A stretch of DNA of 64,000 bases from an uncultured virus (IMG/VR IMGVR_UViG_3300008117_000020) (Duplodnaviria; Heunggongvirae; Uroviricota; Caudoviricetes). The notes under the pieces were generated by a model. It saw only the letters and a list, made by a program, of their open reading frames with translations. It was not told the DNA's origin and searched no databases. Shown here in pieces: positions 1-64,000 of the stretch. The first letter of the stretch is position 1, and every line of letters starts with the position of its first letter. Position numbers and translations under genes: made by a program. The stretch lies in the IMG/VR virus record IMGVR_UViG_3300008117_000020; one strand, given 5' to 3'.

Positions 1-319
1 TTCCAATAGATCGGAAATCTGCAAAAGTTGTATCTCTGTGAGGAGAAATAAGTCCTCCTTTAGAGATAAGACCTAACTCAGGTTGCCAATTAAATTGAGC
101 ACAAACTGATGTTAGGTATGACCATATTTTATCGTCTTGCAATCCTTTTTCAAATGGACGAGCATTACTCAAAGGAGCTTCATAAGGAAGCCAAATACGA
201 CGACGACCAGGAGCGTAATTAGAAACATCTTGTCCAAGAACTGGATCAATATTATTTTCTAAATAATCTACAAGTTTGTTGACTGTATCTTGATTGATTG
301 TACTGATTATATTAAGCAT
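1..319 (-). CDS. Partial (runs off window) putative 2OG-Fe(II)/AlkB-like dioxygenase
   Basis: Own translation from ATG 319: MLNIISTINQ...GRRRIW...GGLISPHRDTTFADF; HxD motif in an I-x-P-H-R-D context; AGGA RBS upstream. Confidence 0.45.
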   Translation of the reverse strand, partial: MLNIISTINQDTVNKLVDYLENNIDPVLGQDVSNYAPGRRRIWLPYEAPLSNARPFEKGLQDDKIWSYLTSVCAQFNWQPELGLISKGGLISPHRDTTFADFRSIG

Positions 320-332
320 TGTATTCCTTAAA

Positions 333-354
333 GTGGGGGGCTTACGCCCCCCAC
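333..354 (-). terminator. Stem-loop, probable intrinsic terminator or processing site
   Basis: Minus strand GTGGGGGGC-GTAA-GCCCCCCAC then TTT, just after the stop of 359..1219. Confidence 0.6.
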
Positions 355-358
355 ATAA

Positions 359-1219
359 TTAAGCAAATGGATTTTTGGGAATTGCAATCTCGTGTACATG
401 ATCGCCATGAGCAATAATGTACGGACGAGGTGCAGGAGTACCATGATGTGCCTGATAGGCTACAGCATGATAGTGTGACAAGAAGATCTTGACTGCAAAG
501 CGTCGAGCTTGTGCGTCAATCTGAGCATCAGAAAGCTTACCAGTCTCAAGCTTAGCTCGAGTCTGATTAACCTTAAAATTCTTCTTCTCTAGAATTGACT
601 TAGCAAAGTCAGAATAATCGCCGGCATTGTTCTTTTCAATGCGTCGTGCCTTGTCCTGCTTGTAAAGCTGGCCGTAGAAGCAGTCTTCCTTGCCCGAGAA
701 CTTCATAAAGCTCTGGCCAATCTTCCAACACAGAGTCTTCAACTCTGCATTGAAAGGACGCTTCTGACCCTTTTCCCAAGTCTGGGTAGGGTCAAGTCCA
801 GCATATCGCCAGACACTACCTGCGGTTGGAGCCTTGGTAATGTCAATATGGGCGAGCAGTCCAGCAGCGAGAACAGGTCCGATACCGTACTGTTCAAGAG
901 CCCATTTGCCTTCTACTGTTGAGCCAGCAAACTGTTGAAGAGGAGCCTTGAGAGCCTTCTCCATTCGGTAAAGACCATCATAGAGAAGAGCAACAAGCTC
1001 ATGAGGAGATCCTTGCTTTTCAAGCTCACGAGTTTGAGCAGCAAAAGCCATACGGTTTTCCTGCAAGGTATAGTATGCGTCGACGATCTTTCGAGCCGAT
1101 GCCTGGTCAAGAGACTCAGTCAGGTTCCGAACGTCGCGACTAAATCGGTCAAAGACCGGGAAGTCAAGTGGAGCGAGATCATCGATAGATTCGATGTCAT
1201 CAAAGTTAAAGTTGGACAT
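359..1219 (-). CDS. IS110/Nop-domain RNA-binding protein lacking the RuvC domain (TasA-like)
   Basis: GIGPVLAAGLLAHID...SVWRYAGLDP resembles the IS110 C-terminal (Transposase_20/Nop) motif, preceded by a coiled coil (VDAYYTLQENR); no N-terminal DEDD domain. Confidence 0.7.
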   Translation of the reverse strand: MSNFNFDDIESIDDLAPLDFPVFDRFSRDVRNLTESLDQASARKIVDAYYTLQENRMAFAAQTRELEKQGSPHELVALLYDGLYRMEKALKAPLQQFAGSTVEGKWALEQYGIGPVLAAGLLAHIDITKAPTAGSVWRYAGLDPTQTWEKGQKRPFNAELKTLCWKIGQSFMKFSGKEDCFYGQLYKQDKARRIEKNNAGDYSDFAKSILEKKNFKVNQTRAKLETGKLSDAQIDAQARRFAVKIFLSHYHAVAYQAHHGTPAPRPYIIAHGDHVHEIAIPKNPFA

Positions 1220-1265
1220 GTTATGTTATCCTTTATATGATATTGGGTTATGGATAGTTAGATAG

Positions 1266-1706
1266 TCAGGCAACCTTGCGTGCCTTAAGTTTGGTATTGA
1301 TAGTGCGAGGAATCCAAATTGGAGCAGTAACAACCTTGCCAGTGCCGTAGGCAATTTTGCCAAGGTCATTGATTACTACTTTGGATTTGTTATATTTTGT
1401 TTGAACTGTTTCTTTAGTGTGAGCTGTGCGTGTTGTGCCAAGAGCCTGAGCCTTTGGACTGTCATAGTTCCAGGCAAGAAACTTGTAACCAGGAACAGAC
1501 ATCAAAGTTGAAACAACGCCAGCAGACATTGCAATAAGGCCTGCGGCACCAAATGCAATGCCCATAACGTATGAGATGAACAAAGAGTTGAGTAGATTAA
1601 AGAGTCCGCTTTTAGCAGAGAGTCTGCGCCAAGCTGGGACTTTAGCTGCAATCATCAACTCCAAAGCAGTTGAAGTGATTGCGAGTAGAAAGACCATTGT
1701 TATCAT
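1266..1706 (-). CDS. Hypothetical membrane protein
   Basis: 146 aa, hydrophobic N-terminal segments, GGAG RBS. Confidence 0.7.
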   Translation of the reverse strand: MITMVFLLAITSTALELMIAAKVPAWRRLSAKSGLFNLLNSLFISYVMGIAFGAAGLIAMSAGVVSTLMSVPGYKFLAWNYDSPKAQALGTTRTAHTKETVQTKYNKSKVVINDLGKIAYGTGKVVTAPIWIPRTINTKLKARKVA

Positions 1707-1889
1707 TTATTACTCCTTTGGAGATGATATGGGTTTATATTTTGGTGGAACTGTTTAGCCCTTCTTTTTATGGAACTAAAAAGAAAGTTAATTTAGTTAT
1801 TCTTTGTATGAATAAAAAAAGTTATAAACAACAAAAGGGTCAGGAACTAGATTGTGTTCCCGACCCTTAAGTCGCATCCCTGATTGAGG

Positions 1890-2231
1890 TTAGTGGGTAA
1901 GCATTACCCAGAAGTCAAACATTTTGGTTTCATCGTTGAAACGTGAAACTGACTCTGTAGCAAGGTTGTCTTTTGCTGCGCGGGCATAAAGTCCAGCACG
2001 CAGAGAAGCAACCTGCTTCTTATCGGTCAATGGAATGTTTACGTGGAACCATTCATTGCGATTGTTAAGAAGCTCAGCGTAGATTGCGGTGATAACAGGG
2101 TTGCGCTTGCGACCCTTACCGCTACCTACTGGTGGCTGAGAAACCCGTGTAAGAAGCTTGGTAGGTGTTGCTATCGCAAACTTCTTAGGGTTGCTAATGA
2201 CTTGTGTTTCTGTGCTAGGGATAATAGCCAT
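1890..2231 (-). CDS. Hypothetical, possibly DNA-binding protein
   Basis: AAGGAG RBS before MAIIP; basic GKGRKR patch. Confidence 0.6.
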   Translation of the reverse strand: MAIIPSTETQVISNPKKFAIATPTKLLTRVSQPPVGSGKGRKRNPVITAIYAELLNNRNEWFHVNIPLTDKKQVASLRAGLYARAAKDNLATESVSRFNDETKMFDFWVMLTH

Positions 2232-2302
2232 GGTATTCTCCTTGGTGAGGTAAGACAATTTTTAAATTAAATTGTCACAATTTTTTATGAACTATTGTAT
2301 GA

Positions 2303-3175
2303 TTATATTTTAAAGTTCCAGTTGCGGAGTCTTCCACTTGAAAAGTGTAAGATCCAGCTAGCAAACAGTGCGTTAACTTCTGGTCTAAAGAGATCATTTG
2401 GCTCATAACCAAAATTATCTTTTAAAACTTTAAACCAAGAAGAATTAATCTGTAATAGTCCTGAATCATATGTACCATTTTTGTTCAAAGTCCAGACTAG
2501 TTGACCGTTTTCCCAAGTTGCGTTGACGGCTCCAGGTTGACACCTAGATTCACGCCAAGCAATATAAGAGAAAACTTTCCAAGGTAGTCCATACTTTTTA
2601 AAAATAGGTTCAAATTCAGGACAATAGAATTGTTTGCCTACAGGAAGTTTAATATGGTAAGTAGTATCACGAGTGGGTCTTAGATATTTATTGTTTTTAA
2701 TGCAACCCCATCCGGTGAATCCAACAGGATCCCTAAAGAAAGGTCTCCTATTGATTCTATCGTCTAGTGTTCTGTATTCATTTTTAGTTTGATAACCAAA
2801 AGTTGAAATACGGTTAGCAACAATAATCTGTTCTAAGACGGTAGCTTGGGAAGGATGTGGAGCAAATTCTTGTCCACCATATCCTTTCCAGGTAGACTCA
2901 GCAATGCCGAGTCCACCACCCCAATTACCTTTGTCTTGCCAGTCGCCGCCTGTTTCACATTGGGCGACCTTTTTCCAGTACTTAATGGAAGGTCCCATCT
3001 TGAATGGTACTTTCTTCCATTTAGTAGGAGTACTGGGCAGGGTGGTACTTCGGGGCTCGGAAGATGACTCCGAGACACCTCCGACATCTGTGGCAGATGC
3101 TGATGAAGTTGTTGCTGGAATGACTCCAGCTATTGCCACCATAAGTGACAATAGTATATTTCGTATGTTGCGCAT
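2303..3175 (-). CDS. Secreted Rpf-like transglycosylase fused to a second SLT-type lytic transglycosylase domain
   Basis: Signal peptide; WKKVAQCETGGDW...GGLGIAESTWKGYGG...QATVLEQIIVA (Rpf core); IAWRESRC...AVN...DSGLLQIN (SLT motifs). Confidence 0.85.
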   Translation of the reverse strand: MRNIRNILLSLMVAIAGVIPATTSSASATDVGGVSESSSEPRSTTLPSTPTKWKKVPFKMGPSIKYWKKVAQCETGGDWQDKGNWGGGLGIAESTWKGYGGQEFAPHPSQATVLEQIIVANRISTFGYQTKNEYRTLDDRINRRPFFRDPVGFTGWGCIKNNKYLRPTRDTTYHIKLPVGKQFYCPEFEPIFKKYGLPWKVFSYIAWRESRCQPGAVNATWENGQLVWTLNKNGTYDSGLLQINSSWFKVLKDNFGYEPNDLFRPEVNALFASWILHFSSGRLRNWNFKI

Positions 3176-3184
3176 GGTATCGCT

Positions 3185-3305
3185 CCTTTCGTGTGGGTTT
3201 GAGACTTACGTCTCATTAGCAAACGCGCAGGTTGCGAAACCGAAGATTGCATGGACAAATACGATATGCCCATTACATTGGCAGGATTGCCTCTCCGACT
3301 TCGTA
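3185..3305 (-). promoter_or_regulatory. Candidate structured 5' leader of the Rpf/SLT gene
   Basis: GAAGTCGGAGA/TCTTCGGTTTC stem enclosing two hairpins, then TGAGAC-GTAA-GTCTCA hairpin before the RBS. Confidence 0.45.
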
Positions 3306-3578
3306 GATATCACTATCTATTAGGTAGGGGAACTTCCCCCTGCCCATAAATGGGCATGGTATATTGTATCAGATAAGGGATAGTGTGGTCTATTTTAAAC
3401 ATGGTTTTTCTCCAGTAGTAGGAATACAGACTCATAAAGAGTGATCCCCGGGTTACTGTTGTGGGAACAGCTTCCCGGGGACATATCACTTTGACATTGT
3501 ACTCCTGCGCTTCGTAATTTAATACGATCACAATATAGTAACCGTATTTAAAGTATAAGCACTTAAATTAAAATAGAA

Positions 3579-3854
3579 TTAGGCTTCCATTTCTTTTGAA
3601 TCGTAGAAGTCGTCATCTTCAACTATGCTGCTCTGCGTGCTGCTGGAGCTATTAGCAGAAGGCATAGATGAATTAATTTGATATACGCCTCTACGAACTT
3701 GAGAGAATCTAGAAGGATTCTTCCTGATGTAGATGTAAACGTTTTGAACAGTGCAACTAACTTCTGCTGCAATTTGAGCAACAGTGAATTCAGTGCCTTC
3801 ACTGTACTTAGAATTGATGAGCTGTTCAATTGCATTTGTCTTTCCTCTTGGCAT
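3579..3854 (-). CDS. Winged helix-turn-helix DNA-binding protein
   Basis: FTVAQIAAEVSCTVQNVYIYI HTH followed by VRRGVY wing. Confidence 0.7.
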   Translation of the reverse strand: MPRGKTNAIEQLINSKYSEGTEFTVAQIAAEVSCTVQNVYIYIRKNPSRFSQVRRGVYQINSSMPSANSSSSTQSSIVEDDDFYDSKEMEA

Positions 3855-4036
3855 TTTGGTACTCCTCTGTGAGGTTTTTGTTTGATACTTACATATATAA
3901 AGTTATATAATAAAATCTTATATATGAGACATTCTCATGAATATCTTAGATTTTTTAGTTACAGCCATTACAAACATTAATATATATATAGTATGTAAAC
4001 ATACCAAACATATATAAATTGGTAGGCTTAACAAAA

Positions 4037-4285
4037 TTAGTCGATCTGAACGTCGACTCCAAGGATCTCAGAATGAAGTTTGAGAGCCTCAAGAAGAGCG
4101 TTGAACGACTCTTGAAGAGCGTGCATGCCTGTCAGAAATTTGTTGACCTCGACAGAATTGTCTTTGGAAATTTCTAGCAGAGGATAAACTCCCAAATACT
4201 TTGAGAGTAGATCCTGCAATCGATTGAAAGACTCATAGAGTTCAGCTTCGTTGTGCATAATTGTTTGGGGGATGTTGAGGGACAT
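4037..4285 (-). CDS. Hypothetical protein
   Basis: Start MSLNIP adjacent to the upstream stop at 4287. Confidence 0.6.
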   Translation of the reverse strand: MSLNIPQTIMHNEAELYESFNRLQDLLSKYLGVYPLLEISKDNSVEVNKFLTGMHALQESFNALLEALKLHSEILGVDVQID

Positions 4286-4286
4286 G

Positions 4287-4733
4287 TTAGAACATAGCCT
4301 TTCGTTTGGTGTAATAAGAGTTTGTTGTCCATAAGACATCGGTTCCATGACTGTCATATACTTCGATATGACCATCCGTCATGTCGCCAATGTCATTGAA
4401 GCAAGTTTTGACTTGTCCTTTGTATTTAAACTGGCTATGCGTTGTGTCGACAAGCCAGGTAATACGAAGGTCAAGGCCCTTGCTTCTGGCTTTAAGTATG
4501 GCCATTGAGCCATAGGTAGATTTCTCTAAATTCTGGGTTATCCACAAGATGGGAGAACCGCTAGAATTAGGAAGAATTGCTGATGCATAAGCTCTTGATT
4601 CTGGAATGCGTATGTCATAAGTTTCATCTCGATAATCAATGTGATATCTATCTGAATCTGTATTATACAACGCATCCCATAGAGCGTTATGTGTTGCGAG
4701 AATTTGGTCTCGCTGTTCGTTTGTTAGTTCCAT
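4287..4733 (-). CDS. Hypothetical protein
   Basis: 148 aa ORF with GAGG RBS. Confidence 0.7.
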   Translation of the reverse strand: MELTNEQRDQILATHNALWDALYNTDSDRYHIDYRDETYDIRIPESRAYASAILPNSSGSPILWITQNLEKSTYGSMAILKARSKGLDLRITWLVDTTHSQFKYKGQVKTCFNDIGDMTDGHIEVYDSHGTDVLWTTNSYYTKRKAMF

Positions 4734-4875
4734 AAATAATATTCCTCTGCCTTATTAAAAAAAGGTGGTTTTCCCCGGAACACTACCTTAAGTGGGGGGC
4801 AGGTAATGCTCCGGGGTCAACCGATCGGTAAGACTAAGAGAAATTAAGCTAGGAGGCAAACTTGTTCGTCAGAAG

Positions 4876-5148
4876 TCAGACCGAAGATGTATCCATAGTT
4901 TTGTTGTCACTGTCGCCTTCTTCAACCAGTTCATAAGGCGACTTGAGATAAAACTCTATTTGATCAATGATTTGAAGTCCGAGAAGAATACCTTCTAAAA
5001 TCTTTACCTTTTTAGCGTCTTCCATGTTAGGAGTAACGCTGAGGTAAAGCTTATTGCTGCCCACGTGTCTGTGGACAGCTTCTAGAAGGTACTGTGCTTC
5101 TTCTTCTGTTAGACATGCGTCTATAAATTTTGTGCTCAAATTATTCAT
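4876..5148 (-). CDS. Hypothetical protein
   Basis: 90 aa ORF in the operon direction. Confidence 0.6.
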   Translation of the reverse strand: MNNLSTKFIDACLTEEEAQYLLEAVHRHVGSNKLYLSVTPNMEDAKKVKILEGILLGLQIIDQIEFYLKSPYELVEEGDSDNKTMDTSSV

Positions 5149-5195
5149 TTCATATCCAATTTCGCGTCGATATTTTTTTTTAAATTAGGGTTAGA

Positions 5196-5687
5196 TTAGA
5201 ATGGTTCAGGTATGGATTGAACCATGTTTTCGGTGAGCTCGTCATATGTGACAATGGCGAGCCCAGCGTAGTTTTGTTCTAGGACAGTTTCACAGTCAGA
5301 AGGAGAGCCCACATAAAGGACAAAGTCGTCAGCTATGTCTACGACATAGTGAAGGACAATGTCCTGGTGGTCTTCTCCAAAGGATTTCTCGGAAATCCAT
5401 TCTGGGTCTAGATATTTTGACATAGATTTAGTTTCAATTTCGTCTTCGTCAGGAGGGAAGATTTCGTCCCAGCAAGACTTGCAGGTGCCGGAAATCATCA
5501 GTTCTCGCTGATCCATAGAAAGGTCTGGAAAGACCTCTTGCATAAAGCGACGCTTATAGAACACATCTTCAAAGTCAGAAACTGACAATTTAAAGATATG
5601 TTTAGCTTCGCAATGAACGCAAGATTTGTTGAATTCTGTGGTATCTGTAGATCCACGTGAATAGTCGTGATTATAGATGATGTTCAT
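5196..5687 (-). CDS. Hypothetical Zn-binding protein
   Basis: CVHC...QRELMISGTCKSCW; start MNIIY after GAAGGG. Confidence 0.65.
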   Translation of the reverse strand: MNIIYNHDYSRGSTDTTEFNKSCVHCEAKHIFKLSVSDFEDVFYKRRFMQEVFPDLSMDQRELMISGTCKSCWDEIFPPDEDEIETKSMSKYLDPEWISEKSFGEDHQDIVLHYVVDIADDFVLYVGSPSDCETVLEQNYAGLAIVTYDELTENMVQSIPEPF

Positions 5688-5706
5688 GTGAATATTGCCC
5701 TTCTTT

Positions 5707-5994
5707 TTAGAATGCACCGAAAGCCGCATACACAAGGTATGCAAACATAGCAATTAGGAGAATTGCAGGAATGTAGACTTGGTGCATAATGAGAGATATT
5801 GATGAGACTAGGGTTACGATAGCTTCGAGAGCTATGTAGGATTGAATTGCTCTACGCTTGGCTTTCTTTGTGCGTAGATGGCCGATGGACCGGCCCGCAA
5901 AAGAACCAAGCTTATGGGTATAAGTTTGTAGAGAAGATGTATAGGGATAGTAGGGATTAGTATTAGGGGATGAAATAAGGATTGTGTGTGTCAT
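5707..5994 (-). CDS. Hypothetical membrane protein
   Basis: Two C-terminal hydrophobic helices. Confidence 0.55.
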   Translation of the reverse strand: MTHTILISSPNTNPYYPYTSSLQTYTHKLGSFAGRSIGHLRTKKAKRRAIQSYIALEAIVTLVSSISLIMHQVYIPAILLIAMFAYLVYAAFGAF

Positions 5995-6466
5995 ATTCTT
6001 TTCTTTTAATAAACATTAAAATAAAAAAACCTGTATTTAGCCTATAGGTGATTAGGCATTGTGTGGTAGGTTTGGAGATGTGTACACATATAGAGATTGG
6101 TGTGTACACAAGATATGGAGAGATGGTAGGGTTTATATAGGATGTTAGGTTTATATAGGTAGTTACTGGGTCCCCACTTAAAAAGCCTACAATTTTATCA
6201 TTTCATTAACAAAAATTATAGCTCGGCACTAATGATATATAAGGGTATATATGTGCCAAGGGGGAGATTGTTATTGTTCTATAGCTATTCTCTATATGTA
6301 TATAAGAGAAAGCATGAGATGGTTTTGCGGCGATTCGAGGTCTATGTTTTTTAAAAGTTTAATTAAAATTAAAATTAAAAAGACTGAATGCCGCAAGGGG
6401 ATGAGTATAATAAAAGACTGGCATAGGTGACCACCAACCTATACCAGTCTTTATTGAGACAAGATT

Positions 6467-6682
6467 TCAAATATGAAGCTCTATATTATACATTCTTTTA
6501 AAGTCACGTCGCATGGGATGCAGAGCAGACTCTGTTCCATGTGTTGTGTACATCGGGCCTTTGATCGTGGAGGGAGGTACGATCTTGTAAACGCCTGATT
6601 TAGCTCTTTCAACTTCAAAGCCTAACCGCTGGATTTCCGAAAGGACTTTCTTCATCCGACTAGATTGATGTTGCCGAGGCAT
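6467..6682 (-). CDS. HicA-like small protein
   Basis: 71 aa basic; KKVLSEIQRLGFEVERAKSG pattern of the HicA fold; AAGGAG RBS. Confidence 0.5.
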   Translation of the reverse strand: MPRQHQSSRMKKVLSEIQRLGFEVERAKSGVYKIVPPSTIKGPMYTTHGTESALHPMRRDFKRMYNIELHI

Positions 6683-6724
6683 ATAATATCTCCTTATATT
6701 TGATTGGTCTCGCCTGACACAGAT

Positions 6725-6753
6725 AGTATATCAGTGTCTTGGCCGGCGTGCAA
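6725..6753 (-). promoter_or_regulatory. Sigma70/SigA-type promoter
   Basis: TTGCAC-N17-TATACT with extended TG, about 40 nt upstream of 6682. Confidence 0.65.
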
Positions 6754-6894
6754 CCAAAAAGGAGACATTTTTCCAGCCTCGTAGAAAAGGCACTTAAAAG
6801 TTCGGCGCTTCGCGCCCTAGTAAAAATAATATAATGTGTAATCCAGGGATAGAGATAATCATAGAGACTATTCTAACCCTGGACTACACATATA

Positions 6895-7128
6895 CTACAG
6901 GTAGCTCCTTACAAAGGATACTCGACGTTTTTGGATTGCTTCTTCGAGACAATCGTCACACATTACTGCGTGATAGATGTTTGTGTCGAAACGGGAGCCG
7001 TAGCTACCTGTGATCTCGAAGTCGACTGCATCATTGAGATTTGTTGCATCTCCGGCTTGTTCTTCGGTCCACAGGTAGATTACTGCTTTTTCGCAAATGA
7101 GACAGGGAGTAAGGAATGGGCGTGGCAT
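6895..7128 (-). CDS. Hypothetical Cys-containing protein
   Basis: CLIC...GSYGSRFD...MCDDC. Confidence 0.65.
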   Translation of the reverse strand: MPRPFLTPCLICEKAVIYLWTEEQAGDATNLNDAVDFEITGSYGSRFDTNIYHAVMCDDCLEEAIQKRRVSFVRSYL

Positions 7129-7130
7129 TG

Positions 7131-7346
7131 TCAACCGCCCCACCCCACGAAGTGTTCAGGATCTCCGACCCAGAACCCACCAGTGCCGTCACTCTTGTTC
7201 AGCCACTCATCCAAACACTTGTGCAAGAACTCACGATGCTGATCGGTGAGAGGCTTGTCTTCGGTGTTGGGGTTGCAGTTGAAGCAGATGTCTGAGTGAA
7301 CATTGCCTTCGGTGGTTTCGTATTGAATTTCTGCGCAGAACTTCAT
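7131..7346 (-). CDS. Hypothetical protein
   Basis: Start overlaps the upstream stop (TAATG). Confidence 0.6.
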   Translation of the reverse strand: MKFCAEIQYETTEGNVHSDICFNCNPNTEDKPLTDQHREFLHKCLDEWLNKSDGTGGFWVGDPEHFVGWGG

Positions 7347-7642
7347 TAGATGGTCTCCTTGATCTTGTTGTTTCCGAGAGTGCGGTCGATGGACTCCATG
7401 ACGAGGCCAACGTTATCGTTTTCCAAAGCGTTGAGCCATGCTTCCATGAGCTTGAGGTGGCTTTCGCGCAGAGTAGCGTGCGATTCGATCTGCTTCTTGA
7501 GGACTTCGACGAGATCCTTGAAGTTTTCGATTCGCTCGGACTGAGTGGAGATCATACGCTTCATGACGTTCATGTGAGTTTCCATGTCGCGGATCTCTGC
7601 GTTTGCTGCGTTGATATCGGTGTAGATGGGACGTGTGGTCAT
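7346..7642 (-). CDS. Hypothetical coiled-coil protein
   Basis: Start MTTRP after GAAGGA RBS. Confidence 0.65.
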   Translation of the reverse strand: MTTRPIYTDINAANAEIRDMETHMNVMKRMISTQSERIENFKDLVEVLKKQIESHATLRESHLKLMEAWLNALENDNVGLVMESIDRTLGNNKIKETI

Positions 7643-7826
7643 TGTATTCCTTCTTTGTATGAATTTTTTTATATGATTATATGTATTTATGCGACTTTGG
7701 TATACTGATAGAACATTACTGTTGGGTATACTAGCCAACATATTTTAAGCGGGTCTTCTATCAATCCCGACACGTCACTATCTTAAACTAAAAGTACTAC
7801 CCAGTAGTTTGGACACGTGCAGCCCT

Positions 7827-7899
7827 TGGTGGAGATGCTGGGAATCGAACCCAGATGATGAACATTGGCGAACCGTTGTTCCGAAAGCCTGTCATCCCC
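7827..7899 (-). ncRNA. 73-nt tmRNA-like tRNA-like domain with no mRNA-like region
   Basis: GGGGATG...CATCTCC-A-CCA acceptor stem with G3-U70; T-arm CTGGG-TTCGATT-CCCAG; no D stem; GAACA/TGTTC stem capped by GG-TTCG-CC instead of an anticodon loop. Confidence 0.75.
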
Positions 7900-7903
7900 G
7901 TAG

Positions 7904-8083
7904 TGGCATAGTTTTACTTATTCGTATATGAGGTGGCTATGCCAGACCATTCTCATAACTATCCGTGCATTTATAGGCGTCACGGCTAAGCCTTATAAAG
8001 GTGATCTTTATATTATGTAAAGCGATCAGGTTTACACAAGATAGATTAGTTAGACTCTACTGTTAACATCTATCAGGTAACAG
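7904..8083 (-). ncRNA. Four back-to-back H-type pseudoknots
   Basis: Crossing stems CTGTTA/TAACAG+GATAGAT/ATCTATC; TGTAAA/TTTACA+TGATC/GATCA; TTTATAAGGC/GCCTATAAA+CCGTG/CACGG; TATGAG/CTCATA+TGGCATAG/CTATGCCA. Confidence 0.6.
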
Positions 8084-8213
8084 GGTTTTACACCTTCTAA
8101 CCAGTGGTGTTGTCTATGTATTCAGCCCCATAGACAGGTCGGTGTTGGGGCGCACCACGGAGACGGTGTCGTTTAAGATATGCTTGCTACATATCCCCCA
8201 ATGACCTAGTATG

Positions 8214-9221
8214 TTAGAACGGGACTTCGTCGAGGTTGACCTTTGCAGCCGGAATGCTCAGGTCGTTTGCACGAGCCGAGTTCGACCACAGGTCACACGC
8301 AATCTCTTCGTTGTCGATGCTGAGCGTGAAACGACCGCAAGGTGCGTTCACGAGGTCATACATCGGCTGAGGCTCGAGGCGTCCACCCTTGCCAACCATA
8401 ATGCGTTGCTGAGAGCCGGCCCAGTTACGAACCCACTGACGAGACTGCTGAAGAAGTGCATCGCGCTCCTTGCTCATCTCGGCAATAGTCGCCTGAGGCT
8501 TTCCGTCCATCTGCTTGGTGATCATGTGAGCCTTCAAGCGAAGACCATATGCGCGAGTAAACGCAGACACCTGAGCGTCGATGAAGTCAATGAAGCCCTG
8601 CTTGGTACGCGACTTCTCACGGTCAACGCTACCGATCTCAAACGAGGTCACGGGAACGCCACCCTGATGGGCATACGCAGCAACGATACGGCCTGGGTTC
8701 TCAATACGACCAGTCACGTCGATTGCACCTGCAGCCTTGAAGACGTCGACAGCGTGCTGAATACCAGCTTCAGATGCACCGAACTGCTGGAAGTACAGAG
8801 GCATACCGTTATTGAAGGTAAAGCCCATGTCATTCAGCGTACGCTCGAAAGCATCACGATCGACAGTCTTGCCGTTTGCGGTGACGAACTGGTAGAAGAG
8901 GTCGTTCAGAGAGACCTTCTGACCATCCTGGACAAGAGCGATGTTCATCTTCACAGGGTTCAAGATACCCGTGACGAGGAAGTACTCCTTACCAGTGTAC
9001 GGCGATTCCTGCTTCAGAACCGAAAGGCGTGTGAGATTTGCGCTCTCAACACTGACTTCGTATGCAGTCTCGACGCCATTGATGGTGCCATTCATCTGGA
9101 CAGTCTTGCCGACAGTCAGAGTGCGGGTAGACGAGGTGGACTTGAAAGCGTCCAAGTTCTCGCCAATCGCATCAAACAGGTCGAGGTCAAGACCGAACTT
9201 GTTTACGTCAATTGTACTCAT
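8214..9221 (-). CDS. Hypothetical protein with SSB-like acidic C-terminus, probably highly expressed
   Basis: 335 aa, ends NLDEVPF, C-ending codon bias. Confidence 0.75.
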   Translation of the reverse strand: MSTIDVNKFGLDLDLFDAIGENLDAFKSTSSTRTLTVGKTVQMNGTINGVETAYEVSVESANLTRLSVLKQESPYTGKEYFLVTGILNPVKMNIALVQDGQKVSLNDLFYQFVTANGKTVDRDAFERTLNDMGFTFNNGMPLYFQQFGASEAGIQHAVDVFKAAGAIDVTGRIENPGRIVAAYAHQGGVPVTSFEIGSVDREKSRTKQGFIDFIDAQVSAFTRAYGLRLKAHMITKQMDGKPQATIAEMSKERDALLQQSRQWVRNWAGSQQRIMVGKGGRLEPQPMYDLVNAPCGRFTLSIDNEEIACDLWSNSARANDLSIPAAKVNLDEVPF

Positions 9222-9315
9222 TGTTTATTCCTTATGTTTTTAATTGTGAGTATATGTGTGGTAGGTGATTACAAGGGAATATCTTAATTCCCTTCTTTTT
9301 TGGGTACCGCTTGGG

Positions 9316-9486
9316 TTAGATCTCGTCGATGATTTCGACGTTTTCTGCACCTTCGCGATATCCAGAGACAAAAGCGTCCTTCAGAGACTTGGACTTGTCA
9401 GCAGTCTTACGCGGCGTTGACTTGATAGCTTCGAGCGTAAGAGCAGTGATCTTGCCAGTCTTTTCGGTGATCTTTTCAATCTTCAT
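9316..9486 (-). CDS. Small hypothetical protein (56 aa)
   Basis: Own translation MKIEKITEKTGK...EIIDEI; AAGGAG RBS. Confidence 0.6.
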   Translation of the reverse strand: MKIEKITEKTGKITALTLEAIKSTPRKTADKSKSLKDAFVSGYREGAENVEIIDEI

Positions 9487-9623
9487 ATTTTTTTATTCTC
9501 CTTCAGAGATACTAGTTCCGGGAAGGAACATTTCGATTATTGCTGTGATAAAGTCCATGATGAAATCCATGTGCACCCCCTTCCCTTCTTTTTTGCAGGG
9601 ATAGGGGGGCACACAGTTTCAGT

Positions 9624-9779
9624 TCAGGCATTCTCCTGATCGTAATACACGTGCATGCGAGTTTGGGCAGGCCGGCGAACCTTTATTACCATGAACTCGT
9701 TGATCAATGCAACGTTGATCACAACCGAAAGAACAACCAAACCAGACACAAGACCAGTGATGTACCAGTACCAAGCCAT
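9624..9779 (-). CDS. Small membrane protein (51 aa)
   Basis: Own translation MAWYWYITGLVSGLVVLSVVINV...; TAATG coupling to the upstream gene. Confidence 0.55.
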   Translation of the reverse strand: MAWYWYITGLVSGLVVLSVVINVALINEFMVIKVRRPAQTRMHVYYDQENA

Positions 9780-10126
9780 TAGTAAATCCTTCCGGTGTAC
9801 TCGCTGTCATCAAGGGTCTTGTAATTGAAGCCATGTCCGCCTTGGATTACAACACGCTTGAGCGGAATGCCGTTGCGTGTTGCGTGCTCTTTTGCGATGA
9901 TGATTGCCTGCTGTTCGTTGAGACAACCGATGTCGAGCTGAATCCAGTCGGACGCGTCACCAGTTGGCGACGGAATGTGGAGAACAACCTGCCACTTGGA
10001 ATACCAGTAGCCATCTCGCTCTTCAATTGAGATTTGCCACGGTATACCGCGAAACATTTTGTCTTCGATCATTCCTACTGGATGCTTGATTTCGATTGTG
10101 TCGGTTGGGATGAGGCTGTATTTCAT
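9779..10126 (-). CDS. Hypothetical protein
   Basis: Start MKYSL with TAATG overlap. Confidence 0.65.
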   Translation of the reverse strand: MKYSLIPTDTIEIKHPVGMIEDKMFRGIPWQISIEERDGYWYSKWQVVLHIPSPTGDASDWIQLDIGCLNEQQAIIIAKEHATRNGIPLKRVVIQGGHGFNYKTLDDSEYTGRIY

Positions 10127-10535
10127 TACTTGCTCCTTGTGATGTACTTGGTGCGTGCTGCGTCGCCGGCATAGAGTCCGATGACGAAACACACGGTGGT
10201 GATTGCTACGTTGATGTGCTTACGCATATTTGATTTTCTTCTTTCCGCAGATTGAGCAGTAGATGATTTGCCGGGGATCATATGGGTCATTGTTGAGCCA
10301 CTTGGTGTTAAGCCAAGCATGACCGTGAGTCCAGCATTTTAGTCTACGCATTCTGCTTTTCCTTTTGCTTGTAGTGGTTATAGATGTCATCCAAGGTAGA
10401 TGCCTTGTCTCCGGCCCAATCGACGTCCTTCTTTTCTTCTTTGTTCTCGTTCTCACCGAGCACCCAGCAGGTGAAGGCGATTCCGAGCAAGAAGCCGGCG
10501 TTGATAAGTCGAAGTGACTTGATGAATGATTTCAT
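10126..10535 (-). other. Three short overlapping ORFs (10344..10535, 10220..10351, 10126..10227), two hydrophobic
   Basis: Start/stop overlaps; AGGAG RBS before 10535. Confidence 0.5.
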
Positions 10536-10639
10536 TTGGTTTCTCCTATTGTTTGAGATTTTTTGGACAAAGCATATCTTTTATGCGTTGCCCTTCTTTT
10601 TTGTTTGAACTTTGGGTTGAGGGTCTAAAAATAAAAAAG

Positions 10640-11095
10640 AGAGTGGTACCAGTAAGAGTAGGTGGGCCCAACAAACCAACTAAGTTGGGTGATCCACCTA
10701 CTCTTTACCGGGAGGTACCATGCAAGAATAAGCATATTGATTAGACTTTGACCACGCATATGCGAGACGTGGCGGTATATCGGCTCTAATCAACCTAGCT
10801 AGTTCACATCCCTACTGCAGTAGGCCATTTGTCATCGATAATGCCAAACGGATGAGCACTCTAGCATGCTCAAGATAAAGATTTGTGAGCCTTTTTAGGT
10901 CATGCTCCAGGACCACATTAGTTTCTCCTAATGTTATTTCTCGTACATATGTACAAGAGCGAGAAAGGACCAGTTGCTATTATGTATAACTAGGGGACTG
11001 GCAACTCCCAACCATTTCAGATTTATACACCTATATGGTCAATAAGTGTTCTGTTGACAAGATGCCTAGGGGACAGAGAACTCCCAACCATTTTT
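10640..11095 (-). ncRNA. Cluster of structured non-coding elements
   Basis: Long hairpin 10645-10721; stem TTGATTAGA/TCTAATCAA; pseudoknot GGTC-CTG-GAGC-AT-GACC-TAAAAAG-GCTC; two covarying copies of a GGTTGGGAGTT-N5-TCCCCTAG motif. Confidence 0.55.
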
Positions 11096-11292
11096 TATTT
11101 ATACACCCATATGGTCGATGGGTGTATGATGTCGGTGATTTCAGCTTTAGTTCCCATGTACATGTTGCCGTTTGGATCGATCCAGGAAACGAGGTCGATC
11201 AGAGTGGCTTCTGCCATGTTCTGCTTGGTGTTGGCGAGTTCAATGAGATCTCGCACGCGGATGTTGTCTTGGGTCATGTCACGAAGAGCCAT
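11095..11292 (-). CDS. Hypothetical protein
   Basis: 65 aa; AGGAGG RBS. Confidence 0.6.
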   Translation of the reverse strand: MALRDMTQDNIRVRDLIELANTKQNMAEATLIDLVSWIDPNGNMYMGTKAEITDIIHPSTIWVYK

Positions 11293-11439
11293 GATGTTTT
11301 CCTCCTATTTGGAAACTTGGGGCTAGATCCCTTCTTTTCACTCTGTTTAGAATTTTGAGAACTAGGATCTATAAATAAAAAAGGTAGTCCCAGGGGAGCC
11401 GAAGCCCCCCCGGGAAACCAGATGGATGATGGGTAGTGA

Positions 11440-11817
11440 CTAGAAAGCGTCGTCGATGGTCGGCTCGTCGCTCTCGAAGTCGTCGATGATGACGGTGGGA
11501 GCGATGGGAGCAGGCCCGAGACGGCGGATGGAACCGTTGAGCCAGACCGTCTGACGGGGCTTCTTGAGCGCCACGATCGTGCCGTCTTCGGCGAGGTAGT
11601 CGACTTCGATGTCCTCGAACTTGTAGTCCGTGGTCTCGAGACGGTGCCACTTCGCGAGGGGCTTCTCGGGGTTGAAGAGACCGAGATCGATGAGGGCGGA
11701 AAGGGTGACGGAGCGATCGACCGCGTCGCACATCAGAAGAACCTTTGTCTTGCCTGATGCTGTGACCTGATCGTCGCAGATATGGGTGACGGTGAACGTC
11801 ATCGGTGAGTGGGACAT
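11440..11817 (-). CDS. Hypothetical acidic-tailed protein, paralog A
   Basis: 125 aa, highly similar to 12066..12443; AGGAGG RBS. Confidence 0.85.
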   Translation of the reverse strand: MSHSPMTFTVTHICDDQVTASGKTKVLLMCDAVDRSVTLSALIDLGLFNPEKPLAKWHRLETTDYKFEDIEVDYLAEDGTIVALKKPRQTVWLNGSIRRLGPAPIAPTVIIDDFESDEPTIDDAF

Positions 11818-12065
11818 ATTGACCTCCTATGGTCGGATTGTGGGAAGGAAATCCCTTCTTTTCACTCGACCCTAAACTATCGGTCTAGGGCCTAGTTGGA
11901 AAAGGGGGGGAGTCGGTAGTCCGACTCGTCCGGCGCGAAGCGACGGCCCGAACACGAGTCCCATCCCGAGCGAAGCGAGGGATGGGCGAGTGTTCGGATA
12001 AAAGGGGGGTGTCCCCCGAGGAAGCCGTAGCAACCCCGGGGGACGTGGATGGAAGTCGGGACGCG

Positions 12066-12443
12066 TTAGAAGGCGTCGTCGATGATGGTCGGGCCGGACT
12101 CGTCGATCTCGTCGATGATGGTCGTCGGAGCGATCGGAGCGGGTCCGAGTCGGCGGATGGAGCCGTTGAGCCACACGGTCTGGCGGGGCTTCTTGAGAGC
12201 CACGATGGAACCGTCTTCGGCGATGTAGTCGGTCTCGACACCTTCGAACTTGTAGTCGTCGGTCACGAGGCGGTGCCACTTCGCGAGGGGCTTGGCGGGG
12301 TTGAAGAGGCCGAGGTCGATCAGTGCGGAGAGCGTGATGGACTTGTCGACGCCGTCAGCCATGAGGAGGACCTTGGTCTTGCCGGAAGCGGTGACCTGGT
12401 CGTCGCAGATGTGCGTGACGGTAAAGGTGAGTGGGGTGGACAT
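12066..12443 (-). CDS. Hypothetical acidic-tailed protein, paralog B
   Basis: 125 aa; shares TFTVTHICDDQVTASGKTKVLLM and IDDAF end with paralog A. Confidence 0.85.
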   Translation of the reverse strand: MSTPLTFTVTHICDDQVTASGKTKVLLMADGVDKSITLSALIDLGLFNPAKPLAKWHRLVTDDYKFEGVETDYIAEDGSIVALKKPRQTVWLNGSIRRLGPAPIAPTTIIDEIDESGPTIIDDAF

Positions 12444-12658
12444 GGTTGAACTCCTGTTCGGGTTGTGGGGCGGTTGCCCTTCTTTTTACTCGACCGTGTG
12501 TTTGTTGGTCTAGTCGAGTGCATCGGGTCTGTTTAGAATAGAACCGATAGCAGAGACCTAAAGCCTATTGAGACTTGAAGTCTTTAATCTGCCATAAAAG
12601 AAAAGACCCCACCACACTGGCTGTGTGGCAGGGCTTTCCTTGTTGGTGGTCCGTCTGG

Positions 12659-14998
12659 TTAACGGTTGGTCTCGCTCAGGGCTTCGAGTGCCCGGATGAA
12701 CCAGTCGACCGGCTGCTTCTCGCTCTTCGGAGAGAACGAATACAGCCACTTGTCGTGGTTCACACCAGGGAACTTTTCCTTGGCATTGAATGCTGCACGG
12801 ACGAGCAGGAGAATCTTGCGATTCGTGTACTGCTCACCAGCTTCGGCATCGGAACGCTCCAACATCTTCACGAAGTCCAGGGCCCACGTCTTGGTGGAAG
12901 CCTGGTAACGCTTGATCTTGTTGAGTTCTTCCTTCATAGATGCTGTCTCTGCAGGAGTGAACTCGATGTTCTCGATGACGTCAGGCATGATGATGTTGTC
13001 GTTGACCCACTTCACCATCTCGGAGATAGCAGACTTGGCAGTCGCCTCTCGTTCACGGTGAAGCTTGATCCACTTCGAGTCATCAACGTTGCCCGGGTAC
13101 ATTCCGTACTTCTCGGCCATAGTGTCGAACATCCTGGTATAGTACCAGAAAGCGTCAATCTGACCGCCAGTTGCGTCTGCAATGATGTTCATCGTGTCAT
13201 CGACATTCTGAGCAATCAATGCAATGTCCTCGGGAGTACCGCAGCCGGTCTGCAGAGTATCAATCATGTCCTCATTGGAACATACCTGAGACTCGATGTG
13301 TCCGCCGACCAGGGCAGCATGCAGCATCTTGGGGATGGTTGCACCGCCTGTACCAGCAGGAAACAGCAAACTAGCCGACCTGACTCTGTCCTCGTCTTCG
13401 AGAGAGTAGATCTCTCCAAGCTCAAGGCCAGCATTGCCGGGAAGCTCTCCAACCTCCAGAAGGTGTTCGACCTGGCTGTACTGTGGAACAAGTCTGTTCA
13501 ACTCGTTCAAGTCCAGTTCAGGAGGAGCTTCTGTGTAGGTATGGAACACCGGACCTGGATTAACCACAGGGATGAAACTCCACTCACCGAATGCGTTCGG
13601 ATTGCGAAGGATCAGTGCCCCGAGGCGACCTTTCACCGTACGGATCAAGATCTTGCCAGTATCGTCCTGGTCCCAACCTCCATGGTTGGAGTAGTTCTTC
13701 TCGAAGAATTCGCCCGGAACAACAAAGCAGTGAGTCTTCTCGTGAAAGAAGCCCCAAGGCTTGCTGGTAACAGGGAACCCAAAGAGTCGAAGAACTTCCT
13801 GAGTAACGACGTGAGCAGCGTAAGCCCACGGCACCGGAAACCAGTGACGGGACTTATCTTCCCAAGACTCCAGCTTGCGAAAGTTTCCATTCTCGTCTTC
13901 AACCGTTTTCTTGGTCAAAAGCTGCATCTTCAAACCGTTCACGCTCAAGAACATGAGGGTCTGGGATGCAGTGAGAGGAACACCCAACTTGTTAAGTCGA
14001 GCTACCGCATTCTGGATGTGGTACACGAGACCACGATCTGAGTCAAACTTCTCTTCGTCATCCTCGTGAAGGATTTCGTCCTGATGTTCAACCAGCTTGG
14101 TAAGCCACTCGGAACGCTTGCCACTCTTGACATCTGCAAAGAATGTTGTCAGCATTCCCTTCAGGCTGTCCATGAGTGTTGCATCGTCGTAGAGGCTCTT
14201 GACACGCCAGTAGATGGAATGGCTCAGATCGTCCGACTTGACAGGAATTGCTCCGTAAGAAGGGTTGATCGTGATCCATTGCCAGCCACTTGTGTAGATT
14301 TCTGGCTTGACGTTGGGCTCAAACGTGAGCACATCGTAGCCTTGCATCTGCTTCTTCGGAAGCACAAGAGCATTACCCTTGATCAGTCCGAATGGCGTGA
14401 GCATGCGAATCTCAACGACGGCTGTGACACCACCATTGATCTTTGCAATCTGCTGAGCTCTCCAACGAGGTGAAGCGTTGGTGTTGGATAGGATGCATCT
14501 GATGGCAAGGTCGCGACTGATCGCCGAGATACCATCCACGTACTTCTCAGGGAAGTTGTGGATCGGCATACCAACCTTGATCGAGAGATCATCGTCGTAC
14601 AGCCAAGCGCATGCCAAGCGTGACAATTCTGCCAGACGCTTTGACATCTTCTTGGAGTTCTTGATGAACAGCCCGATCTCCGCAAGGGAGCTCATCCAGC
14701 CTTTGTTCGCCTTGATGCGGAGAACATACTGGTCAGATGATGTGGACCACCTAAGCTCCTCAGAGGAGAATCGATGATCCTTGTCGACGGCAGGTTCGCT
14801 CTTCATGCGACCCCACCGCTTGGTGTGGATCTTCCTGACTTCCAACCGGTACTTGTCCGGAAAGAAGTGGTTCAGGAAGGCGGGTTCGTAACTCCCGCTT
14901 GTGAACTCTTCGAGGACTTTGTCTTCCTCGAGGAGCGGAGCTGACGTCAGCAGCCGAAGCCACATCTTTCCTCTCCTTACGATGCCGTGAAATGGCAC
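12659..14998 (-). CDS. Putative single-chain two-barrel (YonO/QDE-1-like) RNA polymerase
   Basis: VDGISAISRDLA, EIRML...GLIKGNALV, GGWDQDD and LILRNP resemble the DG.G.IS..LA, QIR..G.KG, GG.D.DGD and RNP motifs of the QDE-1/RdRP family. Confidence 0.6.
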   Translation of the reverse strand: MPFHGIVRRGKMWLRLLTSAPLLEEDKVLEEFTSGSYEPAFLNHFFPDKYRLEVRKIHTKRWGRMKSEPAVDKDHRFSSEELRWSTSSDQYVLRIKANKGWMSSLAEIGLFIKNSKKMSKRLAELSRLACAWLYDDDLSIKVGMPIHNFPEKYVDGISAISRDLAIRCILSNTNASPRWRAQQIAKINGGVTAVVEIRMLTPFGLIKGNALVLPKKQMQGYDVLTFEPNVKPEIYTSGWQWITINPSYGAIPVKSDDLSHSIYWRVKSLYDDATLMDSLKGMLTTFFADVKSGKRSEWLTKLVEHQDEILHEDDEEKFDSDRGLVYHIQNAVARLNKLGVPLTASQTLMFLSVNGLKMQLLTKKTVEDENGNFRKLESWEDKSRHWFPVPWAYAAHVVTQEVLRLFGFPVTSKPWGFFHEKTHCFVVPGEFFEKNYSNHGGWDQDDTGKILIRTVKGRLGALILRNPNAFGEWSFIPVVNPGPVFHTYTEAPPELDLNELNRLVPQYSQVEHLLEVGELPGNAGLELGEIYSLEDEDRVRSASLLFPAGTGGATIPKMLHAALVGGHIESQVCSNEDMIDTLQTGCGTPEDIALIAQNVDDTMNIIADATGGQIDAFWYYTRMFDTMAEKYGMYPGNVDDSKWIKLHREREATAKSAISEMVKWVNDNIIMPDVIENIEFTPAETASMKEELNKIKRYQASTKTWALDFVKMLERSDAEAGEQYTNRKILLLVRAAFNAKEKFPGVNHDKWLYSFSPKSEKQPVDWFIRALEALSETNR

Positions 14999-15164
14999 GT
15001 TGTACCTCCTGGTACTTTGTTGTGTAGAGGCCGTCTACACGCGGTTTGTGGCATTTGCTCAGACTTGAGGTCTTTGCTCTACCAAAAAAGAAAAAGCTCT
15101 CCCTAAGGAGAGCAATTCCTTCTTCTAATCACTTAAGATTAGGAAATGTCATTTTTTATTCGAA

Positions 15165-15578
15165 CTAGCGAATGTTGCGAGCTTTGATGTGCTGAGCCTT
15201 GAGTTTGAGAAGCTCGTCGATCTTTTCTGAGCCCCAAGTAACAGTCTGCTTTTCAGCACCCGCAATGTGAGCTGTCATGATCTTGATGATCTCGTTTTTC
15301 TCATCTTTGGCAAGCACCTGCTGCAGCTCCTTGAAGAGATTGCGAATGAGATTGACTTGTGCTTCGCTCATCGGATTGGTGTTCACCTTCTTGAAGCCGG
15401 TGCCTTTGCAGGTAAAGCAGTTGCCGATGGATCCGTCCTTAAGCGGGACGTTGTACTTGCCGGTGCCAAGGCACTTGGGGCAGGTGGGCTGGTTGTTCGC
15501 CATGTTGATGGTCTCCTTGTTGTTGTTGGTTGTGGTCAGATCGTTTCCGATCTCTGGGGTTGGCTGGTTTGCCTTCAT
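15165..15578 (-). CDS. DnaJ-type zinc-finger protein
   Basis: CPKCLGTG...CFTCKGTG then PMSEAQ helical domain. Confidence 0.8.
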   Translation of the reverse strand: MKANQPTPEIGNDLTTTNNNKETINMANNQPTCPKCLGTGKYNVPLKDGSIGNCFTCKGTGFKKVNTNPMSEAQVNLIRNLFKELQQVLAKDEKNEIIKIMTAHIAGAEKQTVTWGSEKIDELLKLKAQHIKARNIR

Positions 15579-15707
15579 GGTAGTTTTTTCCTTTTTGTTT
15601 TGGGCCTTGAGGCCTTGTGTCTACCAAAAAAGGAAAAGGCCCCCCTTTCGGGGAGCCCTCCTTCTTCCGACCCAAGGGGGTCAGGTGGTCAACGTGATCG
15701 GCTCAGA

Positions 15708-16325
15708 TCAGGACGCGTTGGCGCGCTTGATCTCGAAGAGCTTGTCGATCGCAGCGGAAGCCCACTTGGACGTCTGCTTCTGGCTGCCGTTGATGTGAGC
15801 AACCATCTTGTTGGTGAGGTTGTTCTGCTGCTCCTTGGTCATGAACCCCTGAGCCTCTGCGAAGAGGCTGCGGATGAGCTTGATCTGTGCCTCGCTCATC
15901 GGACGGGTGCTGGACTGGTTGATGCCGGTGCCCTTGCAGGGGAAGCACTTGCCGATCGACCCGTCCTTCAGCGGGACGTTGTAGATGCCGGTGCCGGAGC
16001 ACTTGGGGCAGGTGGTCGAGTTGGTTGCCATGGTGGTGGCCTCCTTCTTGTTGTTGTTGGTTTCGGTGTCGAAGCCATCCTCGATGATGACGATGACTTC
16101 TTCCTTCGGCTGGATTGCCTTCATGTTGTTCTCCTTGTTGAGGTTGTTAGTTGCCACGAGGATCTTGAGATCCTTGATGATGATTTCTCCGTGCGGATAG
16201 TTGGACGTTGCCGCAGGATTGATTGCATTCAGGATGTGCATCAGTCTCTCTCTAGAAAGACGATCAGCAACCTTTTCCAGCAGTTCGTGGATGATCTGCC
16301 TCTGCTCGGTGGTCATTGCCTTCAT
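15708..16325 (-). CDS. DnaJ-type zinc-finger protein, paralog of 15165..15578
   Basis: CPKCSGTG...CFPCKGTG...PMSEAQ. Confidence 0.8.
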   Translation of the reverse strand: MKAMTTEQRQIIHELLEKVADRLSRERLMHILNAINPAATSNYPHGEIIIKDLKILVATNNLNKENNMKAIQPKEEVIVIIEDGFDTETNNNKKEATTMATNSTTCPKCSGTGIYNVPLKDGSIGKCFPCKGTGINQSSTRPMSEAQIKLIRSLFAEAQGFMTKEQQNNLTNKMVAHINGSQKQTSKWASAAIDKLFEIKRANAS

Positions 16326-16429
16326 GGTAGTTCTCCTTGTTGTCTGGGCCTTGAGGCCTTTGTTCTACCAAAAAAGAAGAGACCCCATCTGGGGCCTCTC
16401 CTCACCTTGTCCGAAGACTCAGTTATTGA

Positions 16430-16654
16430 TCAGTCGAACAGTGTCGGCTGCTTCTTGACGTAGGCAGCCTTCTTGGCAGCCTTCTTTCTGTTTTCCTGAC
16501 GCTTCTTTCCGCATGGAACGCAAAATGTGCGAAGTGCTCCGTCAACCCAAAGCGCAATGCTTGAGTCTGGACCCTTGTACACGTATGTACGTTCCCCGTT
16601 TTCGTTCTTACAATCTTTGTTGTAACAATCGCCATTGTGGTATGAGTAAGCCAT
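16430..16654 (-). CDS. Small Cys-containing protein ending in a clamp-binding-like motif
   Basis: Start MAYSY (TAATG overlap, GGAGG RBS); ends KQPTLFD. Confidence 0.65.
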   Translation of the reverse strand: MAYSYHNGDCYNKDCKNENGERTYVYKGPDSSIALWVDGALRTFCVPCGKKRQENRKKAAKKAAYVKKQPTLFD

Positions 16655-16995
16655 TACTGACCTCCTCCTTTCTTGTTTGGGCACTCGCCTTCGATGAGAA
16701 AGCGCTTGCTTCGCATGCATCCGTAGTCCTCGACTCGCTCCACGACCTTGCGGTAGTGAATTCCGTCTCCGAAGATTCGAACGTATGGTTTGTTGAGGAT
16801 TCCTCCGATGATTCGACCGACACCCCATGCGATGTCAGAGAGCTCATCCTTGAACTCAGCAATGTTCTTGACTTCCAGAAGCTCCCAGATTTCTCCACGA
16901 AGCTTTCCGTCCACCAGCTCACGGCTGAAGAGGTCAGCGACCCCATCCTTTGGCGAACGCACATCCATGCATCCGCACCACTGAACCTTTTTCAT
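16654..16995 (-). CDS. Possible MazG-like all-alpha NTP pyrophosphatase-fold protein
   Basis: GEIWELLE...FKDELSDI acidic pattern. Confidence 0.45.
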   Translation of the reverse strand: MKKVQWCGCMDVRSPKDGVADLFSRELVDGKLRGEIWELLEVKNIAEFKDELSDIAWGVGRIIGGILNKPYVRIFGDGIHYRKVVERVEDYGCMRSKRFLIEGECPNKKGGGQ

Positions 16996-17120
16996 GGTTC
17001 TCCTTTTTTATATTGACCTTGGGTTAGAGGTCTAGTTACTACCCAAAAAAAAGAAACCCCTTACTAGCCCGTGTGGACGACTAGCAAGGGGATATCTTTT
17101 TTGTTTTTTAGTAGCAGATG

Positions 17121-17636
17121 CTACTTATCTGGAAGTGACTCCAGCTTTGCAATTGCCTGTGCAGCCCATGCATTCTTTGCACGGGATGATTCCTGAAAGG
17201 CCCACGGATTCCAGTCTTGAAGAATCTTAACAAGATTGTCAAGATTTTTCTGTGGAATAATCTTCTTACCCATAAGGTAGTTGATAACTCCGACTTGCTG
17301 GAAACTCATCTCATAACCTGGATATTCGCCGTCACGGCTAACACTGCGAGGACTGTTCTTTGGTATGAGATGCTGCGGAAGAACGTCGTCAATGCGACAA
17401 GACAAGTAATCAATATGATTTTCAATCAAATCAATATACTCGTTTGCCTGCTTGGCTTCTTCTTCCATGCATTTGATGGTTTCTTTTAAGTCTTTGATTT
17501 CCTCTTCAAGCTTGATAACCGTTTCTTGAACAGCACAAACTTCGTCAAGGATTTCTCCGACAAGAACTTCAGGATTGTTGCTCCAACTTTTCAGTAGGAA
17601 CTTCAATGCCTGAAGTTGGGTCTGGTACAGTTTCAT
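17121..17636 (-). CDS. Hypothetical coiled-coil protein
   Basis: GAGGAGG RBS; C-terminal MSFQQ...WAAQAIAKL resembles the helical domain of 15165/15708. Confidence 0.75.
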   Translation of the reverse strand: MKLYQTQLQALKFLLKSWSNNPEVLVGEILDEVCAVQETVIKLEEEIKDLKETIKCMEEEAKQANEYIDLIENHIDYLSCRIDDVLPQHLIPKNSPRSVSRDGEYPGYEMSFQQVGVINYLMGKKIIPQKNLDNLVKILQDWNPWAFQESSRAKNAWAAQAIAKLESLPDK

Positions 17637-17777
17637 GATCCCTCCTATGAATCATGTCCACACTGTGTGAGTAAATGGTCCCACTTTGAGACCTAGAATC
17701 TACCCATAAAGAAGAAACCCCTTACGGGGCTCCTCCTCCGGAAGTTGACGACTCTTCCTGATTGTGAATGAAGTTTT

Positions 17778-18056
17778 TCAGCTCTTCTTGAGCTTTTCGT
17801 ACTCCGAACGAAGCTTGATGTGTGCCTTCTTGGCCTCTTCGAGACGACGGGCTGCTCGCTGGTTGCTTTCCTTGGCTGCATTGAGCATTGCCTCGTACTT
17901 CTCCAGCTTTTCGCCAGTCAGCTCTGCCATCTCCTCGGTGATCTCTTCGATCTCCTGAGCGATCAGGTTGATGGTGTTCTGCAGCTTCTTCTCGAAGTCC
18001 CAGGTCCTGAGGATTGAGTCCTTCAGTGCCTGAACGATGGCTTCTTGAATGTCCAC
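17778..18056 (-). CDS. Hypothetical coiled-coil protein
   Basis: GTG start, GGAGG RBS, occupies one cassette. Confidence 0.75.
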   Translation of the reverse strand: MDIQEAIVQALKDSILRTWDFEKKLQNTINLIAQEIEEITEEMAELTGEKLEKYEAMLNAAKESNQRAARRLEEAKKAHIKLRSEYEKLKKS

Positions 18057-18159
18057 GTTTTACCTCCGTGGTGTTGGTGACCTTGGGTTAGAGGTCTGTT
18101 TACTACCCATAAAGAGAAAACCCCGATCCTGTACGATCGAGGTCTCCTCTTTGTTCAGC

Positions 18160-18534
18160 TTACTTCCAGCTGATTGCGGGACGAATCTGTCCGTTGAAGT
18201 CGGCATGCTGATGCACACCTGACCAACGCCAGATATCGCCCTTACCGCCATGACCCATCTCTGGATCGCCACCCGTCTGGGCAATGATCTGCAAGATGAA
18301 CGCCGGATCGAACATGACTGGTCCGATCAGCTTGGCGAGTGTGGGTTCTCCACCCCATGCGTGCACGTACATGCTGCGAACCACGTTGGGAACGAAGTGC
18401 ATGTTGCCGTACACGAACACGTCGGTGTACATCGGGTCAGACTGAACGGCACGCTCGAAATCGAGACGGCCATCCATGATCGACAGGATGGTGAGAATGA
18501 AGGGATAGATTCCCTTCGGGTTGTTTGCTGGCAT
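18160..18534 (-). CDS. Hypothetical protein
   Basis: AGGAGGAG RBS, one cassette. Confidence 0.75.
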   Translation of the reverse strand: MPANNPKGIYPFILTILSIMDGRLDFERAVQSDPMYTDVFVYGNMHFVPNVVRSMYVHAWGGEPTLAKLIGPVMFDPAFILQIIAQTGGDPEMGHGGKGDIWRWSGVHQHADFNGQIRPAISWK

Positions 18535-18701
18535 GACTCCTCCTAGAGTATGCTAGATGATGGGTTCCGCCCATCGACGGTAGGCTACTGCATGTACAGC
18601 TGCAATATTTAAAGGTCTAAGACCTACCAAAAAAGAGAAAACCCCCTGCTGGCCCGAGCGGACGGCCAACAGAGGGTGATCTCATGTTTTTTTTCTTTCT
18701 T

Positions 18702-18887
18702 TTAGTGAGTGTGAAGGTGAACGAGGCAGTGCTTGTACTCTGTCATTGACAGCTTAGTGCACTCTACACAGTATTTCACTGCTTCCGCTTTTTGGGTTGA
18801 TGCCCACTTGCGGTACTCGTCTGCAAGTTGGCTGACGAGTGTTGGATCGCTTGCCGAAATTCGGATCAGCTCGGGTTTCTGTTTCAT
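18702..18887 (-). CDS. Small hypothetical protein
   Basis: MKQKPE start after AAGGAG; CVEC...HC. Confidence 0.6.
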   Translation of the reverse strand: MKQKPELIRISASDPTLVSQLADEYRKWASTQKAEAVKYCVECTKLSMTEYKHCLVHLHTH

Positions 18888-19022
18888 ATCTGCTCCTTTC
18901 AAGCAGACCGCTCTGTGTGGTTGGTGACCCCCCTTTGGGATCTTAAACCTACCATAAAAGAGAAAACCCTCCTGCCCCGCGTGAACGAGCAGAAGAGTCC
19001 CTCTTATCTGTGATTGGTTAGA

Positions 19023-19220
19023 TCACTTGTGATCTCGACCGCAGGCCTGGCAGAAGCCGACGCCGAGGTCGAGAGTGATGGTCTTGAGGACCTGGGCAGC
19101 CTTGTCGAGGCTGGCCGTGATTGCGAAGACGTGCTCGCTGCACGCCATCAGGTTGAGGATCTCCCCATCTGCATTGATGGAGATTTCGTGGATGTTGTTG
19201 AGGTTCTCCCGTGAAGCCAT
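19023..19220 (-). CDS. Small Cys/His protein
   Basis: MASRE...CSEH...CQACGR; paralog of 21713..21913. Confidence 0.75.
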   Translation of the reverse strand: MASRENLNNIHEISINADGEILNLMACSEHVFAITASLDKAAQVLKTITLDLGVGFCQACGRDHK

Positions 19221-19346
19221 TTTGGCCCTCCTTATGGAAGATCACGCTGTGTGGCAGACAACACCTCCCTTTGAGGTCTTGAATCTACCATAAAAGAGAA
19301 AACCCCCGAAGTCGAAACTTCGGGAGTCGTCCCTTTTGATCACTGA

Positions 19347-19772
19347 TCAGGCGTTTTCGTACGCCTTCTGGGCCTTGGTGATCTGCCCCTTGATTGCTGC
19401 GAGCTGCTTCTTTGCCTTGTTCATCTCGGCCTTGGCGTTGTTCAGTTCTTCGGTGCAGGAGTTGACGTCGCACTGCAGCGACCAGATCTTGTCCTCCACC
19501 CAGGTCAAGTCGTCCTGTCCACGCAGAACGATGTTCTTCAGCTTTCCGTCCTCGATGATCTGCATCGTGACAGCCTCGCCCTTCTTGAGCTTGAACGCGA
19601 TGAAGACGTTGTTCTTGAGCTCCTTGAGGAGAGCATCAGCCTTCGTCTGCGTGTTGCTGATGGTGTTCTGCAGGGGCTCGATGACGTTGTCTTCGAAGTG
19701 TGCCTTCTTTGCCACGAGTGCCCACAGGATCTTGAAGGCCACCTCGGCAGCCTTGTTCTTGATCTTTGCCAT
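19347..19772 (-). CDS. Hypothetical coiled-coil protein
   Basis: GGAGG RBS, one cassette. Confidence 0.75.
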   Translation of the reverse strand: MAKIKNKAAEVAFKILWALVAKKAHFEDNVIEPLQNTISNTQTKADALLKELKNNVFIAFKLKKGEAVTMQIIEDGKLKNIVLRGQDDLTWVEDKIWSLQCDVNSCTEELNNAKAEMNKAKKQLAAIKGQITKAQKAYENA

Positions 19773-19919
19773 TGTGATACCGACCTCCGTCGGCTTGGGC
19801 AGTTATTTCAAAGACCTCAGGAATTTGAGACCTAGGAACTACCCATAAAGAGAAAACCCCTTTCGGGGTCTCTCCTTCTTCCAACCACTTAAGGTCGGGA
19901 AAGTCATTTTGTAAAAAGA

Positions 19920-20135
19920 CTACTTAAACTTAAGTGTCTTTAACTTGTCTTGAGTTCGAAAGAGCAAAAGATAAAGGCTTTCGTTCTTATCTTTGTCAAG
20001 GACAAGCCATCCTTGAGCACCTCGAAAGGTGCCGTACTCGGCAAAGCGATTGAGTTGAAGTTCGGTAGCAACCAATCGCTTGTTAATGCTAGCCAACTTT
20101 TCCTCCTCCTCTTTGCTAGGGATGTATGGTTTCAC
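19920..20135 (-). CDS. Hypothetical protein
   Basis: GTG start with the same CACGGAGGTAAAAC leader as 18056. Confidence 0.7.
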   Translation of the reverse strand: MKPYIPSKEEEEKLASINKRLVATELQLNRFAEYGTFRGAQGWLVLDKDKNESLYLLLFRTQDKLKTLKFK

Positions 20136-20241
20136 GTTTTACCTCCGTGAATTGGGTCAGGTCTTTGTGACCTAGTTACTGCCCATAAAGAGAAAACCAC
20201 ACTGGCTGTGTGGTTCTCTCTCCGGTGTCAGTAGTTCGTGA

Positions 20242-20748
20242 CTACTTCTTCACCTTGGACTTGACGCCCTCACCGCGATGAGGGTTCTTCTCACCGTTCT
20301 TGCGGTAGATCTCTTCCTCGATGTCGAGAAGAGCTTCTTCTGCGTCGTCCTGCAGGTCATCTGCCTGCTTGACCATCTTCTCCAGCATGTCGAACGCCTT
20401 GTCGGTGTTCTTCCACATGTTGAACTTGATGGTCTTTCCGTTGTCGTCGATGATTGTGAGCACGTTTGTTGCCGTGCTGTAGCTCATCTTCGGAACGGAA
20501 GCTGTCTTGACCGGCTCAACGATTTCTGGAGCAGACATGCGGACGATTCTTCCGTAGTAGGTCCCGTCTTCGTTGAACGAGTTGGACCTCATCACCTCTC
20601 CGTTGTTGACGAGGATGTTGGATTCCGCGACAGAAACCAGCGTCTTGTCGACGATCTCCTGGATCTCTGCACGGAACATCCACCTCATGACGGGGATGGT
20701 GATGAGCATCAGGAGCACGTATGCTCCGATGAATTGGATGGCTGCCAC
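20242..20748 (-). CDS. Membrane-anchored hypothetical protein
   Basis: N-terminal hydrophobic helix; AAGGAGG RBS. Confidence 0.75.
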   Translation of the reverse strand: MAAIQFIGAYVLLMLITIPVMRWMFRAEIQEIVDKTLVSVAESNILVNNGEVMRSNSFNEDGTYYGRIVRMSAPEIVEPVKTASVPKMSYSTATNVLTIIDDNGKTIKFNMWKNTDKAFDMLEKMVKQADDLQDDAEEALLDIEEEIYRKNGEKNPHRGEGVKSKVKK

Positions 20749-20852
20749 TTTGGGCCTCCTTCTTTGTTGGTTTTAGGTGGTCGGTTGACTACCCATAAAA
20801 GAAAAACCCCGGTTCTGCATAACCGAGGTAGTTCTTTTTGTTTTTGTTTTTG

Positions 20853-21149
20853 TTATTCGTAGATCTTTTTGAGCACCTTCACGAACACGAGAGCCCCAAT
20901 GGCTGGTCCTGCAATCATGAAAACTACGAATGTGATGAAGCTCGACGTTGCATCGTTCATGATTTCGTCGGGCATGTTGAAGAATGCGTACGTGTAAAGT
21001 CCGCACCATGTGAAGAGCACCGGGATGATCAAGGCTCCAATGAAGAAATCCTTGACCGGTGTGTTGCTTTCCATAGCCATTCCGACACCAGGAAAGATGA
21101 TAAAAGTGATCGCCAAGAAAGCGATCAGGATGAATGTTACGAGATCCAT
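20853..21149 (-). CDS. Membrane protein (about three TM helices)
   Basis: Start MDLVTF; three hydrophobic stretches. Confidence 0.7.
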   Translation of the reverse strand: MDLVTFILIAFLAITFIIFPGVGMAMESNTPVKDFFIGALIIPVLFTWCGLYTYAFFNMPDEIMNDATSSFITFVVFMIAGPAIGALVFVKVLKKIYE

Positions 21150-21319
21150 TGCGGATCCCCCTTTCGGGTTTTTGACGAGATGCGCTCGTCGACGCAGGCT
21201 AGTGCACATGCAGATGCACCAATTAAAGACCTAGGGTCTACCCATAAAAAGAAAACCCCAAGGAGCCGAAGCCCCTCGGGGAAAAGAAGTTTTCTTTATT
21301 ACGTTGACGTAAGCGTCTG

Positions 21320-21595
21320 CTACTTGTGGAGCTTCGGCTTGACGTTGTGGTTGGGGATGTGGCGGCGGAACTTGCGGACGATGAGCTCGTCGGCGTAGTT
21401 CGTGTTGACGTTGTGGAAGCTGACCGACTGGCCGAACTCGAGGTTCTCGAACTGGTCGATGACCTGGTCGATCGTCTCCTCGGCGTAGTCCAGCTGGATC
21501 CCGGCCTGCTCGAGCAGGACGCGGAGCTTGTACTTGGTCGTGACGCCGTCCTTGTCGACGGTGTACACCACCTCGTTGGTCGTGAACGTGTTCAT
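21320..21595 (-). CDS. Hypothetical protein
   Basis: 91 aa, strong GC3 codon bias, one cassette. Confidence 0.75.
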   Translation of the reverse strand: MNTFTTNEVVYTVDKDGVTTKYKLRVLLEQAGIQLDYAEETIDQVIDQFENLEFGQSVSFHNVNTNYADELIVRKFRRHIPNHNVKPKLHK

Positions 21596-21712
21596 TGGTT
21601 TTCTTTCTGTTGTTGGTTTTTAGTGATCGGTCGACCACCATAAAAGAAGAAACCCTCTCCACCCCGCGCGAACGGATGGAAAGGGCCTTCTTTTTTTGTT
21701 GACCTTGTTAGG

Positions 21713-21913
21713 TCAGCTGTGCGACCGCCCGCAGGCCTCGCACGACATGTCCTCGCTGGACCAGGTCACCGGGATCGAGATGATCGACTCGGCCTTGTCC
21801 AGGTGAGACTTGATGATGCCCAGGTGCCATGTGCACACCTGGATCTGGTGGGGCATCTCGTCCTTGCGGAAGTGGATGCTGTGGATGGGATGTGTGTTCT
21901 TGCGTGAAGCCAT
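21713..21913 (-). CDS. Small Cys/His protein, paralog of 19023..19220
   Basis: MASRK...CTWH...CEACGR; AAGGAGG RBS. Confidence 0.75.
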   Translation of the reverse strand: MASRKNTHPIHSIHFRKDEMPHQIQVCTWHLGIIKSHLDKAESIISIPVTWSSEDMSCEACGRSHS

Positions 21914-22068
21914 GATGGCCCTCCTTGTTTGCAAGATCGCGCTGTTGAGCAGGCAGGTCCTCCCTTTGAGGACTTAAACCTATTCATAAAAGAAAAACTC
22001 CCCTAAGGGAGTCTCTCTCTCTTCCAAGTACTTAAACTCGGGAAAGTCACAGAAACAGTCTGTTAAGA

Positions 22069-22494
22069 CTATTTCTTAATGTCGTGATTATGATGACCAG
22101 GACGACAGTTTTGACGACAATAGCAGTCGTCACACTGGTAGTCTACACTACAATCGCAATCAATTGATTCCATGTATGATACGTAATCAATGTATGCATC
22201 GCTAGCGTATACACTATTCTCATAATCCAAATCAACGTATGCGTTACAAACAGCGCATACGACTGGACAATGACCGCATTCGCACCCAGGTCCATCAGCG
22301 AAGTAACCATCTCGATGATGATGACCGCACGACATGAGTTGTGGCATTATTTTCACGTTAAAGCACGGGTTGTAATGCTTGCGACGGTCAAGATCGTTTG
22401 CGATCTTGAAAAGAGCTATGTCTTCTTGTTCGTCGTCCTGTTCCCAGAACCGGTCTTTTGCCATTTTACGCATGGCTGCACGGCTTGCGCCCAT
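22069..22494 (-). CDS. Cys/His-rich hypothetical protein
   Basis: Multiple CxC/CxxC clusters. Confidence 0.65.
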   Translation of the reverse strand: MGASRAAMRKMAKDRFWEQDDEQEDIALFKIANDLDRRKHYNPCFNVKIMPQLMSCGHHHRDGYFADGPGCECGHCPVVCAVCNAYVDLDYENSVYASDAYIDYVSYMESIDCDCSVDYQCDDCYCRQNCRPGHHNHDIKK

Positions 22495-22710
22495 AGGTAC
22501 CCCCTATGTAGGCATACAGCTTGACGTACTGTACACGATAATTACGCTTTGCCCTACGTCTTCGACTTGCGTCTCCAACAACTGAGGTCATCTTCGACTT
22601 GCGTCTCCAACAACTGGTGCCAGTTCTTCTTACTACAGAAGCTAATAGGTCATAGACCTACCTATAAAAGAAAAACCCAGGAACTCACCCTGGGTTAATC
22701 TTTTTTTGTT

Positions 22711-22992
22711 TTACTTGGCTTCTGCCTTCTCAGCGAGACTGCACATACCAAAGATGTAGCCAATTGTACCGCCACTGATGAGCATGCAGCCCACAATGAA
22801 ACGTGGCAAATCCATGTCCTTTTCAATAAGGACAATAGCAAGGATAGCTCCAATCATAAATGGGAACGTGAAGAATCCACCTACGAAGCCAATGATTTGT
22901 GCCTTCCGACCCTTGAACATTACTGCAACGTTCAAGCCGAAAAGGACAAGGATGATTACAGCAGCGATGCTGTAGATGATTGTTGAAGCCAT
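22711..22992 (-). CDS. Membrane protein
   Basis: Three hydrophobic segments; GGAGG RBS. Confidence 0.7.
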   Translation of the reverse strand: MASTIIYSIAAVIILVLFGLNVAVMFKGRKAQIIGFVGGFFTFPFMIGAILAIVLIEKDMDLPRFIVGCMLISGGTIGYIFGMCSLAEKAEAK

Positions 22993-23182
22993 GATTCCTC
23001 CAGGAACATGTCATGTACACAACTTAACGTATTGTGCATGATTATTACGTTACCCTACGTCTTTGACTTGCGTCTCCAACAACTGAGGTCAGTTCTCCTT
23101 ACTACGGGAGCTAATAGATCGTAAATCTACCTATAAAAGAAAAACCCAGGAACTCACCCTGGGTCTTTCTTCTTTTGCCTAG

Positions 23183-23554
23183 TTAGGCCGTCTTACGTGA
23201 AAGACGCTCTTCCATTCTCCACATTTCGGAGTAGGCAGTGTTGATTCTCTGCTCCGCACGACGAAAGTCGATCACCGAGTTCACGATCATGACGATTGCG
23301 AACACCAACGCACCGATGCCACCGATGAAGTGGATCAGGATGAAGATGAAGCTCTCGGTGCTCATGTTCGGGGTTTCGATGTACAGGTAGCCGCAGATTG
23401 CGACCAGCAGGCCACCGAGAATCGACATGACGATCGCTGCCTTGATGTTTTCCTTGACGGAATGCATCAACGCACTTGACCGTTGAATGTTCTGACGGAT
23501 TGTCTGGATTGTGAAAATGTCCATTGAAATGAACTTCTTTCTGTGCTTGCGCAT
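23183..23554 (-). CDS. Membrane protein
   Basis: Two TM segments; start uncertain. Confidence 0.7.
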   Translation of the reverse strand: MRKHRKKFISMDIFTIQTIRQNIQRSSALMHSVKENIKAAIVMSILGGLLVAICGYLYIETPNMSTESFIFILIHFIGGIGALVFAIVMIVNSVIDFRRAEQRINTAYSEMWRMEERLSRKTA

Positions 23555-23711
23555 ACACCCGACGTGTACACGACTGCTTCTGTACGACGCTGAAGCCAGC
23601 GTGCTGCTTAGCCCATAAAGGACACGGACGCACCGTAAGTAAGGTCCAAGACCTACCCATAAAAAGAAAACGGCCCTATCTCCCGACAGTACCGTTTCTT
23701 TTATCGCGTTG

Positions 23712-23849
23712 CTACGCGTTCTCGAGGGCGTATGCGATGTCAGTCAGTCGACCGATTGCGTGCATACGCTCTTCGTCGCTCAACTCTTCGTTGTTGGCCT
23801 TCTCCTTGTAGATTGCCTGCCACTTGAGCAGTTCCTCCCTTGAGTGCAT
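23712..23849 (-). CDS. Small hypothetical protein (45 aa)
   Basis: Own translation MHSREELLKWQ...ALENA; AAGGAG RBS. Confidence 0.65.
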   Translation of the reverse strand: MHSREELLKWQAIYKEKANNEELSDEERMHAIGRLTDIAYALENA

Positions 23850-23974
23850 GGGTATCTCCTTTGTTTATGGGCCTAAGCCCTACCCATAAAAAAATAAATT
23901 TAATATCTACCAATAAAAAGAAAAGTGCGTGAACTCACCACACACTTCTCTTTCCTAAGCTTCTTTTTTCTCGC

Positions 23975-24430
23975 TTAGTTCTTGCGCTCTGTCGTATGAC
24001 CACTCTTAGTCACACGACCAACAGACTTATTCGAGTCTGTTGCCTCAAAGTATTCACCCTCCCTAGGGAACATGAATCCAATCATTGCAAAGTTTGCCAC
24101 ATCCATCAGCATCTCCACATTTCCCTTCTTCAAGTTCTTTGCTTCATTGCCTTCTTCGAATGCCTTCAGTCTCAACTTCAACGATTCAATCGCATCCATT
24201 GCTCCATCCTTACCATATCCCTCTTCAACTTTTCCATACTTGAAGAAAGACACAACCATCCGATTGACCATTCCCTGAAGGAAATCAACATCAATCTCTT
24301 CTTGTGCATCAACAGAAACATTCAAGACAATTTGCTTTGTCTTCTTTTCCATCTCAACAACAATCTTTTCTCCCTTATCCAACAAAGCCTTTGTTTCCTC
24401 CAACTTTGCCTTCGCTTCTTTTGTAAACAT
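23975..24430 (-). CDS. Hypothetical protein, possibly all-alpha NTP-PPase-like
   Basis: Start MFTKE after AAGGAG; GNVEMLMDVANFAM motif. Confidence 0.6.
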   Translation of the reverse strand: MFTKEAKAKLEETKALLDKGEKIVVEMEKKTKQIVLNVSVDAQEEIDVDFLQGMVNRMVVSFFKYGKVEEGYGKDGAMDAIESLKLRLKAFEEGNEAKNLKKGNVEMLMDVANFAMIGFMFPREGEYFEATDSNKSVGRVTKSGHTTERKN

Positions 24431-24692
24431 TTCTGTCTCCTTTTTCTTATACATCGTAACCCCGATCCCCCGGTGGGCTCGTTTAAGGTTTATAATCCAC
24501 GATATATCCATAGGTACCCACCTGAAAATTTTCCCCAAATTCCATAGGGTAAGACTTTTTTACATGTCTTTATAGGTTCAAAAATTTTTTCCTAGAAATT
24601 TCCCCATATAGGTTGCAAGGCCCGCAAAACACTGATAGTTTTTCTCTCACTCGGGTAAGCCCGATAAAAACCACTACAAAAAGGAAACAAAA

Positions 24693-24863
24693 ATGCCACG
24701 TAAAAACAATGAAGACAAAACCTTCGAAGACACAATGATCCTAGAGACTCAAGATGAAATCGAAGAATTCATGGAGTCATACCAGATAGGTGGATTCGAT
24801 GCTTATAGAGATGCCTATGACGATATGAACTTCGACATGGATAACTATGGATACGATTACTGA
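24693..24863 (+). CDS. Small very acidic protein (56 aa)
   Basis: Own translation MPRKNNEDKTFED...DDMNFDMDNYGYDY; AAGGA RBS. Confidence 0.6.
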   Translation: MPRKNNEDKTFEDTMILETQDEIEEFMESYQIGGFDAYRDAYDDMNFDMDNYGYDY

Positions 24864-24915
24864 TATCTCAGTAAATTTTTTTAATTAGATAAAACAAACG
24901 CAGAAAGAAAAACAA

Positions 24916-25467
24916 ATGACCACAATGCCTAATAACACATTGGTAGCTTCAAGTAAACTTCTACAGACAAAAGCACCTTGGAGAATTAATGGATCCCTAT
25001 TGGGACAAATAACAAAAGACCATGATGTAATAATGTTTGATCATGACTCATCAGAGATGACTTATGAAAAGATGGCTAAAAAAATAGGAAGACACCTGTA
25101 CACAAGAGTACAAAGAGATATACATCATCTTACCTTTATAGGTTATGAGCATGAGTGTAGATTGGTGTCTGATCTATACACAACTATGGGCTTTAAGTTT
25201 GATTGTGCGATTTTGATCAATGATATTCATCCAAAGTCTGTATATGACAATATCATGGGATACACTGCGTTTTATAACTTCTGGACCAAAGACAAAGGAT
25301 GTTATGGTCCACTCAAAGGAGCAGAAGAGAATGTCTATCTCAAGACACTATTGCCAGCTCACTTATCAAATAGGTTAGCTCAAGAAATAGCTGGATGTTT
25401 AGTATATGGATGGTACGATCAGAACTATCTAGAAAACAACAAGCCAGTGTTTAGCTATGTAAGTTAA
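24916..25467 (+). CDS. Hypothetical protein
   Basis: 183 aa ORF. Confidence 0.65.
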   Translation: MTTMPNNTLVASSKLLQTKAPWRINGSLLGQITKDHDVIMFDHDSSEMTYEKMAKKIGRHLYTRVQRDIHHLTFIGYEHECRLVSDLYTTMGFKFDCAILINDIHPKSVYDNIMGYTAFYNFWTKDKGCYGPLKGAEENVYLKTLLPAHLSNRLAQEIAGCLVYGWYDQNYLENNKPVFSYVS

Positions 25468-25781
25468 AAATCATCATCATCAGGTGGTCCGAGCTCGATC
25501 TCATCAGAACTTACGACATATACGTTGGGACTGGTGGGGTCGAGCTCTCTTACTATGTCCTCTACAGGTTTACTTAAGAACTTAGACATGTCTTGAACTA
25601 GCGACCACTGTTCTGGGTCAAACATCGTAAGAACCACATTGTTATCTTTATCTGTGTGAAACGTCGCATAATAATCTTGATGCGAGGATTCAGAACTAAA
25701 GTCAACCTCTAGCATTTCGTCAGCTTCAACAGACCTGACAGATTCCATCAATCTTTTTAGAATGTCCCAGAAAGATTCCAT
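25464..25781 (-). CDS. Acidic hypothetical protein
   Basis: 105 aa, ends PPDDDDF. Confidence 0.65.
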   Translation of the reverse strand: MESFWDILKRLMESVRSVEADEMLEVDFSSESSHQDYYATFHTDKDNNVVLTMFDPEQWSLVQDMSKFLSKPVEDIVRELDPTSPNVYVVSSDEIELGPPDDDDF

Positions 25782-26135
25782 AACTTGTACGCTACCGTTT
25801 CTCTAAATTTAAAAAAAATATTAGGCCCGAAAAAATTGGGCGCGGTTTTGACGGTTATAGTACCTTTGAATCCTGATGTTCGTAGATATAAATTAAAAGA
25901 TCATCAAGCACTTTGTGTATACTTGATAAACACTCTTCTAATCTAGATAAAAAAGATTTCGACTGAGAAAAATCTACAAAGACAACATTGTCATTATCAA
26001 TCATCTACAACCTCTATCCAATCGTCTCCACACTCTCTACACTCAATTCCATATCTTGTACAGCCCTCTTCTTTTGCGGGAAGAGTTTTAACTATGAAGT
26101 TAGGTGGAACTGGACAGTATGGACAAGGATCTATA

Positions 26136-27134
26136 CTAAGCTTTTTGTCCGACAACTTGGATCTCATCTTTTACTTGATTGAATAACACTTCATTCTCTT
26201 TTAGCTGACTTAGTGCATTTTCTCTACCTTGGGCAAATAGTTCACCGTGATAGTAGATCCATGCGCCTTTCTGCGTAAACAGACCTTCTTCAATTGCGAC
26301 GTCAAGAACGCAGCCGTATTCATCGATACCTTTACCGTACATGATGTTAAATTCTGTGATCTTCATTGGGGGTGCCATTTTGTTTTTGATAATTTTAGCT
26401 TTAGATACAATTCCTACTGCATTGCCAGCTTTATCTTTGATATCTTCTTTCTTTCTGATATCAATACGAACAGATGCGGCGTACTTCAGTGCCATACCAC
26501 CAGGAGTTGTTTCTGGATTACCAAACATAATGCCAATCTTATTTCTTAATTGATTGATAAAGATAATGAGAGTCTTATGCTGATTTGCTAGCCCAACTAG
26601 TTTACGCATGGCTTTTGCCATCATACGTGCCTGCAAGCCCATCTGCTGAGATTCCATTTCTCCTTCAAGCTCTGCTTTAGGAATCAGGGAAGCAACTGAG
26701 TCAATGACTATAACTCCAAGCTCCCCAGTTCTAATAAGCTTATCTACGATTTCTAAAGCTTGTTCGCCATAATCAGGTTGAGCAAGGAGTAAATCATCGA
26801 GATCAATTCCAACAGCTTTCATATACACTGGGTCTAATGCATGCTCTGCATCAACATATGCACAACGAATGCCAGCTTTTTGTGCTTGTGCAACGACTGA
26901 AAGAGCAAGTGTTGACTTGCCCGAAGATTCTGGGCCATAAATCTCTACGACTCTACCCTTAGGTAGTCCTCCAATTCCAAGGATTCTATCTAATGACATT
27001 GCACCAGTTGGAATAGCTGGCCAAGACTCAAATTCAGATGAGCCTAGTCTCATAACTGATCCTGAGCCAAATTGTTTTTCGATCTGCGCAATTGCTAATT
27101 CTAATTGCTTAGACTCGTTGGTAGTTTCTTTCAT
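26136..27134 (-). CDS. recA: RecA recombinase
   Basis: GGLPKGRVVEIYGPESSGKST, IVIDSVASLIPKAELEG, FGNPETTPGG. Confidence 0.97.
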   Translation of the reverse strand: MKETTNESKQLELAIAQIEKQFGSGSVMRLGSSEFESWPAIPTGAMSLDRILGIGGLPKGRVVEIYGPESSGKSTLALSVVAQAQKAGIRCAYVDAEHALDPVYMKAVGIDLDDLLLAQPDYGEQALEIVDKLIRTGELGVIVIDSVASLIPKAELEGEMESQQMGLQARMMAKAMRKLVGLANQHKTLIIFINQLRNKIGIMFGNPETTPGGMALKYAASVRIDIRKKEDIKDKAGNAVGIVSKAKIIKNKMAPPMKITEFNIMYGKGIDEYGCVLDVAIEEGLFTQKGAWIYYHGELFAQGRENALSQLKENEVLFNQVKDEIQVVGQKA

Positions 27135-27352
27135 TGAGAATCTTTCTGTGAATGGTTTGCATCCATTTTATCACATTCGAACTGTTGAGTTATGGCTTTT
27201 ATCTTTTCGACAATTTTGTCAGCCATTTCTTTCATTTCTATTCTAGTTTTATAATCTGCACCTAATGCAGCAGCGCGAACTCTATCTAATAGTGAGTACA
27301 GTTTTTTTAATTCGTTTTGCGACGATGAATATTTAGTTGACATGCGATACAT
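27131..27352 (-). CDS. Hypothetical protein
   Basis: Stop overlaps the recA start. Confidence 0.55.
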   Translation of the reverse strand: MYRMSTKYSSSQNELKKLYSLLDRVRAAALGADYKTRIEMKEMADKIVEKIKAITQQFECDKMDANHSQKDSQ

Positions 27353-27763
27353 CTTCTTCCAATCTTCTTAAATGATATAATAGAGTCAGCAATTATACAC
27401 TAAGGAACGAAAATGAAAAAGCGAACAAACAGCCAAATTGATGCAAACCCAGATTATTTAAGAGCAAAACTTTTATTAAAGAATAAGATTCATACACCAT
27501 TTGATTTAATAATCTTTTGGTCATTCTCCGGCCCATGTAGAGAGCCCCATCCTTCGATAGAAGATATTTGCGAGTAATCTTGTTGCGCAACTTGACACGT
27601 ATGCTATACTGGGTATTAGAAGACCTAGATAGCATATGTGTATACAGTTGTAGAAACGTACAAGGCAACTATAAAAAAATACGTTTCCCCAGATACAGTA
27701 TCCTTAGTTAACACTTTTTTTTAAGTTACTATTTAATTAATCTTAAGAAGATGTAGGTTGTGT

Positions 27764-29255
27764 ATGAGGATATATCAAATTTTTGTTCCAGAACTTGGAA
27801 CCTTTGTAAAATACAAAGTTCTTGAGCAAGAAGAAATTAAAGACTTTATAGAAGGAATCTCTCTAGATAGGGAGCTGTTAAGCGAACAAGAATATTTCTT
27901 TTCTTTAAGAAAGATAATATTAGAGAATTTTATTTTTAACTTAAAAAGTGATGTGTCAGAATCTTTGCGAGAAATGTCACGCAAGTCAGCTGAAGCATGT
28001 CTAAATGCTCTATATTCACGGAGCAATTATGCTCAATCCGTCTTTGGATGTTGATACATGGATTAACATTTCTTACTCTACTGGCTCAAAAGACCTATCT
28101 AGTAGCGATTCAATAGATGATGAGCTGGCAGAAGACTTTTTGAAAGCTATTAAAAAAGCTTCAAAACAATCTAAGTCTCCAAAATTTGACGAAGATGACT
28201 TTCCATTTTTACAAGCAAAAACAACAAAGAAAACTACAAAAACAAAAGGCATTTCTAAACAAAAGTTTTTAGGACTGGAAAATCATCTCAAGTCATGCCT
28301 AATAGGCCAGGACCAAGCAGTTGACGTTATAGTCAATGCTCTAAAGAGATCACAAGTTGGTTTAGGTGATGCAGATAGACCTATAGGTGTGTTTTTATTT
28401 GCAGGATCCTCTGGAGTTGGTAAAACGCATTTAGCCAATTCTCTTCATAGATATTTATTTGGCTCAGATAATCCGATGGTTAGAATTGACTGTGGAGAGT
28501 TTCAGCACAAGCACGAAAATCAAAAGTTAATTGGATCACCGCCTGGATATGTGGGGCACGATGAAGGTGGTCAGTTAGTTAACTTGGTTAAACAAAATCC
28601 AAACACAGTTGTGCTCTTGGACGAAGTAGAAAAAGCTCACCCAGACCTTTGGAATACTTTTTTAAGAGTTTTTGATGACGGAATTTTGACCGATGCCAAA
28701 GGCGAAGTAGTAGATTTTAGAAATACAATTATAATAATGACAACAAACCTTGGTAACGATAAAACGGCAGAGCATTTGCTAGCTGGTGGAGCAGGTTTTA
28801 CTAAAGATGTTAATTATAAAACAAAAACAAAAGTTGTTCCAGATAAAAGTATCATTGAAAGAAATACGAACGATGCAATTAAAAAACACTTTAAGCCAGA
28901 GTTTTTAAACAGAATTGATAAAATAGTTATTTTTAATTATCTATCAGAAAAAGACTGTCAAAAAATAGCAAGATTAGAGATGTCTGTTGTTATTGATAAA
29001 TTATCAAAAAAAGGCTATCAAGTTGAATATAGTGATAGCGTAATTAACGCTCTAATAGAAAAAGGGATTGATAGCATCAAAGGTGCCAGGGGTTTGTCTC
29101 AGGTTAGAAGAGATCAAATTGAAACAAGAATAGCAGATACTTTGATTGACGCTGCAATCCCAAGAGGAACAACATTCCATATTGATTATGAAGAAGATTC
29201 TTTTAAATTTAATGTTCAAAAACCAAAGAAAGAATTAGAACTACCTAAAAATTAG
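27764..29255 (+). CDS. ClpA/B/C-type single-AAA ATPase; N-terminal part joined by a +1 shift at CGG 28019
   Basis: LIGQDQAV, FLFAGSSGVGKT, KLIGSPPGYVG, VLLDEVEKAHPD, FKPEFLNRID, GAR. Confidence 0.9.
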
Positions 29256-29299
29256 GTATTACTATTTTAAATATAAAACTTTACAAAAAGGACACAATC

Positions 29300-29536
29300 A
29301 TGGCAAGAGCTAGCGCAAGTAGGTTGGCAAGTGGTGCTAAGTCAATGGCTTCTAGAGTCGCGGGATCAAAAACCGGCAAATCTATAGGAGCTTATGCATC
29401 GGCAAAACCAAAAAGAGCAGCAGCAATTGGCTATATGGGCGCAGCAGGAGTGGGCGGATTAATGAAAAGGCGAGGCCCTGGAGTGAGCAAAAAATTTGCT
29501 AATGGCAAAAGATCAACATCAATTTATAAATATTAA
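29300..29536 (+). CDS. Small basic Gly/Ala-rich protein, possible virion internal protein
   Basis: K/R-rich with a short hydrophobic segment. Confidence 0.65.
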   Translation: MARASASRLASGAKSMASRVAGSKTGKSIGAYASAKPKRAAAIGYMGAAGVGGLMKRRGPGVSKKFANGKRSTSIYKY

Positions 29537-29547
29537 GGAATATTTTT

Positions 29548-29877
29548 ATGAACCCTTTTATGCAAACGGTAGCAAAAGCTCTAAGAATGGACAGTAGTAG
29601 AGCTGCCACATATTTAGGTAAAGGTTCTAAGAACGCAGCAAGAATAAACGCCAAAGCAGGAGAGGCTGCCACAGAAGCTGCAAGATTAGGAATGACTGGA
29701 GATAAGGTTGCAGCTCACAATATTGCCATTAGAAAAAGGCAAATGCAACTAGGAATGAGATACGGCATGACTGGTGCCGGCGTTGCTGCGCTAGGAACTC
29801 AAGGAAAAAATAGATCATCATATAGACCACCAAGACCAATGACCCAAACTCCTGGAGGATCAGGAAGATTTGCGTAA
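29548..29877 (+). CDS. Small basic Gly/Ala-rich protein
   Basis: AAGGA RBS; composition like 29300..29536. Confidence 0.65.
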   Translation: MNPFMQTVAKALRMDSSRAATYLGKGSKNAARINAKAGEAATEAARLGMTGDKVAAHNIAIRKRQMQLGMRYGMTGAGVAALGTQGKNRSSYRPPRPMTQTPGGSGRFA

Positions 29878-29897
29878 AATAGAAAGTGTGATATGTA

Positions 29898-30308
29898 ATG
29901 AATGACTGGAAAAATTTTATTAATGAAAATGGGGACTTTGAGCTCCCCAATTTTTTATATAAAACAATAACAGATTTAATGAAACAATCTTTGGATATGG
30001 GAACGCTACTTTCTTCTGATCAACACAAATTAAGAGCTTACAAAGAGCAGACTAAAAAAATGTTTAAAGGAAGATGGTACGAGATAGCTAAAGCTCTTGA
30101 ATATTTTGGGATCATAGATCCATGTCTATGCGCCGTTGATGATAGAGAGGTTTACTGTGAGGTATGTAAAGGTGCAAGATATATCATTAGCTCAACTCTT
30201 ACAGCAGATGAGATGAGAGAAGTTGGACTATTTACAAACGCAGGAACAAGTATAGATATTATTGAAAAACTTCAAAAAAGTTTAAACGAAATAATACTAG
30301 AAGGATAA
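29898..30308 (+). CDS. Hypothetical Zn-binding protein
   Basis: CLC...CEVCKG. Confidence 0.75.
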   Translation: MNDWKNFINENGDFELPNFLYKTITDLMKQSLDMGTLLSSDQHKLRAYKEQTKKMFKGRWYEIAKALEYFGIIDPCLCAVDDREVYCEVCKGARYIISSTLTADEMREVGLFTNAGTSIDIIEKLQKSLNEIILEG

Positions 30309-30312
30309 ATTC

Positions 30313-30486
30313 TTGAACTGTCCAAGGTGCTCTCACAAGCTTCAAAATGTGATTGAGTATTTTGAGGAAGAACCAAAATTTAAGTATACAAAAGAATTTT
30401 ATTGCACTAAGTGCAAAAGTTCAACAATAGAACACTTTGACGAACAAGGATTGTTCTCATCAGAATGGATTGATTTTAATGTCTAA
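30313..30486 (+). CDS. Small zinc-ribbon protein
   Basis: Own translation from TTG: MNCPRC...YCTKC...; AAGGA RBS. Confidence 0.6.
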   Translation: MNCPRCSHKLQNVIEYFEEEPKFKYTKEFYCTKCKSSTIEHFDEQGLFSSEWIDFNV

Positions 30487-31198
30487 TTTAGAAAAGTCAG
30501 AAGACAAAAACTCTTTTATGAAAAGCTTTGAATCTCTAAGGCCTGATTTGTTTTTTCCAGAAACATGGACAGAGGAAGACAAAGAAAAGGCAATAGATTT
30601 AGTAAGGCCACAAAAAACAAGAAACTCAATGTTTTCTTCTATACCAATGAACTGCGAAGCAGACAAGTGCATATTCGCTTCGACATGCCCTCTGCTAAAA
30701 GAGAATCTTGCCCCAAGAAATAATCCATGTCCAATTGAGATGTCAATGGTTTCTCAATTTACTGCAGAATATATGCAACAGCTTGATGTGAACCCAAATA
30801 ATTTAGTAGAAGTTTCCATGGTTAGAGATTTAGTTGATCAAGAAATCCAATACATGAGAAAAACAAAACTACTTGCAAAAGAACACTTCATTCAAGAAAA
30901 TGTAATTGGAGTAGATCAAGATGGTCAACCAATTTTGAAAAAAGAATTACACTTAGCTGTTGAGTTAGAAGATAAGCTTCACAAAAGAAGAAAAGATTTA
31001 CGTAATCAACTTCTTGCGACAAGAGAAGCAAGAGCTAAAGTTGGTCAAGTGCAATTAGATACCGCTCAGGCAATATCTGAAATTATTGATAAAGTTCAGG
31101 CAATAGAAAATCAAAGAGATAAGCTACTTAAGCAAAAGCTTGGAACTTATGAAGTTGATGATTATATTGAGGCTCAAACGGTGTCTGAAGATGGCTAA
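30479..31198 (+). CDS. Cys-cluster/coiled-coil protein, possible terminase small subunit
   Basis: C-x4-C...CP...CP then long helices; upstream of packaging genes; function inferred. Confidence 0.5.
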   Translation: MSNLEKSEDKNSFMKSFESLRPDLFFPETWTEEDKEKAIDLVRPQKTRNSMFSSIPMNCEADKCIFASTCPLLKENLAPRNNPCPIEMSMVSQFTAEYMQQLDVNPNNLVEVSMVRDLVDQEIQYMRKTKLLAKEHFIQENVIGVDQDGQPILKKELHLAVELEDKLHKRRKDLRNQLLATREARAKVGQVQLDTAQAISEIIDKVQAIENQRDKLLKQKLGTYEVDDYIEAQTVSEDG

Positions 31199-34100
31199 CC
31201 TATTTGATATTCATGCAAAAGGATTGTTGCGCCCCTTAATGGGTACAACACGTGGTGGCATAAAAATTGAAAAAGAACAAGATGTAGCCGAACTTATTGC
31301 CAGGAACATGGATAGACCAGTTTCTGCAGGAACAAGACTGACAAATATATGGGGAACTCCAGACAAATTCTTATCAGACTATAGAAACTTTAATAATCTT
31401 TATCAGCAAATGATAGAGGAAGAATTAGCTAATACACGGAATAAGTGAAGCAAAAAGAAGAATATTAAAAGTTCATCAAGTTGCACCGTCAATAAATTTA
31501 AATGTTTTAAGTTATAAAAATAGAGAATTTCTAAAAAAAACATTTAGAGGAGAGGATCTGTTAAATATTGAGGGTTTATTTTCACAATTTGGTGCTCCAG
31601 GTTTTCTTTATCCATCTGAAAACCAATATAGATTGAGTGGAAAGGTGTTAACAGACAAAAGTCTTGGGAGCCATCCATTTTTAAGTTTATTGGAGACTCT
31701 AAACTTTAGTATTGATCCCTTTGCTGCTTCGCTACAAGGGGTTGATGTTGGATATTCTAACCTTCCTAGTTTTGAAGCTTTAGATTCGATGTACAAACAA
31801 GGAACCAATCTATCAGATCTGATGCAAAAGATAAGATCATCAGGAAGCGCAAAAATGATGATATACGACGTAGAAACTTCTGGTCTTGGTGTTTTTTCTG
31901 CGGTAAGAAACTTGGGCGCAATATCAGTTGACGCAACACTCGATGCCTCCGGAAAAATGGTTTTTGGAACAGCAGATGTTGTTACCAGCATGCACACTGC
32001 TCTGCCAGAAATGATGGATCTTAATGTTGCAAAAAGAGTTATAGGAGGACCCGATCAAAAAGTTAACTACGCACAATTTGCTTTTGAAAACGAAAGATCA
32101 AGCATCGCAGATGAATTATTTGACCTTTCTACAAAAGAAGGAAGAACAAAAGCATCAGAAGCATATAAAGATTTTTTTAGAAAAGCATTGGATCGTGATT
32201 ATATAGTTGGCCATAATGTGCAGTTTGATATTCAAAAAGTTTTGATGTCAGCAGGCCTTATAGATGAATTTGCTAGCGACAAAGAGGCTATGAAGTTAAT
32301 GGCAGATTTTGCGCAGATGATAAAAGACGGAAAAGTAATTAACACGGTTGATATTTTAAGGTCAAGCCAAATGGAGCAAGCTCTTCAAGCAGCAAGAGCA
32401 GCAGGCTTGACTGGAGTAGACGGTCAAAAATTTGCACAACAGTTAATAAAAACAACATATAGCGATAAGGCTTTAGGAGCAATGGGTTTTAAAAATGTTG
32501 CTCCAGCATCTATTGAAAACGCCCTACTAAGTTCTAACTTAATAGACTTAATTGAAAGTTCTGGAAAAGAAGGATCAGATCTAATATCTGGCTTAGCAAC
32601 AGGAATGGGAACCCACACTTCAGAGACTGACTCAAGAATAACAGGATACATATTAAGATTTGTTCAAAGTGGAGATTTAAGATGGGGAGTTCCTAATACT
32701 AATCCAAGTGCACATAGGGTAGCGATCAACGCAATGAAATCAAGAGCTTATACTACTCTTACAAAGATGGTTGACACAGAAGGGTTAGCAACTACAACTC
32801 TCAGATATGTCCAATCAGATGAGGGCATTCAAGGAGTAAAACTATACGACGAAGTCAGAAATGAAACAATTTCATATAACAAAAGTAAAAAACAATGGAT
32901 GTCAGCAAGAGTTGCAACAGATGGGTCGACTGTAGAAACTGCACTAGGAGAAATGGCAACTAGAAATAGGGTTTTAACCGCAATAGATAACGCTGTTAAT
33001 AAAAGAGACACAGAATTAGTAGATTTGGGTGTTAGTTTCCAACAGCAATCAAGAGCCATCAGCATGCTAGACAATGTTAGCAACATAGCGAACAATATAT
33101 CAACCACTGCTGGAGGTGGAGCAAGAAGAATTAGAGATGTTGCATCCTTATTAGAAGCAGGGACTGATTCGGCGTTAGACAACGCTTTTTTAAGAGCTTT
33201 GGGATCTACTCAAGAAGAAATAGGTTTTAGTTTTTATTTAGATACACAAAATCTTCCACGAGAAATGGTTACAGCAATGAATAGTCAGAACGCAATTATT
33301 GGACAAGCTAGAAAAGCAGATTATGTTCAAAGGTTAGCAGAGGGCGGGCTTGCCAACTCAATGCTAGATCCTTCAATAAGAAGAGCTGCAGTTGAGGTTG
33401 CAAGAGCAACGAGTGCAATACCCTATGCGGATCCAAACGCTGCTAATAGTGAAAGTGTTATGTTGGCTAGAAAACAAATAATAAAAGGATTTACTGCAGA
33501 AGTTGCAGCAGGCACAATGCAGCGAGCAGAACTAGATCTAATCAATAATCTGTCAGACGCTGATTTTGCAGCCAGGTTTGCAACACAAGTTAGTACTTTT
33601 AATAGTCAAATGAAAAATGTTTCTAGAGCAGCCTCTGAACTTGGAGTTAGCTTTTTAAGGTCCCAAAAAGCTGTAGCAACATTTACAAAGACTGGTGGAA
33701 TGACAGTTACTGCAGCTCCAACAGAAATGCTAAAAAACATAGATGTAACAATAGATGGTAAGAAAGTAAAATTTTTGTCGGAAGAATTCTTACAAGATAG
33801 AAGATATAATAAATTTAATCTTTCTATAGCTCAAGATCAAGATAAAAAATTTGCCAACCTAATTTTGGATCAAAGTGTAATAGATGAAACGATGGCAAAA
33901 GAATTGGCAGAAGGATATCTTGACCAGATGCAGCAAGCATTAGATTTAAATGATGACCAAAAATTAATAGATGATGGAATGTTTAGTTCTCAAAGACAAA
34001 TAAACGAATACAGATCAAAACTAGCTGGAAAAGAAACTAGAGACCAGTTTGTTGAAGAGCTTACTCAGAACATGGAAGAAAGAGGAATTATCGTTGCGGG

Positions 34101-34830
34101 AGTCGGTGGACCAACTGGAGATATGACTAATGAGGGCTACAAGGCAGCAGCAGCACTTGAAACAATAATAACAGAAAGAGGAGAAGGAATAGGAAATCAA
34201 ACAATAGCAGCACAAGAAGGAATGCAATTTGAGATATCAAGAATTGATGGAGACCTGACTGAGATGCAAATAAGAATTCAAGATGAAGAAATAGGAATAA
34301 TAAAATCCGCTGATCCCGGAGTTGCAGACTATTTAGAAGATACAGGGGATACGGGCATGCGAGGAAGAGTGACGGCCCAAAGAGACGCTCTCATGACAAG
34401 GGCAGCTGAGGATTCTGGCTTTGCAAAAAGAGTAATAGATGAAGAAGGAAGAAGGGCTGGCAGACGAAAAGGGTTTTTGCATAAACTTCTTGGAAGATCA
34501 AGTAGAGATACCGAACTGATCGAGGCTTATCAAAAATTAAAACCAAAAATTGGTTATGGAGCTTTAGCTGTTGGAGTGCTTGGAGCTGGTTACTATATAA
34601 ATGAAAAAAGAAAAGAAAACAATTTATACGATGAAACAATTGAACAGCAACCTTATGAAAAAACAAATTTTGTTTCTGAGCAAAATTCAGGTTTTACTCA
34701 AATAAATTCTCCAATTTCATCAAGAAGAGATCCTTTGGCCACTGCTGGAGTTGTTGGCACTTTAGATAGAAATAAAATAGGTCACACACAAATGGGGCCA
34801 AATAAATATAATCATTTATACGGAAGATAA
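31191..34830 (+). CDS. Large protein with DEDDh (DnaQ-like) exonuclease motifs; joined by a +1 shift at CGG 31437
   Basis: IYDVETSGL, VGHNVQFDI, HTSETDS; +1 frame open from 31438 to 34830; hydrophobic segment near the C-terminus. Confidence 0.7.
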
Positions 34831-34832
34831 TT

Positions 34833-35447
34833 ATGGCTTTATTAGGAAAAATAGGCAAATTAGCAGGTGGAATGGCTAAAGGCGCAGGCAATAGTAAAGC
34901 CTTGGCTGCGACTGTTATTGGCGGGTCTTTTCTTGCAGGAATGGGAAGCAAGACAGGAGAAGCAGCAATTTCTGGAACTATGGATGTTGCTTTTGGGACC
35001 CCAGACGCAGACAACTACATGCTGGGAGGAAGGGACTTAACACCTTCTTTAGCTATGGGTGCATTAATGCCAGGGATTGCTGGAATGCCAGCAAGACTAA
35101 AAAACGCAGCTGATCTAGGAATGTATGGATATGGAAATACTGCAGCATTGGCTGCTGCACCTTTTACAGGAGCAGGAATGGGCATGGCTATTGGTGCAAT
35201 TGGTGGCCAAATAGCTAAAAGAGGTGGAGTTCCTCACATTGGAGGGATAAGAGGAGCTTTAGCAGGAGCAGTAGTTGGTGGAGCAGTAGGTTTTGCAGGA
35301 GCTGTACAAACAGCAACACAGCCATATAGAAATAACCCAAATTTATTTAGAAGCTCGCCATACTACAATACCTCTTTGTCAAACGCCGAAAGGCTGAATG
35401 CAAGTGGAGATATTGTTCTCGGAATGCACAACACGAGGAGGGGCTAA
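34833..35447 (+). CDS. Gly/Ala-rich hydrophobic protein, possible ejection protein
   Basis: Glycine-zipper-like segments. Confidence 0.7.
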   Translation: MALLGKIGKLAGGMAKGAGNSKALAATVIGGSFLAGMGSKTGEAAISGTMDVAFGTPDADNYMLGGRDLTPSLAMGALMPGIAGMPARLKNAADLGMYGYGNTAALAAAPFTGAGMGMAIGAIGGQIAKRGGVPHIGGIRGALAGAVVGGAVGFAGAVQTATQPYRNNPNLFRSSPYYNTSLSNAERLNASGDIVLGMHNTRRG

Positions 35448-36895
35448 TGCCACTTAATCCAATGACGGGTCAGTTTGAATATGGTGGAGGCTCTTACGAC
35501 ATGCCCACCATGGGCACTGGAATGGCTGCCAGTGGAATGGAAGCAATTGGGGCAGATGTTCCGTTCGCATTTAGGCTAATGGAGAACATGCCAGGCATTA
35601 CAGCTATGGCACTATTTAATGCAAGACGTTTTGCAAACACCATGGAAAAAGGTGGATATAGAGATGTTCTTGATAATGATTCCAAAGCTAAAACCAGACT
35701 AGGAAGAGGGGCACAAAGAAGAAGAGCTTTTAGAACTGGTGCATTTTTGCCAGATGCAACCGGAACACCAGTTGCTACAACAAGTAATAGAAGATTTTTG
35801 TTTGGATCAAGAAGAGATTTAACAGGTAAAACCCCGTTTATTAAGCAGTCTCTTGGAATAAACACTCCAAGGTTTAGGAACATAAATAGAGTTGCAAGCC
35901 TTAATCAGCTTAGTGGACTAGCTAATAGAGGAGCGTATACACCTTTCCAAGGAATGTCAATGCTCGACAGCGTTTTGAAAAAAAGGCAGTTCATGCAGGA
36001 CGCAAGAGCTGGCCTTGGAGTTTCAGATGATGTTGCAATGTTATCTGGTGGAGTCTTGGGTAGACTCACCACAATGGGTAGAACCTACAACGCAGAGTTG
36101 GCTCTTGCTAAAAACGCAGGTACAAAAAATCCATTAAAAAAATTATCCTCAAAAAGAGCTGAAAAAACTCTAAAAGGAATAGACAGATCTCTCACTGCTC
36201 TAGGTCAGGGCCCATTGGTTCCAAGAATTGGTACCGTATATGGTGCTCCAGTGCCAATGATGAAAGAGGCAACCATGACTCAGAGAATTGCACTAACTGC
36301 AGGAGGGATTCTTACAAAAAACTTTCTTGAAGATGTATCTACCCTACTGGATGGAGATTTGCTAGGAAAGGGAATAACTCCTAGGAATTTTGTAGGACAC
36401 AGTGTTGATTCTTTAGGAAGATATAGAACAATGTTTGAAAAAGCAATGGGTGGACCAGGCGCTGCAGTAGATGATGCAATGGCGGCTTTAGAAGGACTAG
36501 GTTCGAAAAGTGCTACTAGAACAGTACGCACAGCTGCTGGATCAGCTTTTAAGGCAGGAGAAAGAAAGATCGGAGCCAAACTCGCAGCAAGGTATGGAAT
36601 GGCACAAGCTTCAAAAGCAATGGGTCCAATAAATATAGTTGGTACAGCAGCTGTTGTCTATGACTTAGGAAAAATGGCAGCAAGTGGAATTGTTTCAGCT
36701 GGAAACTTCGCTAAAGAAGCTGTAAAATCTATGCAAGGATCTATGAGAAAACCATTGTTTGGAATGGGTTATCAAGATAACGAAGTTGCAGCAACATCGA
36801 GATCAAGAGGCGTTATGGCTATACAAAACTCAAGATTAAACGCAAGATCAATGTTAGGTGCAGAAGCTGGAATGATGGCAGCGCATTTTGGATAA
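35447..36895 (+). CDS. Basic Gly/Ala-rich protein, possible ejection protein
   Basis: 482 aa; TAATG coupling. Confidence 0.7.
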   Translation: MPLNPMTGQFEYGGGSYDMPTMGTGMAASGMEAIGADVPFAFRLMENMPGITAMALFNARRFANTMEKGGYRDVLDNDSKAKTRLGRGAQRRRAFRTGAFLPDATGTPVATTSNRRFLFGSRRDLTGKTPFIKQSLGINTPRFRNINRVASLNQLSGLANRGAYTPFQGMSMLDSVLKKRQFMQDARAGLGVSDDVAMLSGGVLGRLTTMGRTYNAELALAKNAGTKNPLKKLSSKRAEKTLKGIDRSLTALGQGPLVPRIGTVYGAPVPMMKEATMTQRIALTAGGILTKNFLEDVSTLLDGDLLGKGITPRNFVGHSVDSLGRYRTMFEKAMGGPGAAVDDAMAALEGLGSKSATRTVRTAAGSAFKAGERKIGAKLAARYGMAQASKAMGPINIVGTAAVVYDLGKMAASGIVSAGNFAKEAVKSMQGSMRKPLFGMGYQDNEVAATSRSRGVMAIQNSRLNARSMLGAEAGMMAAHFG

Positions 36896-36897
36896 AT

Positions 36898-38776
36898 ATG
36901 TCGAATACAATAAAAAATAAAACAATTAAATTTAGAAAAGCTTTAGAAAATTTATCTAGAGAAGATCTTTTAGAGATTATAAAACTACAAGACGTAGATA
37001 CAGTTAAAGAGATCAATAGAATTGAATGGGTGTTTCAAAATAAATTAAAGCACTTAAATTGGGCTGATGGATCTACTGTTACAGAAAGAACTTTGACAAA
37101 TAGGGAATTAGCCCTATTAATAGACGAACCTTTTGAAGTAGATTATGAATTAGTTGATGTTCGGCATAACAGCAGAACAGCAAAGGCAGCTTCATTTAGC
37201 TAAAGACCCATGTGTATGGGCTAGAGAATTTTTAGACGCAAGGACTCGCGTTTATCAAACATTAATTTTGCGTGACCCATCTCTAAGAAAAGTACTAAGA
37301 GCTGGTCGTCGTCTTGGAAAAACTTTTAGTATGGCAATCTATTTGCTCCACTATAGTTATACACATAAAGATGGAAGATGTTTGGTGATTGCACCAATGA
37401 AATCTCACGTTGAACTTATTTATCAAGAGATAGTTAGATTGGCATCCAAAAATGAAATAGTGCTTAACTCAATTACGCGCAAAGTGACGTCTCCTCAGTT
37501 TATGATTCAGTTCTCTAATGGATCAACAATTAGGTTCTTTACTTCTGGTATGAGATCAGGCGGAAAATCAGACGTAGCTAGAGGTCAGGAAGCACATGTT
37601 ATTGTCCTTGACGAAATGGACTACATGCACGCCGACGATCTTGACGCACTATATGCAATGCTTCAGAAAACCGCAGAAGATCAACCAGATAAAGTTTTGA
37701 TTGGAGCGTCAACCCCAACAGGTAGAAGAGAAAGATTTTGGGAGTGGTGCAGAAGTCCAAGGTTTAAAGAGTTTTGGTTTCCTTCATATTGCAATCCTTA
37801 TTTTTCTAAAGAACAAGAAGATGAATTTAGAGAACAATACTCAGAAGTTGGTTATCGTCATGAAATTGAGGCTGACTGGGGCGAAGACGCAGAAGGTGTG
37901 TATCCAAGGAAATTTATAGATTTAGCATTTATGGATCCTGGTTGGAGATACGAGCCAGAAATGCAATCAGCAAGAAGTTTTTTTACAATTGGCGTTGACT
38001 GGGATAAGTATGGAGCAGGAACAAATATAGTTGTTCTTGAAGTCTGTGCACATAATTATGAAGACGAAAGATTTAGAAACAAAGTAAGAGTTGCATTCAG
38101 AGAAGAAATAGAAAGATCAGAATATACTTTAACAAAAGCAGTTTCTAGAATAGTTGAATTAAATGATATATTTCAGCCAAAGCATATTTATGTTGACAGA
38201 GGTTATGGAGAAGTTCAAGTTGAGCTTCTTCATAAATACGGTGTAGAAAATCCAATATCTGGATTAAAAACAAAAGTAAAAGGAATTAGCTTTAGCGAAA
38301 CAATTGATATACGCGATCCTTATACTAAACAGCTTGTTAAAAAAGAGATTAAGCCATACATGGTCGATAACCTTAGACAGTATTTGGAAAAGGAAACTAT
38401 TCTATTTCCAGCAGAAGATGACGAACTATATGTTCAATTAATATCTTATATAGTTTTAAGAACCACTCAAACTGGAAGGCCAGTTTTTGAAGCTGGTGGC
38501 TCTGCAGTGGATCACGCACACGATGCACTTGTGCTAGCTTTACTGTCTATAACAGAAAATTATAGCGATCTACACAAAGCACGCTTTGCTTCAAATACTG
38601 AAACATTTTCTAACACGTTCTTTATGCCAAAGCAGGGCCAATCAGAAGATGGTGAGACAGAAAATAGTTCAAGATTTGTGTCGGGAAGAAATTCAAATCT
38701 TGTGAAGAATAAAGTAAGCTATAATAGAGGGTTCTCAAGAAAAAGTGGATCTTCAATTAAAAGAAAGATATTTTAA
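36898..38776 (+). CDS. terL: Terminase large subunit; N-terminus joined by a +1 shift at CGG 37162
   Basis: AGRRLGKT Walker A, VIVLDEMD Walker B, ASTP motif, IGVDW and DHAHDA nuclease motifs. Confidence 0.92.
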
Positions 38777-38781
38777 TTATT

Positions 38782-50384: not shown

Positions 50385-51155
50385 GTGGCGCTTAATTTAA
50401 TCGAACACGCAGAAGTGACTTTAAATACTGCAATTATTAAATTCGGGAGAACAATAAAAATCTCTTCGTTAAAAAATGAAAATTTTATTGTACAGACCAA
50501 TGCAGCTACTCCAAGTTCGGTAACTGGCCCATTTTTAACAATTAATACCATAACAGATTATAACCAGGTATCAAGAACATTAACTTTATACTGGGATACT
50601 GTTTTGCAGAGTCAAACAGAATATAAAATAAGACTAGTAAATTTCCTAGACGCTGCAAACGAGCTAATATCTGAAGAACAGGTAATCTTTGAAACAACAG
50701 AAGCTGCAACACCTTCTAGTTTTTCTTCAATTAAAGTTCCAGAAATTCAAGAAGTTTATATTGAAGATCATTCAATTAGAACAGACGCTTACACCTCTGT
50801 TCAGATAATAGCAAAAAATCCTAATTTTTATATAGCTTCAGTTGATCCATCTAATGGCGATTTTTATTTAGATAATGGATACAATAATGGAAGAGTGACG
50901 ATAACATTTAGCTCTCGTCCAGCATCTAACTTTTTAAACAATTTTTATTTTAAAGCTCAAAGAAAAAAGATACAGAGATCACCATCAAGATGGGAAAATG
51001 TTTCGGCAAATGTTTCTATGCATTCTTGGAAGCCAGAAGTGTATGTGGACTTTCCTTCTGATGATGCAACACCACTTTACAATGAAGAAGACTCTTTATA
51101 TTATGAGTCAGGATATAAGTATAGAATTATAGTTTCTAAAGACGTTGGTGTTTAA
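50385..51155 (+). CDS. Ig-like structural protein
   Basis: AGGAG RBS, beta-rich. Confidence 0.65.
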   Translation: MALNLIEHAEVTLNTAIIKFGRTIKISSLKNENFIVQTNAATPSSVTGPFLTINTITDYNQVSRTLTLYWDTVLQSQTEYKIRLVNFLDAANELISEEQVIFETTEAATPSSFSSIKVPEIQEVYIEDHSIRTDAYTSVQIIAKNPNFYIASVDPSNGDFYLDNGYNNGRVTITFSSRPASNFLNNFYFKAQRKKIQRSPSRWENVSANVSMHSWKPEVYVDFPSDDATPLYNEEDSLYYESGYKYRIIVSKDVGV

Positions 51156-51565
51156 TGGCTAATTTTATTTATAAAAAAGCAAAAGAGTCTTTTTTAAAAG
51201 GTGAAATTAATCTGTATTCAAATACAATAAAAGTATTAATTTTAAATAATTCATATACTCCAAATGCAGAAACACATCAGTTTGTATCAGATATTAATGC
51301 TCTGTGTATTGAAGAAAGAAGTTCAGCTTTAAATAATAAAAGTGTAACTTTGGGAGTTTTTGACGCAGACGATTTAAATATATTAAATTATTCTGGAAAT
51401 TCTTTTAACTCTTTAGCACTATATGTGGATAGTGGATCTGATTCAACTTCTAGATTGATAGCATATCTAGATACATCAACAGGTCTACCATTTTCTACAG
51501 TAAATACATCTGCCGATGTTACTATAGTGTGGAATAACGATTCCACAAAAATTATATCTTTATAA
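51155..51565 (+). CDS. Virion structural protein
   Basis: MANFIY...TIKVLI...GVFDADD...RLIAYLD...DVTIVWN; structural-operon context. Confidence 0.7.
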   Translation: MANFIYKKAKESFLKGEINLYSNTIKVLILNNSYTPNAETHQFVSDINALCIEERSSALNNKSVTLGVFDADDLNILNYSGNSFNSLALYVDSGSDSTSRLIAYLDTSTGLPFSTVNTSADVTIVWNNDSTKIISL

Positions 51566-51573
51566 GGAATATC

Positions 51574-51912
51574 ATGGCAACAAATTATCCAACATCTTTA
51601 GATAATCTAGTTAATCCAACAACTTCTGACAGGCTAAACTCTGTTACAGTTCCGCACCATTTACAGCACGCAAATGCTAATGACGCAATTGAAGCCATAC
51701 AGACAGTGCTTGGCGTTAATCCAGCTGGATCTCATCTAACTGTAAAAGATAGAATTATCGCCACAGAAACAAGTATATCAACACAATCAGTTTTAAATGG
51801 TCTTACTGATGTTACTATAACTTCAGCTGCCAGTGGAAACATATTACGCTACAACGGCTCTCAATGGGTAAATTACTCTGAGAGCAATCTTACCGATGGA
51901 GGAAACTTTTAA
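51574..51912 (+). CDS. Virion structural protein
   Basis: NDAIEAIQTVLG; LTDVTIT...GNILRYNGSQWVN repeat; ends DGGNF. Confidence 0.7.
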   Translation: MATNYPTSLDNLVNPTTSDRLNSVTVPHHLQHANANDAIEAIQTVLGVNPAGSHLTVKDRIIATETSISTQSVLNGLTDVTITSAASGNILRYNGSQWVNYSESNLTDGGNF

Positions 51913-51914
51913 AA

Positions 51915-54272
51915 ATGGCTAATACAATAAGAATTAAAAGAAGGTCATCTGGAGGCGCAACAGGAGCTCCTTCATCGTTAGAAAACGCAGAGTTAGCTTA
52001 TAACGAGGCTGATGATACCCTTTATTACGGCAAGGGTACTGGTGGAGCTGGTGGCACTGCGACTACAGTTGAAGCAATTGCAGGAGCTGGAGCATATGTT
52101 ACCAAGGGCACTACTCAAACCATAAGTGGCAATAAAACATTTTCAGGCACTATTGCATTAGGATCGTCCGCAACTGCCACAACACAGTCTGCAAGTGACA
52201 ATAGCACAAAAGTAGCTACAACCGCTTACGTTGATTCAGCAGTGTCTACTGCTACCGTTAGTGCTGAGCAAGTACAAGATATAGTTGGAGCACAAATAGC
52301 AACTAACGGTTCTCATACCGGAATTTCAGCATCTTACGATGACGCAGGCGACGGTGCAATTGACCTTTCTTTAACCGACACAACTGTTACCGCTGGTTCA
52401 TATGGGTCATCTACCGCTGTCGCAGGATTTACTGTTGACGCAAAAGGAAGATTAACCGCAGCCAGCAATACCAACATAAGAGTTGCAAGCACAAGTCAAA
52501 CAGGACTTGCATCCTTTGACTCAACTGACTTTTCTGTTACAACTGGTAACGTTACTTTAAATGCAGAAAGAATTCAAGACATCGTTGGAGCAATGGTTTC
52601 TTCAAATACAGAGTCAGGAATTTCTGTAACATATGATGATGATAGCGGCAAGTTAGATTTTAATGTTAATGATCCAACCATAACAATTACTGGTGACGTT
52701 GACGGTAGCGCCACAATGACCAACCTTGGCAGCACAAGTATAGAGGTAACCCTTGACACTGTGAACTCAAATACTGGAGCATTTGGCTCATCCACCGCCA
52801 TACCTGTGATTACGGTAAATGGAAAAGGTTTAGTTACTGCGGTAACCACACAGTCTATCTCTACAACTCTAACAGTGGGTGCAGATACTGGAACCGCAGA
52901 CGCTGTTGCTCTTGGAACTGACACCTTACAATTTAGCGGTGGCGAGGGAATTGATACCGTAGTTTCTAATAATACAATTACAATTTCCGGAGAAGATGCA
53001 ACTACTTCAAATAAAGGAATAGCATCTTTTAGTTCGGATAATTTTGCTGTAGCATCTGGAGCAGTTACGATTAAAGACGGAGGAGTGTCAAACGCAGAGC
53101 TCGTAAACTCTACAATTACTCTTGGCTCAAGCACTTTAACTCTTGGTTCAACAACTACTTCGGTAGCTGGAATCACAGAGCTTACAGTTGATAATCTTAA
53201 CTTTAACGGAAATTCAATTACTTCAACAGACACCAATGGTAATATAACGCTGAGCCCAAATGGTACTGGAACAGTAGACGTAGCTTCTTCTAGAATTACT
53301 GGTGTTGCAGAACCAACCTTGGATACAGACGCTGCTACAAAATATTACGTAGATAATAGAGTTACAGGACTGTCTTGGAAGCAAGCAGTTCATGTATTGG
53401 GTAGTTCAAACGTTGCATTAACGGGGTCAACTCCATTAGAAATTGATGGCCATACCCTTAATGATGGCGAAAGAGTTCTTTTAACAGGACAAACAACTGC
53501 TAGTCAAAAAGGTATATATGACGTTGCAATAACTGGCGGATCTTATACTTTAACTAGATCTTCAGACGTAGATGTTTATACTGAGCTTCGTGGATTGGCG
53601 GTATTCGTTCAGCAGGGGACCACTTATGCCAATACTGGATGGGTACAAACAGCAGATAACCTTACCGACTTTAGTGGTCAAGTCTGGAGTCAATTCTCTG
53701 GAGCAGGTTTATATAGCGCAGGTTCAGGCCTTTCAATTAATGGAACTGAATTTAATGTAAATGTTGCAACTAATGGTGGAATCGAAATCGATACAGATGC
53801 ACTTCAATTGAAGTCTTCTGTAGCAGGAGCTGGCCTGACAATATCTTCTGGAGTCTTAGCAGTTGGTGGAACAACAGACAAGATTACAGTAGATACTGAC
53901 TCAATCACCATTGCCTCCACCTACGCAGGACAGAGCTCAATTACGACTGTTGGAACAATCGCAACAGGAACATGGAATGCTACTGCAATATCTGTAGCTA
54001 AAGGTGGAACTGGAGCAACATCAGCTCCTGATGCAAGAACCAATTTAGGTTTAGCAATTAATACTGATGTTCAAGCCTATAGTGCAAATCTTGCAGCAAT
54101 AGCCGGTTTAACATCTGCATCAGATAAGCTTCCATATTTTACTGGATCAGGAACTGCTGCAGTGACAACATTAAGTTCTTTTATGAGAACCGTATTGGAT
54201 GACGCAGACGCAGCAACAGCAAGAACTACACTTGGAGTTGACAGTTACACTATTGATGGTGGCACATTCTAA
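51915..54272 (+). CDS. Tail fibre / structural fibre protein
   Basis: ANTIRIKR..GAPSSL..AELA start; TKVATTAYV, DAATKYYVD, ARTNLGL; ends DGGTF. Confidence 0.8.
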   Translation: MANTIRIKRRSSGGATGAPSSLENAELAYNEADDTLYYGKGTGGAGGTATTVEAIAGAGAYVTKGTTQTISGNKTFSGTIALGSSATATTQSASDNSTKVATTAYVDSAVSTATVSAEQVQDIVGAQIATNGSHTGISASYDDAGDGAIDLSLTDTTVTAGSYGSSTAVAGFTVDAKGRLTAASNTNIRVASTSQTGLASFDSTDFSVTTGNVTLNAERIQDIVGAMVSSNTESGISVTYDDDSGKLDFNVNDPTITITGDVDGSATMTNLGSTSIEVTLDTVNSNTGAFGSSTAIPVITVNGKGLVTAVTTQSISTTLTVGADTGTADAVALGTDTLQFSGGEGIDTVVSNNTITISGEDATTSNKGIASFSSDNFAVASGAVTIKDGGVSNAELVNSTITLGSSTLTLGSTTTSVAGITELTVDNLNFNGNSITSTDTNGNITLSPNGTGTVDVASSRITGVAEPTLDTDAATKYYVDNRVTGLSWKQAVHVLGSSNVALTGSTPLEIDGHTLNDGERVLLTGQTTASQKGIYDVAITGGSYTLTRSSDVDVYTELRGLAVFVQQGTTYANTGWVQTADNLTDFSGQVWSQFSGAGLYSAGSGLSINGTEFNVNVATNGGIEIDTDALQLKSSVAGAGLTISSGVLAVGGTTDKITVDTDSITIASTYAGQSSITTVGTIATGTWNATAISVAKGGTGATSAPDARTNLGLAINTDVQAYSANLAAIAGLTSASDKLPYFTGSGTAAVTTLSSFMRTVLDDADAATARTTLGVDSYTIDGGTF

Positions 54273-54310
54273 TTAATTTATGTTATAATAACTTAGTTAA
54301 TATGGAGTGA

Positions 54311-55707
<1,397 letters not shown>

Positions 55708-55708
<1 letters not shown>

Positions 55709-56469
55709 TGGCTGCAATTACTTTCCCTTCATCTCCATACACAAACCAGATTTATACTGTCGGCTCTAAGAGTTGGCAGTGGGACGGCGCAGTATGGGCA
55801 GCATATTATAATGAAGGCGCTGATGCAGTCTATGGTACTGGATCAGATGGAGATATAACACTTGATGGCACTACAACCATTTTGGGTATGGCACCATCTT
55901 CGAGTGTCTATTCAATGACTCGTGATATGTATTTTAATGATTTAACAATAAATGCCAATGTTCGACTTGCTCCAAATGGATATAGAATATTTGTTAAAGG
56001 TACTTTAAAATTTAATAGTGACTCTACAATTGGTTTTACTACAGGTTATTCTACAGCTGGCTCTATAGCACAAGGGGGAGCTGCTACAACAGCAGTTACA
56101 CATTCTTTGGGAGGCTCTGCTACAGGATATTCTGCTACAGCACCAACATCAGCTATGGGTGGATCTTCATATTTTCAGATTCCAAGACAAGCAATTACGG
56201 GTTATTCAATCACTGCATCTGGAGGACCAACATTTCTTAGAGGTGGAGCAGGAGGGTCTGGTCAAGCTGGTGGTGGAGTAATAATACTTGCAGCACGTTA
56301 TATAGCTGGGCCATCAAGTGGGACTGGATACATTAAGGCACCAGCAACTGCACCAGCTGGTGGGGGAGTGATACTATTAGTTTCTTCTACATCTTCTCTT
56401 CCAGCATCTATCTCAACGGACGTAACGGGTCAGAATAGTGGAACCTACTATTACATGCAACAGGTGTAA
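55708..56469 (+). CDS. Gly-rich fibre-associated protein
   Basis: YGTGSDGDIT, GYRIFVKGTL, GAGG..GGGVII. Confidence 0.75.
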
Positions 56470-56471
56470 GT

Positions 56472-57722
56472 ATGGCAATCTCACGAATAGAAACTAGTGT
56501 ATCACGCGTAAATAATGATGAAACTTATGGGAATGGTTCTGATGGCGATGTGACCATAAGTGGAACTATTACATTAACTTCAGATAAATATTATAACAAT
56601 CTAACAATACCATTGGGAAATGTGCTAATTACAAATGGATTTCGTGTATTTGTAAAAAATACAGCTATAATAAACGGAGTTATTGGAATAGGTTCTGTTT
56701 CTGGAAACTCGAATGGATCTACCAATGGAACAATATCAAGTCCAGGGTCTTCCGTATCTACAGGCACAGTAGCTGGCCATACATCTTCTACTATATCCTA
56801 TAGAATAGGTGGCCAAGGCGGTGGGTCTACCAATCCTAATATTACAGCACTTCCAAGTTATTTAATATCTAGAATAGAAGCGGCTACAGGTGTTGTCTTT
56901 GATGCTACATATGCAAGTTCATCAGCCTTAGTTTTATCTGGTGGATCTAAAGGAACAACAGGTTCTACCGGGGCTAGTGCTCCAGCATTAACAAACAGTG
57001 ACACTTGGCCAGGTAAAGCTGGATCTCCTGGTTCTAATGGGACTCATCCAACTGTTGGTACAACTGTTGGAGTACCTGGAGGAAAAGGTGCAACAGGCTC
57101 TGACGGAACTGCAACAGGAGCAACTCCAGGTCCTGGTGGGGCAGGTGGATCTGGAGCTAATGGTGGTGGAGTAGTAGCAATAATGGCTAAGTCAATATCA
57201 GGAACTGGCACAGTAATGTCATTAGGAATGATTGGTGCGACGGGCTCTGCAGGAACAGCGGGTTCACCTGGCACTGCAGGCGCAGCTGGAGCTAAAGCTC
57301 CAGACAGGACAGATCACCACCACCACAGCGCCGTTATTCATGAACCTCACACACTGCATCACTACAGTCATCATAATCATGTTCCAGCTTATCATGACAA
57401 AATTGTATCTCATGGTGCTTATCATGAAACTCTACATAATGGGCATCACCATAATCACTCCGCTACTATTCATGCACCATGCTGTACAGTTAGTCCTGGC
57501 CATCATTGGACTGGTGGTGCTGGTGGTGCTGGAGGAGCTGCTGCACCAGCAGTGACAGGTGCTACAGGAAAAAGAGGCGGTGCTGGAGGAGGCGGTGCTA
57601 TTATTATAATAACTGAAGAAACTCCTAGTGGATTAAACTATGATGTTAGAGCAGGCACTACAGCTGATTTAGATACACATTCTGCTTCCAATGGAAGCAC
57701 TTATATAATTTTAAACAAATAA
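56472..57722 (+). CDS. Gly-rich fibre-associated protein with His-rich insert
   Basis: Paralogous start YGNGSDGDVT; polyglycine segments; His-rich block. Confidence 0.75.
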   Translation: MAISRIETSVSRVNNDETYGNGSDGDVTISGTITLTSDKYYNNLTIPLGNVLITNGFRVFVKNTAIINGVIGIGSVSGNSNGSTNGTISSPGSSVSTGTVAGHTSSTISYRIGGQGGGSTNPNITALPSYLISRIEAATGVVFDATYASSSALVLSGGSKGTTGSTGASAPALTNSDTWPGKAGSPGSNGTHPTVGTTVGVPGGKGATGSDGTATGATPGPGGAGGSGANGGGVVAIMAKSISGTGTVMSLGMIGATGSAGTAGSPGTAGAAGAKAPDRTDHHHHSAVIHEPHTLHHYSHHNHVPAYHDKIVSHGAYHETLHNGHHHNHSATIHAPCCTVSPGHHWTGGAGGAGGAAAPAVTGATGKRGGAGGGGAIIIITEETPSGLNYDVRAGTTADLDTHSASNGSTYIILNK

Positions 57723-57735
57723 GAGGTAAAATATT

Positions 57736-57969
57736 ATGGGCTTTTTTGACTCACTTAATAATGAAGCTAAATTACAAGCATTAAATTTTAGTATTGAAAT
57801 GCACGAACGTGAGCTGTACAGAATATTAGTTGGTTTAGGCATAGATGCTGAAACCTTTGATCCAGATTCATGGCAGGAGCCAGTTAATATGGAAACAGCA
57901 ATAGGTAAAGTAGCACATTATATTTCTCTAATCCAAGATTTAAGAAACAGACTTTCTAATTTTTCATGA
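57736..57969 (+). CDS. Hypothetical protein
   Basis: GAGG RBS. Confidence 0.65.
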   Translation: MGFFDSLNNEAKLQALNFSIEMHERELYRILVGLGIDAETFDPDSWQEPVNMETAIGKVAHYISLIQDLRNRLSNFS

Positions 57970-58355
57970 AAAGATATATAGCAGTACCAAGCGATAAATG
58001 TATAGATGGCGCAATTCCTCACCACATTATGCAAATGGCAAAAAATGAGCTTTTAGAGATTGTTGTTTCAGAAACAGTAAAGGATGCAAAGATCGTATCA
58101 GTTCCACAAATAGAAAAATATGAACACTATAAACAAGTTCGTAAAAATTATATTTGGAAACTTGATATGACAAATGAATTCATTGAACTTAAAGATAATC
58201 TAAAAATAATTTGTTTAAATAAAGAAATTTATCCTATAATAAAAGAAAAACATTTAGCATATTTTAGAATGAGGTTTCTTAATAGTGGAATTATAGACTT
58301 TCTTATTAAGAATGATGATATCATATTGTATGAAGGAAAAGTTGAAGTTATATAA
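57966..58355 (+). CDS. Hypothetical protein
   Basis: ATGA overlap with the upstream gene. Confidence 0.6.
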   Translation: MKRYIAVPSDKCIDGAIPHHIMQMAKNELLEIVVSETVKDAKIVSVPQIEKYEHYKQVRKNYIWKLDMTNEFIELKDNLKIICLNKEIYPIIKEKHLAYFRMRFLNSGIIDFLIKNDDIILYEGKVEVI

Positions 58356-58927
58356 TGAATGTTAAAAATTTAGCGACTTGTGTATCAGTCTATAGTGATT
58401 TTTTTGACTCTTCTCTATTTTTGGAGCACTTGGAACTAGAAAGTAGAAATGATTGGGGAGATATTTCTTGGAAACACTCTGCCGTAGGAGGTGGATTAGT
58501 TCAAAAATATAGAACATCTTCTGAGTGTGATATCTCTTTTTTGGGTAAAGAAACAGTAAAAACACCTTTAGCACAAATGTTTAAAAACGAGATTCAAACA
58601 CCAATGTTTGATATAATAGAAGACTATAGAAGCGAATACAATATTCCAGCACTTTCCAATGAGGGTTGGAGGGTACTGAAGTATTCTATTGGAGCAGAAT
58701 ATCATAACCACTATGACCATTCACCAATGAACTCTAGAGTAGTTAGTTTAGTTGCATTCCTTGATGACGTAGAAAAAGGTGGAGATTTGGAATTTCCATT
58801 TTTTAATGTAAAAATAAAACCAGAAAAAAATACAGCTGTTGTTTTTCCATCAAATTTTCCATACCTACATATAGCACATCCAGTAGAAATAGGCACAAAG
58901 TATAGTTTAGTAACATGGTTTCAGTAG
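58355..58927 (+). CDS. 2OG-Fe(II) oxygenase (prolyl-4-hydroxylase-like)
   Basis: LKY...YHNHYD, GGDLEF, FPSNFPYLHIAHPV..GTKYSLVTW. Confidence 0.9.
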   Translation: MNVKNLATCVSVYSDFFDSSLFLEHLELESRNDWGDISWKHSAVGGGLVQKYRTSSECDISFLGKETVKTPLAQMFKNEIQTPMFDIIEDYRSEYNIPALSNEGWRVLKYSIGAEYHNHYDHSPMNSRVVSLVAFLDDVEKGGDLEFPFFNVKIKPEKNTAVVFPSNFPYLHIAHPVEIGTKYSLVTWFQ

Positions 58928-60030
58928 TATCAATAAATGAATTTGCAATTAAATCAAACCCCTGTTATGCAGCCATTCCGGCATGTGAGACAGTGGCTTT
59001 GACGTATGTCCATCCAAATGGAATAGAAGAGTTTACTGACTACATAGCGTATGCTCTAGGCGAAAGTACTATAATTGCATTTAACGATTTACCGAATGCA
59101 TCAGATCCTTATTCCTTAGAAGCAACAACTGATACTGGAGAAAAGTATATAATTCAATTCAATCTTTACGAAAGAGACATGAATGAATTAAATGGTGTCA
59201 ATATAAAACCTCATCAATTTTTTAGTTTTCTTAAACCAGTTCATGTAAAAAGCAGCGAGATTGCTGGCTTAGTTGCATTAAATGATAGATGCGATATAGA
59301 CAAATATGGCCCAAGAGTATATGATATTTCTGATGGAGTCAGTGAGCAGCCTATGGACTATTCTATGATTGCTGGTAATATAAAAGATTTTAGAGTCATA
59401 TATTCTATTAACGGCGTAGGATATGTAACTGTACAAGAAGTTTGGCCTATTGCTATGAAATGGAGAAATTGGCCAATAGTTGTTGGTGTTTCTAAAACAT
59501 TTTCTGGAATGGTTAAGCTTTTATCTGAATGGAAAGCAGCTTATCAATCCGGCCTTTCAGATGAAGAAATTGCAAGAGGCGCTAAAGACCTTTTGGATCA
59601 AGCAGGAATAAACGAAACGATGATCTCAGAGTTGGAACAATTGGAAACAACAATGCCAGTTGAAAGATTTTTTAGGGGCGAACTAGATGCTAGGCACGGC
59701 TTTTCTGAAAAAGGATTTTTACCAAATTCAATTAAACAATTAATAAAAGATCAATCAAGATATGAAACACTAACATCTTTAGGATTAAATCATTCTCTGC
59801 ATCCTGAAATACCCCAGTGGATTAAGGATGAGGAAAAAAAGAAAATGGATAATTACTTATTAAAATATGTTTACATAGCTATGCCAGAAATAGATCCAGA
59901 TACTGTAACTGTAGAGCAGATATCTGAATCTCTTGATTTCTTTACTAATGGCCTACCAGAAATAAAAGACACTCAAACTTTTATAAACGCAATAAAAGGA
60001 AAAAGATACTACGATGCAACAACAAAATAG
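58915..60030 (+). CDS. Hypothetical protein
   Basis: 371 aa ORF overlapping both neighbours. Confidence 0.7.
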   Translation: MVSVVSINEFAIKSNPCYAAIPACETVALTYVHPNGIEEFTDYIAYALGESTIIAFNDLPNASDPYSLEATTDTGEKYIIQFNLYERDMNELNGVNIKPHQFFSFLKPVHVKSSEIAGLVALNDRCDIDKYGPRVYDISDGVSEQPMDYSMIAGNIKDFRVIYSINGVGYVTVQEVWPIAMKWRNWPIVVGVSKTFSGMVKLLSEWKAAYQSGLSDEEIARGAKDLLDQAGINETMISELEQLETTMPVERFFRGELDARHGFSEKGFLPNSIKQLIKDQSRYETLTSLGLNHSLHPEIPQWIKDEEKKKMDNYLLKYVYIAMPEIDPDTVTVEQISESLDFFTNGLPEIKDTQTFINAIKGKRYYDATTK

Positions 60031-61507
60031 AACTATAGGCATAGTGGGCTCTGGAACTGCCGGGCTAATAGCTTCACTAATGTTAAGACGCGCTTTTCCA
60101 AATGATGACATAGTAAATATATCGTCCAGTAAAGTTGGAATTGTTGGTGTTGGAGAAGGTAGCACTGAGCATTGGCGAGACTTTATGGACATGTGCAGTA
60201 TAGGGGTAGAGGATCTTTTAACTAATACTAATGCAACACATAAATATGGCATAAGATTTGAGGGCTGGACCAATCAAAGACCAGACTATTTCCATAGCGT
60301 TGGTTCAATTCCGGAAATATACGCATTTGGTTTAATTGGCGAGTATATGAGCTTTCTTGAAAATGACAAACCAATAACTTCACAAACAGGTCATCTAGGC
60401 TTGGTTCATAATCAAGTGATTAAAGAAAACATGCACAACAACACTAATCAGTTTCATTTTGATACGTTTGAGTTAAATAATTATTTAGTAGGACTTTGTT
60501 TTAAAAGAATGATTAGATTTATTGATGACGAGGTTGACTCAATAAATCTCAATGAAAATGGTTATATTAACTCAGTCACTTTAAGTTCTAAAGTTGAAAT
60601 TAAAGCTGATATTTGGATTGACGCAACAGGCTTTGCAAAAAAACTAATGACATCTATGGGAAATACTGATTGGGTTTCTTTTTCAAAGTATCTACCAACT
60701 AATGCAGCGATAGCATTTCCAACAGAATCAGATCCTAATAATCAGATAAAACCATATACTAGAGCAAGAGCTGCAAGTTGTGGATGGATGTGGGAAATTC
60801 CTACAACCGAACGTCGTGGGAATGGTTATGTATATAATTCTAATTTTATTTCTGAAGAAGAAGCAGTAAAAGAAGCTGAATTAATTTCTGGTTATAAAAT
60901 AGAAAAATATAGACATTTTAATTTTGATCCAGGATATTCTCCTGTTCAGTGGTATAAAAATTGTATTTCCGTAGGTCTTTCTTCTTCATTCGTAGAACCT
61001 CTTGAAGCCACTTCAATTGGTAGCACAATAATACAATGCAAACAGATGATAAATGGTCTAGCATCGTATACCGCAGATTCTTCTGCTATTCAAGAAAGCT
61101 ACAATAAAAAAATGAAGCAAATGATGGAAAACATACTAGATATGATTCGCCTTCATTACATATCTGACAGAGAAGATACTGATTTTTGGAGATACGTAAA
61201 AACACTTCCAATTCCAGATAGTCTTCAAAATTTAATAGACCTTTGGGCAGAACAGGTGCCATCACATTATGACGTTCCCAATAATGGTCATCTTATGTTC
61301 TTGTCTAGACATTTCGTTCACGTTATGCAAGGGCAGAATCTTATAAATCCTAAAGCATCAACACGAGCCATGGAAAATATGGGTGTAAGAAATATTGTAG
61401 AAAAAAATGCAGATGAAGTTAGACTAAGAAGATATAGTAGAGAAATGATAGATCATAGAGAATCTCTAATGCAGGCCGATATATCTAATAGCAGTTTTGG
61501 TATTTAA
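60014..61507 (+). CDS. Tryptophan halogenase-like flavin-dependent enzyme
   Basis: IVGSGTAG, VGVGEGST, GWMWEIP, FVEPLEATSI. Confidence 0.9.
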   Translation: MQQQNRTIGIVGSGTAGLIASLMLRRAFPNDDIVNISSSKVGIVGVGEGSTEHWRDFMDMCSIGVEDLLTNTNATHKYGIRFEGWTNQRPDYFHSVGSIPEIYAFGLIGEYMSFLENDKPITSQTGHLGLVHNQVIKENMHNNTNQFHFDTFELNNYLVGLCFKRMIRFIDDEVDSINLNENGYINSVTLSSKVEIKADIWIDATGFAKKLMTSMGNTDWVSFSKYLPTNAAIAFPTESDPNNQIKPYTRARAASCGWMWEIPTTERRGNGYVYNSNFISEEEAVKEAELISGYKIEKYRHFNFDPGYSPVQWYKNCISVGLSSSFVEPLEATSIGSTIIQCKQMINGLASYTADSSAIQESYNKKMKQMMENILDMIRLHYISDREDTDFWRYVKTLPIPDSLQNLIDLWAEQVPSHYDVPNNGHLMFLSRHFVHVMQGQNLINPKASTRAMENMGVRNIVEKNADEVRLRRYSREMIDHRESLMQADISNSSFGI

Positions 61508-61508
61508 T

Positions 61509-62273
61509 ATGAAAAAAAATAAAAATGTATCAAAAATTAAAAAAGTTAAACCAGGCTCAATTAGAATCACTCCAATTGACAATAGGTTTATGGCAAGCGC
61601 TCCATATGTAAATAATTCACAATCCTTACCAAAATGGTTTAGACAAATACATAAAGGACACGGGTCAATTAGGTCTTGTGCTGGAGTATCAGACTTTTTA
61701 AATGCTGGAGTAACAATACCAGCATGGACAAATTTTTATTTTACTCCAAATATTGAACAAAATGTATGGGCAATATCTGCAGACAATATGAATCCGCCAA
61801 TTGGTTTTGAGTGGGCAGGTAATTTTTCTTTTCATCAAACGGGTAAATGTCCCATGACAGATATTAGAAAAATAGAAAAAATGTCTTATCCAAAATTAAT
61901 AACACCTTGGAGAATACAAACAGCTCCAGGATGGTCTTCGTTAATATTGCCGGTTCACTATGAGGAAAATGAAGACTATTCAATACTTCCAGTTATTGTT
62001 CATACCGATTTTTATCAAGTTGCAAATATTGTTTTAAATGTCAAAACAAATTCAGAATTTTCTATAAAGTATCAAACGCCACTTGTTCAGGTAATTCCAT
62101 TTAAGAGAAATTCAGATATAACAGAAATTGAATTTATGGATGAATCATTTTTTAAGTACGCATCAACAAACATGTATATGACTGGTGGAATAGCACCAAG
62201 ATCTGGAACTGGACAAGCCTATAGAAAGGCTGTAAGATTAATTGATTCAATCTTAGAAAAGAAAAAAAAATGA
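61509..62273 (+). CDS. Hypothetical protein of the oxygenase/halogenase cluster
   Basis: LPKWF, SIRSCAG, PWRIQTAPGWS, PLVQVIPFKR. Confidence 0.75.
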   Translation: MKKNKNVSKIKKVKPGSIRITPIDNRFMASAPYVNNSQSLPKWFRQIHKGHGSIRSCAGVSDFLNAGVTIPAWTNFYFTPNIEQNVWAISADNMNPPIGFEWAGNFSFHQTGKCPMTDIRKIEKMSYPKLITPWRIQTAPGWSSLILPVHYEENEDYSILPVIVHTDFYQVANIVLNVKTNSEFSIKYQTPLVQVIPFKRNSDITEIEFMDESFFKYASTNMYMTGGIAPRSGTGQAYRKAVRLIDSILEKKKK

Positions 62274-62470
62274 CTGACAATATCTATCGTTTTAAAGTAG
62301 ATGATTATAGGAATAGAACAGACAATAAATACTTTCCTAATACCGAAGAGGATTGGAAGGAGTTTTTGTGGAAAGTACATTTTCTTGGCGGCAAGTCAAT
62401 GATACTGCTATGGCATTATGATCAAATGGAAAAGAAAGCACGAGAAGAAGCAAGTGATAAAGATTCTTAA
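62270..62470 (+). CDS. Hypothetical protein
   Basis: 66 aa, coupled to the upstream gene. Confidence 0.55.
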   Translation: MTDNIYRFKVDDYRNRTDNKYFPNTEEDWKEFLWKVHFLGGKSMILLWHYDQMEKKAREEASDKDS

Positions 62471-62732
62471 TGCTGTTAAGACAATGTCTCATGGCTCGTA
62501 TTGGACAAAAGCCAATACCGTAGAGGCTTGGGGGTTTGCAACAAAAATTGCAATCATCTTCCCTGGTCTACTTTTAGGTCAACAGTTTTGGTGGCTTTAT
62601 ATATTTGCTATAATATCCAGTTTAGCTCTGATATGGTCATCAACAGAAAAAACGCTTCCAACCATTATTCTTTTTAATGTTGCCTGGGTTATCTTGGCAA
62701 GTCTTTCTATTTTAAAACATTTTTTGCAATAG
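62418..62732 (+). CDS. Small membrane protein
   Basis: Three hydrophobic segments; start uncertain. Confidence 0.65.
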   Translation: MIKWKRKHEKKQVIKILNAVKTMSHGSYWTKANTVEAWGFATKIAIIFPGLLLGQQFWWLYIFAIISSLALIWSSTEKTLPTIILFNVAWVILASLSILKHFLQ

Positions 62733-62875
62733 GTAGACACGAAACAAAACCAGTTACTAGTGTTAGTAGGCATATTTATTTGCAGTTTTTTCTATGAAAA
62801 AAATGACAATTTTGATAAGGATTCAATAAAATGGTTAAATAGCCCTCAAAAAGGTGTAAGATCAGGATAATTCAA

Positions 62876-64000: not shown

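What the first reader, a model, noticed from the sequence alone, without database searches (positions are those of the whole stretch)
7827..7899. Mini-tmRNA: tRNA-like domain only, with no tag reading frame
Seen: GGGGATGACAGGCTTTCGGAACAACGGTTCGCCAATGTTCATCATCTGGGTTCGATTCCCAGCATCTCCACCA. Both ends resemble ssrA termini (G3-U70 alanine identity, A discriminator, encoded CCA, unpaired D region), but the long message/pseudoknot region is replaced by a short UUCG-capped stem. Inference: an alanylated SmpB/EF-Tu decoy that blocks or alters trans-translation. That would matter if ribosomes must pause at CGG shift sites without being tagged.
Basis: partly seen in the sequence, partly recalled or inferred. 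Interest (0 to 1): 0.75.

Follow-up and report, generated by a model that had tools for sequence, protein, structure and literature searches.

The report
Phage tag-less mini-tmRNA gene
This freshwater phage carries a 73-base gene for only the alanine-accepting, tRNA-like end of the bacterial ribosome-rescue RNA (tmRNA), a type already published from mycobacteriophage DS6A, so it is a new small member of a known kind.

Summary
The sequence is real, at 7827-7899 on the minus strand. It is a tmRNA with both ends intact and no middle. Rfam's tmRNA model aligns its first and last positions at 42.4 bits (E 1.6e-15; curated cut-off 47), with 326 model positions replaced by 25 nt. ARAGORN finds no tRNA, tmRNA or tag frame.

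The published 'TLD only' tmRNA of mycobacteriophage DS6A aligns the same way at 43.2 bits. A covariance model built from 13 other viral mini-tmRNAs scores the window's copy at 44.3 bits and DS6A at 47.3.

A pattern scan found 58 loci in viral contigs. Fifty-one of them (38 unique sequences) remain candidate tag-less forms, and their helices covary.

The last 30 nt match full-length tmRNAs of freshwater actinobacterial and Patescibacteria genomes.

Most likely it is alanylated and competes with host tmRNA for SmpB, as reported for a similar molecule (Mao 2009, seen only as cited). That function is not tested here, and expression of the mature RNA is not shown.

This scan has already found the same kind on other DNA many times. 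Verdict: new member of a known kind.

The parts
7827..7899 (-). Mini-tmRNA gene (tRNA-like domain only, 73 nt, CCA encoded)
   Evidence: RF00023 at 42.4 bits, E 1.6e-15, both model ends matched. Model R1 at 44.3 bits, E 1.3e-6. No tag frame by ARAGORN.
7893..7899 (-). Acceptor stem 5' strand GGGGAUG (RNA positions 1-7), with G3 of the G3-U pair
   Evidence: Read from the sequence. Position 5 pairs with its partner in 40 of 40 aligned family rows, although the search pattern left both positions free.
7882..7892 (-). D-loop analogue ACAGGCUUUCG (RNA 8-18), with the GG that is invariant in the family
   Evidence: G11 and G12 are invariant or nearly invariant in alignment A1 of 40 rows. It resembles the GGUUUCGAC / GGCUUCGAC of the full-length tmRNAs that share the same 3' end.
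7860..7881 (-). Short closing helix in place of P2 and the whole mRNA-like/pseudoknot body (RNA 19-40): GAACA/UGUUC carrying GG-UUCG-CC
   Evidence: The tmRNA-like fold scores -21.2 kcal/mol against the optimum of -22.2. The equivalent helix covaries at 8 of 8 pairs across the family. This copy's own helix has no diverged relatives to test it.
7855..7859 (-). Linker AUCAU (RNA 41-45). It has U where at least 90% of family rows, and all 9 full-length tmRNAs with this 3' end, have C
7838..7854 (-). T arm CUGGG-UUCGAUU-CCCAG (RNA 46-62)
   Evidence: Identical to the T arm of 10 genome loci that hold tmRNA 3' ends.
7827..7837 (-). Acceptor 3' strand CAUCUCC, discriminator A and CCA (RNA 63-73)
7900..8213 (-). 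314-nt non-coding leader between the upstream gene and the mini-tmRNA; moderately structured
   Evidence: No Rfam family matches it. Fold z-score -2.51. RNA-library contigs of two runs from two studies lie on 7889-8266 and 7965-8116; contigs show neither strand nor ends.
7643..7826 (-). Spacer downstream of CCA, with no terminator-like site, running into the next gene
   Evidence: 0 terminator-like sites in 7400-8400. Fold z-score +0.43.
8214..9221 (-). Upstream flanking ORF (335 aa, no family match), on the same strand as the RNA gene
   Evidence: The choice of strand rests on the negative AT skew of 8-22 kb and is inferred.
7346..7642 (-). Downstream flanking ORF (98 aa from the ATG at 7642, preceded by AAGGA; coiled-coil-like weak matches only)
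   Evidence: The start codon is chosen by eye.

Best explanation
It is a phage gene for a tag-less, TLD-only tmRNA. The RNA is probably cut out of a longer leftward transcript by host tRNA-processing enzymes: RNase P at the 5' end and trimming back to the encoded CCA at the 3' end. AlaRS would then charge it with alanine through G3-U70 and the A discriminator. It would bind the host's SmpB (and EF-Tu) in competition with the host's full-length tmRNA. Because it has no resume codon or tag frame, it cannot complete trans-translation. The net effect during infection would be to lower ssrA tagging and tmRNA-dependent rescue. Shown here: the sequence, its tmRNA-type ends, the missing body, membership of a conserved phage RNA family, and likeness to DS6A. 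Inferred: processing, charging, SmpB binding and the inhibitory effect. I put about 0.9 on the identity and about 0.55 on inhibition by competition as the main function.
For: Identity: RF00023 aligns both ends at 42.4 bits, E 1.6e-15. The published DS6A TLD-only tmRNA, at L077 28478-28560, aligns the same way at 43.2 bits. Model R1, built from 13 viral mini-tmRNAs without the window or DS6A, gives the window 44.3 bits and DS6A 47.3. For comparison it gives 35.4-37.3 to the 3' ends of two full-length phage tmRNAs, 33.5 to a tRNA-Ala, and 23.5-31.9 to four host-type tmRNA ends. Family: across 41 aligned rows, 94.8% of pair cells are standard pairs against 70.4% in shuffles (0 of 500 reach it) and 47-55% with slid partners. 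16 of 23 pairs show changes on both sides. Mimicry of cellular tmRNA: the last 26 nt are identical to 10 genome loci, 9 of which are full-length tmRNAs with tag frames or full Rfam matches. Those tmRNAs start GGGGAUGA, as this RNA does. Function, from papers only: a similar TLD-only molecule strongly inhibits tmRNA, perhaps by titrating SmpB (PMC4131195, passages; PMC11915505, passages; both cite Mao et al. 2009, which I could not read). Peptidyl transfer to a truncated, TLD-only tmRNA has been measured in vitro (PMC3895274, one passage).
Against: No function was tested. The mature RNA is not shown to be expressed: no RNA-library contig covers 7827-7888. The copy scores at the bottom of its family and below Rfam's cut-off: 42.4 against 47. 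Of 18 short (TLD-only-type) RF00023 matches scanned, 14 reach 47; one of the 14, L002, overlaps a real permuted tmRNA. Its closing helix is only 5 bp. It has U where at least 90% of relatives and all 9 host-type tmRNAs have C, just before the T stem. The only other copies found belong to the same phage, with 5 differences in 1473 nt and none in the RNA, so selection on this copy cannot be seen. The alignment behind the pair counts was fitted to the model, which favours the structure. No SmpB gene or other trans-translation gene lies among the 80 ORFs scanned, so nothing in the neighbourhood bears on function.
Confidence: 0.55

Rival explanations
1. Tag-less rescue rather than inhibition. The charged mini-tmRNA enters stalled ribosomes with SmpB and accepts the nascent chain, adding one alanine. 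The ribosome is then freed by drop-off or other factors. Phage ribosomes would be recycled without marking proteins for degradation, as is suspected for the CDS-less tmRNAs of mitochondria and some plastids.
For: PMC11915505 says mitochondrial tmRNA appears to have no tag frame yet is conserved together with SmpB, and reports ~65-bp CDS-less plastid forms (passages). Peptidyl transfer to a TLD-only tmRNA has been measured in vitro (PMC3895274, one passage). The features needed for charging are intact.
Against: The only reported effect of such a molecule in bacteria is inhibition of tmRNA. Without a resume codon and stop codon, no known step releases the ribosome. Nothing here tells the two readings apart.
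Confidence: 0.2
2. A decaying or neutral remnant: a cut-down phage tmRNA gene that no longer works.
For: It has the lowest-tier scores in the family. It departs from a nearly invariant C. Its closing helix is very short. There are no diverged copies to show constraint.
Against: All 7 acceptor pairs, all 5 T-stem pairs, the T loop, the GG of the D-loop analogue, the discriminator and CCA are intact. DS6A's published copy scores about the same. Several other family members of similar size score 43-46.
Confidence: 0.1
3. Attachment site: the stretch identical to host ssrA serves site-specific integration into the host tmRNA gene, and the RNA-like look is secondary.
For: The 3' 26-30 nt are identical to full-length tmRNA genes of candidate hosts. 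tmRNA genes are frequent integration sites (PMC11915505, abstract and passages).
Against: An attP fragment needs only the 3' part. Here the 5' acceptor strand and D-loop analogue, about 300 nt away in a cellular gene, are joined to it by a closing hairpin. No integrase or recombinase family matched among the 80 ORFs scanned with Pfam. The one 'transposase'-labelled ORF (359-1219) is a TIGR-Tas endonuclease by NCBIfam. The family's inner helix covaries, which indicates selection on an RNA.
Confidence: 0.05
4. Another use of a tRNA-like shape. Examples: a decoy for host nucleases or defence proteins that act on tRNA or tmRNA, a partner for RNase R, or a processing signal for the neighbouring transcript.
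For: Phage proteins that bind fragments of tRNA and tmRNA are described (PMC11662646, passages). The gene sits inside a transcription unit, with a structured 314-nt leader that appears in RNA libraries.
Against: No evidence here is specific to this reading. The conserved alanine identity pair, discriminator and CCA across 41 rows point to charging, which a pure decoy or processing signal would not need.
Confidence: 0.1

Closest known systems
'TLD only' (standard form, no CDS) tmRNA of Mycobacterium phage DS6A (JN698994, 28478-28560; tmRNA Website tmID 11587 as given in PMC4131195)
   Same: Both are phage-encoded. Both have the two tmRNA ends joined by a short hairpin and no tag frame. The Rfam alignment style and score are almost the same: 43.2 against 42.4 bits. 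Both are recognised by model R1, at 47.3 and 44.3 bits.
   Different: DS6A's is 83 nt, with an 8-bp-class P2 helix plus the 'AAAA + CCG-loop-CGG' inner hairpin typical of the family, and it ends CACUA in the DNA. The window's is 73 nt, with a 5-bp helix, a UUCG cap and an encoded CCA. The hosts differ: Mycobacterium against a probable freshwater actinobacterium or Patescibacteria member.
Uncharted family of mini-tmRNAs in uncultured viral contigs
   Same: Acceptor stem with G3-U, GA after the stem, GG in the D-loop analogue, closing helix, T arm and ACCA.
   Different: Most members are 77-89 nt, with a 6-8-bp helix, a 3-4-nt A-rich bulge and a 3-bp tetraloop hairpin, and GGAC/GAAC before the T stem. 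The window's copy is shorter and has AUCAU there.
Full-length tmRNA (Rfam RF00023), e.g. those of Acidimicrobiales and Saccharibacteria genomes L059-L066
   Same: First 8 nt and last 26-30 nt are identical; the D-loop analogue is similar.
   Different: The window's RNA has no pseudoknots, no resume codon and no tag frame. It is 73 nt against 350-405 nt.
CDS-less tmRNAs of jakobid and oomycete mitochondria and of Mallomonadaceae plastids
   Same: tRNA-like domain without a tag frame; about 65 bp in the plastid cases (PMC11915505, passages).
   Different: Those are organellar, mostly permuted gene forms, and are the organelle's only tmRNA working with its own SmpB. This one is a virus copy that would act beside the host's full tmRNA. 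I compared no organellar sequences.

Membership tests
tmRNA, standard full-length (RF00023) | Acceptor stem with G3-U70, discriminator A, CCA end, T arm | tested here: met
tmRNA, standard full-length (RF00023) | Score at or above Rfam's gathering cut-off (47 bits) | tested here: not met
   42.4 bits; nothing is reported at the gathering threshold.
tmRNA, standard full-length (RF00023) | mRNA-like domain: resume codon, tag reading frame, pseudoknots | tested here: not met
   ARAGORN finds 0 genes in the window. 326 model positions are replaced by 25 nt. The upstream 316 nt alone give no tmRNA match, and host tmRNA profiles match only 7827-7857.
TLD-only (CDS-less) phage tmRNA, DS6A type | Both tmRNA ends contiguous, joined by a short closing helix, on a phage genome | tested here: met
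   Phage genes in the window: terminase, portal, capsid.
TLD-only (CDS-less) phage tmRNA, DS6A type | Recognised by a covariance model built from other members only | tested here: met
   R1: window 44.3 bits, E 1.3e-6; DS6A 47.3. This is above the tRNA-Ala and full-length tmRNA 3' ends, which score 23.5-37.3. The margin over the best false match is only 7 bits.
TLD-only (CDS-less) phage tmRNA, DS6A type | Compensatory changes that keep this copy's own helices | tested here: inconclusive
   The family covaries, but the only other copies of this subtype are identical.
TLD-only (CDS-less) phage tmRNA, DS6A type | Alanylation, SmpB binding, inhibition of host tmRNA | not testable with these tools
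   Known only from papers citing Mao et al. 2009. That paper is not held.
Permuted (two-piece) tmRNA (RF04321) | Acceptor piece followed by a coding piece; score at or above 47 bits | tested here: not met
   19.7 bits, E 0.069, model positions 36-94 of 213 only. A true case, L002, scores 85.1 bits over the whole model.
tRNA-Ala | Cloverleaf with D arm, anticodon arm and alanine anticodon | tested here: not met
   ARAGORN finds none. The tmRNA model beats the tRNA model within the clan. True tRNA-Ala genes caught by the same pattern (L034, L035) are called by ARAGORN.
attP fragment of ssrA | Only the 3' part of ssrA, next to an integrase gene | tested here: not met
   3' identity is present, but so are the 5' strand and D-loop analogue. 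No integrase family matched in the 80 ORFs scanned.

The most novel reading that the evidence does not exclude
The mini-tmRNA is a counter-defence tool. It would occupy SmpB, or take the nascent chain without a tag. This would keep the host from tagging and destroying phage proteins made on mRNAs cut by host nucleases during infection. Its tRNA-like ends are tuned to the host's own tmRNA: the first 8 and last 30 nt are identical to candidate host tmRNAs. If so, phage mini-tmRNAs would be a widespread, host-matched class of RNA anti-rescue factors that also report host identity.
Probability: 0.15. Interest if true: 0.65.

Novelty: new member of a known kind. Interest (0 to 1): 0.3.

Why it matters
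Tag-less phage tmRNAs are published from a single phage. The tmRNA database counts only 9 'standard, no CDS' sequences among 97,179 (PMC11915505). Standard tools miss this copy: ARAGORN gives nothing and Rfam scores it below cut-off. One pattern scan found 51 candidate loci in viral contigs. The class is therefore much commoner than annotation shows, and it points to phage interference with host ribosome rescue. This copy adds a small freshwater example whose ends match actinobacterial and Patescibacteria tmRNAs, which may help assign a host. On its own it does not change what is known.

Tried and rejected
**Full-length tmRNA hidden upstream.** A GGGGCUGAAUACAUAGAC motif at about 8129-8112 (minus strand) looked like a second tmRNA 5' end followed by a PK1-like hairpin in a MAFFT alignment with host tmRNAs.
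- Rfam on 7900-8215 alone gives no tmRNA match.
- nhmmer profiles of 5 Patescibacteria and 4 actinobacterial tmRNAs hit only 7827-7857.
- The motif lies in the loop and stem of a simple hairpin, GUCUAUG/CAUAGAC.
- It lacks the GG and would mispair with the 3' strand.
- I read it as chance.

**Permuted tmRNA.** Rejected: 19.7 bits, partial match only.

**Expression.**
- RNA-library contigs of 4 runs were laid on 5000-11000. None covers 7827-7888.
- One contig (X16) spans 7889-8266 and another (X20) spans 7965-8116. Contigs show no strand, ends or level, and small structured RNAs are poorly captured.
- So expression of the mature RNA is neither shown nor excluded.

**Relatives of this locus.**
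- The nearest held virus record, G001, has no match to 1-20000, to 7700-8100, or to RF00023.
- The protein of 8214-9221 has no relative in viral contigs.
- The exact-5'-half pattern found nothing in viral contigs.
- megablast of 7000-9000 against phage records found nothing.
- blastn of the 73 nt against phage records gave only T-arm-length matches, mostly to tRNA genes: 0 of 256 records cover 80% of the query.

**Other look-ups that gave nothing.**
- The window's own assembly is not held.
- The phrase 'mini-tmRNA' occurs in 0 papers. Six phrases for phage, viral or truncated tmRNA gave 9 papers; of these I read passages only in PMC9004378, PMC3895274 and PMC4131195, and found a survey of a tag-less phage family in neither those passages nor the listed titles and abstract openings.
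- Mao et al. 2009 is not held.
- A look for a guide-RNA array near the Tas-like gene found no clear array.

**A label I dropped.** I first read the AAA+ protein at 28005-29255 as ClpX-like. NCBIfam shows it matches the second ATPase module of ClpB/ClpA instead.

Full report
**What is there.**
- The RNA starts GGGGAUG, which pairs over 7 positions with CAUCUCC near the 3' end, including G3-U.
- After the stem come A and an encoded CCA.
- A 5-bp stem CUGGG/CCCAG with loop UUCGAUU forms a T arm.
- ARAGORN finds no tRNA or tmRNA in the whole window, and Rfam at its curated thresholds reports nothing.
- With the E-value threshold on 7600-8250, the tmRNA model RF00023 matches 7827-7899 (minus) from model position 1 to 374. 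The score is 42.4 bits (cut-off 47), E 1.6e-15, with 326 model positions replaced by 25 nt.
- The permuted-tmRNA model matches only partly, at 19.7 bits and E 0.069.

**The setting.** The window is phage DNA.
- It carries a large terminase (37154-38776), a portal (43931-45562) and a major capsid protein (49196-50260). It also carries RecA (26136-27134), a Clp/Hsp100-type ATPase (28005-29255) and an Rpf-like transglycosylase (2303-3175).
- The RNA gene sits in a 571-nt gap between two minus-strand ORFs: 8214-9221, and 7346-7642 with a probable start at 7642 after AAGGA.
- No terminator-like site lies within 7400-8400.
- None of the 80 ORFs scanned with Pfam is SmpB, an integrase or a recombinase.
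- The ORF that PHROGs and Pfam label as a transposase (359-1219) passes NCBIfam's cut-off for a TIGR-Tas RNA-guided endonuclease.

**Comparison with the published case.** Two papers from the tmRNA database group describe this kind.
- PMC4131195 lists 'Mycobacterium phage DS6A (TLD only)'. It says the sequence is little more than the tRNA-like domain, and that a similar molecule, chargeable or not, strongly inhibits tmRNA, perhaps by titrating SmpB (passages).
- PMC11915505 repeats this. It counts 9 'standard, no CDS' sequences among 97,179 and reports ~65-bp CDS-less plastid forms and tag-less mitochondrial tmRNAs (passages).
- Both cite Mao et al. 2009, which is not held.
- I fetched the DS6A record. 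RF00023 matches it at 28478-28560 with 43.2 bits, model 1-374, and 312 positions replaced by 20 nt. That is the same picture as in the window.

**A family, and an independent model.**
- A pattern for 'tmRNA 5' end, 25-55 nt, tmRNA T arm and 3' end' found 58 loci in viral contigs.
- Four were false. L012 and L025 are 3' ends of full-length tmRNAs. L034 and L035 are tRNA-Ala genes.
- That left 39 unique sequences in 54 loci.
- One of these (L002, L022, L045) overlaps a true permuted tmRNA scoring 85.1 bits on RF04321, so it is ambiguous. This leaves 38 unique sequences in 51 loci.
- In a MAFFT alignment of the window with the 39, two pairs that the pattern left free are standard pairs in 40 of 40 rows: acceptor pair 5 and the second T-stem pair.
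- Constrained folds show a common plan. After the acceptor come 10-13 unpaired nt with GG, a 6-8-bp helix with an A-rich bulge and a small tetraloop hairpin, 3-4 nt (GGAC or GAAC), the T arm, then ACCA.
- I built model R1 from 13 of these sequences, without the window or DS6A. I searched 49 sources, 249,056 bases in all.

| Source | R1 score (bits) |
|---|---|
| Window's RNA (E 1.3e-6; its only hit in the window) | 44.3 |
| DS6A | 47.3 |
| 3' ends of two full-length phage tmRNAs | 37.3 and 35.4 |
| A tRNA-Ala | 33.5 |
| Four host-type tmRNA ends | 23.5-31.9 |

- On the 41 rows with E up to 1e-5, 94.8% of pair cells are standard pairs, against 70.4% in shuffles (0 of 500 reach it) and 47-55% with slid partners.
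- 16 of 23 pairs have changes on both sides, including all 8 pairs of the closing helix.
- That alignment was fitted to the model, which favours the structure.
- In a separate Rfam scan of 20 of the pattern loci, two (L012, L025) proved to be full-length tmRNAs. The other 18 gave short, TLD-only-type RF00023 matches. Fourteen of those 18 reach the cut-off of 47 bits (L002, which overlaps a real permuted tmRNA, is one of the 14) and 4 score 43.0-46.4. The window's copy therefore sits at the low end, next to DS6A.

**This copy's particulars.**
- In the tmRNA-like fold, a 5-bp helix GAACA/UGUUC carries GG-UUCG-CC (-21.2 kcal/mol). The unconstrained optimum (-22.2) pairs the GG of the D-loop analogue instead.
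- The five bases before the T stem are AUCAU. The U stands where at least 90% of family rows and all 9 host-type tmRNAs have C.
- A metagenome scan for this acceptor and T arm found two loci. Both are the same phage, with 5 differences in 1473 nt and none in the RNA. This copy's own helix therefore cannot be tested by covariation.

**Likeness to cellular tmRNA, and the attP question.**
- The last 26 nt occur exactly in 10 genome loci. Nine are full-length tmRNA genes, and the tenth is cut by its contig's end.
- By record title, five are Patescibacteria or Saccharibacteria, and five are Acidimicrobiales or other actinobacteria.
- All nine begin GGGGAUGA like this RNA, followed by UUGGUUUCGAC or UCGGCUUCGAC-type D-loop analogues.
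- nhmmer extends the identity to about 30 nt.
- The phage RecA is 57% identical (61% over a partial match) to that of the actinobacterial genomes and 50% to the Patescibacteria ones.
- An Rpf-like domain is present; its link to actinobacteria is my recollection.
- The phage DNA is held nearly whole (95-97% of sampled words) by 14 runs labelled lake water, freshwater or fungus metagenome. Twenty listed rows from 16 studies hold at least part of it, and two of the 14 may be the source of the window.
- I infer a freshwater host, more likely actinobacterial. This is weak.
But the 5' acceptor strand and D-loop analogue lie about 300 nt from the 3' end in a cellular gene. Here they are joined to it by a hairpin. 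No integrase was found, and the family's inner helix evolves like an RNA. I give the attP reading about 0.05.

**Expression.**
- Contigs of four metatranscriptome runs from four studies were laid on 5000-11000.
- One run has a 378-nt contig on 7889-8266 and another a 152-nt contig on 7965-8116. Both lie on the 314-nt leader upstream of the RNA gene, which folds somewhat better than shuffles (z -2.51).
- Nothing covers 7827-7888.
- Contigs give no strand, ends or level. So the mature RNA is neither shown nor excluded, and only the leader's presence in RNA libraries can be stated.

**Mechanism.** The features needed for alanylation (G3-U, A discriminator, CCA) and for a tRNA-like elbow (GG and T loop) are intact. 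There is no resume codon or tag. The best-supported reading is the published one for this kind: competition with host tmRNA for SmpB, and probably for AlaRS and EF-Tu, which lowers tagging and tmRNA-dependent rescue. A TLD-only tmRNA can take part in peptidyl transfer in vitro (PMC3895274, one passage), so tag-less rescue remains a live rival. None of this was tested here.

**Verdict.** This is a real gene-like element and a new, small member of a known kind (DS6A-type TLD-only phage tmRNA). This scan has already found it repeatedly on other DNA: a word look-up returned 128 notes, and all eight notes shown name DS6A as closest. No stored look-alike of this exact sequence exists.

Noticed in passing
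window 359-1219 (-): A 286-aa ORF labelled 'transposase' by PHROGs and weakly IS110-like by Pfam. It passes NCBIfam's cut-off for a TIGR-Tas RNA-guided endonuclease (180.2 bits, cut-off 100). A quick repeat scan of 1-9300 and 1-12000 showed no clear guide-RNA array.
   Followed up: partly
window about 8000-23000: A 15-kb block with G+C of 0.46-0.55, against 0.33-0.43 for most of the rest, and strongly negative AT skew. It has long ORFs open on both strands (e.g. 12659-14998 minus and 12575-14041 plus). None of about 27 of its ORFs scanned reached a family cut-off in PHROGs or Pfam; the only match was a weak, sub-threshold one to DUF16 at 17121-17636.
   Followed up: no
window 6460-6709: The same ~200-nt stretch, covering the 71-aa ORF 6467-6682 (minus), is held by RNA-library contigs of three runs from three studies. 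Its contig depths are the highest in two of them and second-highest in the third (37.5, 42.1 and 7). It may be an abundant early transcript or a small RNA.
   Followed up: no
window 7900-8213 (-): The 314-nt non-coding leader upstream of the mini-tmRNA has several hairpins (z -2.51) and appears in RNA-library contigs of two studies. It contains a GGGGCUGA...CAUAGAC motif that mimics a tmRNA 5' end but gets no support from Rfam or nhmmer.
   Followed up: yes
window 22278-22308 (-): A 22-nt run resembling the segment just before and into the T arm of the actinobacterial tmRNAs (GCTGATGGACCTGGGT.CGA.T). nhmmer gives E 0.045. It lies inside ORF 22069-22494 and is probably chance.
   Followed up: no
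window 28005-29255 (+): A 416-aa single-ring AAA+ protein matching the second ATPase module of ClpB/ClpA (NCBIfam positions 552-852 of ClpB; Pfam AAA_2 plus ClpB_D2-small). It is not ClpX.
   Followed up: partly
L002 1284-1560 (-) (also L022, L045; contigs of 183-231 kb): A 60-nt stretch that fits the mini-tmRNA pattern and RF00023 (52.3 bits) overlaps a full permuted tmRNA (RF04321, 85.1 bits; ARAGORN tag ANSNVALPIAA). One T arm and 3' end there could therefore serve two different 5' strands.
   Followed up: partly
L030 1111-1206 (+): A weak Y RNA-like (YrlA) match, 38.4 bits against a cut-off of 69, directly upstream of and overlapping the start of a mini-tmRNA. It lies inside a tRNA cluster.
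   Followed up: no
window 58355-58927 and 60014-61507 (+): A 2OG-Fe(II) oxygenase and a tryptophan-halogenase-family protein (Pfam 323 bits) lie among the late genes.
   Followed up: no
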